Source: Entomortierella parvispora E1425
Lineage: Eukaryota; Fungi; Mortierellomycota
NCBI GenBank assembly: GCA_020891255.1
Contig: BQFW01000013.1
Location: 1,984,001-2,048,000, forward strand
Length of the DNA stretch: 64,000 nucleotides
Direction of reading: 5' to 3'
Below, piece by piece: positions 1 to 64,000 of the stretch. Under the pieces are notes generated by a model. The model was given only the letters and a program-made list of their open reading frames with translations, had not been told where the DNA came from and ran no database searches. Made by a program: the position numbers and the translations under genes. Each line of letters starts with the position of its first letter. Position 1 is the stretch's first letter.

Positions 1-3000
1 GAAAAGGTATCAACGTGGAAGACGTCATGGATTTTGTAGAATGGTGGCAGCTCGACGCGGAAGGTGACAGGTGAGTGTTGCTCCAAAAGTGTGAACGGGC
101 CAAGGAATTGAGGTCGAAGTTTATCGGCTGGTCTGATACTGTCGGCAGGGATGGTGATATTGGTGGCACGCAGCAGGACCTTATCGCCAACCTTGTACTT
201 GTGATCCCGTCGTCGCTTGTTTGCCTGTTGCTCCTGATGATCCTGAGCACGCTGCAGAGCATCCTGGGCCAGGGCAAGGGTGGTCGCCTGCTCAGTCAGG
301 AAGGTATCGACAGTGGGGACTGAGCTGCTGGGTTTACCGAGGAGAGCGGTGGGGAGACGAGGGTGCTGGCCAGAGTTGAGGAAGAACGGCGAGTATCCCG
401 TGGATGCATTGACAGCGTTGTTATAGGCGAATTCCAGTGACGGAAGGAGCTGGTCCCAGTTAGACTGCTTGTTGTCAATAAACGCTCTCAACATAGTCTT
501 CAGCGTCTTGTTCATAACCTCTGTCTGCCCATCCGTCTGTGGGTGGTAGGCGGTTGACAGTGCAAGTTTGACATCCATTAGCCTGTGCAACTCTTGCCAG
601 AATCTACTAGTGAATCGAGTGTCGCGGTCCGAGATGATGGATGTTGGTGTGCCATGCAGCTTAAAGATGTTGTCAAAAAACTGGTGGGCGACGTCGACGG
701 CTGTGGCAGAGGTAGTACTGGGGACGAAGTGAGCTTGCTTGGTCAGCTTGTCGACAAACACTGTGATGGCGTCAAAATTTCTAGCTGTGGGCGGAAGAGG
801 GCCGATGAAGTCCATGGTGACTACCTCCCAACGTTGCGAAGGAATGGGTAGCGGTTGCAAGAGTCCAGCTGGTCGATCCTGTGAGTCCTTGTTCCTTTGA
901 CACTTCTCGCAGGTTGCTACATACTGCTGGGTATCCTTGGCGATGTGGGGCCAATATACGAAACGGCGCAGGTTGTCGTAAGTCTTTTGAAAACCAAAGT
1001 GTCCAGCAGTGGCAGAGTCGTGAGCGTCGTGCAAGAGAGTGAGGCGGATCGGGGAGTGCCGAGGGATGGCCAGGGTGGTTGCTCCACGTCGGGTAAAGTA
1101 GAGGAGGTTGTTCTGGAATGAATATCCATTGGCAACCTTCCCATCCAGGCAATCCTTGTAGATGGGTCCAAGTCGAGGATCGTCGTTGTAGTCCTGGACA
1201 AGCTGGTCACGGACGTCCGGGGACAGGGAGACGCTGAGGTTGTATAGCTCAACAGGGTCAGGCTCGCGGTAGTCCGGTCGTCGGGAGAGAGCGTCTGGGA
1301 CGATGTTGTCAACTCCTCGCTTGTACTTGAAGTCAAAGTCGTATTCCTGAAGCAACTCCATCCAGCGAGCCTGTCGACGAGTGAGTTTGGGCTGTGTGGG
1401 GAAGTGGCGGAGGGTGGCGTGGTCGGTGTGGACGCTGAACTTGGTTCCATCGAGGTAGTAGCGCCAAGTGCGGAGCGCATGGATGACAGCCAACAGTTCC
1501 TGCTCATGGACAGGGTAGTTCCGCTCAGCTGACTGCATTTTCCTGGAAGTGAATGCGATAGGATGGGTATTCCCTTCCCGGTCAGTCTGCAGCAGCACTG
1601 CACCGATGGCGAAACCGGATGCATCTGTTTCGACAAAGGTGAGAGATCAGGGTCGAAGATGCGGAGGACGGGGGCGGAGCAGATGGCGCGTTTGAGCTGA
1701 AGGAATGCAGATTGTTGTTCGTCGGTCCATTTGAAGGGAGTGTTGTTGGCGAGGAGGGAAGAGAGAGGGAGGGCAATCCCTGCAAAGCCCGATACGTACT
1801 GTTGATAAAATTGCGCAAGCCCCAAAAATTGCTGGACGTCCTTTGTGCTCTTGGGGGTGGGCCAGTCACTGATGGCTTTGCTGAGCCCGGCCGATGTTTT
1901 GATCCCGTCCTTCGTGATGGTGTGGCCCAAAAATTCAGTTTCGTCTTGCATGAAGGAGCACTTGCTCAATTTCGCGTACAGACCGTTCTTGCGGAGGAGA
2001 GCCAGGACGCTTCGGAGATGCTGCAGGTGTTCTTTCTTTGTCTTGGAGTAGATCAACAGATCGTCGAGATACACGACAACCCATTTGTCCAAGACTGGAT
2101 CGAGTACTCGCAACATCATATTGGAGAACGAAGCAGGAGCGTTAGTAAGGCCAAAGGGAACAACATTGAACTCAAAGTGACCATAGCGACAACGGAAGGC
2201 AGTCTTGTGTGTGTGTGGTTCAAAGATACGCTGCTGATGATAACCGGATAACAAGTCCAACTTGGAGTAATAGCGTGCTCCACGGAAGCGGTCAAGAAGC
2301 TCGTCGATACGGGGCAACGGGTGTCTGTTCTTCCTGGTGATCTTGTTGAGGCCACGGTAGTCGACGCACATTCGGAGTGTGCCGTCCTTCTTCCGCACAA
2401 AGAGCACGGGGGCGCCATAGGGAGAGGTACTGGGTTTGATAAAACCTGCTGCTAGCAATTGGTCCAGTTGTTTGCGAAGTTCGTCAAGCTCGGCGATTGA
2501 AAGTCTAATGACAGGGCGGAAGGGTGGGTCGGCTGTCGGGTCGGTCTCGATCTTCATAGCATCACCACGGTCTGGGGGCAGGCCGTCCGGGAGTTTCTCC
2601 GGAAAGACATCAGCGAACTCTTCCATGACAATGGACCGCACCTCTGGGGTCATATCGGGAATTGTACGCGGTTGGTCAGTTTCTTCAGAGGGCTCTGGGG
2701 TGTTGCGAATAAGGGCCAGGAACACCTCCGAGCCGGGCAGGGTTGCCATGGAATGAAAGTGCATGTGTGTGAGGAGGAGTCCTTTGGTGCGGCTTTGGAT
2801 GTGATCGGCCTTGAAGCCGCGGCAGCTCCATTTGACATCGATTCCATTGTGAGTGAAATGAAGATCGTTGGTGCGCCAATTGATGCAAGGGTTAACTTTG
2901 GTGAGCCAGGGTTTGCCAAGGATGAGGTCGTATTTGTTGAGAGGATAGAGAATAGGGTTGAGCGAATCGGAGTAGTCGCTGCGGTTGAGGGTGATGGGGA

Positions 3001-3562
3001 CGGTGTGTGATGTGAGGGAGGAAGAGCCATTGGGGAGGAGGATGGGGATGGGCAAGCATTCAGTGCGGAGGAGCTGGTGTCGCTTTTGAAAAGACGAACT
3101 GATAATATTACCTTCTGCACCACCATCAATCAGGATTCTGGCAGCGTGGCCATTGACAGAACCGATGAAAGTGAGCAGTTGGCTCTCTGCCTTTTGGACA
3201 GTGAATTCGTGTAGGCGAATCGCACGACGCTTCAACTTCTTCAACTGACTTTTGGACAGAGGTACACTAGGTGCCGGCGGTACAGCGAGAGGGTCCGGTT
3301 CATCTGTATCGGAGGATCTAGGTAGAGGAGCGGACAGGGCAACTGGAGCGGGCGAGGCAACAGGTTTTTTGGTTTGGTTTTGGTTTCGGTCCGATAGAAC
3401 AACCAGAGCATCGTGGATGTGAGTTCGCTTGTCATGATTGGAGTCATGTTTCTGAGGTGTAGAATCAAGTGAAGTTTTATTTGAGGTACTTAGCTCAGGG
3501 TTGTTGGCTACAGTTTCGACAACTGGGGTCCGGACCGACCCTAGTTGCCGGAGGCTTTTCCC
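1..3562 (-). pseudogene. pol: A1 pol (PR-RT-RNaseH-IN, partial), entered by -1 frameshift; 1-bp deletion near 1644
   Basis: ORF 917-3244 has ILIDGGAEG, LDLLSGYHQ and YLDDLL. Sequence reads aaaggtgagagatc versus aaaggtgaggagatc in A3, which shifts the frame at the start of RNaseH. Confidence 0.85.
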
Positions 3563-4461
3563 GAATCAGGGGATTCACCCGCGGTTACTTGATTAATTCC
3601 TCGGCTGCCGTTGCCGTACTTAGGGCAATTGGGACTGATGTGACCCAATTCGCGGCAGCGGAAGCAGCCACCGTTACGTACAAGGTACTCTCGGTCGGCG
3701 GCGGTCAGGGGTGCGGGGCGATCTCGAGAAGGGTTGTTAGTACCGTTGGTGGGGCGGTTCTGTAAGGAGCGGTGAAGGGTGCCGAGTTGCTTGTGGATAT
3801 TGTTGAGTTGGATATGAATATTGTCCACTTCCATTGCGTTGGGGTCGGTGATACCAGCAGAGGATCCCGAGGCAGCCAGTGCTTTGGCACCGAGTGATGG
3901 GTCTTCAGTGTGGAAGATACGACCGAACTCCTCCGCGGCCTTAAAGAGTCTGGGCAGATCTATGGTGTCGTTGCCTGCATTAACAATGGCCACTTCCAGC
4001 ATCTGGCGAAGCTGAGTAGGTGCACCACTGAGAAAGGCAGTACGGATAGTATCGTTGAGAACTGCGTTGTCGGCGTAGTAAGACTGGAGGAGTAGGTGGT
4101 ATTCACGGGCTTTGGTAATATAGGCCATGACGTTGGAGATGTTCAGTGGCAGTGTCATTTTCATTTGCATTGTGAGGGCGAGAATGTGCTCCTTAAACTT
4201 CGCAGGGCTGAACTCGGCGGCAAGGAGCTCGCTGAAATCCGGGAATGAGGTGTCGGATGGCTTGTTTAAGAGTGCCCACCAGCCGATAACCTCATCGCCG
4301 GCAAAGGCAAGGGTAACCCCGACCTTGCGAGATTCGGCAATTCCAGCGCCATCGAAGAAAAAGGTCATGCGTTTCAGAAAACCGAGAACAGAGAATCCGT
4401 CGCGCTTGCCGTTGAACGGTGTTGGATGAGGGAATTTGAATGACGGTGTCGCGGAGTCCAT
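3541..4461 (-). CDS. gag: A1 Gag (first ATG at 4461; ORF track starts at a TTG in the LTR)
   Basis: 347-aa ORF with CFRCRELGHISPNC zinc knuckle; four near-identical copies in the window. Confidence 0.9.
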   Translation of the reverse strand: MDSATPSFKFPHPTPFNGKRDGFSVLGFLKRMTFFFDGAGIAESRKVGVTLAFAGDEVIGWWALLNKPSDTSFPDFSELLAAEFSPAKFKEHILALTMQMKMTLPLNISNVMAYITKAREYHLLLQSYYADNAVLNDTIRTAFLSGAPTQLRQMLEVAIVNAGNDTIDLPRLFKAAEEFGRIFHTEDPSLGAKALAASGSSAGITDPNAMEVDNIHIQLNNIHKQLGTLHRSLQNRPTNGTNNPSRDRPAPLTAADREYLVRNGGCFRCRELGHISPNCPKYGNGSRGINQVTAGESPDSGKASGN

Positions 4462-4579
4462 GTTGGGTGAATTGTCGAGGGAGAGTTGATCGAAGAGGGA
4501 TACGAGGGGGTCCAGGGTGTGAGTGTGTCGGAGGGTCAGTGGGTCAGTGAGGTCAGTGGATCGAAAACCTTTGCTACCA

Positions 4580-4690
4580 TGCAATAGGAGTATCGAGGGT
4601 GGAGTGGAGACAAGAAGTGAGTTTTATTATATTGCAAGTTTCTAGCTTTTGTAGGTACACATCGCGTGATGTCACCGTATTCCTGTTACA
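4580..4690 (-). repeat. Family A LTR (111 bp), 5' LTR of A1
   Basis: TGTAACAGG...CTATTGCA. Same 111-mer at 5296, 9265, 14220, 20888, 25845, 28430 and 33249. Confidence 0.97.
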
Positions 4691-5406
4691 ACAAAGAAAG
4701 AACACCTGCAGCATCTCCGAAGCGTCCTGGCTCTCCTCCGCAAGAACGGTCTGTACGCGAAATTGAGCAAGTGCTCCTTCATGCAAGACGAAACTGAATT
4801 TTTGGGCCACACCATCACGAACGACGGGATCACAAGTACAAGGTTGGCGATAATGTCCTGCTGCGTGCCACCAATATCACCATCCCTGCCGACAGTATCA
4901 GACCAGCCGATAAACTTCGACCTCAATTCCTTGGCCCGTTCACACTTTTGGAGCAACACTCACCTGTCACCTTCCGCGTCGAGCTGCCACCATTCTACAA
5001 AATCCATGACGTCTTCCACGTTGATACCTTTCGACCCTATTTGCCGTCCCCGGAGTCACTCGGCATTCGAGCTCCTGCCCCCGTGGATCCCACTGTAATT
5101 GACGGCGAAGAGGAGTATGAAGTGGACGAAATTTTAAAGTACCGCTTCTACCGCAGACAACACCAGTTCCTAGTGTCATTCAAAGGCTACGGCAGAGAAG
5201 CTGACGAATGGCTCCCAGTAAGCAACTTGGACAACTGCATGGACTTGGTCACAACCTTCAAAGAGCAGCACGGTATCATTTTTTAAAAGGGAAGGTGTAA
5301 CAGGAATACGGTGACATCACGCGATGTGTACCTACAAAAGCTAGAAACTTGCAATATAATAAAACGCACTTCTTGTCTCCACTCCACCCTCGATACTCCT
5401 ATTGCA
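4691..5406 (+). mobile_element. Family A copy A2, 3' remnant with internal RT-to-IN deletion; 3' LTR 5296-5406
   Basis: RT codons (KKEHLQHLRSVL...FLGHTIT) join the IN GPY/F region at microhomology GACGGGATCA (4823-4832). Chromodomain ORF 4948-5286 and PPT AAAAGGGAAGG precede the LTR. Confidence 0.92.
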
Positions 5407-5451
5407 GACCAATTCGTGCCCAGCACGGCACGTGACAGATCGCGGCTGATA
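5407..5451 (-). repeat. Continuation of the D' LTR-like sequence split by element B
   Basis: Joins 27713 onward once B and one TGATA copy are removed; bounded on the left by the A2 LTR. Confidence 0.7.
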
Positions 5452-5661
5452 TGCAAACAAATAGACCTCGTGCAACAGTCAAATCAGACTGACCGTGCAG
5501 CGCCTTCACTCACAGCAGAGCCAAAAACAAAGGGTCAACTAAAACCACTACCACCATTGCCACCATTGCCACCACCGCAACCTTTAGTATAAATACCCCG
5601 GACTTCATATCAATAAACATCATTCAATCTTCGTGCTCTTCCCTTGGCCTTTACTATTGCA
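5452..5661 (+). repeat. Family B 5' LTR
   Basis: Direct repeat of 27498-27707; contains TATAAATA and AATAAA. Confidence 0.95.
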
Positions 5662-6581
5662 TTGGTAGCAAAGGTTTCCTCGATCCCCGACCCCTCCGAT
5701 TCCACCGCCACAGACAAGACCCTTGAACCTCCCAGACTCCACCTCATTACACTGCATTCCACGATCCTACGATACTTTGAATTCCTGACCTCCCCAAGAC
5801 TCCAGCGATAACACCATGGCCGGAGAAGATGATGCCAATAACTCTGGCTCTACCGACAATACCATCAGACCACCCGAGACAGCAGAAGACGCCGCGGCCA
5901 CGAACGATCGTGTACGCACACTCGCTGCTGTTCTCAAACCCCAGAAACCCGAACCATACACTGGCAAAATCGACGCCGACCTTTGCCTCAATTTCCTGGA
6001 CAGCTACGAGGAGTACTTTGAGATTGTCGGCCTGTGTCGCATAATTTGGTGGCGCAGCGGCAAATGATGCTGCTGGCAGCAAGGCACAGTCACGGAGGCA
6101 ACGGTCAGGATAATATCCTGACCGGTTCAATAAAACAGAGATCCCTCTCTTATTCTCACTGACTCCGTGTGCCATATACTTTTCATTTTTTTTCAGTGAA
6201 GAGAAGAAGATCTCGCAGGATCAGGAACATAACCGACATTCACAACCGGCATTCACCTCCATTCAACCGCACTCGTCAGCACTCGACCGATCAACAGCAT
6301 TTCTTCACTGTCTGCGACGACATTCACCAGCATTGACCTGCATCTCACATTCCGCAAGTTAATTCCACTCGATTTAACTGAGATCAACTTTGGAACGCCA
6401 ATTCACCCGTCAATCCGACCCATCCATCTAAACGGAACACAGCATCGCTTTCAGGACCCTTGAAAGTTACCAAAACACCACTTACTGCACGCAAGCCACC
6501 GCTCATGGACTTTGGTGAACTTTTCGACATTCAGTTCATTCCGGCATTAACTCAATTCAGCTTTGAAAAATTTTTCGCGAC

Positions 6582-9264
6582 ATGGGCAAAGTGAATCTCA
6601 ACAACAACAAACCAATTCGGAGCAGAGTCGCTGCAGTTGTTATACCTGTTGCACAAGCCGCCAACGCGCGCGCCACTGCCTCCAACTCTGGAGAACCCAC
6701 CAACAATGGCGGAGACTTGGCCACTGTAGCCACACACGAAGGATCCATCACAGAAGAGATGGATGTGGACGAGGAAACCATTCCATCCACCAGCTCTGGC
6801 ACCAGAAGTGGACTGACGTTTGAAGGACTACCACCGTCACAGTTGCCATCTATTCCAAGAAAGGATAGTCCTACATCGGTCGTATCAATCACCAGAGCCT
6901 TGGCGGTACCTACCCATACTGCCCTGCCTGACATAACAGATGCGGAAATAGAGGCAGACATTGCGGCAACGTACGCACAGATGGAAGCTACTCGGCTCAC
7001 CAATGTAAGACTCCTTTTACATATCTCACGTAACAAAAGAGTCACCCATGCCGGTACAGCTCCCATGGACCTCACACCGGAAACAGACAAGATGGAGGAA
7101 GAACATAAGCGCAACGAGGACTTCCTCAGCAGTATGGAGCAAACATACAATGCTCTTCACGCAGCTCGCCGCCCTGTACCAGCACAATGGGCATATCCAA
7201 ATCAGTCCACCGTAGACCGTTATCAAGAGCAGGATCGAAGCGCAAGCAACCATGCTCCACAAGCGCGATCTGAGGCAGGATTTCCTGTCAAGCCTCTATC
7301 CACATGGCTTCGATTCGGATCATCAGGATCCCTATCGGCATACGACTGGTGGGCGCACTTCGAACGAGAAATCGCGCCGTATGTGGGGGAGCAAATCATA
7401 GGAAGTCATGGAGACAAATACCTCCTGTACCTGGTCCACAACGACCACTTTCATGCCAATCTGAAAGAGAAGTTCAAGGCACCCAAGGAGGTGCTGACAG
7501 TGGACTATCTCGAGAGGACGTTCTTCGAGACATGTTTAACAATCGAAGAGCGAGAAAACGCTGTTACCACGCTCACCAAATTTGGACGACTCGCAGGAGA
7601 GCCATATAGTCACTACGCTCATCGGATCGCAAGAGCTACAAAGCTATTCCGAGTACAAGACAACAACGATGTGGTTTTGACTCTGCTCCGACAAGGACTT
7701 GCATCATCTGAAATGGACACAGTCAACACGCGATTCCAATCGCAATACGTACTGGACAACCCACAAGCAACATCAGTGCCAGACACTCCAATTGCTATCG
7801 CTGATTTTTGCATCGCACTGGGCAAGCTAACAGGACCAGCTGGAGCTCGCGAAAACTTTAGCGCTCCAGTAATGCCCACCACCAACTCTCACGCCGCCAA
7901 GGCTGAGTCGAAGCAGATGTGGTGTGATAAATGTAACAAGAACGGCAACCACGTTTCCAAGGACCATATCAGCTGCGACTACTGCAACAAGCTAGGCCAT
8001 AAGAAGGACGCCTGCCGTGCGCGCCAGAACGACGAACGACGACGCAATGAACACTCGGAGCGTAGCTCACACAACTCAGACGATCGACAAGACCGTTCCC
8101 ACCGCGGATCAAGCCGCTTCGGGCCATATCAAGCTGACAATCGCCAGCGCAGAGACAACAGGGATAGCCACAACTCTCGTGAGCGCAATTACAGTAAGGA
8201 CCCTCTTCATATACTACGCTCTCGTAAAAATGTGTGGCAAACATACCACGATCTTGATATCAACTTCAACGCACTCACTCTTGCGTCCTACTCCTCTCAG
8301 ACTAGAGACATGTCGCCAGTGTCAGATAAAGAATTCATAGAGTCTGTTCACTCCACAGATTCAGTCCTGGCACATGCGGGGAGGGAAAGTAGAATGTCAC
8401 AAGACATACCACAGGAGCACATGACAATAAACGATGAGCAATCACACATGTTTGAAACACTTATATACAATGAAATGGGTGACCAGAACGACAATGACAA
8501 GAGACTTGTAGTACCGATCTACTTCGAAGGCCTTCAATTTGAAGCACTAATTGATTCTGGAGCCACGAAGTCATTCATAGACAAGTCATTAGTAGAAGCT
8601 CTGAAAATTGAGGTCAGCAAAGCACGGGGAAACATCTTCCTCGGGCACAAGAAAATGCATGTAGCAAGAACAGGAGTAACAGAACATATAGAAGTAGAAT
8701 GCAATGAACATTCGCTTCTCGCCTCATTTGAACTGTTTGACCTACAATACCCATTTGTCATTGGCATGGACCTATTTAACAAACTAGGGTTCTCAATCGG
8801 AGGCATTGCAGACGGACGAGCAAACGCACAGACTCTGCCAACGCCAACACCAGATGAAAAAGCCATCCGTGTTACCATTGGAAACACCAATCGAAGAACT
8901 TACTGACAAGTTCAAGAAACTCAAAGCACAATTCATGAGTGAAATCCAAGACTCGATAAAGGACAACGCACAGATACCGCTAGACAGCTACTGCACTCTA
9001 CCAGAGATGCACGTGTTCTTGGATGTTCCTGAGGGCACGACTATTTATCGCAGACCAAGGACGTTTGCTGAACAGCAACAGCATATTTTCGACGAACAAG
9101 TTGACAAATGGCTTAAAGATGGAGTTATCACACTTGCTCCGGCCAACAATCGGCACAATAACACGCTAACTCTCGCGGCCAAGAAAGATCTCCTCGGCAA
9201 TAAAACGAAATGGCGGGTTTGCCTAGACCCACGTCCTCTGAACAAATTATTAAAGGATGACAAC
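6582..9264 (+). pseudogene. C gag-PR-RT N-terminal part; +1 frameshift at A5 run 8857-8861, then cut by A3
   Basis: Zinc-knuckle region (CDKCNKNGNH, CDYCNKLGHKKDAC), protease LIDSGA, RT start WRVCLDPRPLN. An A4 run would give DEKPSVLPLE in frame. Confidence 0.88.
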
Positions 9265-9385
9265 TGCAATAGGAGTATCGAGGGTGGAGTGGAGACAAGA
9301 AGTGAGTTTTATTATATTGCAAGTTTCTAGCTTTTGTAGGTACACATCGCGTGATGTCACCGTATTCCTGTTACACCTTCCCCTT

Positions 9386-12300
9386 TTAAAAAATGATACC
9401 GTGCTGCTCTTTGAAGGTTGTGACCAAGTCCATGCAGTTGTCCAAGTTGCTTACTGGGAGCCATTCGTCAGCTTCTCTGCCGTAGCCTTTGAATGACACT
9501 AGGAACTGGTGTTGTCTGCGGTAGAAGCGGTACTTTAAAATTTCGTCCACTTCATACTCCTCTTCGCCGTCAATTACAGTGGGATCCACGGGGGCAGGAG
9601 CTCGAATGCCGAGTGACTCCGGGGACGGCAAATAGGGTCGAAAGGTATCAACGTGGAAGACGTCATGGATTTTGTAGAATGGTGGCAGCTCGACGCGGAA
9701 GGTGACAGGTGAGTGTTGCTCCAAAAGTGTGAACGGGCCAAGGAATTGAGGTCGAAGTTTATCGGCTGGTCTGATACTGTCGGCAGGGATGGTGATATTG
9801 GTGGCACGCAGCAGGACCTTATCGCCAACCTTGTACTTGTGATCCCGTCGTCGCTTGTTTGCCTGTTGCTCCTGATGATCCTGAGCACGCTGCAGAGCAT
9901 CCTGGGCCAGGGCAAGGGTGGTCGCCTGCTCAGTCAGGAAGGTATCGACAGTGGGGACTGAGCTGCTGGGTTTACCGAGGAGAGCGGTGGGGAGACGAGG
10001 GTGCTGGCCAGAGTTGAGGAAGAACGGCGAGTATCCCGTGGATGCATTGACAGCGTTGTTATAGGCGAATTCCAGTGACGGAAGGAGCTGGTCCCAGTTA
10101 GACTGCTTGTTGTCAATAAACGCTCTCAACATAGTCTTCAGCGTCTTGTTCATAACCTCTGTCTGCCCATCCGTCTGTGGGTGGTAGGCGGTTGACAGTG
10201 CAAGTTTGACATCCATTAGCCTGTGCAACTCTTGCCAGAATCTACTAGTGAATCGAGTGTCGCGGTCCGAGATGATGGATGTTGGTGTGCCATGCAGCTT
10301 AAAGATGTTGTCAAAAAACTGGTGGGCGACGTCGACGGCTGTGGCAGAGGTAGTACTGGGGACGAAGTGAGCTTGCTTGGTCAGCTTGTCGACAAACACT
10401 GTGATGGCGTCAAAATTTCTAGCTGTGGGCGGAAGAGGGCCGATGAAGTCCATGGTGACTACCTCCCAACGTTGCGAAGGAATGGGTAGCGGTTGCAAGA
10501 GTCCAGCTGGTCGATCCTGTGAGTCCTTGTTCCTTTGACACTTCTCGCAGGTTGCTACATACTGCTGGGTATCCTTGGCGATGTGGGGCCAATATACGAA
10601 ACGGCGCAGGTTGTCGTAAGTCTTTTGAAAACCAAAGTGTCCAGCAGTGGCAGAGTCGTGAGCGTCGTGCAAGAGAGTGAGGCGGATCGGGGAGTGCCGA
10701 GGGATGGCCAGGGTGGTTGCTCCACGTCGGGTAAAGTAGAGGAGGTTGTTCTGGAATGAATATCCATTGGCAACCTTCCCATCCAGGCAATCCTTGTAGA
10801 TGGGTCCAAGTCGAGGATCGTCGTTGTAGTCCTGGACAAGCTGGTCACGGACGTCCGGGGACAGGGAGACGCTGAGGTTGTATAGCTCAACAGGGTCAGG
10901 CTCGCGGTAGTCCGGTCGTCGGGAGAGAGCGTCTGGGACGATGTTGTCAACTCCTCGCTTGTACTTGAAGTCAAAGTCGTATTCCTGAAGCAACTCCATC
11001 CAGCGAGCCTGTCGACGAGTGAGTTTGGGCTGTGTGGGGAAGTGGCGGAGGGTGGCGTGGTCGGTGTGGACGCTGAACTTGGTTCCATCGAGGTAGTAGC
11101 GCCAAGTGCGGAGCGCATGGATGACAGCCAACAGTTCCTGCTCATGGACAGGGTAGTTCCGCTCAGCTGACTGCATTTTCCTGGAAGTGAATGCGATGGG
11201 ATGGGTATTCCCTTCCCGGTCAGTCTGCAGCAGCACTGCACCGATGGCGAAACCGGATGCATCTGTTTCGACAAAGGTGAGGAGATCAGGGTCGAAGATG
11301 CGGAGGACGGGGGCGGAGCAGATGGCGCGTTTGAGCTGAAGGAATGCAGATTGTTGTTCGTCGGTCCATTTGAAGGGAGTGTTGTTGGCGAGGAGGGAAG
11401 AGAGAGGGAGGGCAATCCCTGCAAAGCCCGATACGTACTGTTGATAAAATTGCGCAAGCCCCAAAAATTGCTGGACGTCCTTTGTGCTCTTGGGGGTGGG
11501 CCAGTCACTGATGGCTTTGCTGAGCCCGGCCGATGTTTTGATCCCGTCCTTGGTGATGGTGTGGCCCAAAAATTCAGTTTCGTCTTGCATGAAGGAGCAC
11601 TTGCTCAATTTCGCGTACAGACCATTCTTGCGGAGGAGAGCCAGGACGCTTCGGAGATGCTGCAGGTGTTCTTTCTTTGTCTTGGAGTAGATCAACAGAT
11701 CGTCGAGATACACGACAACCCATTTGTCCAAGACTGGATCGAGTACTCGCAACATCATATTGGAGAACGAAGCAGGAGCGTTAGTAAGGCCAAAGGGAAC
11801 AACATTGAACTCAAAGTGACCATAGCGACAACGGAAGGCAGTCTTGTGTGTGTGTGGTTCAAAGATACGCTGCTGATGATAACCGGATAACAAGTCCAAC
11901 TTGGAGTAATAGCGTGCTCCACGGAAGCGGTCAAGTAGCTCGTCGATACGGGGCAACGGGTGTCTGTTCTTCCTGGTGATCTTGTTGAGGCCACGGTAGT
12001 CGACGCACATTCGGAGTGTGCCGTCCTTCTTCCGCACAAAGAGCACGGGGGCGCCATAGGGAGAGGTACTGGGTTTGATAAAACCTGCTGCTAGCAATTG
12101 GTCCAGTTGTTTGCGAAGTTCGTCAAGCTCGGCGATTGAAAGTCTAATGACAGGGCGGAAGGGTGGGTCGGCTGTCGGGTCGGTCTCGATCTTCATAGCA
12201 TCACCACGGTCTAGGGGCAGGCCGTCCGGGAGTTTCTCCGGAAAGACATCAGCGAACTCTTCCATGACAATGGACCGCACCTCTGGGGTCATATCGGGAA

Positions 12301-13108
12301 TTGTACGCGGTTGGTCAGTTTCTTCAGAGGGCTCTGGGGTGTTGCGAATAAGGGCCAGGAACACCTCCGAGCCGGGCAGGGTTGCCATGGAATGAAAGTG
12401 CATGTGTGTGAGGAGGAGTCCTTTGGTGCGGCTTTGGATGTGATCGGCCTTGAAGCCGCGGCAGCTCCATTTGACATCGATTCCATTGTGAGTGAAATGA
12501 AGATCGTTGGTGCGCCAATTGATGCAAGGGTTAACTTTGGTGAGCCAGGGTTTGCCAAGGATGAGGTCGTATTTGTTGAGAGGATAGAGAATAGGGTTGA
12601 GCGAATCGGAGTAGTCGCTGCGGTTGAGGGTGATGGGGACGGTGTGTGATGTGAGGGAGGAAGAGCCATTGGGGAGGAGGATGGGGATGGGCAAGCATTC
12701 AGTGCGGAGGAGCTGGTGTCGCTTTTGAAAAGACGAACTGATAATATTACCTTCTGCACCACCATCAATCAGGATTCTGGCAGCGTGGCCATTGACAGAA
12801 CCGATGAAAGTGAGCAGTTGGCTCTCTGCCTTTTGGACAGTGAATTCGTGTAGGCGAATCGCACGACGCTTCAACTTCTTCAACTGACTTTTTGGACAGA
12901 GGTACACTAGGTGCCGGCGGTACAGCGAGAGGGTCCGGTTCATCTGTATCGGAGGATCTAGGTAGAGGAGCGGACAGGGCAACTGGAGCGGGCGAGGCAA
13001 CAGGTTTTTTGGTTTGGTTTTGGTTTCGGTCCGATAGAACAACCAGAGCATCGTGGATGTGAGTTCGCTTGTCATGATTGGAGTCATGTTTCTGAGGTGT
13101 AGAATCAA
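9386..13108 (-). CDS. pol: A3 Pol (PR, RT, RNaseH, IN with HHCC/DDE/GPY-F, chromodomain); the ORF-track N-terminus is probably not the real junction
   Basis: 1240-aa ORF with DGG protease motif, YLDD, TDASG, HDAH...CEKC and EEYEVDEIL...VSFKGY...EW. Confidence 0.92.
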   Translation of the reverse strand: MILHLRNMTPIMTSELTSTMLWLFYRTETKTKPKNLLPRPLQLPCPLLYLDPPIQMNRTLSLYRRHLVYLCPKSQLKKLKRRAIRLHEFTVQKAESQLLTFIGSVNGHAARILIDGGAEGNIISSSFQKRHQLLRTECLPIPILLPNGSSSLTSHTVPITLNRSDYSDSLNPILYPLNKYDLILGKPWLTKVNPCINWRTNDLHFTHNGIDVKWSCRGFKADHIQSRTKGLLLTHMHFHSMATLPGSEVFLALIRNTPEPSEETDQPRTIPDMTPEVRSIVMEEFADVFPEKLPDGLPLDRGDAMKIETDPTADPPFRPVIRLSIAELDELRKQLDQLLAAGFIKPSTSPYGAPVLFVRKKDGTLRMCVDYRGLNKITRKNRHPLPRIDELLDRFRGARYYSKLDLLSGYHQQRIFEPHTHKTAFRCRYGHFEFNVVPFGLTNAPASFSNMMLRVLDPVLDKWVVVYLDDLLIYSKTKKEHLQHLRSVLALLRKNGLYAKLSKCSFMQDETEFLGHTITKDGIKTSAGLSKAISDWPTPKSTKDVQQFLGLAQFYQQYVSGFAGIALPLSSLLANNTPFKWTDEQQSAFLQLKRAICSAPVLRIFDPDLLTFVETDASGFAIGAVLLQTDREGNTHPIAFTSRKMQSAERNYPVHEQELLAVIHALRTWRYYLDGTKFSVHTDHATLRHFPTQPKLTRRQARWMELLQEYDFDFKYKRGVDNIVPDALSRRPDYREPDPVELYNLSVSLSPDVRDQLVQDYNDDPRLGPIYKDCLDGKVANGYSFQNNLLYFTRRGATTLAIPRHSPIRLTLLHDAHDSATAGHFGFQKTYDNLRRFVYWPHIAKDTQQYVATCEKCQRNKDSQDRPAGLLQPLPIPSQRWEVVTMDFIGPLPPTARNFDAITVFVDKLTKQAHFVPSTTSATAVDVAHQFFDNIFKLHGTPTSIISDRDTRFTSRFWQELHRLMDVKLALSTAYHPQTDGQTEVMNKTLKTMLRAFIDNKQSNWDQLLPSLEFAYNNAVNASTGYSPFFLNSGQHPRLPTALLGKPSSSVPTVDTFLTEQATTLALAQDALQRAQDHQEQQANKRRRDHKYKVGDKVLLRATNITIPADSIRPADKLRPQFLGPFTLLEQHSPVTFRVELPPFYKIHDVFHVDTFRPYLPSPESLGIRAPAPVDPTVIDGEEEYEVDEILKYRFYRRQHQFLVSFKGYGREADEWLPVSNLDNCMDLVTTFKEQHGIIF

Positions 13109-13180
13109 GTGAAGTTTTATTTGAGGTACTTAGCTCAGGGTTGTTGGCTACAGTTTCGACAACTGGGGTCCGGACCGACC

Positions 13181-14101
13181 CTAGTTGCCGGAGGCTTTTC
13201 CCGAATCAGGGGATTCACCCGCGGTTACTTGATTAATTCCTCGGCTGCCGTTGCCGTACTTAGGGCAATTGGGACTGATGTGACCCAATTCGCGGCAGCG
13301 GAAGCAGCCACCGTTACGTACAAGGTACTCTCGGTCGGCGGCGGTCAGGGGTGCGGGGCGATCTCGAGAAGGGTTGTTAGTACCGTTGGTGGGGCGGTTC
13401 TGTAAGGAGCGGTGAAGGGTGCCGAGTTGCTTGTGGATATTGTTGAGTTGGATATGAATATTGTCCACTTCCATTGCGTTGGGGTCGGTGATACCAGCAG
13501 AGGATCCCGAGGCAGCCAGTGCTTTGGCACCGAGTGATGGGTCTTCAGTGTGGAAGATACGACCGAACTCCTCCGCGGCCTTAAAGAGTCTGGGCAGATC
13601 TATGGTGTCGTTGCCTGCATTAACAATGGCCACTTCCAGCATCTGGCGAAGCTGAGTAGGTGCACCACTGAGAAAGGCAGTACGGATAGTATCGTTGAGA
13701 ACTGCGTTGTCGGCGTAGTAAGACTGGAGGAGCAGGTGGTATTCACGGGCTTTGGTAATATAGGCCATGACGTTGGAGATGTTCAATGGTAGTGTCATTT
13801 TCATTTGCATTGTGAGGGCGAGAATGTGCTCCTTAAACTTCGCAGGACTGAACTCGGTGGCAAGGAGCTCGCTGAAATCCGGGAATGAGGTGTCGGATGG
13901 CTTGTTTAAGAGTGCCCACCAGCCGATAACCTCATCGCCGGCAAAGGCAAGGGTAACCCCGACCTTGCGAGGTTCGGCAATTCCAGCGCCATCGAAGAAA
14001 AAGGTCATGCGTTTCAGAAAACCGAGAACAGAGAATCCGTCGCGCTTGCCGTTGAACGGTGTTGGATGAGGGAATTTGAATGACGGTGTCGCGGGGTCCA
14101 T
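13181..14101 (-). CDS. gag: A3 Gag
   Basis: ATG at 14101; CCHC knuckle; near-identical to the other A gags. Confidence 0.9.
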   Translation of the reverse strand: MDPATPSFKFPHPTPFNGKRDGFSVLGFLKRMTFFFDGAGIAEPRKVGVTLAFAGDEVIGWWALLNKPSDTSFPDFSELLATEFSPAKFKEHILALTMQMKMTLPLNISNVMAYITKAREYHLLLQSYYADNAVLNDTIRTAFLSGAPTQLRQMLEVAIVNAGNDTIDLPRLFKAAEEFGRIFHTEDPSLGAKALAASGSSAGITDPNAMEVDNIHIQLNNIHKQLGTLHRSLQNRPTNGTNNPSRDRPAPLTAADREYLVRNGGCFRCRELGHISPNCPKYGNGSRGINQVTAGESPDSGKASGN

Positions 14102-14335
14102 GTTGGGTGAATTGTCGAGGGAGAGTTGATCGAAGAGGGATACGAGGGGGTCCAGGGTGTAAGTGTGTCGGAGGGTCAGTGGGTCAGTGAGGTCAGTGGA
14201 TCGAAAACCTTTGCTACCATGCAATAGGAGTATCGAGGGTGGAGTGGAGACAAGAAGTGAGTTTTATTATATTGCAAGTTTCTAGCTTTTGTAGGTACAC
14301 ATCGCGTGATGTCACCGTATTCCTGTTACAACAAC

Positions 14336-16777
14336 CATCCAGTACCATTAATATCGGACATCTTACAACAGATAGGTGGCCACATGATTTATACAACGCT
14401 CGATTTGACGCAAGCATATCACCGGTTACCTATCGAAGCAGGACATCAACCACTCACTGCATTCATGCACCGAGGAACTCAATATATGTTCCGACGAGCT
14501 CCATTCGGACTTAAGCCACTGTCAAGCATATTCCAACGCGGAATGACACGCATCTTGGGGGACTTGCCCTTTGTCCTGGTGTTCATTGACGACATCGTTA
14601 TTTTCTCCAAGACCAAGGAAGAGCATGCAGCGCACGTCAAGTGTGTAATCGAACGCCTAACAGAAGCAAAGCTTATTATCAACCCAGAAAAATCACACTT
14701 CTTCGCAACACAGATTGTACTTCTCGGCTTTGTCATTGACTTGGCTGGCAAACGGGTAGATCCTACCAAGCTAGCCAATATCGACCAGTGGGTTCCACCA
14801 ACCACAGGCAATCAGATTCAGTCCTACATGGGCACATTTAATTTCTTTCGAGAATTCATCCCGCTGTTCAGTACGTTGGCAGCGCCATTGGATAAGTTGA
14901 GGCATGAAACAAAAGTGTTCAAACTCAATGCAGACGAACTCGATGCTTTCAATACATTCAAGAAACTGCTAAGCCATGCACCAATCTTGCACTTCCCTGA
15001 CTTCGGTCTGCCGTTCTACGTCGCCACTGACGCATCCAACGTAGGCATTGCATCGGTCCTTTACCAGAAAGTCAGGAATGAATCCAAGAAAAAATGGGAG
15101 AACAGATACATATCCTTCATGGCACGCTCTCTACAAGACAGAGAACGACGGTATTCAGCCACACAAAAAGAATTGCTAGGAATCGTGTTTGCACTCACGA
15201 AATTCCACTATTACCTCTGGGGAAGACACTTTACACTGTATACAGATCATCGAGCACTTACGTTCATTCACTCGCAGAAAGAGTTAAACTCCATGCTCAC
15301 TGGCTGGCATGAAACAATCCTGAGTTATGACTTTACGGTCGAATACCGACCTGGAGTGATGAATGTGTTGCCAGATCACTTGTCTAGACTGTTCCCAGCC
15401 TCCATCCAGACTCGCTACGACTCCAACCATGGGCACATAGTCAACGCTTACATGCACATCATGCAAAACAAAGACACAATGTTAGAAGTCGTTCATGGCA
15501 AAAAGAAGCAGGACGATATATTGTACAAAACCCACGCCCTCGGCCACCTTGGAGCGAATGCAATGGTCCGGTCTATACATGCGGAACAATACACATGGCC
15601 CCATCTCACAGATGACTGCTTGAATTGGGTTAAGAAATGCTCGGAATGTCAGAAGTACAATATTAGTATCAAAGGCTATCATCCATTAAAAGCTATCCAC
15701 GCAAACCTGCCAGGAGATCATATGGCTATGGATTTAGCGGGACCGTTCAAACTCTCAAAGAAAGGCAATGAAATCCTTCTTATCGTAGTCGACGTATGCA
15801 CACGCTTCGTCTTCTTAAGAGCGCTCCCTGATAAACAAGCAAACACTGTCGCTAAAGCCCTGTTTGATATATTTTGTACCGTTGGCTTTCCTCGCGTTTT
15901 ACAATCCGATAACGGCAGGGAATTTGTGAACCAAGTCATGCTTGCAATGACCTCTGAATTTAACGTTGACCACCGGCTACTTACGCCGTATCACCCTCGA
16001 GGAAACGGCGTTGCTGAACGACATGTCAAAGTCGCAGTCGACATCCTCAAGAAAGAACATCATCAGAAACAAGATACTTGGGACCTTCATGTACCCATGG
16101 CACAGCTTGCAATGAATACAAGAATCGTTGCTCTCCATAATTCATCACCGTTCTCTCTCTTCTTCGCTCGCAAGGCCAATGGCTTCCAAAATTACTCCAA
16201 ATCTACCAAGAACGTCATGACCCACAAGCAGCTCTGTGATCGTCTCGCATACATGACTGAAATTGTCTTTCCAGCGATTGACAAGAAATCAGAAGAGACT
16301 CAAAAGAAAATGATCGCCCGATTCAATGCCACAGTTCTGCATAATGAATTCCCTGATGGCGCAAAAGTCATGACACTTGATCCCATCCGCGGTAATAAAC
16401 TTACGCCACGGTATGAAGGCCCGTACACAGTAGTGCGCCGCACGACCGGTGGATCTTATGAGCTCAGAGATGGTACAGGCGAGTCGCTCAGTCGCAACTA
16501 TGCCCCATCCCAGCTCAAACTCGTACTCGAGGATTTAAATACGCTGCCCATATTCGAGATCGAGTACATTCTCGACCACCGTCCTCATCCTTCTCGAAAG
16601 GGGGAGTGGGAATACAAAGCAAAATGGGCTGGCTACTCCAAAGATGACTACACTTGGGAACCTGAAGAAAACTTTATTGAAAAACAATGTATCAGAGAAT
16701 ACTGGCAACTTCTCAAAGAAAATAAGCGACCACAGGATCAAAGATCGAAGAGATACCAAACGAGAACGAGGAACTAA
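14336..16777 (+). pseudogene. pol: C pol C-terminal part (RT-RNaseH-IN-chromodomain), separated from its N-terminus by A3
   Basis: LDLTQAYHRL, FIDD, VATDAS, H..GH...C..C, SDNG, GVAER, YEGPY, and chromodomain FEIEYIL...KWAGY...TWEP. Confidence 0.92.
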
Positions 16778-17257
16778 AACGCTACTACGCAAAGAAGACC
16801 TAACAGGCAAAGAGGTTTTTTACCACATGGTTTTCCTCAAAGACAAGAGGTTTTTCACTTTTCCTCAACCATAACATTTTCATAGAGGTTTTATTTTTTA
16901 CCCTCTCACTGACCAGCAGTGTCAACCCGCGCTTCGCTCTCCATGGGAGGGGAAGTTCTGTCGCATAATTTGGTGGCGCAGCGGCAAATGATGCTGCTGG
17001 CAGCAAGGCACAGTCACGGAGGCAACGGTCAGGATAATATCCTGACCGGTTCAATAAAACAGAGATCCCTCTCTTATTCTCACTGACTCCGTGTGCCATA
17101 TACTTTTCAGCCTGGACAAAAGCCAGTGGGTAAAATTTACCGTCCTCGCCCTCACCCTCGAGGCCCGCTCGTGGTGGCGCGTCTCTGGTCTCACCCTAGC
17201 AACAGATTGGGACACGTTCCGCGACAAGTTTGAAAAACGATTCACGCCCCCTGACGC

Positions 17258-17764
17258 TGTGGTGTAGTAGATACGGATCACACATTTGTAGAAGTCAGTT
17301 TAGATACCCTTAAAAGATTGCGTTAATATAATTTCGTGTTCAGAGCAGTAATTGCTCTGGGTCGCTTCCTTCCCTACTTTTTCGTTTGCCTTTGTTTGAT
17401 CGTTACAGAACACATACACATCCCCCCCCCACTTCCTGCCCGATATCCCCTTTGCAGCAGCAGCAAGATCGACGCCTTAATTCCGATTGCTGAGACTATT
17501 AGTAGCTAGTCTAACCTCCTCCCCCCCCCTTTACCTTTGGATATCACAGACCCTGTTCTGCCGATCAAGCTTGCCTTCGTACAAGTCTTGAGCTTCCACC
17601 CGACTGAGATCTTTATTGATACTTGGTTCACACAGTTTAGACAGTGAGATCCTGCAACGTCTATCCTCCCCCTCGCAAGCAATCCCCTTTCCCTTGATCA
17701 CTTGTGACCAGCCCCTCTCTCCTTGAGCTACGACCGATCCCCAACCCATTGTAGCAACACCACA
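17258..17764. mobile_element. D1: solo LTR-like element, 507 bp, 4-bp TSD ACGC, inserted in B gag
   Basis: TGTGGTGT...ACACCACA termini. ACGC on both sides; removal restores the gag frame. Near-identical to D2. Confidence 0.9.
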
Positions 17765-18353
17765 ACGCCATCCACGCTGCCCGACGAAAACTCACTACTG
17801 TCACCCAGGGCAAACGATCTGTAGCCACATACACCAGCGAGTTCCGCTCTTGTACTCGGTTGATCCCCAAGATTGACGATGGCACAATCCTCTTCGAGTT
17901 CCTTCGGGGACTTGATCCCGCGACCAGCACCCAGGTTCGACTGCTTCAACCGAAGACTCTAGACGAGGCCATTACCCATGCCACCATCATCCACAGTATC
18001 CTGCACCCTACACACCCTCAAGACCTTCCAACCCAACCCACTCCCCCGCCCCCAACCTCTGGCCCTACACCTATGGACCTCGACTCCATGCACGTTTTCA
18101 TGGCTCAAATGGCTGCGCTCTTCCAAGGAGCCAATGCCACCAATATCAACGCTTTTGGACGATACAACCAGCTCCCAAAGAAGCTTACTCCTGAAATCCG
18201 AGCCGAATTGATACGCACAGGCGCCTGCTTCCGGTGCCGACAGCCTGGTCACAGAAGCAAAGACTGTCGCGTTTCCTTCCCCAACACTGGCCCCCGACGA
18301 TCTCTTAACAACACTGGCACCCCCGCCAACAGCAACAACACCAACGAAGAATC

Positions 18354-18397
18354 GGGAAACGCTCAGGGCGAGAATTAGACAAGGATAGTTCCGCCCA
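18354..18397 (+). promoter_or_regulatory. Predicted -1 ribosomal frameshift signal of B (G GGA AAC, 5-nt spacer, hairpin)
   Basis: Slippery heptamer lies in the gag frame. The -1 frame is open from 18354 into the protease ORF. GGGCG-A-GAATT pairs with AGTTC-CGCCC. Confidence 0.8.
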
Positions 18398-19213
18398 AAC
18401 CAAAGACCAACAGACTAGTTTTAGTAGTAGCACGTCTCAAAAGAATACAAATCTTTTTGAAGTCCCATTGTTGCGTGTCCACGATCTAAAAGAGTCCATC
18501 CAAAAATTCCTTGAGCCCACCACCACTCCTGAACACCAAGCACCACCCTCATCCCCTCCCCACAAAACACGACCAATCCGACTACTATCATTCCAGACCT
18601 TCTTCCGGAACTCCCGCCGACTCCTCACCTTCACCGCCGCTGTCAACGGACGCCCAGCCCGCATTCTCATCGACGGTGGTGCGGAAGGAAACGTTATCAG
18701 TCAGAGCTATTGCCGTGCCAACAAAATCAGCCTCCAAGAAGGGGACCCCATCCCAGTCATTCTCCCCAATGGTAACGCAACCCTCACCCACCACACTGCC
18801 TCCATCGACTTCAAGCGTGGCACTTACTCCGACAACATCGAAGCCATCGTGTATCCCTTACGAAAATATGACCTTATCCTTGGCAAACCATGGTTGACCG
18901 CCATCGATCCTCGTGTCAGCTATCGCACCAATGACGTCGAATTCGAACACAATGGAGTACACACCCACTGGACTTGCACTGGATTCTCAACCCCTGCCAA
19001 ACAAAAACAGAAGAACACCACTCGCCTACTCTCCGCCATTAACTTCATTGCTACCGCCCAAGACCCCTCTCACACGATCTACCTCGCCCACGTCAAATTC
19101 GCCCCCACCCCCACCGACACCCCTACCGACACAAGCACCAGCTCAGACCAAACTCCAGACCAAACCCCTACTCCCAAACCACTCCCAAATGCCATCCGCC
19201 ACCATGTACACGT

Positions 19214-19721
19214 TGTGGTGTAGTAGATACGGATCACACATTTGTAGAAGTCAGTTTAGATACCCTTAAAAGATTGCGTTAATATAATTTCGTGTTCAGA
19301 GCAGTAATTGCTCTGGGTCGCTTCCTTCCCTACTTTTTCGTTTGCTTTTGTTTGTTCGTTACAGAACACATACACATCCCCCCCCCCACTTCCTGCCCGA
19401 TATCCCCTTTGCAGCAGCAGCAAGATCGACGCCTTAATTCCGATTGCTGAGACTATTAGTAGCTAGTCTAACCTCCTCCCCCCCCCTTTACCTTTGGATA
19501 TCACAGACCCTGTTCTGCCGATCAAGCTTGCCTTCGTACAAGTCTTGAGCTTCCACCCGACTGAGATCTTTATTGATACTTGGTTCACACAGTTTAGACA
19601 GTGAGATCCTGCAACGTCTATCCTCCCCCTCGCAAGCAATCCCCTTTCCCTTGATCACTTGTGACCAGCCCCTCTCTCCTTGAGCTACGACCGATCCCCA
19701 ACCCATTGTAGCAACACCACA
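19214..19721. mobile_element. D2: solo LTR-like element, 508 bp, 4-bp TSD ACGT, inserted in B pol
   Basis: Same termini and orientation as D1; removal restores [14 protein letters not shown]. Confidence 0.9.
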
Positions 19722-20887
19722 ACGTTGAGTTCCCCGATGTCTTCCCCGATGACCTCCCACCAGGACTTCCCCCAGATCGCGGCACTGAAATCCACATCGA
19801 TACCGACCCCAACGCTGACCCACCTGTCGGACCAGTCATCCGCCTATCAATGGCTGAACTTGATGAGCTCCAGCGACAACTGCAAGACCTCCTCCACAAA
19901 GGCTTTATCTCCCCCAGCATTTCGCCATTCGGTGCCCCTGTTCTTTTCACCAAAAAGAAAGATGGTGGCCTACGTCTTTGCATTGATTACCGCTTCAAGA
20001 CCGCCCGGTTCTTCAGCAAACTGGACCTCCGATCTGGCTACTATCAGATGCAAATCCACCCCCACAAGACCGCTTTTCGCACACGGTACGGCCATTACGA
20101 GTTCAATGTGGTCCCATTTGGGCTCACAAATGCACCAGCATGGTTCTCAACCCTCATGCGGACAGTCCTCGCGCCTGTCATTGACAAATGTGTAGTACTC
20201 TATCTTGATGACATCCTGATCTATTCGGACACAGAAGAGGAACACATCGAGGATATCCGCAAGGTCCTGACCCTCCTACGAGAACATCGCCTCTACGCCA
20301 AGTTATCGAAATGCTCTTTCATGCAAGAAGAAACAGAGTTTTTGGGCCACATCATATCCAAGGACGGTATCAAAACCAATGGAGGATTGGTCAAGGCAAT
20401 ACGTGAATGACCTCAACCCAGGACACTCCGTGAGCTCTTGCAGTTCCTTGGCCTTGCCAACTTCTACCGCCAGTATGTCAAAGGATACGCAGATATTGCA
20501 CTGCCTCTCACAGAGCTGCTGAATCGTACAACCCCCTTCACCTGGTCCAGAAAAGCTCAAGCCGCCTTCATCAAACTTAAAACTGCGATCACTTCAGCCC
20601 CTGTTCTCCGAATTTTTGATCCCGCCTTGTCCACCGCGATCGACACCGATGCCTCAGGGTTCGCCATTGGCGCTGTCCTCTTCCAGACCGACCAATTTGG
20701 CAGATCAAGGCCTGTCGCCTTCACGTCCCGCAAACTCAACCCGGCCGAGCGCAACTACCCAGTCCACGAACAGGAGTTACTGGCAGTGAGTGGTCCATGC
20801 CCTTCGCACTTGGCGATACTATCTCGATGGATCTCCAACACTTCCCCACTCAACCCAACCTTACCAGGCGACAAGCCCGCTGGATGG

Positions 20888-23800
20888 TGCAATAGGAGTA
20901 TCGAGGGTGGAGTGGAGACAAGAAGTGAGTTTTATTATATTGCAAGTTTCTAGCTTTTGTAGGTACACATCGCGTGATGTCACCGTATTCCTGTTACACC
21001 TTCCCCTTTTAAAAAATGATACCGTGCTGCTCTTTGAAGGTTGTGACCAAGTCCATGCAGTTGTCCAAGTTGCTTACTGGGAGCCATTCGTCAGCTTCTC
21101 TGCCGTAGCCTTTGAATGACACTAGGAACTGGTGTTGTCTGCGGTAGAAGCGGTACTTTAAAATTTCGTCCACTTCATACTCCTCTTCGCCGTCAATTAC
21201 AGTGGGATCCACGGGGGCAGGAGCTCGAATGCCGAGTGACTCCGGGGACGGCAAATAGGGTCGAAAGGTATCAACGTGGAAGACGTCATGGATTTTGTAG
21301 AATGGTGGCAGCTCGACGCGGAAGGTGACAGGTGAGTGTTGCTCCAAAAGTGTGAACGGGCCAAGGAATTGAGGTCGAAGTTTATCGGCTGGTCTGATAC
21401 TGTCGGCAGGGATGGTGATATTGGTGGCACGCAGCAGGACCTTATCGCCAACCTTGTACTTGTGATCCCGTCGTCGCTTGTTTGCCTGTTGCTCCTGATG
21501 ATCCTGAGCACGCTGCAGAGCATCCTGGGCCAGGGCAAGGGTGGTCGCCTGCTCAGTCAGGAAGGTATCGACAGTGGGGACTGAGCTGCTGGGTTTACCG
21601 AGGAGAGCGGTGGGGAGACGAGGGTGCTGGCCAGAGTTGAGGAAGAACGGCGAGTATCCCGTGGATGCATTGACAGCGTTGTTATAGGCGAATTCCAGTG
21701 ACGGAAGGAGCTGGTCCCAGTTAGACTGCTTGTTGTCAATAAACGCTCTCAACATAGTCTTCAGCGTCTTGTTCATAACCTCTGTCTGCCCATCCGTCTG
21801 TGGGTGGTAGGCGGTTGACAGTGCAAGTTTGACATCCATTAGCCTGTGCAACTCTTGCCAGAATCTACTAGTGAATCGAGTGTCGCGGTCCGAGATGATG
21901 GATGTTGGTGTGCCATGCAGCTTAAAGATGTTGTCAAAAAACTGGTGGGCGACGTCGACGGCTGTGGCAGAGGTAGTACTGGGGACGAAGTGAGCTTGCT
22001 TGGTCAGCTTGTCGACAAACACTGTGATGGCGTCAAAATTTCTAGCTGTGGGCGGAAGAGGGCCGATGAAGTCCATGGTGACTACCTCCCAACGTTGCGA
22101 AGGAATGGGTAGCGGTTGCAAGAGTCCAGCTGGTCGATCCTGTGAGTCCTTGTTCCTTTGACACTTCTCGCAGGTTGCTACATACTGCTGGGTATCCTTG
22201 GCGATGTGGGGCCAATATACGAAACGGCGCAGGTTGTCGTAAGTCTTTTGAAAACCAAAGTGTCCAGCAGTGGCAGAGTCGTGAGCGTCGTGCAAGAGAG
22301 TGAGGCGGATCGGGGAGTGCCGAGGGATGGCCAGGGTGGTTGCTCCACGTCGGGTAAAGTAGAGGAGGTTGTTCTGGAATGAATATCCATTGGCAACCTT
22401 CCCATCCAGGCAATCCTTGTAGATGGGTCCAAGTCGAGGATCGTCGTTGTAGTCCTGGACAAGCTGGTCACGGACGTCCGGGGACAGGGAGACGCTGAGG
22501 TTGTATAGCTCAACAGGGTCAGGCTCGCGGTAGTCCGGTCGTCGGGAGAGAGCGTCTGGGACGATGTTGTCAACTCCTCGCTTGTACTTGAAGTCAAAGT
22601 CGTATTCCTGAAGCAACTCCATCCAGCGAGCCTGTCGACGAGTGAGTTTGGGCTGTGTGGGGGAAGTGGCGGAGGGTGGCGTGGTCGGTGTGGACGCTGA
22701 ACTTGGTTCCATCGAGGTAGTAGCGCCAAGTGCGGAGCGCATGGATGACAGCCAACAGTTCCTGCTCATGGACAGGGTAGTTCCGCTCAGCTGACTGCAT
22801 TTTCCTGGAAGTGAATGCGATGGGATGGGTATTCCCTTCCCGGTCAGTCTGCAGCAGCACTGCACCGATGGCGAAACCGGATGCATCTGTTTCGACAAAG
22901 GTGAGAGATCAGGGTCGAAGATGCGGAGGACGGGGGCGGAGCAGATGGCGCGTTTGAGCTGAAGGAATGCAGATTGTTGTTCGTCGGTCCATTTGAAGGG
23001 AGTGTTGTTGGCGAGGAGGGAAGAGAGAGGGAGGGCAATCCCTGCAAAGCCCGATACGTACTGTTGATAAAATTGCGCAAGCCCCAAAAATTGCTGGACG
23101 TCCTTTGTGCTCTTGGGGGTGGGCCAGTCACTGATGGCTTTGCTGAGCCCGGCCGATGTTTTGATCCCGTCCTTCGTGATGGTGTGGCCCAAAAATTCAG
23201 TTTCGTCTTGCATGAAGGAGCACTTGCTCAATTTCGCGTACAGACCGTTCTTGCGGAGGAGAGCCAGGACGCTTCGGAGATGCTGCAGGTGTTCTTTCTT
23301 TGTCTTGGAGTAGATCAACAGATCGTCGAGATACACGACAACCCATTTGTCCAAGACTGGATCGAGCACTCGCAACATCATATTGGAGAACGAAGCAGGA
23401 GCGTTAGTAAGGCCAAAGGGAACAACATTGAACTCAAAGTGACCATAGCGACAACGGAAGGCAGTCTTGTGTGTGTGTGGTTCAAAGATACGCTGCTGAT
23501 GATAACCGGATAACAAGTCCAACTTGGAGTAATAGCGTGCTCCACGGAAGCGGTCAAGAAGCTCGTCGATACGGGGCAACGGGTGTCTGTTCTTCCTGGT
23601 GATCTTGTTGAGGCCACGGTAGTCGACGCACATTCGGAGTGTGCCGTCCTTCTTCCGCACAAAAGAGCACGGGGGCGCCATAGGGAGAGGTACTGGGTTT
23701 GATAAAACCTGCTGCTAGCAATTGGTCCAGTTGTTTGCGAAGTTCGTCAAGCTCGGCGATTGAAAGTCTAATGACAGGGCGGAAGGGTGGGTCGGCTGTC

Positions 23801-25955
23801 GGGTCGGTCTCGATCTTCATAGCATCACCACGGTCTGGGGGCAGGCCGTCCGGGAGTTTCTCCGGAAAGACATCAGCGAACTCTTCCATGACAATGGACC
23901 GCACCTCTGGGGGTCATATCGGGAATTGTACGCGGTTGGTCAGTTTCTTCAGAGGGCTCTGGGGTGTTGCGAATAAGGGCCAGGAACACCTCCGAGCCGG
24001 GCAGGGTTGCCATGGAATGAAAGTGCATGTGTGTGAGGAGGAGTCCTTTGGTGCGGCTTTGGATGTGATCGGCCTTGAAGCCGCGGCAGCTCCATTTGAC
24101 ATCGATTCCATTGTGAGTGAAATGAAGATCGTTGGTGCGCCAATTGATGCAAGGGTTAACTTTGGTGAGCCAGGGTTTGCCAAGGATGAGGTCGTATTTG
24201 TTGAGAGGATAGAGAATAGGGTTGAGCGAATCGGAGTAGTCGCTGCGGTTGAGGGTGATGGGGACGGTGTGTGATGTGAGGGAGGAAGAGCCATTGGGGA
24301 GGAGGATGGGGATGGGCAAGCATTCAGTGCGGAGGAGCTGGTGTCGCTTTTGAAAAGACGAACTGATAATATTACCTTCTGCACCACCATCAATCAGGAT
24401 TCTGGCAGCGTGGCCATTGACAGAACCGATGAAAGTGAGCAGTTGGCTCTCTGCCTTTTGGACAGTGAATTCGTGTAGGCGAATCGCACGACGCTTCAAC
24501 TTCTTCAACTGACTTTTTGGACAGAGGTACACTAGGTGCCGGCGGTACAGCGAGAGGGTCCGGTTCATCTGTATCGGAGGATCTAGGTAGAGGAGCGGAC
24601 AGGGCAACTGGAGCGGGCGAGGCAACAGGTTTTTTGGTTTGGTTTTGGTTTCGGTCCGATAGAACAACCAGAGCATCGTGGATGTGAGTTCGCTTGTCAT
24701 GATTGGAGTCATGTTTCTGAGGTGTAGAATCAAGTGAAGTTTTATTTGAGGTACTTAGCTCAGGGTTGTTGGCTACAGTTTCGACAACTGGGGTCCGGAC
24801 CGACCCTAGTTGCCGGAGGCTTTTCCCGAATCAGGGGATTCACCCGCGGTTACTTGATTAATTCCTCGGCTGCCGTTGCCGTACTTAGGGCAATTGGGAC
24901 TGATGTGACCCAATTCGCGGCAGCGGAAGCAGCCACCGTTACGTACAAGGTACTCTCGGTCGGCGGCGGTCAGGGGTGCGGGGCGATCTCGAGAAGGGTT
25001 GTTAGTACCGTTGGTGGGGCGGTTCTGTAAGGAGCGGTGAAGGGTGCCGAGTTGCTTGTGGATATTGTTGAGTTGGATATGAATATTGTCCACTTCCATT
25101 GCGTTGGGGTCGGTGATACCAGCAGAGGATCCCGAGGCAGCCAGTGCTTTGGCACCGAGTGATGGGTCTTCAGTGTGGAAGATACGACCGAACTCCTCCG
25201 CGGCCTTAAAGAGTCTGGGCAGATCTATGGTGTCGTTGCCTGCATTAACAATGGCCACTTCCAGCATCTGGCGAAGCTGAGTAGGTGCACCACTGAGAAA
25301 GGCAGTACGGATAGTATCGTTGAGAACTGCGTTGTCGGCGTAGTAAGACTGGAGGAGCAGGTGGTATTCACGGGCTTTGGTAATATAGGCCATGACGTTG
25401 GAGATGTTCAGTGGCAGTGTCATTTTCATTTGCATTGTGAGGGCGAGAATGTGCTCCTTAAACTTCGCAGGACTGAACTCGGTGGCAAGGAGCTCGCTGA
25501 AATCCGGGAATGAGGTGTCGGATGGCTTGTTTAAGAGTGCCCACCAGCCGATAACCTCATCGCCGGCAAAGGCAAGGGTAACCCCGACCTTGCGAGGTTC
25601 GGCAATTCCAGCGCCATCGAAGAAAAAGGTCATGCGTTTCAGAAAACCGAGAACAGAGAATCCGTCGCGCTTGCCGTTGAACGGTGTTGGATGAGGGAAT
25701 TTGAATGACGGTGTCGCGGGGTCCGTGTTGGGTGAATTGTCGAGGGAGAGTTGATCGAAGAGGGATACGAGGGGGTCCAGGGTGTGAGTGTGTCGGAGGG
25801 TCAGTGGGTCAGTGAGGTCAGTGGATCGAAAACCTTTGCTACCATGCAATAGGAGTATCGAGGGTGGAGTGGAGACAAGAAGTGAGTTTTATTATATTGC
25901 AAGTTTCTAGCTTTTGTAGGTACACATCGCGTGATGTCACCGTATTCCTGTTACA
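20888..25955 (-). mobile_element. Family A copy A4, 5068 bp, TSD GATGG, inserted in B RNaseH; several 1-bp indels and gag ATG changed to ACG
   Basis: Identical LTRs 20888-20998 and 25845-25955. GATGG at 20883-20887 and 25956-25960. pol is split into ORFs 23873-24733, 23554-23904 and 21009-23681. ACG at 25724-25726. Confidence 0.95.
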
Positions 25956-27497
25956 GATGGAGTTGCTACAGGAGTACAATTTCGACTTCCGGTACAAACG
26001 AGGTGTAGACAACATAGTGCCCGACGCCCTGTCCAGAAGACCAGACCACCAAGACAAACCACCAGATCAAGCATCCCTAGCATCCTTGCAGGTGGACATC
26101 GACCCCTCACTTCACGATCAACTACGCCAGGGATACGCCGATGACCCAAAGTGTATGAAGATCATGGAGTTACACAAAGACGCCGCCCCTACAGACCGCT
26201 ACTTCCTCAGTGAGGGTCTTTTGTTCACCAACATTGCACAAAATTCGGAATCAACTCCTGCACGATGCCCACGACTCCAAACTGACACCTCGGATTCGAC
26301 AAGACCTACGACCTCCTCTGCAGGCGCTTTTACTGGCCCCGCCTGGCCAAAGACACAAAAGCGTACGTTCTCTCATGCGACCTCTGCCAGAGGAACAAAC
26401 CATCCCTACAACAACCAGCGGGACTCTATATGCCACTTGCGATCCCAGGACAACGATGGGATACGGTCTCTATGGATTTTATTGTCAAACTACCAAAGAC
26501 AGCCCGTGGCTACGATGCGATCACTGTCTTCGTCGATAAACTGTCAAAGCAAGTCCATTTCTGCCCAAGCAACACCACCGATACAGCTGCTGATGTAGCA
26601 CGTATCTTCTTCCGAGAAGTCTTCCGACCGCGACTCACGATTCACAGGCCACTTCTGGACCACCCTCATGGGCCTTATGGACACCAAACTCGATATGTCA
26701 ACCGCGTTCCATCCCCAATCGGACGGTCAAACAGAGCGAGCCAATCGTACTCTAGAAGAGATGCTACGCGCCTATATCTCGTACAACCAAAAAGATTGGG
26801 ACGTCCTACTCCCAATGATGGAGTTTGCTTACAATAACTCCCAAAACCCGCCCACAGGCTTCTCTCCTTTCCGATTAAACTACGGGCACGATCCAGTTAC
26901 CCCGTCCGCATTACTGCACCCAATCCAAACCAACACTCCCGCAGCTACCGAGTTTATTTTGCAACAACAAAGCGCCCTCACGCAAGCTCAAGACGTCATC
27001 CATCAGGCACAGGAGCGGCAGAAAACACAAGCAGATAAGGCAAGACGACCATCAACCTTCAAAGTGGGCGACATGGTGCTCCTCAATGCAGACCACTTGT
27101 CACTTGCAGCTCGTCAAAACCGCCCAGCACGTAAACTGGAACCGAAATACATCGGCCCATTTCGGATCACACGTAAAGCCAACGACAACGCGTTTGAACT
27201 AGCCCTGCCTTCAACTATGAAACAGCATCCAGTTTTCAACACCGACCTATTGCGCCCCTACATACCATCTCCCCTTCCGATCACAACCGACGATGGTGAC
27301 GAAGAGTACGAGGTGGAACGGATACTGGACTACAAAATGGATCGTAAAACACCGAAATGGCTCGTTCTCTGGAAAGGCTACACCCTCGACGACGCCACTT
27401 GGGAACCAAAACGGTCTCTCGCAAATGCCCAAGAAGCACTCGCAGAGTTTGAACGCACCAGAAAACCTTGAGCCGTTTTTTTTTTAGAGGGGAAGGA

Positions 27498-27707
27498 TGC
27501 AAACAAATAGACCTCGTGCAACAGTCAAATCAGACTGACCGTGCAGCGCCTTCACTCACAGCAGAGCCACAAACAAAGGGTCAACTAAAACCACTACCAC
27601 CATTGCCACCATTGCCACCACCGCAACCTTTAGTATAAATACCCCGGACTTCATATCAATAAACATCATTCAATCTTCGTGCTCTTCCCTTGGCCTTTAC
27701 TATTGCA
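27498..27707 (+). repeat. Family B 3' LTR
   Basis: Direct repeat of 5452-5661, preceded by the PPT. Confidence 0.95.
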
Positions 27708-27712
27708 TGATA

Positions 27713-28396
27713 TCTGACGGTTCGTGACAAGGGATCTAATCAGTAAGAGCAAGGCTAGAAGTATTCTATCAGGGAAAGGGGACAAGGCCGCCTAACTGAG
27801 GGTTCAGGAGGGACTCGAGGGAAGGCGACGAGAAGATAAGGGAGGTTCCCAAGCACCAGTTAAGGTCTCAGGGTGCCCAAGCGCCAGTTAAGGCCTCAGG
27901 GTGGGATGCCAAGATCGTACAAGCCCACTCAAAAGAGACAAGACATTGTTGGTACCTCGTAAGTGAGCAAGGACACGGAGAACTGGTTGGCTGAGGTTCT
28001 TGACGGGACTTGTCGAGGACGGGGAAGATCGTAACTTGTGAGTGTACAAGGTCGATCGACAGAACGCAATAGGTCTGTGATATCCAAAGGTAAGGGGGGG
28101 AGGAGGTTTAGACTAGATACTAATAGTCTCAGCAATCGGAATTAAGGCGTCGAGCTTGCTGCTGCTGCAAAGGGGATATCGGGCAGGAAGGGGGGGATGT
28201 GTGTTTGTGTTCTGAAGGGTTCAACAAAAGTGTACTGGCAGGAATCGTAAAGGAAAAAGGCAACCAGGAGCAAAATGGATTTTGCTCCCTTCTTTATAGA
28301 AAAAAAAACTGAAACTAAACAAAATAATAAATGCTACTGAAAATATATCTCTACTCCGATGGATGTGGACCGGGACTCCACATCTACTACACCACA
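27713..28396 (-). mobile_element. D' LTR-like sequence (reverse copy), target of the B insertion
   Basis: Reverse complement of 36646-37311. Terminus TGTGGTGTAGTAGAT and a ~130-bp core are shared with D1/D2. Flanked by GCGC at 28397-28400. Confidence 0.85.
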
Positions 28397-28540
28397 GCGC
28401 ATCCGTTTTTTTAGTTGATCCTGTAGTGCTGTAACAGGAATACGGTGACACCACGCGATGTGTACCTACAAAAGCTAGAAACTTGCAATATAATAAAACT
28501 CACTTCTTGTCTCCACTCCACCCTCGATACTCCTATTGCA

Positions 28541-28571
28541 TGGTAGCAAAGGTTTTCGATCCACTGACCTC
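28541..28571 (+). promoter_or_regulatory. Primer-binding site complementary to initiator tRNA-Met, extended into the T-arm
   Basis: TGGTAGCAAAGG followed by TTTCGATCCACTGACCTC, the complement of GAGGTCAGTGGATCGAAA. GGATCGAAA is the eukaryotic initiator-tRNA T-loop signature. Confidence 0.8.
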
Positions 28572-28658
28572 ACTGACCCACTGACCCTCCGACACACTCA
28601 CACCCTGGACCCCCTCGTATCCCTCTTCGATCAACTCTCCCTCGACAATTCACCCAAC

Positions 28659-29579
28659 ATGGACTCCGCGACACCGTCATTCAAATTCCCTCATCCAACA
28701 CCGTTCAACGGCAAGCGCGACGGATTCTCTGTTCTCGGTTTTCTGAAACGCATGACCTTTTTCTTCGATGGCGCTGGAATTGCCGAATCTCGCAAGGTCG
28801 GGGTTACCCTTGCCTTTGCCGGCGATGAGGTTATCGGCTGGTGGGCACTCTTAAACAAGCCATCCGACACCTCATTCCCGGATTTCAGCGAGCTCCTTGC
28901 CGCCGAGTTCAGCCCTGCGAAGTTTAAGGAGCACATTCTCGCCCTCACAATGCAAATGAAAATGACACTGCCACTGAACATCTCCAACGTCATGGCCTAT
29001 ATTATCAAAGCCCGTGAATACCACCTACTCCTCCAGTCTTACTACGTCGACAACACAGTTCTCAACGATACTATCCGTACTGCCTTTCTCAGTGGTGCAC
29101 CTACTCAGCTTCGCCAGATGCTGGAAGTGGCCATTGTTAATGCAGGCAACGACACCATAGATCTGCCCAGACTCTTCAAGGCCGCGGAGGAGTTCGGTCG
29201 TATCTTCCACACTGGAGACCCATCACTCGGTGCCAAAGCACTGGCTGCCTCGGGATCCTCTGCTGGTATCACCGACCCCAACGCAATGGAGGTGGACAAT
29301 ATTCATATCCAACTCAACAATATCCACAAGCAACTCGGCACCCTTCACCGCTCCTTACAGAACCGCCCCACCAACGGTACTAACAACCCTTCTCGAGATC
29401 GCCCCGCACCCCTGACCGCCGCCGACCGAGAGTACCTTGTACGTAACGGTGGCTGCTTCCGCTGCCGCGAATTGGGTCACATCAGTCCCAATTGCCCCAA
29501 GTACGGCAACGGCAGCCGAGGAATTAATCAAGTAACCGCGGGTGAATCCCCTGATTCGGGAAAAGCCTCCGGCAACTAG
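28659..29579 (+). CDS. gag: A5 Gag
   Basis: ATG at 28659; CCHC knuckle. Confidence 0.9.
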   Translation: MDSATPSFKFPHPTPFNGKRDGFSVLGFLKRMTFFFDGAGIAESRKVGVTLAFAGDEVIGWWALLNKPSDTSFPDFSELLAAEFSPAKFKEHILALTMQMKMTLPLNISNVMAYIIKAREYHLLLQSYYVDNTVLNDTIRTAFLSGAPTQLRQMLEVAIVNAGNDTIDLPRLFKAAEEFGRIFHTGDPSLGAKALAASGSSAGITDPNAMEVDNIHIQLNNIHKQLGTLHRSLQNRPTNGTNNPSRDRPAPLTAADREYLVRNGGCFRCRELGHISPNCPKYGNGSRGINQVTAGESPDSGKASGN

Positions 29580-29603
29580 GGTCGGTCCGGACCCCAGTTG
29601 TCG
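29558..29603 (+). promoter_or_regulatory. Predicted -1 frameshift signal of family A (G GGA AAA, 5-nt spacer, 13-bp hairpin); also at 3556-3562, 13196-13202 and 24821-24827 on minus
   Basis: CGGCAACT-A-GGGTC pairs with GACCC-C-AGTTGTCG; the -1 frame is stop-free for more than 100 codons. Confidence 0.8.
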
Positions 29604-32600
29604 AAACTGTAGCCAACAACCCTGAGCTAAGTACCTCAAATAAAACTTCACTTGATTCTACACCTCAGAAACATGACTCCAATCATGACAAGCGAACTCA
29701 CATCCACGATGCTCTGGTTGTTCTATCGGACCGAAACCAAAACCAAACCAAAAAACCTGTTGCCTCGCCCGCTCCAGTTGCCCTGTCCGCTCCTCTACCT
29801 AGATCCTCCGATACAGATGAACCGGACCCTCTCGCTGTACCGCCGGCACCTAGTGTACCTCTGTCCAAAAAGTCAGTTGAAGAAGTTGAAGCGTCGTGCG
29901 ATTCGCCTACACGAATTCACTGTCCAAAAGGCAGAGAGCCAACTGCTCACTTTCATCGGTTCTGTCAATGGCCACGCTGCCAGAATCCTGATTGATGGTG
30001 GTGCAGAAGGTAATATTATCAGTTCGTCTTTTCAAAAGCGACACCAGCTCCTCCGCACTGAATGCTTGCCCATCCCCATCCTCCTCCCCAATGGCTCTTC
30101 CTCCCTCACATCACACACCGTCCCCATCACCCTCAACCGCAGCGACTACTCCGATTCGCTCAACCCTATTCTCTATCCTCTCAACAAGTACGACCTCATC
30201 CTTGGCAAACCCTGGCTCACCAAAGTTAACCCTTGCATCAATTGGCGCACCAATGATCTTCATTTCACTCACAATGGAATCGATGTCAAATGGAGCTGCC
30301 GCGGCTTCAAGGCCGATCACATCCAAAGCCGCACCAAAGGACTCCTCCTCACACACATGCACTTTCATTCCATGGCAACCCTGCCCGGCTCGGAGGTGTT
30401 CCTGGCCCTTATTCGCAACACCCCAGAGCCCTCTGAAGAAACTGACCAACCGCGTACAATTCCCGATATGACCCCCAGAGGTGCGGTCCATTGTCATGGA
30501 AGAGTTCGCTGATGTCTTTCCGGAGAAACTCCCGGACGGCCTGCCCCCAGACCGTGGTGATGCTATGAAGATCGAGACCGACCCGACAGCCGACCCACCC
30601 TTCCGCCCTGTCATTAGACTTTCAATCGCCGAGCTTGACGAACTTCGCAAACAACTGGACCAATTGCTAGCAGCAGGTTTTATCAAGCCCAGTACCTCTC
30701 CCTATGGCGCCCCCGTGCTCTTTGTGCGGAAGAAGGACGGCACACTCCGAATGTGCGTCGACTACCGTGGCCTCAACAAGATCACCAGGAAGAACAGACA
30801 CCCGTTGCCCCGTATCGACGAGCTACTTGACCGCTTCCGTGGAGCACGCTATTACTCCAAGTTGGACTTGTTATCCGGTTATCATCAGCAGCGTATCTTT
30901 GAACCACACACACACAAGACTGCCTTCCGTTGTCGCTATGGTCACTTTGAGTTCAATGTTGTTCCCTTTGGCCTTACTAACGCTCCTGCTTCGTTCTCCA
31001 ATATGATGTTGCGAGTACTCGATCCAGTCTTGGACAAATGGGTTGTCGTGTATCTCGACGATCTGTTGATCTACTCCAAGACAAAGAAAGAACACCTGCA
31101 GCATCTCCGAAGCGTCCTGGCTCTCCTCCGCAAGAATGGTCTGTACGCGAAATTGAGCAAGTGCTCCTTCATGCAAGACGAAACTGAATTTTTGGGCCAC
31201 ACCATCACGAAGGACGGGATCAAAACATCGGCCGGGCTCAGCAAAGCCATCAGTGACTGGCCCACCCCCAAGAGCACAAAGGACGTCCAGCAATTTTTGG
31301 GGCTTGCGCAATTTTATCAACAGTACGTATCGGGCTTTGCAGGGATTGCCCTCCCTCTCTCTTCCCTCCTCGCCAACAACACTCCCTTCAAATGGACCGA
31401 CGAACAACAATCTGCATTCCTTCAGCTCAAACGCGCCATCTGCTCCGCCCCCGTCCTCCGCATCTTCGACCCCGATCTCCTCACCTTTGTCGAAACAGAT
31501 GCATCCGGTTTCGCCATCGGTGCAGTGCTGCTGCAGACTGACCGGGAAGGGAATACCCATCCCATCGCATTCACTTCCAGGAAAATGCAGTCAGCTGAGC
31601 GGAACTACCCTGTCCATGAGCAGGAACTGTTGGCTGTCATCCATGCGCTCCGCACTTGGCGCCACTTTCCCACACAGCCCAAACTCACTCGTCGACAGGC
31701 TCGCTGGATGGAGTTGCTTCAGGAATACGACTTTGACTTTACAACATCGTCCCAGACGCTCTCTCCCGACGACCGGACTACCGCGAGCCTGACCCTGTTG
31801 AGCTATACAACCTAAGCGTCTCCCTGTCCCCGGACGTCCGTGACCAGCTTGTCCAGGACTACAACGACGATCCTCGACTTGGACCCATCTACAAGGATTG
31901 CCTGCATGGGAAGGTTGCCAATGGATATTCATTCCAGAACAACCTCCTCTACTTTACCCGACGTGGAGCAACCACCCCGGCCATCCCTCGGCACTCCCCG
32001 ATCCGCCACTGCTGGACACTTTGGTTTTCAGAAGACTTACGACAACCTGCGCCGTTTCGTATATTGGCCCCACATCGCCAAGGATACCCAGCAGTATGTA
32101 GCAACCTGCGAGAAGTGTCAAAGGAACAAGGACTCCCAGGATCGACCAGCTGGACTCTTGCAACCTCACCATGGACTTCATCGGCCCTCTTCCGCCCACA
32201 GCTAGAAATTTTGACGCCATCACAGTGTTTGTCGACAAGCTCAGCAAACAAGCTCACTTCGTTCCCAGTACTACCTCTGCCACAGCCGTCGACGTCGCCC
32301 ACCAGTTTTTTAACAACATCTTCAAGCTGCATGGCACACCAACATCCATCATCTCGGACCGCGACACTCGATTCACTAGTAGATTCTGGCAAGAGTTGCA
32401 CAGGCTAATGGATGTCAAACTTGCACTGTCAACCACCTACCACCCACAGACGGATGGGCAGACAGAGGTTATGAACAAGACGCTGAAGACTATGTTGAGA
32501 GCGTTTATTGACAACAAGCAGTCTAACTGGGACCAGCTCCTTCCGTCACTGGAATTCGCCTATAACAACGCTGTCAATGCATCCACGGGATACTCGCCGT

Positions 32601-33359
32601 TCTTCCTCAACTCTGGCCAGCACCCTCGTCTCCCCACCGCTCTCCTCGGTAAACCCAACAGCTCAGTCCCCACTGTCGATACCTTCCTGACTGAACAGGC
32701 GACCACCCTTGCCCTGGCCCAGGATGCTCTGCAGCGTGCTCAGGATCATCAGGAGCAACAGGCAAACAAGCGACGACGGGATCACAAGTACAAGGTTGGC
32801 GATAAGGTCCTGCTGCGTGCCACCAATATCACCATCCCAGCCGACAGTATCAGACCAGCCGATAAGCTTCGACCTCAATTCCTTGGCCCGTTCACACTTT
32901 TGGAGCAACACTCACCTGTCACCTTCCGCGTCGAGCTGCCACCATTCTACAAAATCCATGACGTCTTCCACGTTGATACCTTTCGACCCTACTTGCCGTC
33001 CCCGGAGTCACTCGGCATTCGAGCTCCAGCCCCCGTGGATCCCACTGTAATTGACGGCGAAGAGGAGTATGAAGTGGACGAAATTTTAAAGTACCGCTTC
33101 TACCGCAGACAACACCAGTTCCTAGTGTCATTCAAAGGCTACGGCAGAGAAGCTGACGAATGGCTCCCAGTAAGCAACTTGGACAACTGCATGGACTTGG
33201 TCACAACCTTCAAAGAGCAGCACGGTATCATTTTTTAAAAGGGGGAGGTGTAACAGGAATACGGTGACATCACGCGATGTGTACCTACAAAAGCTAGAAA
33301 CTTGCAATATAATAAAACTCACTTCTTGTCTCCACTCCACCCTCGATACTCCTATTGCA

Positions 33360-34791
33360 GCCCATGTCCACTTGATCATTTTTGCACTTTTTTGTGACGT
33401 GGCTTTATTTGGTTCCTGAGCATTCCAGGCACGGTCCACCAGTTCCAAAATTGAACACCTCGACGCGTCAGCTTCCTCCGGTCATTTTGGTCACTCATTA
33501 CTCCATCATCGCTCAAGGCAATGAAGCCCATTCCTCCTTCAAAGGTCAATGATATCAAACAGCAACTTTTACAAGGAAAACCTCTTCGCGAGGTCGCTCG
33601 AGCTTTCAACGTGTCACCAGGTTCAGTTGCAACAATCAGGAAAACCATTCAGGAGAACGTCCCGCCACCATGCATTGGCCGACCTAAGAAGATTTCCGAT
33701 CAAACTCGAAAGTTAATTGCACGGGAATTAAACAACGGCATACTTTTGACGATGAAGGATGCAGTTCGGGAAATCAGAATCTTGGATGGAAGGCAGGTTC
33801 ATCGAACCACGGTCCAGCGCAATCTCAAGGACTTCGGGGTGAAGGCATGGGTCAAACCAAAGAAACCAAAACTTGAGCCGCATCAGCGACAAGCTCGGTA
33901 TGCATTCGCTCGGCGACATGAGAAGTGGACGATTGACCAATGGAAGAACGTAATGTTCTCAGATGAGTCGAGTATAAGTCGCATAGGGTCCTTCGGAAGA
34001 CAGTACTTTTACTCCGATAGGGAGCACAAGCGTTCAGAGCCTCACCAAGTCAAGGAAACCAAGCAGAGTGGCGGAGGGAAAATTATGGTCTGGGGTTGCA
34101 TGACCTACTACGGCCTTGGTGACCTTTCTTGGATCCCGGGAAAGATCAATTTCGGATCAGTACCTTACTGTGCTCAAGGATTATGTCCTCCAAAGTCGCG
34201 ACTGGTTTGGCATGGACAGAGAGACATTCATCTTTCAGCAGGACAATGCCAGCATTCACACTGCGCGTATTATCAAAGACTATTTTTCAGAGCAACAACT
34301 CACCGTTTTGGAGTGGCCAGCCAATTCGCCGGACCTCAACCCTATAGAAAACCTCTGGGCAATCATAAAACGACAACTGGATGAGTTTAAAGTTCGCCCA
34401 AAGAACTTTGACGAGCTATGGGAGAATGTCCAACAAATTTGGGAAAAAATAAGTTTGGAGGACATTCAGAATCTTTATGACAGTCTTCCCAATCGCATAC
34501 AGCAAGTGCTAAAGCGTAAGGGAGGTCATTCTGACTACTGAGGGGACCTCTATCAACGTTGCAGCAATAAAGGCAAAAAAATGCAAAAGTGATCAAGTGG
34601 ACATGGGCGAATTGAGTGTTCATTCATTTCTCATTGCATTTATTGATCTGAACTCAAACCTAAACTAAACTATGTGAAAAATACCAAGGACACGTTAGTA
34701 GGGAGGGGGTAAGGTGAAATTAGATGGAGGGAATGCAAATGGCATTCATGTCGAAATCAGCAAATCATCTGATCATTTTTGCACAGCACTG
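33360..34791 (+). mobile_element. Tc1/mariner DNA transposon (DD34E), left end truncated by A5, inserted at TA in E RT
   Basis: Right terminus ...CAGCACTG followed by TA (34792-34793). Bases 33360-33394 match 34574-34608 as an inverted repeat (33/35). Confidence 0.92.
33521..34541 (+). pseudogene. Tc1 transposase, ~340 aa, with a +1 T at 34150-34152
   Basis: HTH N-terminus, FSDES, QQDNASIH and WPANSPDLNPIENLW, with 34 residues between D2 and E. Two overlapping ORFs join as KINSDQYL if one T is removed. Confidence 0.9.
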
Positions 34792-37700
34792 TAAAACCCA
34801 AAAGAATGACTTCAGTGCTAAAGAAATTACATTTGTCAGGGTTCAGAATAAGGTTGGCTTTGGTGAGGCGTTTGATGACCTCTCGGACATGTTCACGATG
34901 TTCTTCCGCTGTGTCTGAGAAGATAACAATATCGTCTACATACACAGCAACAAAGGGCAGATCACCTAGGATGAGTGACATTCCTCTTTGGAATATGGAA
35001 GTCATTGGTTTCAAACCAAAAGGGGCACGAGCAAACATGTATTGTTTGCCGTTGTGCATGAAGGCAATCAAGGGTTGACTCTCCTTTGTGAGTGCTAACC
35101 GATGATACGCCTGAAATAGATCGAGTGTGGAGAAGAATCGGTGACCAGCCGCCTTCTCTAGAATGTCTGCTACTTGAGGCAGCGTGAAGTTGTCAGTGTC
35201 TTCTAAGAGACTATTGAGGTGACGAGGGTCTAGACACACTCGGTTTTTGAGGAGGTTGCCTTCTAGATCGTGCCTTGCAGCCATTGTAAGTTTGTTCATA
35301 TGAGGAGTGCCGTGCGGTACTGGAACAATGACACCGTCGTTCAACCATTTTGATATTTGAGCATCCACCTCCCCCTTTTGAGATTGGGAGAATGGTTTAG
35401 AGGAGCGTTGGAAGACGGTTGCACCGTCCTTGGTTGTAAGATGCACCTTCATGCAGGGATGAGGACAGCAGCTTTGAGGATTAATTGCTGCATTCTCTGC
35501 AAGGGGAGCGCCAATTGCGGACAGGAAATCCTGTCTTTGAGATTTAAACTCTTCGGAGTTTTCATGATCGGGGCGTGTGGAGGACACAATAGAAGGTTTT
35601 TTGTCAGATTCGACGTTGTCATGTAATAGGTCTGGGCGTTTGAATTGGATGCCGCTAATGGAAAAACCTAGTCGGGAAAACAGGTCCATTCCTAAATAGC
35701 AATCGTAGCTGTCCAGCTTCATGACATCGAGTTGGTAGTTTAGGGCGCGGCCATTGCAGCCGACTTGAACAGCCTGAGTAGTGATGCAAGTGGGATTGAC
35801 ATGATCAGGGTTGGCTAACACAGTTTTGGTGCCTGAAAGCAGAGTAGTTGGGATGCATAGCTCTTCAGCTACTCGTGGATCAATTGTTGTCTGTGTGCAA
35901 CCCGTGTCAAGCAGAGCTGTATACTCAACACCATTGAAAGTGATAGGAACTACAAGTCGTGTATCTTCTGGTTTTTGGCCAGTGAATGCACAATTGGAGC
36001 GATCAAATTGATCGGCAGGGAAAAAAGGAACTGCTTGTGCAGCTTCAGTAAGAGATAGAGCATTGAACTTAGGAGTAACATTATGGATAGAACGAGCCAA
36101 GTCACCATGAGTGGAACAAGTAGAATAAGAGGAACCAAGAACCATAGATTTAATTGCATCAACATTACTATAATCATGGTCAAGACCTTTGGTGTCCTCG
36201 TTGTCGTCAATATCATCGATTTTGAGGCCAAAGTCAGGAATAGGATCATCATCGTCAGCCTCGCCTTCAATGAGACGGTTAATGGCTGCGTTGTGTCTTT
36301 TGGAGTAATTAGAAGAGTTTTGCTTGTTCTTATGAGCAAATGTAGAATTGGAGGAACCGTTGGAGTTTGAAGACTCGGACGTGGGAGTTCCGGAGCTTGC
36401 AGGTGTGCGATTGTTGCTATGTCTTCTGCAAGATGAGTCCCAGTGTTGCTTCGTAAGGGTGGTGCACGGAGGATTGGTGCACCACTTTTCACCATGTGGG
36501 AGTCGTGGCGAGGATCGATCACTCTTGCCTTTCTGCTTGTGTTGCTTACGACTGGACTTGCGATCTCGAGGAGCAGGCGATGGAGAGCGTTGCCGCTTAG
36601 AACCGCCATGGGAAGCAGAGTACGATGAATGACCTTTAGTGCCGGTGTGGTGTAGTAGATGTGGAGTCCCGGTCCACATCCATCGGAGTAGAGATATATT
36701 TTCAGTAGCATTTATTATTTTGTTTAGTTTCAGTTTTTTTTTCTATAAAGAAGGGAGCAAAATCCATTTTGCTCCTGGTTGCCTTTTTCCTTTACGATTC
36801 CTGCCAGTACACTTTTGTTGAACCCTTCAGAACACAAACACACATCCCCCCCTTCCTGCCCGATATCCCCTTTGCAGCAGCAGCAAGCTCGACGCCTTAA
36901 TTCCGATTGCTGAGACTATTAGTAGCTAGTCTAAACCTCCTCCCCTTACCTTTGGATATCACAGACCTATTGCGTTCTGTTGATCGACCTTGTACACTCA
37001 CAAGTTACGATCTTCCCCGTCCTCGACAAGTCCCGTCAAGAACCTCGGCCAACCAGTTCTCCGTGTCCTTGCTCACTTACGAGGTACCAACAATGTCTTG
37101 TCTCTTTTGAGTGGACTTGTACGATCTTGGCATCCCACCCTGAGGCCTTAACTGGCGCTTGGGCACCCTGAGACCTTAACTGGTGCTTGGGAACCTCCCT
37201 TATCTTCTCGTCGCCTTCCCTCGAGTCCCTCCTGAACCCTCAGTTAGGCGGCCTTGTCCCCTTTCCCTGGATAGAATACTTCTAGCCTTGCTCTTACTGA
37301 TTAGATCCCTTCAATCCTCCCTTGTTGTTGTTATTAGTTAGTATAGTACCTAGTGTTCGCCTCCGTAGTTGTTTATTCTCCTGTTTGGTTACCATTAGGA
37401 CGTGCTTAGCTCATTGGTATGTCCTTATTAGTCTCCTTTCAGTTTCGTTCCTGCTTATATCGTGATCCTGTTGCTCATTCTCCTCCTCCTGTCTATCCAG
37501 TTCATTCTCTCGAGATTGTATCTGATCATATAGCAGTGCTGTGCTTGATCCTTGTGGCACAGAGAGCAAAGTCCCTATCATATGTAAGCAGCGAGCTTTG
37601 TTCGTTATTATTCTTTTCGTTATCATTTTCATCTCCAGCCTTTGCTGACGTTAGACTATACTTACTTTAGACAACATCACACCGTCTTGTTTGATAAGGT

Positions 37701-38997
37701 GCGGAGCCCATTGAGAGGCTACCCAGAAACCGCCCCAAGGATATGTACCCTGGAGAGTATTACTGGTGTTGCGGATAAACGTTAGAAGCGCATCGTAGTC
37801 CTTGATGTCGGACAACCGATTGAAATGAGACAGAGCAAGGTTCTGAACATTGTCCGGGACCGCTCGATAGAGGACCCCGACTAGAAGTGACTGAGGGAAA
37901 TCCGTGTTGCCTCGAGCATCGGCAATACCAGAGGCTCTGAGCAAGCCCTCAAAGCGACAGGCGAAGGTTTCTGAGTTCTCCTGAGGGAGCGCCTTGAATG
38001 TGAAGACTCGCTCAAGCAGATCACCATTGATCATGTCAAGGCAGAAAATGGTTTTGATAGCTTTCTCGACTTGAACCCAAGTACGATCCAGTGGATTTTT
38101 GATCAGCTCCATTTGAGAATCAAAACGACGGTCCATCTCTACTTTTTGCAAAGCGACCGAGACGTAACGCCAAGCCAATGGATCAAAAAGCTCGGTAAGA
38201 CGTTCTCGCAAGAACTTCTCAAAACGATCGAGAAAGGTGAAGATGACCTCGACAAACTTGGCTTCAAAGTCCTTCTTTTCAACATTCTTGAGCTGCGAAG
38301 TCAGATCTAAGACCGGACTTGAAGGGTAGTGGGCGAGACTAACTCTAGCAAAGTCGACTGACAGGGTGCCTGGAAAGACTGGAATGGACTTGAAGCTGTT
38401 GTAACGGACCAACGCTTGATGGAAAGGAGCGTTGAGAACGGGAGCCACGTTGGATGAATTCAAAAGTACTTGTGAAGTCTCTTGTGCAAGTGAAGTGGCC
38501 GTCGGAAAAATAAGCGGGCGACGCCTGTTGAGTGCTTCTCTAGCTACTTCCAGATCAGCGTTGGCTTGCTTCAACTTGTCAGCAAGATCAGTCAACATCA
38601 GATCGCGTTGCACAACTAATGAGGGTTGTTCTGCAGGAGGACTAGCGTTGATGAGCTCCTCAGCCTTGAGTAGAACATCTTCGCGTTGTTCAGCCAATTC
38701 ATCCACCCGCTGTTGCTTGCGCACAACGAGGGACTCTAGCTGAGCGATTCTGCTAACAGGTGGCTCTCCGTCTACTTCCATGGGAGCGGAAGAGCGCAAT
38801 AGTTCAGCGAAGCCAGCAAAGGCACTCGTTGGAACTGGAGAAGGAGATCCACTGTTGTTGAGCGCGAGGATTGAGCTGTGAGACTCAAGCGGGTTGGATA
38901 CAACTGGAGTGGCCTCGGCTGAGATTCCAGAGGAGTCCTCTCCAGTGTTTTGAGGCACAGGAGCAGGAGAAGTGTTCTGTGGAGAACCGTTCGACAT
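34792..38997 (-). pseudogene. E gag-pol: join(38997-37682,36641-34792), ~1055 codons, truncated in RT by Tc1
   Basis: The frame is continuous after removing 36646-37681 and one 4-bp target copy. Confidence 0.85.
36646..37681. mobile_element. Composite LTR insert: D' part (36646-37311), 70 bp unassigned, and E-type LTR part (37382-37681)
   Basis: The left part matches 27730-28396 reversed; the right part matches 39229-39527. Flanks are CCGG and CCGT. Confidence 0.8.
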
Positions 38998-39228
38998 CTT
39001 TCAAGAGATTAATGTCTACGACGAAGGGATCGTGAGGGAATGTGGTGGCCTTCGTTTTACGTCAAAAAAAGTGTGCGGGGCAGGGGGTCCCCGTCAACGT
39101 GAGTAAGTATGGGTACGAGTAATGACGAGACGGAAGAAGAGATCTGTTTTAATGAGAGAGCGCTGGAGGCGCTGATATATCTTCGTCAACTAAAAATTAA
39201 GGGTCAGAGGCCTGATCCGGCACACTCC

Positions 39229-39527
39229 TGTTCGGTTACCATTAGGACGTGCTTGCTCATTGGTATGTCCTTATTAGTCTCCTTTCAGTTTCGTTCCTGC
39301 TTATATCGTGATCCTGTTGCTCACTCTCCTCCTCCTGTCTATCCAGTTCATTCTCTCGAGATTGTATCTGATCATATAGCAGTGCTGTGCTTGATCCTTG
39401 TGGCACAGAGAGCAAAGTCCCTATCATATGTAAGCAGCGAGCTTTGTTCGTTATTATTCTTTTCGTTATCATTTTCACCTCCAGCCTTTGCTGACGTTAG
39501 ACTATACTTACTTTAGACAACATCACA
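39229..39527 (-). repeat. E 5' LTR (shared 299-bp part; may extend to TGTGGTG at 39041)
   Basis: Direct repeat of 37382-37681. A TGTGGTG at 39041 would give a 6/7 terminal inverted repeat. Confidence 0.75.
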
Positions 39528-40418
39528 GCGCGCCTCAGACATCCTGTTGAAGACATCACTCTTTCACCCTACCTTCAATATTATTTACGGTGTGATCGAT
39601 GCTCATCAGTTCAATCAAGTAAGAACAACACTCCCCTGGAATATGACGCCCTCGTTCCAGAGACACCTCCGCTGCAGCAATCAAAGGACACACCAGCGCC
39701 TAGTCATAGTCTTGTGAAGGAAAGTGGCCAGCACATGGTGGCCATGCTGGACGTTTACTCGAACGAAGGCGAAGATGGCACTGTTTTAGATGAGTTTGAT
39801 CGATTCTTCAAAAAACGACAATGTGCAGATATTGACGTTGATCTGCTACAGTGGTGGAGCGAACACCGCGCCGCTTATCCCATTTTGTCGAAGCTTGCCC
39901 AAAAATACCTTATCGTTCCAGCGGCATCTGTTCGTTCCGAGCGGTTGTTCAGTGTTGCTGGTAACTTTGTCACAGACAAGCGTAATCGGTTGCTCGATGA
40001 GGCTATAAGTGACATGGCGATCAGCAACGAGATCAGTCGCTGTCTTGATAAGCTGTCGAAGCTGTCCAATCTGTTGAAGCCTTCGAAGTGAGATATTTTC
40101 ACATTCATAGTCTTTTTTACATTCATAGTATAGTATCTATCTACACCCATACCCCCATACCTTCAATAAATTCAGACGATTTTGCTCCCACCGCTGTGGA
40201 GTTATTAATTAATAACTGCTGGTTAACTGAGTTAAACCAGTTAATCCAGTTAAACCAGTTAAACCAGTTAATCCAGTTAATCCAGTTAATTTACTCAGTT
40301 AAACTTAAATCCAGTTAACCCAGTTGATTTATTTCACAAGTGAGGTCGGTTAAAAATTGACTGGTCAAAACGCACGTCTTTTTTTTTGACCGAGTCAATC
40401 AGTTAACTGAGTTAACTA
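39528..40418 (+). mobile_element. hAT-superfamily transposon, 3' remnant
   Basis: ORF 39714-40091 has the hAT dimerisation signature (LLQWWSEH...YPILSKLAQKYLIVPAASVRSERLFS). Subterminal repeats lead to a probable terminus ...GTTAACTA at 40418. Confidence 0.85.
40220..40418. repeat. hAT subterminal repeat array (CAGTTAA units)
   Basis: About ten CAGTTAA-like units, several head-to-tail (AACCAGTTA/ATCCAGTTA). Confidence 0.85.
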
Positions 40419-40883
40419 GGTCAAAAAAAAAAAGTTAAAAACACTAATTTGTTTGCACCAGTCAAGCAAAATCCACCGTTGCTCGTCTGGTGACAGGTCA
40501 GGTTGCATGGAGCGTCTCTGTTCCTCAGAGAGGATATCAGTACCAGGGCCAGGATTTCCATGAAGAGCAGGTTGTGGTACAGCACTAGAGCCAAAACTGG
40601 CAGCGGGGGTGATAGCACCAGAACTTGCCCCAGCTGACGCAAAGAATGTGTGCATCGATTCTGATGAACAACTCGGTTAGGTCAATATACAGACAGGTAA
40701 GAAGGTAAGGAGCATTGAACAGGTAATTCAGAAACGTACCCGCGCCTTGCTGTCCTCCTAAGCAGAATGAAGTGATAAGTTAGCACAGGCAGAAAAACAA
40801 AATTCACCGACGCATCGGGGAGCACTACTACCTTTGCGGATCGACTTAGGTTTGAGTTGGGCAACACTTTTTTTCGGTGGCAT
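40419..40883 (-). pseudogene. 5' part of a spliced gene (MPPKKSVAQLKPKSIRK...), running into the hAT end: exons 40883-40832, 40757-40740, 40660 onward
   Basis: Two GT-AG introns with CTAAC branch sites and consistent phase, including an 18-nt microexon. No family recognised. Confidence 0.55.
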
Positions 40884-41809
40884 CAAGTAAGGAAGTGGGG
40901 AATGGCAAGCGAAGAAAGAGGAAAGGTAGGGATGGTTAGGGGAGGAAAGAAGAGAAAAGCGCCTCTCGGCTTGCCAATTGCGTTTTTTCTGTCAGCATGG
41001 AGGAAGTTGTTGATATGAGACTTTTTTTTTTTTTGCGTACATGACTTCAATAGCGAATAGGTTCGATGTTTTTCTCTTCTCAGGTGCTGGGTGCCAGGTG
41101 TCAGCGTCAGCTAGACGTCTTTCAAGACCCAACCAGAGGAGTGGCACAGAATAGGTCTTTCCAGCGCAGCTACTCTGGCCACTCTAGCTTTTCTGTAAGC
41201 GATGCAGGACTGAGGGAGGCTATTATTATTATGATTGTTGAAAAATAATTTTTCTGTGGCAATGAGCCCAGCCAACGATGCGCCCATGCAGAAGTTCTTT
41301 TTGTCGCCTTCAATTGAGCCAACCTTCTTGGAAAAAATCGTCGCAGTTCAACCTGCCAAAATGCAAAAACCAATTGCCAACAATCGTGCCAATTTATTTC
41401 TCGAAGTGGCTCAAAAAAAACGAAGTTCAAGACAAAAACTTCGGGTTGACTGTATATTTTGCCCAACAAGACTTGACTGATGAGGTTTATGATTTCTCTC
41501 GACATGCAGCAGCAGGTATCTTCTTGGTGAAAATCTCGGGGGGAGCTGTATTCCGGATCCACTATTTTTCTTTTTTATTTAACGAGGACAACAACATCTG
41601 ATGCTCGCGTCATAAAAAAAAAAAAAAGAGCCGCTATGCGCGTCTCTTTAATAAACAGCCATCTTCCCTTCACTGTTTCTCAATCTTCGTTTGACCGGAC
41701 GTCAGAGGGAGAGGGAGGAGATTTGAAAACAGGAGGCAAAATAAATGCTTTTTTTCTTTTTCTTTTTCTTTTTCAAAGATCAAAATTTTAATTAGATAAA
41801 ATGGCGGGC

Positions 41810-43096
41810 CTATCTGGAGCTGTCTTCCTCGTTGTCATGGCCACATCCCTGTTTTTCGTGTCTCTTCAATTTGTCCAAACGGCCAAAGCGCTCACCACAT
41901 TGGCCACAGCTATATCGGCCAACCTCCTCGTGAACATTTCTAACATGGCGAACATAATCTGTACGACGTTTGAAAGGACGTCCACACACCCCACACAAGA
42001 ATGCAGGCACCTTCAAGTGGCACCGGGAATGCGACGCAAGCTCACCCTTTGTTGGGAAAGCCTTGTCACACTCTTGGCAAGGGAAACGACGAGGCACAGC
42101 GTCACTGCTAGACCTGCGCTCAACCGATTTGTTGGCTTTGGAAATGGTGGGCAACGTTCGTGAGCGGGTAGCCGAAGGGCGCTTAGGGCGGGTAGCTGAA
42201 TGGATGGACTCTGGAGCCTGGTCTCTGTAAATCGATGGAACACTTGCTGCATAGTGGTTATCTGTGGTATAAAGGGGTGTCGCTGGGGGTGTTGGAGAGT
42301 AGGGTTGTTGTGGCTCAGAAGCGCCGTAAGAAGACGAATAAGAATTGCTTGCATAGGGGCCATGGCGTTCGACACCAAATGGTGTCGACATGTATTGTTG
42401 TCCATAGTAGTCGGCCGATGGCGAGTTTGAGAAAGCGTAGGAGTGACCCATCATATTGCCCTCAGGGCGTTGTTGAGGGTATGAGGGGAAATCAGGCGAT
42501 GCACCGCCGGATGGGTCGGGGCTCTGATTACTGTTGTAGTCGTAATAGTAGTGCTGTCCGGGATGGCCTTGAGCAGGTCCAGCACTATATTCAACCTGAT
42601 TCATCGATCGGCCATGTCCTGCATGTTTGAAGCCGTGTTCGTGGTTATCAGTGTAGTACTGAGGCACATGGTAGGGGTATGGCATCGTCTCTCCCAAGAT
42701 CATACCGGGGTGGCTGACACCCTGGAGCGGCGTCATAGTGGCCAGAGTGGATGTCATACCAACGGGAACGGGCGAACCTGGCAACGGTGTTCTCGGAGAG
42801 AGTGATGCTACAGGCGACACAGGGAAGGTAGAGACCTGTACAGAGTCCAGGGGACTGCCGAAAGGCTGAGGCGCCTGAGAATGCTCTTGGAAAGAGTGGT
42901 TCCGGTGCTGGTGCTGGTACTGGTGCACATTGTCCGAGGAGGCGTTGTTGAGAATCCCTTTGAGCCGCATCCTGTCCTCGGGCTTTGGAGCAATGGCACT
43001 GTCTGTTCCGTACATAACCGCGGAATCAGAGTGGAGCTGCAAGGAGTCCGAGCCGAGGGGCGAGGGCGTGAACATGGATGTCTCGTAAGAGGGCAT
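41810..43096 (-). CDS. C2H2 zinc-finger transcription factor, 428 aa, intronless
   Basis: Three C-terminal fingers (CQECDKAF...HSRCH; CGVCGRPF...HVRNVH; CGQCGERF...HEKQGC) after a low-complexity P/S/Y/Q region. Confidence 0.92.
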   Translation of the reverse strand: MPSYETSMFTPSPLGSDSLQLHSDSAVMYGTDSAIAPKPEDRMRLKGILNNASSDNVHQYQHQHRNHSFQEHSQAPQPFGSPLDSVQVSTFPVSPVASLSPRTPLPGSPVPVGMTSTLATMTPLQGVSHPGMILGETMPYPYHVPQYYTDNHEHGFKHAGHGRSMNQVEYSAGPAQGHPGQHYYYDYNSNQSPDPSGGASPDFPSYPQQRPEGNMMGHSYAFSNSPSADYYGQQYMSTPFGVERHGPYASNSYSSSYGASEPQQPYSPTPPATPLYTTDNHYAASVPSIYRDQAPESIHSATRPKRPSATRSRTLPTISKANKSVERRSSSDAVPRRFPCQECDKAFPTKGELASHSRCHLKVPAFLCGVCGRPFKRRTDYVRHVRNVHEEVGRYSCGQCGERFGRLDKLKRHEKQGCGHDNEEDSSR

Positions 43097-44025
43097 TGTA
43101 TCTATTACGGAGACAGGAGGTGGTTTGTGTCAGAAGACGCACGTTGTGCCTGGATTTTTTATTCCCGAGGAGAGACCCGGCGAATAACGAGAGTCGCGAG
43201 GAACGCGCTCGTCTATTTCCCAGCCAGTCAGCGCCTTGGGACTCGTCCGTTTTTAGAGACGAAGGAGAAGAACTGCTTCTTTCAACAGGCATGTCGCACT
43301 TACGGGAGATGAAGAGCAATGGCTGACAAGGAGAGAGGGGAATGAGGCAGAAGAGCGAGAAGAGAGGAAGAGAGAAAGAGAGTTAAGGATGAAAGGTGAT
43401 GATGGATCAGAAGAGTTGATTGCAGTGCATGCAAAGTGGGGGGTTCGTTAGCGAGGATAGGAAGGATGAAGAGAGGATGGAGAGAGGATGGAGGTGAGAG
43501 GAGGGATGAGGGAGGAGGGGGAAGGTCAAGAGGAAAAAGAAGATGAACAGCGACAGCGACGGCAGAAAAAGAGAGGAAACAAGAACGGGCTCTCTAGTCC
43601 CATCCTCTCTCTGTTGTCTGCCCTGTCGCCCGGTCCGCTGCCTTTTGCACCAATGGTGCCGCGTCCTTCTCTGCGCCTTCTGCTGGCCAGCCGGCGGGCC
43701 TGCACTGCCCAAAAGGCCGTTCAACAAAACCACTCATTCAGTTTCCCTTCTTCAAAGCGCATCGCACCATTGAGCTGCTCAATCGAGTCCTTGCTCATGG
43801 GACACACAACTTGCACCAGGAGTAATGAGCAGGAGCACACTTTTGCATCTCTCATTAGCATCCATCCATTGCTCTCGGTGCTCATCAACCGTCCCTTGAA
43901 CCAATCTGGTAAATCTCGTGCCCCAAACTGTATTCTAACTGCTCTCTGACGGTGCTCTTGTGCCATGTTCCCTACTCTCTCCCACGGACCACGGCAAATG
44001 AGCCGCTGGGATGCATGTATCGGTT

Positions 44026-47000
44026 TTAGCTGGGCCATTCTTTCACCTTCGTGAACACAAGATAACAGGCCTAGAGTGACAGGAAAAGAGCGGACGGCAT
44101 GGCAAAGATGTGTAAGTTCACATATCTCAAAATAGATAGTAGACCAAGGCACCAATAACGATGAGAGCTCTTACATGGACAATGGGCAGATGTGTCGAGG
44201 GAATTTCGTCGTCAGGGATGCATGTTTCTTCCTGGAAGTCTGACCATGTCGCTACCTTGCGCCGGTCTTTTTGGTACCCATCCGGCACCGCTTCAACTGC
44301 ATGTTCAAAGAATTGCCATTGGTTAGTCGTTATTTTTGAAGGTAGAGCTTAAAGAAAACAACCATTCAACTCGTCAACACTCACTCAGCTCTTTTAGTTT
44401 CAAGCACTCAGCAACCACTCGAGTAATGTCCTCCATAACAAGCATGCTAAGCGGAATTAGTTTTCCTGTCTCAGTTCGAAAGTCCTGGGCGCCTACAACC
44501 AGAACTCCTGCCATGGGCAATTCTTGAGCGGCGCGAACACTGATGTGCATGATGGAGGTCCTGTAGGCTGTGATCTGATGTGTCCGAAGGGCGGAGCATG
44601 GAATGTGGGCAATTAGCCGCAGAGTTGTTGCGGCTGGTGCTGGGAAGATTGGCGAATCTTTTGCAATTTTGATCTGATGGCCAATGTCGTCCGATTTTTC
44701 TCCAAGATCAGTTATAAGTCCCTTGAAAAGGAAAAAAAAAAAAGAATAAAATGAAGTGAGTTGCGCTATTTCAATTTCCAATTTAGCTGGACACATGTCC
44801 GTCGGAGAACCATTCAAGCAATACCAAAGCCAGGAGCATCCTATTATTCTCCTGGATCTTTTGAAGTCGATCGCGTTCATACGTCACCATGCCATCTTCT
44901 TCTGGAGGCAAAACCTCTATGAAATAAGGAAAACATGAGTTAAATTCAATTGCCTGAATAGAGGGTACTATGTTGAACAAAGAGATCACTTGCCTACTGG
45001 TTGCTCATGCCAAAGATCAGCCAAAGGTTCCTCAGGATTATCAAGCAAGAATTGTAGCTTGAACTCTTTCCAATTGGTTTCATTCTTGCCGAATCGTTCA
45101 ACCTAAATCAAAAAATCAAATTTCGTCTTCAAGCTTTAGTCTCCAATGCAAAACCACACATCACTACGGCGTTTGCTCCATCAAGCAGCTTACCATCCTT
45201 GATGCACAGAGTGTCGGGAAATCAAACTCTTCTGTAGGCTTGAATGTCCATACCGAGCCCATCACAACGCTTTTTCTTTCAATAGGGCAACTTGGTGTCG
45301 CGCGCAAAATATTGGAAATCTGGACGTGCTCAAGGACAGAGTAATCTTGAGGCAGAGAGAGTCAGTGTATAATCACCAGAACCCATCCTAGCCAGAACCT
45401 TATCCTAGTTTTCACGGACATTCAGCATTACCTGGATCCAAGATCATTGTGTCGTGCCCCTCCTTAGGAACCTTGCGCAGTGTTGCAATAAATTCGTGTG
45501 TGAAGCACAAAAAGTCGAACTGAACACAAAGGTAGGTGCCCAAACCAAACATGGCACAGTAGCGCTGCCGCTTCACAATCAGCTCCTCGAGTTCGAATCC
45601 TTCATTAATATATTGCCGGATCATCTGGAAGCTCACCGGGACGTAAAAGCAGTGTTCACGGTTATCGCCGATACCAAGAGTGCATCTGCGCCCCATTTTC
45701 AAAACCCTGTAAGTTTCGCGCACAACGTGACTCATCTCGCGCTGAAAATCGGCTGAATTTCCAAATCGTGAAAGATCGCCTACAGATAGAGGAATACTTC
45801 ATCAGTTGGAGGTATGGAAACCAGGTAGTATCTCTGCCTCGAAAAACATACCATCAATATGCGTGGAATAAGTGACACAGTCCTTGTAAGGTGGGTGTGA
45901 AAGGACATGGTCAAAACTCTCATTTGAAAACATTGGCCCTTGAAGCCGCCTTGCATCCCCTTGAAGTATCATGGGGCGATGCTCTGCTTTTATCGATCCG
46001 TCTTGCGGTATAGCAAATGAGCAGTTTCGAATTGATAGTGTGATTGCAGTCTAGAGGACAGGTTACTATTATTAGTAGAGGTCGAGCAGAGAGAAGTCAA
46101 GAGCCTACGAATGTAGCCGAATATTGTGAGTTCCTTACAGGGTTGATGTCCACTGCAGTACACCTAAGCAATTCAATTGAACCATACGAGAGATAATTAG
46201 TTTCTACAGCCTCAATTATGCTGGACCATCACCCCTACGTTGTCTTCTCTCACCTTCGCCCAAGCAAAAAGCATTCAATCGCATCTGTTCCTCGACCAAG
46301 AAAGTTTGATAATATCCTGGCGTTAGGTCTTGTGAATCGAGTAACAGCTCTATATGATAATTCATCCAAAATAAGTATTGCCAGGTCTATGTTACTGATC
46401 TCATATCGAGGGGAGAATGCCTCTCTAATACCTTCTCACAGTCTGAGGGAGCCATGTTCCATGATAATCAGTCCCTGAATGGGTTGCCCCTAATAATGAG
46501 ATCAAATGAAAAAATGACAGAGTTGAGTGGATGGCACCAAGGAGCAAAAAAAAAAAAAAAAAACTCCGCAGATCCTACAGCGAGGAGCTCGACCAGGAAT
46601 GTCATAGTAGGTGGTGTCGATAGGCAGAGAGTATAGCTGGTTTTCAGCAGGCCCATAAGAGTCAAGGTAGACAGCCTGCGAGGACGAATGATCGAAGCGA
46701 ACGGATGAAACTGCAGTTCGGGTTAGGTACGGCGTGTGTGAGTAGTCTTCTGCGGAAGTGGCATAGTGATCTCTGCCTTCCTGAACATCAAGGTAGGTCT
46801 CTGCTACCAGACTACCCGCCACGAGTTCGGCGTCATCGCCTTGATACTCCGTGGACTGTTCCTGGCCCTGAGAATCAATTTCCAAAGTCGATTTTGGCTG
46901 GAGAGGCTGAGATCCATTCACAGGGCCTGCAAGGAAACAGTCTTCGCACATCAGCACGCCTTGGTATCCTGTCTCAAGAAAAAGCAAAGAGTGGTGCGCG

Positions 47001-50000
47001 AGATATCAATATTGGCATAGCGCAGGAAGATGCGTATTTTCAGAATGCTATCTTTTGTTCTGTTATCTGCCTCTGAGATTGCCTTACCCTTTCTCCATGT
47101 CGATGAGGTTGATGACCAGCAATAAGAGCACACTCTTCTAGCGAGACTGCGCATCTTCGGCTTGTAACTAACCCTTTTCTTCGTAGCCGCATCTTCATCC
47201 TTTAAGCTAGCTTTTGAAGCTTCTTCCGCTATTTGCTCGTTACGGATCATTTCCAAGGCTAGAATGGGACAGTGCAGAAGTTTGTCAGTCTTTTCAGACT
47301 CTTTTGTTTGCGCCTGCTATCACACAGCAGAGACTATCAGGTAATAAAATCATACATGTGATCTTGAACTCATCCTTGCTGTGCTCATGCCCTCCCGTGT
47401 CTTTCGCAAAACACTATGACAGGTAGTAGACATTTTTTTAAAGATTTCAGAAGTGTAAGGTTAGTAATCGATCCAGCAGTGAGCGCCTGTAGTAGAATAT
47501 CTTACCTCTCGACAGAGATCAAATGTATGAAAATAGTCGGAGCTGCATTTGATGCAAGTATGCCAGGGGTACACACCAAGAATTTTAGAGCATTGATCGC
47601 AACTGAAGGTTTCATCATATGCATCTTTGGATTGAAGTCAAAGAGTGAGGTTAGACTGTAGTTCATTCGCAGCAGGTTCGTAAACCACATAACCATACCT
47701 CTTTGATGCAGAGCCTTCTCATGCTGCGGGCACCAAAAAATGACACCATCTTCGAAGTGAGTCATGGGTTTGCCTGTGCACGGCACATGGAAACTTCGGA
47801 AGCATTTTGGATCAAAGCAACCAATTGTGGCGCCTTTCTCTCTACAAACCGAGCATTTCTAGTAGTAGAAGAAGGAGGGTTAATTAAGATATTAGTGCGG
47901 GCTTTGTTTTTGCCAGCAACATGGATTTGACACGAAGAACACCAACCACAGTTCGTCCTCGCCGCATCGCCGTCGTGACATTATACCAAGTCCCATCCTT
48001 AGCTTGTATCACTTCAGGAGAGTATCGCGCACAATTGTTATGGGCCCAGAACGATCTTCTCTTTGTCTCTCCGTATCGGTTAGTGGAGGACATCAAAAAT
48101 GGTAAAGGCCCAAGGAAGCTGTCCTTGTCTGTGCCTTCGTCGTTACAGAAAACACATATCTTCTTGGTCTTCAATCTTTCTGACATCAGGTATCCTTGAT
48201 CACTCTCTAAGCCTAGCCAGTCGCCTGCCCAATTTTCAGTTCCTGTATCCGAGATGGCGGGTTTTAGTGGTGATGGCGCGGTGTATGTCTGGTCTAATAG
48301 GTCTTTTTCAAAGCGCGTGATAATCCCTCCCTTAACAGGATGGACACCATGGGGTCCCACAATGACCTTGGTAGCAAAAGACGATCGGGGATGATCATGG
48401 TGTTCCGGAAATGCATTTGAGAAACACCATAGACAAAGATTGAAAGGTTGACCCTCAGGTCCCGCCGACTTGCACTCAGCTTCACAGTACATGCAGTAGA
48501 TCCTATTGTTTTTGCAAAGGAGCTACTTTAGTTAATGAATAATGGACGGAGAATTGCAAGTAGTCAAAGTGAAGCACGGCTTACCTGAACTGACTGATTT
48601 TGACCCGGCATTGAACACAATTGACCTCCACTGATGCTTCCTCCGCCGGGACTCCATCGACAAGATCCATCATCTCCGCAGCAGATGCAGACTGATTCTC
48701 AACAACCTCACTATTATCAGGGGGTGTAGTGGTAATCGTATCTGGAGTTTCCTCGTATTTGTCGGCTGTTTGATCCATCAACGACACACTTTCCTGGATC
48801 CCAAGATCCACCATATTTTGGGTGGCCTCTGTACTCACAGTATCATCTTTGGCTGCACTGCTAGTCTGAGCCGTAGGGTCTGGTTGCTCCAAAGTGGGAT
48901 CGAACTGAAGCCGTTCACTGTTGATGTCAATCCACTCATTATAGACGGCATGGTATCCTTCGTAATGAACGAGCACTCGACTGTTCCTGACGTCCTCAAT
49001 CAAAGCCGTTAGCCATTCCAGCTGCTTATCACGAGCTCGGATTCTTGTTCCAGGGACCATTGTTTGTCTAAGAAAAGTGATATGGTCATCAACAGGAACG
49101 CGCTTTTTGATATTGGATCGCGTGAGGCTCCGAAGACTTTGAAAAGTGCCATCCTTGATTTCCTGCTCCTGCTGAGATTTATGAAGTTCTAGCATCGTCT
49201 TGACTAACCGACGTTCTTTCATTAATTTCGCCAGTTTCCTCTGCTTTTGTTTCGCCTTTTTAATGTCCACAGATTCCTCAGTCTTCACGACTGGCTTCGT
49301 TGACTCGATGTAACCAGCCTCGTTGAACAGGAGGTCAGATGCACCTTCTCCTGATATTCCAAGGATCCGTGACGACAGTGAGCCTGGCCGGCCAACGCTT
49401 GGTTTGCGAGCTGAGAGAACCTTGGTAGCTCTGGATTTGCTCCGCTCGGAACTATTGTTGAGAGCATCCCGACGATCTTCCTCGTTGTAAATGACTTGCC
49501 GAACAAATTGCATCATTGGAGTGTGGCACATATTACGCACTGCAAACAGTCGGATTTCTCGAATTCGTTCCAGGTATTCTTCTGACACTGGTTTTGGTTC
49601 CACAGGAGTAGGGTCTGCCATTCCGCGAGTAACAAGTGCTTCCTGTCGAGCTTCCAAAATCGCCACAAATTTTTCTTTGGTTTTCAACCGTTTGTTAGAG
49701 TCATCCTCTTGCTCTACGCCGTCCTTATTCTCAGTTCCAGGCTTTTTGCTGGTTCGTAATACTTCCTCAGGCGGTTCCTCCACTACCTTATTTACAATAA
49801 GTCCAGTGTCTAAGACTCGAAGAAGAATCTTGCGGATTTCTGATTCCTCGTCCTCATATGTGTACTGCACAATCTCAAATGGTGGAAGGCCGAGGTGAAT
49901 AGGGTACCCTAGAGTGGTTTCGACCACAGCCTTTTCAATGGGAGGGGACTTCTCAAGTGAGTCAGCAGAGGGGGTTTCTTCCTCAGTGTCCACATCGATA

Positions 50001-51572
50001 TCAAGTGAATCCCTGTCGCCATTCTGCCCCATTGAAGATAACGAGGACGATGTCTCTGAGATATCATTGCTGCTTAGTGTGGACTCAGACGATGCCTCGC
50101 TTGGCTGTCGTTTCATGACGGTCGGGTTATCGTTTACCAAATCGATTTTACGACGTTTCCCACTATCTTCCAGCGAGGTCTGTCCTGCAGTATGAGATAC
50201 GTATAGCTCAGACACAAGTGCATCTGTGTTTTGAGAAGGCTGTTTGCGCTTTGATGTCGTAGAGGGGACCTTCGATTTTCCTTTTGGTGATGGCGTGCTG
50301 ATATTTGCTACATCTGAACCTGCCGATGTCATTGGCAGCTTGTCTTCGGGTGATGAAGAGGACATAAGTCCCAAATTTCTCATGGCAGCCTTTCTTCCCT
50401 CCATCTCTGATTTGGTCAGCAGTTTCAACTTTGGACTACTTAAAGCGATCCACTCATCCATTTGGGCATCCCATCCATCAATATGAACCTTGATCTTGTC
50501 ATTGTCCTGTGCCATCATAGATCCAATGCGCCATGTGCCATCCATATGTTGCAGCTTCACTGGACGGCCCAATGTGTATCCAATTTTTTTTTTTTTCGAC
50601 CCGATGACTGCTGGACTTTCAATTGCTTTCAAAGTTGTCGCAGTCGTAGCAGTAGCAGTAATGGTCGGACATGGGGCTATGGTGCGAAAACCAGCGCCAG
50701 GTTTCCTCGTTATCTGGGTGTCGTTCGTGGATATCGTGATATCTCCTGCACCCGTAGCAGGGTTATTTTTGGTTATTTTTGATTTTTTGTCCTGATTTTT
50801 TGCGGCCAAGGCAGAAGGGAAAATAGAGTGGAACTGGGAAGGGACTCCTTTTGCCGCCTTTGAGGCAATTGTTTTGGTTGCTATTACAGACAGACAATCG
50901 ACGATTAGAGTCCTGGATACTGTCATTTTCAAAACGATTCCTGATTGGAATTCTTTTACCCTTTGTCGGTCGATTTCCAGGCTGACAAGCGATGCTGGAC
51001 AGCACTCTAGGCAAGTCCACGGTGGTTTTACTGCCTTCGCCGATTTTCTCCTGTTGGAGACAACTGTCTACAGCAAGGCTGTCGGATGGCGATGTCGTTT
51101 CTGTGAGGGGCTTTTGTACGTCTACTAGTGCCTGTTCCTGTTCTTGGGGCATATCTGAATGCAAGGGCACAGCAACTATTAGAGCATTAGGACATCATTG
51201 CGCTGATACGTGCCTAAATTATTGGCTTTCTAGTAAAAAACACCTACCAGACGCGACGTTGGCGCTCAAGTCTGGTGCCTCATTGTCAAGTGGAGATTTT
51301 TTGTACGCGTCATGCACACGTCCAGAATTATGCTGACCCTGTCTTCTGCTGCTGGCAACGCCACGCATAAGCCGATGGCAGCCTGCGCACACGCTCAGAA
51401 GACCAAGCTTGAGGATTTTTACGTCTGTGGCACTGCAGGACTCACATGCTTCCTTTATAGGCGTGCAATTGATGTCTAAAGTGCTGTGTTGGTCCAAAGA
51501 GGATATCTTGGGAGGTCGGCCTCGGCCACGCTTAGTTGGGGTAAGAGCCCGAGCATTGGCCATGGCTGACAT
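44026..51572 (-). CDS. Chromatin-reader-fused amino-(N6-adenine/N4-cytosine) methyltransferase, 20 exons, ~1957 aa
   Basis: Exons 51572-51248, 51175-50960, 50880-48585, 48502-47947, 47858-47699, 47624-47506, 47413-47356, 47258-47088, 46968-46579, 46489-46432, 46349-46254, 46163-46139, 46050-45852, 45779-45432, 45345-45194, 45102-44994, 44916-44825, 44721-44385, 44296-44175, 44070-44026. Phases are all consistent (5874 nt). Motifs: GRGRP AT-hook, two Tudor/chromo-barrels, ZZ, ePHD, ZZ, GATA CX2CX17CX2C, ILSNFLGRGT, AVDINP, GDAR and FDHVLSHPPY. Confidence 0.85.
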
Positions 51573-52183
51573 CGGGGTCAGGTTGAACTAGTATTGAATG
51601 GGGAGGTGGACGGTCAATCGGGGTGGATGTGATCGGTGTTGTCGCGTGGATGATCGGAGTGACCTATTTTTCAACAAGGGCGAGAATGCAGCGGAATGCG
51701 AACAATGGACGATCTGGAGAGGGGCAGTCAAGCAGGAATGGGAGGACAGCCGAGCAGAGCGTGGGAGGGAGAGGGGGTCAATGTTGTTGTTATTGTTCCT
51801 GTTGTTTGTGCGACAGACGGACGGAGAGCAGCAACATGCATAGGGCAATCACTGGCCACAATGCAGGCAAGGTGGACCACACTCGGTCTGTGTCCACGTT
51901 CGGTTCTGTTCTTTTGCCCCTGCCCTGCCCCGTCCATCGTCGATGTTGTGTCCTCTCCGGGAAGGCCACACGCCCGATGCCTATCATCCAGACCACACTG
52001 CCCAGGGGCAACGAGAAAAGATGAGACGGGTGTGTCAAGGGGTCGGACGGAGACATGGCCTGGACGTGTTGGCTGCAGGAAAGGGGGCGCCAGCGCGGCC
52101 GCTCTTCTTGTCCCCCTCGCTTCTGGCTCGACTCTTCACCTCTCTTCCTTCCTGTCTGTCTGCCTACCTACCGTCTGTTGATC

Positions 52184-52228
52184 CCATCTCATTCCCATCT
52201 CATTCCCATCTCATTCCCATCTCATTCC
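52184..52228. repeat. Tandem repeat (CCATCTCATTC)x4 in the divergent intergenic region
   Basis: Four consecutive 11-bp units. Confidence 0.9.
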
Positions 52229-52882
52229 TTCTCTGAAAGAGCGCCTCCTGATAGGTATGCTTTATCAACACTTCGAGTCCTTGTTCTCGCATGCGCCTAC
52301 ATTCTTCCTCTTCCTCTCCCCATCTCTGCTCTGAAAGTTGGGTCGTGGGAGAGATGCGACCACGTTGACATCTCGCGTGGAGATTCCGCGTGGAAGTTCG
52401 CGTTCCTTCGCGCGCTCACTGTTCTGAGCCACGCTCTTTCTCCTTGCTGACAATATGGTTCACCTCCTCGCTTTCATATTGTTTTCATTCACTGGGAGTA
52501 AGAAAAAAAAAGGAAAGACGAGCGTCAGGGCCGAGAAGGTCAGAGCCAAAGGGAAGCTTTCATCTCTCCTGATATAACCGAATGACTGGAGGGGATATTT
52601 CTTCGGCGCCCCTTTTTTCGGGTCGTACCTTTCCTCACGAGGAGCAATTGGAACTATATGAAAAGGCTTGAACAAGGAAATGACTTGTTAGTCAGAATGG
52701 GCAAAGGGAAATAGAGAAGCAAAGGGGCGAGAAGTTGCCGGCACGATAGATGGTTGTGAAAGGAAGCGAGGGAGCAACGGATCGGTGGTGTGTTTCTCCT
52801 TGTTCACTCACTCGTTTTTTTTTTTTTTTGTGGTCTTCATATCCTTTATTCCCTCGATTTGCCCTTCACTTGGATTGCCGTC

Positions 52883-55287
52883 ATGTCAGCAGCTGGACCC
52901 TCGCAAATGAAGACGACAACGTCAGGCCGTGCGTTCGCAAAGGTAAGATAGAGCATTTTTTTTTTTGAAGAAAGATAGATATGACCGAGAAAGCGGTACG
53001 GAACAGGGACGCAACTCTGACCCTGAGTCGTTTTTTTGCCCTCCATCACAGAACATCTTTGACCTCTTTGCGACTTTGATGATATCGCTCCCAATTGAGA
53101 CGCACAGGAGCATGTTCAAGAGTTATCCAAACTCGTTCACCGCAGAAGAGGCTATTAAAAACCTGCGAGGACTGCAGTTCATTCAGGCCCACAAGGAGAG
53201 CGACCCAAAGGACCCGACCAGAATCATTACCCGAACTGTCACCACTCAGTTTTCACTTTCTCCAGACATGGCCAAGAATTTGTGTCAGACATTCATGGAC
53301 GCCCGATTGTGCGAATGTGCCACTGATCCTAGCAAACGAGAATTCCAGTCCAAAGGCGTGTATCAGGTCACTGGGAAGGGTGCTCACATTGCCGAGAAAT
53401 TTGTGCATCGAAACTCTTTGTCGGTGGAGGCGACTCGGCACATCACATCGAATGCGACACCAAGGATCTTGTTCCTGGAGAGGGCCGATGACGAAGACAC
53501 GATTGTTCTGAACCAAAAGGCGGTCGATGCCATCTTTAAGCGCTTTGCTGGACTTCGACCCAACACCGTCGCCGCAACGTCCTCGGCGGGTTCACCGGGC
53601 GGAGACGGTATGGCATCGAGCCCGAAGCGAGACCGTATTCAAATTAATGCTGATCGCTGCAATGGAATTGAGGTGAAAGACCAGCAGCACAACTATGATG
53701 TGTACAGGCATACGTTTTACGGAAAGGCCGCTGTCGAATGGTTGCTGGATTATACGACGGTTATCAGCAAAGAAGAGGCGATCAGGATAGCACAGGAGAT
53801 GGTTTCATCAAGGTATATTGAGCAAGTTGGAGAGGAGTTAGGACCAGGACCATCTTTGTTCAGGAGCGGGAGCTCTGCATTGTACCACTTTACTGAACTC
53901 GGGCGGGTGGTCGTCGGATGGGAAACTTTTGTTCGGAGTCGAGGAAGCAGTGTCAATACGGATTGGATGGACGGTAAGAGATCTCCCCCTTTTGATGATC
54001 TGTCTATTGTTAAATTGTTTCATGCTAAAGAACTGCCCGTGTTGTTTGGTCGTAGAGAGATCACCATTGGGACCTAGACTGGATAAGCACCACCACGAGA
54101 TACACCCCTTGTCAACTCAATTCAAGCTGACCTCCAGCACACTCCCACGACTCCCTATCTCTGTCGCGATGGAAAAGAGGAGGTCGTCCGAGGAGTCGTC
54201 GCTCCACAATGGGTCCTCCTCTCAGTACCCCACAGATGATACTCTGAGTCAGTCCAGCAGGCGGCTCTCTCAAATCCTCAATGACCCCGCGTTGCAATTC
54301 TCGCTCTCTGATTCCCAGTCCAACTATGCACCCTCTTCCTCCGGAAAAGACTCTGTCGGCCATCGAGAGAGTCATTCTACAGGGGGTGGCATCACCTCCT
54401 CTTCCGGTTCAACTTCGTCCTCTCAGGTGACCACCTCGGCACGACTCAAGTTGATCCTGTCCAACCTGACTCTGCGCGAGATGTTCAAAAACTTTTTGAA
54501 GCAAAACATTTGTGAGGAAAACTTGTCGTTCTACCTGGAGGTGTTGGATTACAAGAGTCGCTTCAACACCTTGATCCATTCCAGTCGACTATACGCTCAA
54601 TCCTTGGCACTCCTTGCCGGGCAACAAGAGGCCGCAGATGCTGCACAAGCCTCAGGGGCTACCCCCTCTTCCGCTTCTTCTTCCTCCTCCTCCACAGGGG
54701 GACCTTCGGGGGCAGCAGTCTCCTCCTCTCAATCGACACCTCATCCGGCCAGCCTGCGTGAACTCGAAAAACAGATCTGCACACAGGCATTCGCCATCCA
54801 CGAGACTTATTTGGTCTCGGGTGCTCCCAAGGAGCTCAACCTGCCACATCAGATGCGCCAAGATATCACCTCTTATATGCAGGCGGTCGTCAGGAACATG
54901 GAAACTCCAATAGCGGACCCTTCTTCATCGCTGGCCGAAGGAAACTCGTTAGCAACCCATCCCCAGAATGCTTCTCTTGACGAAGAGTCATCTAAGAATG
55001 AGAGCAGTGATGCAGGTGCCGTGGGTGGAGTGGTTGGGGTAGCAAGCGGAAGCAGTAGTGGTAGTGGTAGTGGTAGTGGTAGTGGTAGCGGTAACAGTCC
55101 ATCATCAGGACCTAGAGAGTTGATCCACATCTCGCTTTTTGACAGAATCCATGAGCATGTCTTCAGGCTGATGTCGACGGACTCTGTGCCCAAGTTTATT
55201 CGAACAGACAAGTACCGGGAGGTGATGATGAACAAGATTAAGCAACAACAGCAACAGCAACAACAGCAACAACAACGACAACAGCAA

Positions 55288-55337
<50 letters not shown>

Positions 55338-55569
55338 GCAGCAACAGCAATTACAACAGCAGCTACAGCTACAGCAAAAAGAACTCCACCAACAAGAACA
55401 AGAACACCAAGAGCGACAACAGCAGTTGCAACATGGATATAACGGCAGTAGCAACAGCAGCAACAGCACCTTGGGAAACACCCTGGCGTGCGCGACAACT
55501 CCAGTCCATAGCCACAAAGATTCCAGTGGATTGTCAACTAGAGGACCAGCCCCACCTGCCGTGGCATAA
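52883..55569 (+). CDS. RGS protein with DEP domains (Sst2/FlbA-like): join(52883-52942,53052-53973,54056-55569), ~831 aa
   Basis: DEP motif HTFYGKAAVEWLLD. RGS motifs LREMFKNFLKQNICEENLSFYLEV, ELNLPH and VFRLMSTDSVPKFI. GT-AG introns are in phase. Confidence 0.9.
55242..55380 (+). repeat. CAA/CAG trinucleotide tract (polyQ) in the RGS C-terminus
   Basis: About 45 Q-rich codons. Confidence 0.95.
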
Positions 55570-55686
55570 GTAGTCTACATACGTAAAATAAAAATAGTGT
55601 CGCAAGTGGTTACGTAGACAGTCAAAATGGATACCTTAGAATTATTCAGGGGCAAGGGAAAAAGGAGTAGGTCTGAGCATCTGGTT

Positions 55687-58600
55687 TTATTGAGTTTCTA
55701 CTGGAGCAGCTTCGACAGCTGCTCTTTCATTTACGACTTGCTGCTCTTTGATGTTACATTCCAGGCACTCGATGTATATTTGGTACTTGACCATCTCTTT
55801 GAGAAGGTACCTAGACCGCCGCTCCCAATTATTAAATGCTTTTGCGTAGTTGTGGGATTTTGGTAGGAACTGTAGTGACAAAGCGAAAATGAAGTCAGTG
55901 TGTTTGTGACAAAAATAAAAATAAAACAAAAGAAAGGATGTGCCTGCCTTACCAGTGCTGTCATAGGTACTCTGTACGCTTGGTGGATCTCCATTTCGGA
56001 CTCAAGCCCGGCCCCGTAACGTTTCAATGCTTCACATTGCTCCGTTTCGCTAAGTGTTGCCATGCTCATCGTAGGCAGTGGTGGGGACCATTCAAAGAGC
56101 ATCACTCGATCTCCAAGAGGAACCGAGCTGAAAGAGCCAGAGCCACCGTACTTAGAGGATGTGGTCGATTTGATGGACGATGACCGACCACTACCAATTC
56201 CTGAGTTGCCATAGGGGTACGGAGACGAAGATGTCATGGAGCCAGAGGAGGTCATCGGTGTACTTGTTCCTGTTGCACTCAGAGGTGGGGATTGCATAAC
56301 AGGAGGGTGGTTCAAATAGTTGGTTCCTGTATTGAGAGAATTGTTTGTCCGGATCGAACGATCGTCGCCATCATCTTCCGACACTGCTGAAGATGTAGTG
56401 GTAGGTACAGTGTCCACTGTATCTGATGTTATGTTTAAATTGCTTCCGCTACCGTTGACACTGGAGTTAAGGACAGAGGTGGAAGAGCCACTGGACTGAA
56501 GGTGAGAGAGCTGGAGCCCAGCGTGCTGTTGTTGTTGCTGCTGTTGTTGCTGCTGTTGTTGCTGCTGTTGTTGCTGCTGTTGCTGGTTGGCCAACATGTC
56601 TAATGACCGACCCCATCCGTAATCCATGTTGATGACTCCGCCAGATAACGGCTCCTTGGATGTTCGCGCAGCCCAGTAGTTGCATGTACGAGCCCACTCT
56701 TCACATTCTTTCGCAGTCGAGGTTTGGAACAAAAAGACAGCGCCTGTGTACAGCTGAATCGCAAAGACATGTCGCCTTGATGCAGAGTATCCAGGTGGAG
56801 GCAAGATGTTTGTGATGGTGTGTTGCAGTCGAATCTCATCAAAGAGAATCCCCTGTTCCTCGAAAGCCTGGCCCATTTGCCCATCTGCTCTAAACATGGA
56901 CAGTCCTGCTTGATCCAAGACAACCAAAAGCTGCCTCCAGGCCCGGTGGGGCGCCTTCTTGTCTGCCCGCTCTAAAAGGTGCTTTCGGAAGAGAATACCT
57001 TCCATCCTATGCATGGGTTGAAGTTCACCCTGGAGTTCATTTTGAAAGTCGCTGGTTGTCTGCTGCGTAGGTTGACCAGTCTGAGAGCCTGCTGTCAGTG
57101 TCCTAGATGTGGGAGATCCATGAGTCTGTCCATGAGAAGGTACGAAAGTAGAGTGGCGATGACTGAGATGCTGTTCGGATTCTTTCCCAGCACCACCGCG
57201 GCTGTTCGACACTGAGCTGGCACTTGTTGCAGCAACACTAAACCGGTGGCTGGCATGTCCCTTCGTTTGACCATCTGCTGCTTGTGCCGTAAGTCGCTGC
57301 ATGGCGTCGAGTCTGAGCTGTTTTGTCCTAGCATTGATAGAATTACGCCGGACCATACTAATCTTGGGTGTCACAGAGTTGAGATTGGTGATCATGCCGC
57401 CCGCGCCAATTTGGTATCCCGCATCGGTCAGTGCAGTGGGCTGCACCTGTCTTGATAGCCTAGGCAAGAAGCCCCCAGACTTTGAAGGACTAGGCAGTCC
57501 GCTCAAATGGACACCAGAGCCAGTGTGAGGAAGTATAGACACTGAAGGCGAATGCTGGGAGTGTGAATGAGCATATCGTTGTTGTTGCTGAAAAGCTGAT
57601 GAGGTAGGGAGGAGAATCTGGTTGTGCTTCACGGTAGAATAAATGTCTTTGAGTAACGACTCTAGCTCACTGATCCAGAATCTGCCGTTGCCATGTCCAC
57701 CGTTCGCCTTTGGATCTGTACCCATCTTGGACGATTTGCCCTGGAAGGAGGTACCGGATTTCCAGCTTTTGACACTCGGTGTCCTCTTTTTGGTTGCAGG
57801 CGACCCTTGACCGTTCGACAGATTGGACCCCAAAAGAGAGCCGTTGATGCTGTTCTCTCCTGTCATTGTCCTAGTCAAAGTCAATCCATGTCCAGACGAA
57901 TCCTCTGATGGTCGGGGATCCAATTGGTATTGGGTCTGGGCTTGTACAACCTGCAAAGTATTCTTGACAAAGGCACTTCTCGACATTTTGCTGGAGCTGG
58001 ACTGTTGCACCACATGAAGATCCGTGTTGAGAAGTAGAATCGAGTACGCGATTGCGTGAACAACATCTTTCGAACCGAATATCGATTCTGGGTTACACTC
58101 AACAAATCGTTGTGCAAACGCCTCCAAGATTCTATCCACTTCCTGCGTTTCTCCCTTGAGAATGAGTTTGTGGCAAAGCTGACGGAAAGCTTGGTCTAGC
58201 CTTCGTCCTGAAAAATCAAAGTGAGTCATGTAAAATGCCAGTACCCGTCGGTTGAATGGCTTTGCAGTCCCGAGGTAGACGGAAATATCTTCCCGCTTCA
58301 TAAAAGTGTCGTCCTCCTTGAAACAGCGTACTGCAGTTTGGGATGCGAGGGTATCTGCGGTTTCTCGTTGCGCCGCGGGAGATAGATCTGCCCCAACACT
58401 TGGTTCCGTTGTGATCGGATTTGACAGCTTGGATGCTTCTTCTCCACTGATACATATTGTTGCGGGTCGTACTCCTGCCATAGGCGATCCAGGGACGGCG
58501 AGAGATCGCATACCAATAAGGAGGGTTTCCAAGCTATCAACAGCTGGCTGAGGGGTTGTGGTTGTGTCCTCCATTGCACTGGGCGCCAGCTTCCCAGGGC

Positions 58601-60177
58601 CTAGGTCGAGGTTTCCTGATTCCTGATCGCCTGCGATCACGGATGTAGAAGAGCCGATAGGAAGGAACATTGAGACAGGTCTCCGTGGCAAGGGCTTATC
58701 CAGTTCCGGGTCGTCACTCAAAGGGGTTGTGATAGAAAGAGGTGCCAGAGGAAGATCTTTTGCAGATATGATGCCGTATTCTGAAAACCTGATCGAGTTC
58801 CGTGCGTGGTTGCCAAAGCTGTTTCCTGATATTGATTTGGAGCCCGCGTCAGCTTCGTCGGAGAGAGTCGACTGTGCAGAGCAATAAAGAGACGCCTGAG
58901 ACTGGTTGAGATGCTGCTGCATCGACTCAGCCTCATAGATTCTCGAGATGCGGTTTGCACTAATGGCCTGAACTGCCAAAGGGAGACTTTCCTCTTCCTC
59001 TTCATCTTCAGATCCGTCGTCTATGGCCGAGATTGCGGAGTTTTGAGAGGGGCGTCTTTGTTGATATGGAGTGGAGAAGGTCGATCCAGTAGAAGTGGCA
59101 GGCGTATGTACCTCTGTTGTACTTTGCGAAAATGAGTTGTGACTGATGGAGGCTGTCGTAATTGGGGAGTCGTTATCGTTCCGTTCTTTTTTAGAGACAT
59201 CATGGGCCAGCCATGGTTCAACTTTGCTTGTATTTTCGGACGACTCTGCCCCCAGATCCTGATGAGGACTAGAGTTGTGCCGATCACTAGTGGATCTGAT
59301 TAAAATATAAGCGCAGGTCGTAAGCAACTCGTCAACTGGCACGCTGTGAGCAGCAAGCGGAGCTGACCTATTTGCTTACCTCTGTGCATCCAGGGGACCA
59401 ATGCCGTGAGCGTGTATCGGAGCTGGCAAAGTTGGGAGGCCCGGTAAGGCTAAAACGTCAATGGAGGATGTCGAGGGAGCGTGCACACTCCGAGGCTTAC
59501 TGCTGCTGTTATTAGTTGTTGTTGTGTTGGTTGTAGGCATCGCTGGTATTGGGGGCGCATCCTTGTCATCAAAGTTCTGAAGGTAGTAAAAAAATAAAGC
59601 GCGTTAGAAACTTCTCGTCATGAGAAGCAGCAGGGCACGCGATGCAGACTCTTGTTTTACCTTGACGAGTTTTCGCAAAAAGTTGCTGCTACTTTTGCGG
59701 ACAATCCTGGAGATGTTGCCAGCAGTTGTCTACCAATCCACCAAGCAAGCGTCAGTCAGAGGGTCAGCGTGTCAGTCAAAGGACACAGTAGTGACTTCTT
59801 ACCTTTAGTCCACTGATGCTCTCGCTGCGTTTGCGTCGTTGTTGAAAAGATAGACCATTCAGATTGAGTGCGGATCCATCTGCGTTATGAGCTGAGGAAG
59901 CAAGGCTCGGTACCGCGGATGCAGAATTGTGACTAGGTAAAGCTGGGGCTGCCAAAAACTCTGTGCTCTTGTTAATGTTTCCAAGGTTGGGAGTGCTTGC
60001 AGCGGATTTAGAGCCACCCCAGAGGCCAAAGGAGCTGCGATGGCTGTTGTTTGAGGCAGGCGGCTTGAGGCTTGAGGTGGTGGCTGTAGCTGAAGAGTCG
60101 TCGAGGATGGAGGAGGTTGTAGGGAAGACGATGGTGGACTGGCGTCTGCGGTGAGACTGTGATTGGGACGCGGACAT
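55687..60177 (-). CDS. Sec7-PH ARF guanine-nucleotide exchange factor (EFA6/PSD, Yel1/Syt1-like): join(60177-59803,59576-59380,59295-55953,55869-55687), ~1365 aa
   Basis: Sec7 motif FRQLCHKLILKGETQEVDRILEAFAQRF. PH domain RMEGILFRKH...WRQLLVVL...EWARTCNYWAAR. C-terminal NWERRSRYLL. Introns are in phase. Confidence 0.9.
56524..56586 (-). repeat. polyQ tract in the Sec7-PH protein
   Basis: CAG/CAA run, about 20 Q. Confidence 0.9.
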
Positions 60178-60763
60178 AGCTGCAGGGGGGACAAGAAGAG
60201 AAGTAGAGGAGAGAAGGAGAGGGGAGGGAGAAGTATCAGTCAGGATGCACAGGGAAGGGAGGCGGTGGGAAGGAGGGGGAAGCACGTTCTACAGCCATGC
60301 TCAGGCTCATTGGTACGAGACTCACGCGTATGTGGATGATGCGGGGCCGTGGTCATGCCAGGCTAGATGTGGGGGTGTGTGAAAAGGAGATTGTCAGACA
60401 GAGGAGATGATGATGATGACGACGGAGGGGAAGAGAGAGGAGGAGGAAGACCAGGATGAAGATGGAGAGTCAAGAGAAAGATGAGGAAGAGGAAGAGGAG
60501 GATGAGGAGGATGAGGAACAGAGGGATGATGATGAGAAGAGCGAAGACTGAAGAATGAAAGAGTGAAGACTGAGAGAGTGAACGTGAGAAAGAGATGTAT
60601 GAGAACAGGAAAAAGAGGGACCGAATGGGGAAATCAGCCGAAAAGGAAGGAGGCGACGAGAGGTGTGAGAAACTAACAGGCTGATCCACATTCCCCCATT
60701 CCTCTGTCCCTGCCCTTCGTTTCTCTTCCTCCACCCATCCTTGCTTCTAATCCTCTTCTTCCT

Positions 60764-62263
60764 ATGATCTCCCTCGAGATCCGCATCGCTCGTCGCCTCT
60801 GTGCATCCAGCTCCATCGTCCGGTTGCCACCAAAGCGATCCTTCTCGTCGTTGCCACCAATCTCTTCAACTTCCTCCTCCAGCTCCACAGCCCCTTGCTC
60901 CGAAAAGCCACGACCGCTGATCGCCCTCGGGATCGAAACCTCATGCGACGACACATGTGCTGCCGTTGTCACTTCTGATCGCCGGATCCTGTCCGAGGTC
61001 CTCCGGACTCAGCACCACCTCCATGAGCCCATGGGCGGCATTGTCCCAAAGCTGGCTCACCATGCACACATGCGCAACCTGCCTGCTGTTGTGCAAGAAG
61101 CCATCCAAAAGGCCGACCTTGGTGAGCGCGGTATCCAGGCCATTGATCTGATCGCCGTCACCCGAGGTCCCGGCCTGGCCCACAGTCTCGGGGTCGGCCT
61201 CAATGCTGCAAAGACCCTCGCAGCAGCCTTAAATAAGCCCTTGATCGGAGTCCACCACATGGAGGCTCATGCTCTCACAGCTCGTCTGACCTCTCAGGAT
61301 CCCCATCTTCTGACCGATCAGAGTTCTGATAACAAAGTGGCTGCTGCAGCAGAGCCCTCCTCAGCGCCCTCTCACTGGACTCGAGCCGATCACAACAAAC
61401 GACTCGCTGGATCCGATCCATACCCTGCCTTTCCCTTCTTGACGCTCCTGGTGTCGGGTGGTCACACCATGCTGCTGATCGCACACAGTGTAGATCGTTA
61501 CACAACCTTGGCGACAACCGTAGACGACTCGATCGGAGACGCGTTTGACAAGAGTGCTCGCGAGTTGCAGATCCCCTGGCTGGCTGGACGAGCTGGTGGC
61601 CCTGGTGCCAGTTTAGAAGAGTTTGCAAAAGGCTCCAAGAACCCCGAGCGTTACTTGGATCAATTGCCCATTCCCATGAGTCTTCGAAACAATAAGCGTG
61701 AGATGAAGTTTAGCTTTGCAGGGCTCAAGGCGGCTGTCACCAGGATTGTGAAACAGGAAACGCAGGAAGCAGAGCTTGCTGGAGCAGCCCGAGGATTGCA
61801 CCCTAATGAGATAGAGTTTATGGATATTGAAAGGAGGCGAGATTTGGCAGCTGGTTTCCAGCATTGTGCTGTCACCCATCTTGGTCAAAAAGTAGCCCAG
61901 GGGCTGGAACATTGCAGAGAGCAGGGATTAGATATCTCTAGTCTGGTGATAAGTGGGGGCGTCGGTAGAAATGCGACCGTTCGTAGCACCATGGAGCAAG
62001 TGTGTGCTGCCCCGATGCGCCAGGAGAAAAAATCCTCACATCAACAAAAACAAAAACAAAAACAACAGCAACAACAACCAACCCTTCCCAAAAAGGTGAT
62101 TCAAGTAATATGCCCTCCACCAAAGCTCTGCACAGACAATGCAGTAATGATTGCTTGGACAGGAATCGAGCGCTTCCAGCTGGGGCTCGTTGATCCATAC
62201 GACATTGACATTGTCCCCAAATGGCCTCTAGATATGCTTGGCACAGGTGTTGTCCCTGAATAA
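60764..62263 (+). CDS. QRI7: Mitochondrial tRNA N6-threonylcarbamoyltransferase (Kae1/Qri7/OSGEPL1 family), 499 aa
   Basis: LGIETSCDDT, HHMEAH, LLVSGGHT, DDSIGDAFDK and CTDNAVMIAW; Arg/Ser-rich presequence-like N-terminus. Confidence 0.92.
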   Translation: MISLEIRIARRLCASSSIVRLPPKRSFSSLPPISSTSSSSSTAPCSEKPRPLIALGIETSCDDTCAAVVTSDRRILSEVLRTQHHLHEPMGGIVPKLAHHAHMRNLPAVVQEAIQKADLGERGIQAIDLIAVTRGPGLAHSLGVGLNAAKTLAAALNKPLIGVHHMEAHALTARLTSQDPHLLTDQSSDNKVAAAAEPSSAPSHWTRADHNKRLAGSDPYPAFPFLTLLVSGGHTMLLIAHSVDRYTTLATTVDDSIGDAFDKSARELQIPWLAGRAGGPGASLEEFAKGSKNPERYLDQLPIPMSLRNNKREMKFSFAGLKAAVTRIVKQETQEAELAGAARGLHPNEIEFMDIERRRDLAAGFQHCAVTHLGQKVAQGLEHCREQGLDISSLVISGGVGRNATVRSTMEQVCAAPMRQEKKSSHQQKQKQKQQQQQPTLPKKVIQVICPPPKLCTDNAVMIAWTGIERFQLGLVDPYDIDIVPKWPLDMLGTGVVPE

Positions 62264-62277
62264 ATGTACATGTACTA

Positions 62278-63663
62278 TTAGACTGAAATTTCATTGGTGA
62301 TGCAGTTCATCTCATCCTCAAAGCAGCAGACCACAGCCCTTGTTGCCTGTTGGATCGCCTCGCGTTTCTCGACCTCAACGTTATGACAATGCAGCTCCAT
62401 CAGGTTCAGGCACGAGTGCTTTAAAAAGGGTATCACCAAACTCTCTTCACATCCTTGTAGCTTTCCCAAGAATCGAAGGGTATGAAGTGAGCTATACATA
62501 GGCCACAAGACGCTCCCTGAGCCGTCCGGTCCCTCTTCGAGAGTTAACATTCGGATCTTATCTGGGTGATTGGGGTCATGTGCATGCCATTCACCATGCG
62601 ACCAATAGCCTTCAGTGTACTTTTCTTCATCAATGGACCACCCAACCTCCAAGAGTCGCAAGGAAGATGAGCCTTGCGGTCTACCATTTTGACTTTGGCC
62701 GGTGCGAGGCAGGTTCAAGAGGAGCGCTTGCATTAGTCCACCCGACACCTCTGGTCCCCGTTTTAGTCTCAGTTCCTGAAGTCCAACCTGTTCGCTCAGG
62801 ACACGAAAGAGAAGTGCTGCCATCGTCTGGGATCGTATCGGGAAATTTTCGAGTGTCAGTGACCTGAGTCCTTGATTCCTCGCAACATAGAGGAGTACGA
62901 GCTCAGCCTCTTGGATACTCCAGCCAAGACTCAGCCTCGAAGAGATCTCTATGTGAAGAGATGTCATATTGGGACACAGCTCCGCCGTGCCTCCGTAACG
63001 TCGAGAGTCCTTTTGTCCTAGAAGTGCAATGGGGACAGGTGACTTGGCCATTGTGGTCACAGGGGCGGTGCTGAATGAGGTATCGGGGTTCTCGTCTTTA
63101 GGCGCTTTTCGTTTCCATGGACGGGATCGTAAGACAGAAGAGACCTTCATTTTGGCAGAGTCTTTCCAATTGATGCGAGGAGAAGTCGGGTCGTCCGATG
63201 GCAGAGGGGCTTCCAGAGGGGTGTCCGGCGTGACTCCACGGACCTGTTCCACCACCTTTCCCTTGAAAAAGAAGCCCGTCCTTCCGGAACTTGCTATAAA
63301 GCTCAAATGGCGGACATGGTGCCCATAGAGAGCTATCGCTTCGCGAAAGCTCATGATTGGGTACCCTCCATACTCCAGAGCCTTTTCGGCGGTCATAAAA
63401 CCAAGCTCCAGTCTTTGCCATAGCCCAGGAATAAAGAGCTCATGGAAGGCGTGTGAAACAAGGCAACAGCGCCGGATTGAAGTCTTGGACAAAAAGTTCC
63501 GCACGGCTACAAGGATGTGTGGGATGTCCAGGATGCTAAAAATAGTTATACCGGTTACTTCTGAAGTTGGATTATCCAAGAGAGCTGGAGCTGCACACTC
63601 GACAGAGGGATGCAGGAGATGCTTCTCGATGGAATCCGATGCAAATGTATTTTGGCCTGACAT
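62278..63663 (-). CDS. F-box protein of the expanded Mortierellaceae type (ATG at 63663)
   Basis: N-terminal ILDIPHILVAVRNFLSKTSIRRCCLVSHAFHELFIPGLWQRL, followed by LRR-like repeats. Confidence 0.75.
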   Translation of the reverse strand: MSGQNTFASDSIEKHLLHPSVECAAPALLDNPTSEVTGITIFSILDIPHILVAVRNFLSKTSIRRCCLVSHAFHELFIPGLWQRLELGFMTAEKALEYGGYPIMSFREAIALYGHHVRHLSFIASSGRTGFFFKGKVVEQVRGVTPDTPLEAPLPSDDPTSPRINWKDSAKMKVSSVLRSRPWKRKAPKDENPDTSFSTAPVTTMAKSPVPIALLGQKDSRRYGGTAELCPNMTSLHIEISSRLSLGWSIQEAELVLLYVARNQGLRSLTLENFPIRSQTMAALLFRVLSEQVGLQELRLKRGPEVSGGLMQALLLNLPRTGQSQNGRPQGSSSLRLLEVGWSIDEEKYTEGYWSHGEWHAHDPNHPDKIRMLTLEEGPDGSGSVLWPMYSSLHTLRFLGKLQGCEESLVIPFLKHSCLNLMELHCHNVEVEKREAIQQATRAVVCCFEDEMNCITNEISV

Positions 63664-64000
63664 GACTGAATTGGTTTGGGGGAGGAATGGGAGGAATGGA
63701 TGAATTGGAAAGAACAAAAGACGTTGGAGCTGGGCGGTGCAGGAACGCGTTCAGCCCATGTCCACAGGGACGGAGAAAAAATCATGTTGAATTTCTATTG
63801 GCCCAATTCCTTTTTCACACTGCCACGTTCTGGCGCGATTTTGCAGACAGCAAGGGCTCGACTATGTGCATGGAGCGCGAGTACTATGTCTGCGCCTCAA
63901 TTATTAAAAGCATCGGCGACCCAAGTGCAGCCAGTCAGCCAGTCAGCCAGTCAATAATCAGTCGTTTTTTATCCAACGGCAATTGTCAGCAGCGACCAGA

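Follow-up and report, generated by a model that had tools for sequence, protein, structure and literature searches.

A hidden 20-exon gene of Entomortierella parvispora joining chromatin-reader modules to a predicted bacterial-type amino-methyltransferase

Within a 64,000-nucleotide stretch of the Entomortierella parvispora E1425 genome (hereafter the window, with positions counted from its first letter), sequence comparison confirmed a hidden multi-exon fungal gene whose predicted product combines a bacterial-type methyltransferase with modules for binding histones and DNA. Judged by its sequence, the gene is orthologous to the "Group-1 clade 4" amino-methyltransferases of early-diverging fungi and represents them in the Mortierellomycota. 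Our main reading, to which we assign a probability of about 0.6, is that this clade 4 orthologue carries a prokaryote-derived module that would methylate the amino group of a base, most likely in DNA, while being placed on chromatin. Early-diverging fungi are a main model for eukaryotic adenine methylation, and the only fungal 6mA writers given in a 2026 review are MTA1c and MetB (PMC13297926). The family of the window protein represents a third bacterial-type amino-methyltransferase candidate in these fungi, one that was predicted in 2016.

Gene model, orthology and prokaryotic relatives

By our own splicing, the gene runs along the minus strand, on which all features given below lie, from an ATG at 51572 to a TAA at 44028-44026, and comprises 20 exons separated by 19 GT..AG introns of 72-119 nt. 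The resulting CDS is 5847 nt long and encodes 1948 aa with no internal stops. The initial annotation had proposed a single 20-exon frame of 5874 nt; the exon count and the open frame were reproduced but the length was not, and the 27-nt shortfall must sit in the poorly conserved N-terminal part, where introns 1 and 2 are without orthologue support and have many in-frame alternatives. Both of these introns are weak, with dozens of GT..AG pairs preserving the frame, from which the best-looking sites were picked. Exon 1 (51248..51572, aa 1-109), which contains the start codon, an AT-hook and an unassigned Cys cluster (51467-51375), overlapped a weak tblastn match of orthologue P0003 at 51548-51321, and its donor was chosen among several. 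The low-complexity exon 2 (50960..51154, aa 109-174) was placed by frame-keeping and splice-site quality only, with many alternatives, leaving both of its boundaries uncertain.

The remainder of the model, exons 3-20, was matched in order by five orthologues in tblastn searches, and residues 496-1945 of the spliced protein formed a single BLASTP block with 62-64% identity to Mortierellomycota orthologues. Comparison with DNA contigs of two relatives pointed in the same direction. All eight indels listed for a related strain (X3) fell inside predicted introns, while of the 40 substitutions listed for exons 14, 15 and 17 of a more distant relative (X4), 38 were at codon position 3, and its introns had diverged from those of the window gene. 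Purifying selection, as read from these contigs, together with the confinement of indels to introns, thus supports the gene model. For genome annotation, the gene illustrates how small exons (25-58 nt) conceal catalytic motifs from ORF-based views. The transposon island that the initial annotation had placed next to the gene is real, with Ty3/Gypsy copies within 1-37 kb. A C2H2 zinc-finger gene sits between this island and the methyltransferase gene, and the initial annotation's suggestion that the enzyme may mark such repeats is speculative.

In a phylogenetic tree the window protein fell inside a Mortierellomycota clade (support 100/99), and a 100/100 branch set the eukaryote clade off from prokaryotes. 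Family members with intact catalytic motifs were found from chytrids to Mucorales, with Mucor lusitanicus and Rhizopus microsporus among them; orthologues were also present in the unicellular holozoans Chromosphaera and Corallochytrium, indicating that the family is not confined to fungi. These two holozoan orthologues are new, as are prokaryotic relatives that carry both methyltransferase-like domains beside a conserved 185-aa partner. On our main reading, the C-terminal 530 residues would have been acquired from prokaryotes as a single ready-made module.

We looked up the loci of seven prokaryotic relatives. One (L005) is part of a defence island that also holds a D12 adenine methylase, Mrr and BglII-type nucleases, and its gene row reads D12 methylase, uncharacterised gene and then the family methylase, and another (L009) directly follows another N6_N4 methylase. 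Most of the seven loci contained only the conserved 185-aa partner and no recognisable nuclease. This partner had no Pfam match, its look-alikes were uninformative and its approximately 600 homologues are all unnamed, and an AlphaFold model with a mean pLDDT of only 54 was set aside. Examination of the partner as a candidate nuclease thus gave no support for that role, and a restriction-modification origin of the ancestor is accordingly no more than a candidate.

Reader modules and the tandem methyltransferase module

Seven reader modules had been proposed upstream of the methyltransferase, and all were recovered in the order AT-hook, two Tudor/MBT-like barrels, ZZ, extended PHD, ZZ and GATA finger; at least 95% of 100 orthologues retain the zinc ligands of the finger modules. 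Domain and structure work was carried out on orthologues up to 91% identical (P0171 and P0151) and on single exons, and zf-HC5HC2H, ZZ and GATA gave Pfam matches in orthologues, some of them under cutoff. The AT-hook (KRGRGRPPK, 51533-51507) in exon 1 scored 17.2 bits against a Pfam AT_hook cutoff of 17.4. Exon 3 (48585..50880, aa 174-939), which is covered by orthologue matches, encodes both Tudor/MBT-like barrels (50584-50417 and 49060-48902) and the start of the first ZZ finger, and its open frame matched Pfam MBT in two stretches at 32.3 bits. Exon 4 (47947..48502, aa 939-1124; donor GTTGGT) supplies the remainder of this finger and the first half of the extended PHD, and a 65% identical tblastn block terminates exactly at 47947.

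The whole first ZZ finger (48622-48376) has ligands C928, C931, C942, C945, C962, C965, H974 and H976 that are each conserved in at least 98% of the 100 orthologues. The extended PHD (48162-47718) is completed by exon 5 (47699..47858, aa 1125-1178; tblastn block 85-89% identical), at least 95% of the same set retain its ligands, and zf-HC5HC2H scored 37.5 bits in orthologue P0171. The second ZZ finger (47607-47366) begins in exon 6 (47506..47624, aa 1178-1217; tblastn 73-81%, ligands conserved in at least 97%) and ends in exon 7 (47356..47413, aa 1218-1237; tblastn matches), with H1226 and H1228 invariant among the 100 orthologues. A CX2CX17CX2C GATA finger (47130-46937) is split between exon 8 (47088..47258, aa 1237-1294; tblastn matches), where it follows a basic linker, and exon 9 (46579..46968, aa 1294-1424; tblastn 57-62%), where it precedes another linker. 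Its ligands C1280, C1283, C1301 and C1304 are conserved in at least 98% of the 100 orthologues, and the Pfam GATA score in orthologue P0261 was 24.4 bits, under the 26.8 cutoff. Through these modules the N-terminal 1300 residues would place the enzyme on chromatin: histone tails would probably be read by both barrels, the extended PHD and both ZZ fingers, and DNA would probably be bound by the GATA finger and AT-hook.

Downstream of the readers, the catalytic core of a bacterial-type amino-methyltransferase was dispersed across small exons, as the initial annotation had stated, and our own splicing returned exactly its landmarks: the motif I exon (46349-46254), the 25-nt exon and SHPPY (45900-45886). 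The module opens in exon 10 (46432..46489, aa 1424-1443) with a W-A-T-H..G..W.P motif; all 19 of 19 residues were identical in five orthologues by tblastn, and the W, H, G and W are invariant in our alignment A1. Exon 11 (46254..46349, aa 1443-1475) encodes motif I, ILSNFLGRGT (46315-46286), the predicted SAM-binding loop, and the 25-nt exon 12 (46139..46163, aa 1475-1483) encodes motif II (..CTAVDINP), in which the Asp of AVDINP is invariant in A1. Exon 13 (45852..46050, aa 1484-1550) carries motif III (GDAR, 45966-45949) and motif IV, and exon 14 (45432..45779, aa 1550-1666), with GDLS, RVLK.G and GDNR motifs, ends the active domain. Exon 14 drew 281 matches in a 1.84-billion-protein library and alone scored 14.5 bits against Pfam N6_N4_Mtase.

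In the protein, motif I (aa 1455-1464) precedes motif IV (aa 1534-1538), an unpermuted order from I to IV. Across 37 diverse aligned members from fungi, holozoans, bacteria and archaea the catalytic motifs were all invariant or nearly so, with motif IV being HPPY in 37 of 37. A degenerate second methyltransferase-like domain begins in exon 15 (45194..45345, aa 1666-1716) and continues through exon 16 (44998..45102, aa 1717-1751; tblastn) and exon 17 (44825..44914, aa 1752-1781; tblastn), from which a KRI-like insert YERDRLQKIQENNRMLLALGL (44881-44716) extends into exon 18 (44385..44721, aa 1782-1894), which holds the core of the second domain. The gene is completed by exon 19 (44175..44296, aa 1894-1934; tblastn) and exon 20 (44026..44070, aa 1935-1948 and the stop), the latter matched by P0003 at 44070-44038 with 91% identity. 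The name of the insert is taken from PMC4738411, and its identity was judged by position and motif only.

Alignment of the two domains by hhalign indicated that they are homologous in eukaryotes (probability 96.5%, E 7.9e-10) and in prokaryotes (97.7%). Domain 2 lacks both the GxGxG loop and PPY, having LIAHIPC at the motif IV position, and occupies 276 columns in eukaryotes against 176 in prokaryotes, with the insert in eukaryotes only. These comparisons are best explained by a module consisting of an active Rossmann methyltransferase and a degenerate copy of it, in effect a built-in heterodimer. The presumably active domain follows the order X-I-II-III-IV with a predicted SAM loop (FLGRGT), an acidic DINP and a predicted catalytic HPPY, and the module would flip out a base and methylate its exocyclic amino group. 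An unvarying HPPY together with a built-in dead partner domain would make this a distinct enzymological case.

Substrate of the predicted enzyme

We infer the catalytic activity, substrate, modified atom and targeting logic from these motifs and from profile and structure comparisons; our literature search found no biochemical or genetic study of any family member. Pfam N6_N4_Mtase (PF01555, gathering cutoff 26.7) scored 40-48 bits in fungal orthologues, with 40.0 bits in P0171, which is 91% identical to the methyltransferase domain of the window protein. In prokaryotic relatives it reached 106-111 bits, whereas tRNA-type UPF0020 scored about 20 bits. The halves of PF01555 were swapped, with profile positions 121-220 matching first and then 2-147, so that the beta-class order was not found. 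The best PDB match of the family profile was the DNA-methylase-like TTHA0409 (E 1.8e-19), followed by Thermococcus Trm11 (E 1.3e-11). Among the family proteins scanned, MT-A70 (PF05063) gave no match, and the motif is HPPY and not DPPW. Of the families against which the initial annotation had proposed comparison, N6_N4_Mtase was favoured, MT-A70 was unmatched and Trm11-type matches were weaker in the Pfam and PDB profile searches. On the main reading of a chromatin-placed DNA enzyme, the likeliest target would be adenine N6 or cytosine N4 in double- or single-stranded DNA. When the literature was searched for HPPY as a methyltransferase motif, the string turned up only in unrelated contexts; with no characterised precedent found for His first in motif IV, the motif does not reveal which atom is modified.

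An extension of this reading, which we regard as a tentative possibility, is a third DNA-methylation pathway beside MTA1c and MetB, in which the HPPY enzyme would write a DNA mark so far unrecognised in early-diverging fungi and unicellular holozoans, its placement set by histone marks read through Tudor, PHD and ZZ modules. Candidate marks would be 4mC, or else 6mA on single-stranded or R-loop DNA, and the pathway would predate the fungus-animal split. If active on DNA, the family would bring in a writer guided by histones and could account for methylation that is residual or strand-specific.

Alternatively, a DNA-methylase-like ancestor may have been redirected to RNA, a shift known from other eukaryotic amino-methyltransferases, so that the chromatin-tethered enzyme would act, for example, on N2 of guanine or N6 of adenine in nascent transcripts or R-loops; we consider this unlikely. 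The initial annotation had named a best structural match to tRNA m2G methylases, coupled with activity on RNA only, as an argument against a DNA enzyme. The structural part of this argument was borne out: in colinear comparison the AlphaFold model came closest to the tRNA m2G methylases Trm11, TrmN and Trm14 (structural Z 19.5, 19.1 and 17.8; by entry, 6zxv Z 19.5, 3tma Z 19.1 and 5e71 Z 18.2; Foldseek E 1.3e-10), whereas sequence profiles favoured DNA N6/N4 methylases. In NCBIfam, the Trm11-like TIGR01177 (colinear, E 1.6e-10) and adenine DNA methylases scored alike, and Iyer et al. point out that enzymes of this type have moved to RNA repeatedly (PMC4738411). However, the lead of the tRNA m2G enzymes over generic class I methylases was just 1-3 Z units, and such a small lead for Trm11 is expected since sequence-ordered aligners cannot fit permuted DNA methylases over their full length, for which reason structure searches cannot settle DNA versus RNA. 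Moreover, N6_N4_Mtase far outscores UPF0020, neither THUMP nor any other RNA-binding domain turned up in the orthologues scanned, and all fused domains are chromatin or DNA binders.

Methylation of a protein such as a histone, at an amide or amino group, with the readers binding the enzyme's own substrate as in the HemK branch, appears very improbable. The [DNSH]PP[YFW] clade does include glutamine methylases (PMC4738411), PrmA and PrmC were among the weak matches and the protein is rich in histone-tail readers, but protein-methylase matches were much weaker than those to DNA and tRNA enzymes, and two of the seven prokaryotic relatives adjoin DNA methylases or nucleases. An enzyme acting on RNA or protein would be an unusual chromatin-tethered modifier. 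Least probable of all is a scaffold without catalytic activity whose sole role is to read chromatin: motif IV has His in place of the usual Asp, Asn or Ser and the second methyltransferase-like domain is clearly dead, but from archaea to fungi there is no variation in the SAM loop, in the acidic motif II residue or in HPPY, a pattern hard to account for without catalysis.

Comparison with known systems

Group-1 clade 4 was described in silico by Iyer, Zhang and Aravind (BioEssays 2016, PMC4738411), who published the same architecture with a prediction of activity on single-stranded DNA and abbreviated Mortierella, Rhizophagus and Rhizopus in their figure legends. The window gene shows no essential difference from that clade, sharing its unpermuted domain, its fusions to a chromo-type barrel, ZZ, PHD, GATA and AT-hook, its second inactive methyltransferase domain with an insert and its [DNSH]PP[YFW] motif after strand 4, here HPPY. 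A special link to DpnA claimed for clade 4 in that work was not reproduced by profile search: the deposited DpnA chains 5hek and 5hfj matched motif I only (E 2.8e-9 and 1.1e-8), and MboIIA and N4C methylases matched at least as well. The prokaryotic locus L005 does, however, show the gene row with a D12 methylase described above.

The resemblance to Mucor MetB suggested in the initial annotation did not survive comparison, since the family proteins match PF01555 and never PF02384. MetB of Mucor lusitanicus is an N6_Mtase (PF02384) with an MmeI-like target domain and an asymmetric 6mA writer (PMC11258239), and identity with it was rejected on finding no PF02384 match in the 16 family proteins scanned. 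The likeness is confined to both being bacterial-derived amino-methyltransferases retained in early-diverging fungi; in Mucor, MetB and Mta1 are reported as the source of most 6mA (PMC11258239). MTA1c (Mta1-Mta9) likewise pairs an active with an inactive methyltransferase fold, but it belongs to the unrelated MT-A70 family, has DPPW and consists of two polypeptides, whereas the window protein holds the pair in one chain. Trm11, TrmN and Trm14 share the motif order and are the best colinear structural matches (Z 17.8-19.5), but they carry THUMP, for which Pfam gave no match in the family proteins scanned, and their motif IV is DPPY in contrast to HPPY in the window family.

As a functional analogy, N4CMT of bdelloid rotifers appears best: a bacterial N6_N4-type methylase joined to a methyl-lysine reader, it writes 4mC, a bacterial-type mark, on eukaryotic chromatin (PMC8885841). 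N4CMT has the permuted beta-class order, SPPY and one C-terminal chromodomain, and is recent and bdelloid-restricted, whereas the window gene combines the order I to IV, HPPY, seven readers and a tandem dead domain, and is ancient.

Gene model, selective constraint and surroundings

On the minus strand at 44026-51572 there was a single long ORF (783 aa) and no other, and independent splicing of this interval produced 20 exons and 19 introns, all of them GT..AG and 72-119 nt long. The spliced coding sequence, running from an ATG at 51572 to a TAA at 44028-44026, was 5847 nt in length and encoded 1948 aa with no internal stops. Landmarks placed by the initial annotation were recovered exactly, including the motif I exon (46349-46254), the 25-nt exon encoding ..CTAVDINP (46163-46139) and SHPPY (45900-45886). 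Its one open frame was also recovered, although its length of 5874 nt was not, our coding sequence being 27 nt shorter; the difference must sit in the poorly conserved N-terminal part. Introns 1 and 2 were picked by splice-site quality only, among many other options that kept the frame. Long T runs were observed within introns 9 and 17 (window 46535-46572 and 44719-44760).

Searches with five Mortierellomycota proteins (tblastn) matched exons 3-20 in order, with block ends at the splice sites, and BLASTP of the spliced protein aligned residues 496-1945 as one block at 62-64% identity. Genomic contigs of a related strain (X3) were 95-99% alike, and the eight indels listed for it fell, without exception, within predicted introns 4, 7, 10 and 13. 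For a more distant relative (X4), third codon positions accounted for 38 of the 40 substitutions listed for exons 14, 15 and 17, and the introns between these exons were reported as diverged or replaced. This is the mark left by purifying selection on a protein-coding gene that has the exons proposed here. Judged from sequence, the model is more than chance on three independent grounds, and we consider the gene real, intact and selectively constrained, with predicted splice junctions.

From position 1 to about 37 kb, the window holds an island of several Ty3/Gypsy chromovirus copies, including a minus-strand 1240-aa ORF (9386-13108) with protease, RT, RNase H, integrase and chromodomain matches; a 347-aa ORF with no Pfam matches is repeated at 3541, 13181, 24806 and 28536. 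Between this island and the methyltransferase gene, on the downstream side of the latter, is a C2H2 zinc-finger gene (41810-43096); upstream are an RGS-domain ORF (53929-55569), its start overlapped by another ORF (52965-54077), and a Sec7-PH ORF (55731-59342). These C2H2, RGS and Sec7-PH neighbours look ordinary, and the earlier idea that the methyltransferase may mark the adjacent island is speculation from proximity alone.

Reader modules and paired methyltransferase domains

The predicted protein carries an AT-hook (KRGRGRPPK, residues 14-22), two Tudor/MBT-like barrels (273-328 and 781-833), ZZ-1 (927-981), an extended PHD (1053-1171), ZZ-2 (1184-1233) and a GATA finger (CX2CX17CX2C, 1280-1304), followed by the methyltransferase domain (about 1416-1666) and a second, related domain (1667-1948). 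Because introns split several zinc modules, Pfam was blind to them in single exons, and ZZ and GATA matches in some orthologues fell under the cutoff. Expected ligands of ZZ-1, the extended PHD, ZZ-2 and the GATA finger were all kept in 95-100% of 100 orthologues; together with Pfam matches and motifs, this bore out the initial annotation's anatomy of reader modules joined to a methyltransferase. Absent from its list was a Cys cluster, C-x8-C-x2-C ... C-x2-C-H (residues 36-66, window 51375-51467), which had no Pfam matches and weak conservation and is a possible counterpart of the 'DNMT3-like Zn finger' in Iyer et al.

Motifs of the catalytic domain comprised W-A-T-H..G..W.P, FLGRGT (I), DINP (II), GDAR (III), HPPY (IV), GDLS and GDNR. 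Across 37 aligned members, drawn from fungi, holozoans, bacteria and archaea, there was no variation in H-P-P-Y, the motif II Asp or the Gly-Asp of GDNR. Querying 1.84 billion representatives with exon 14 returned 281 relatives, and HPPY was present in all except three gappy sequences among the ~170 listed with long matches. Long relatives (1300-2500 aa, nearly all named 'hypothetical protein') occurred in Mortierellomycota, Glomeromycota, Mucoromycota (Mucor lusitanicus and Rhizopus microsporus among them), Zoopagomycota (Coemansia, Basidiobolus, Massospora, Smittium) and chytrids. Their Pfam class was N6_N4_Mtase (PF01555) with the profile halves swapped, the motif I half preceding the motif IV half, an order that is non-permuted relative to the beta-class enzymes underlying the Pfam model.

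Profile-profile comparison related domain 1 to domain 2 with 96.5% probability (E 7.9e-10) for the whole alignment and 97.7% (E 1.4e-12) in prokaryotic members alone, indicating that the active-plus-dead tandem predates transfer to eukaryotes. Domain 2 lacks both the glycine loop and PPY, the window having LIAHIPC at the motif IV position. Eukaryotes added an insert in domain 2 (in the window, YERDRLQKIQENNRMLLALGL and its flanks), matching in position the KRI domain that Iyer et al. describe. The closest orthologue's two-domain module (P0171:1829-2361), which shares 81% identity with its counterpart in the window, gave a confident AlphaFold model (pLDDT 86.5, pTM 0.88).

Prokaryotic relatives and origin

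More than 3200 prokaryotic relatives of about 530 aa, 56-69% identical, were spread over Chloroflexota, Acidobacteriota, CPR bacteria and archaea. Of seven such loci inspected, five encode a protein of roughly 185 aa shortly after the methyltransferase gene, adjoining it in three and separated from it by a 63-66-aa ORF in two (positions include L007:7880-8395, L008:7796-8350, L009:7596-8153 and L010:7554-8111); at a sixth, L001:9614-10258, this place is taken by a 214-aa protein with just 22% identity. Copies of the 185-aa protein from different bacterial phyla and from Archaeoglobaceae share 76-98% identity; it has no Pfam matches, about 600 homologues, every one unnamed, and a poor AlphaFold model. 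Remaining neighbours at these loci were unrelated housekeeping genes, and the methyltransferase and its partner look like a mobile two-gene cassette. Locus L005 is a defence island in which a D12-class adenine methylase, a 364-aa protein (faint NucS_C match) and the HPPY methylase lie in a row (248-4388), a layout resembling the two-methylase DpnII-like arrangement. After them come ParB_N, Mrr_cat, SNF2, BglII-type and EVE-domain genes, the Mrr and BglII types being nucleases. At L009, the methyltransferase lies directly behind a second N6_N4 methylase.

The catalytic domain's maximum-likelihood tree, built with 16 prokaryotic sequences only and an assumed root, separated prokaryotes from eukaryotes by a 100/100 branch. 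Its eukaryote part tracked the species tree, from Chromosphaera and Corallochytrium (Holozoa) through chytrids and Zoopagomycota to Glomero-, Mortierello- and Mucoromycota. The two holozoan proteins, P0068 (Chromosphaera perkinsii) and P0071 (Corallochytrium limacisporum), with gene models drawn from one database, combine an extended PHD with the HPPY methyltransferase, P0071 additionally having a ZZ finger. Since both branch outside all fungi, the family extends beyond basal fungi. The tree suggests that acquisition and fusion happened once, before fungi and holozoans split, with losses afterwards.

Predicted substrate and relation to known systems

Sequence profiles were of DNA type: prokaryotic relatives scored 106-111 bits with N6_N4_Mtase versus about 20 bits with the tRNA-type UPF0020, and the family profile's top PDB match was TTHA0409, annotated as a putative modification methylase (E 1.8e-19, two swapped pieces), with the characteristic segment that follows motif IV included. 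Second was Thermococcus Trm11 (E 1.3e-11), and NCBIfam scores for DNA and RNA types were a draw. The structural search, by contrast, put tRNA guanine-N2 methylases on top (Trm11 Z 19.5, TrmN 19.1, Trm14 17.8); these matches get limited weight because unrelated class I methylases reach Z 16-17, leaving a small margin, and sequence-ordered aligners cannot cover the whole length of the permuted DNA enzymes. Against RNA, no THUMP or other RNA-binding domain was found in any scanned family member, and the fused modules are all predicted to bind chromatin or DNA. Context, namely the domains and two prokaryotic loci, favours DNA. Thus weighed, DNA, double- or single-stranded, is the probable substrate (roughly 0.6), and the proposed DNA writer is plausible; RNA is unlikely, protein very improbable and a dead enzyme more improbable still.

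No experimental study of this family was found in the literature, and two recent primary papers make no mention of it; a 2026 review on DNA methylation in fungi gives MTA1c and MetB as the only 6mA writers (PMC13297926), and the Mucor study tested metA, metB, metC and mta1, the present gene not among them (PMC11258239). The architecture was already known in silico, because Iyer, Zhang and Aravind (2016) described exactly this family as Group-1 'clade 4', with an inactive second C-terminal methyltransferase domain and His allowed as first residue of the motif (PMC4738411). Reasoning from DpnA, they predicted that the enzyme acts on single-stranded DNA; the special relation to DpnA that they claim was not reproduced here, as chains deposited as DpnA matched over motif I only, like many others. 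Compared with the 'basal fungi only' range published then, the distribution found here is broader. The window gene is accordingly best classified as a new orthologue of this computationally described family, and the suggested likeness to Mucor MetB was mistaken: MetB is a PF02384, MmeI-like protein (PMC11258239), whereas the window family belongs to PF01555.
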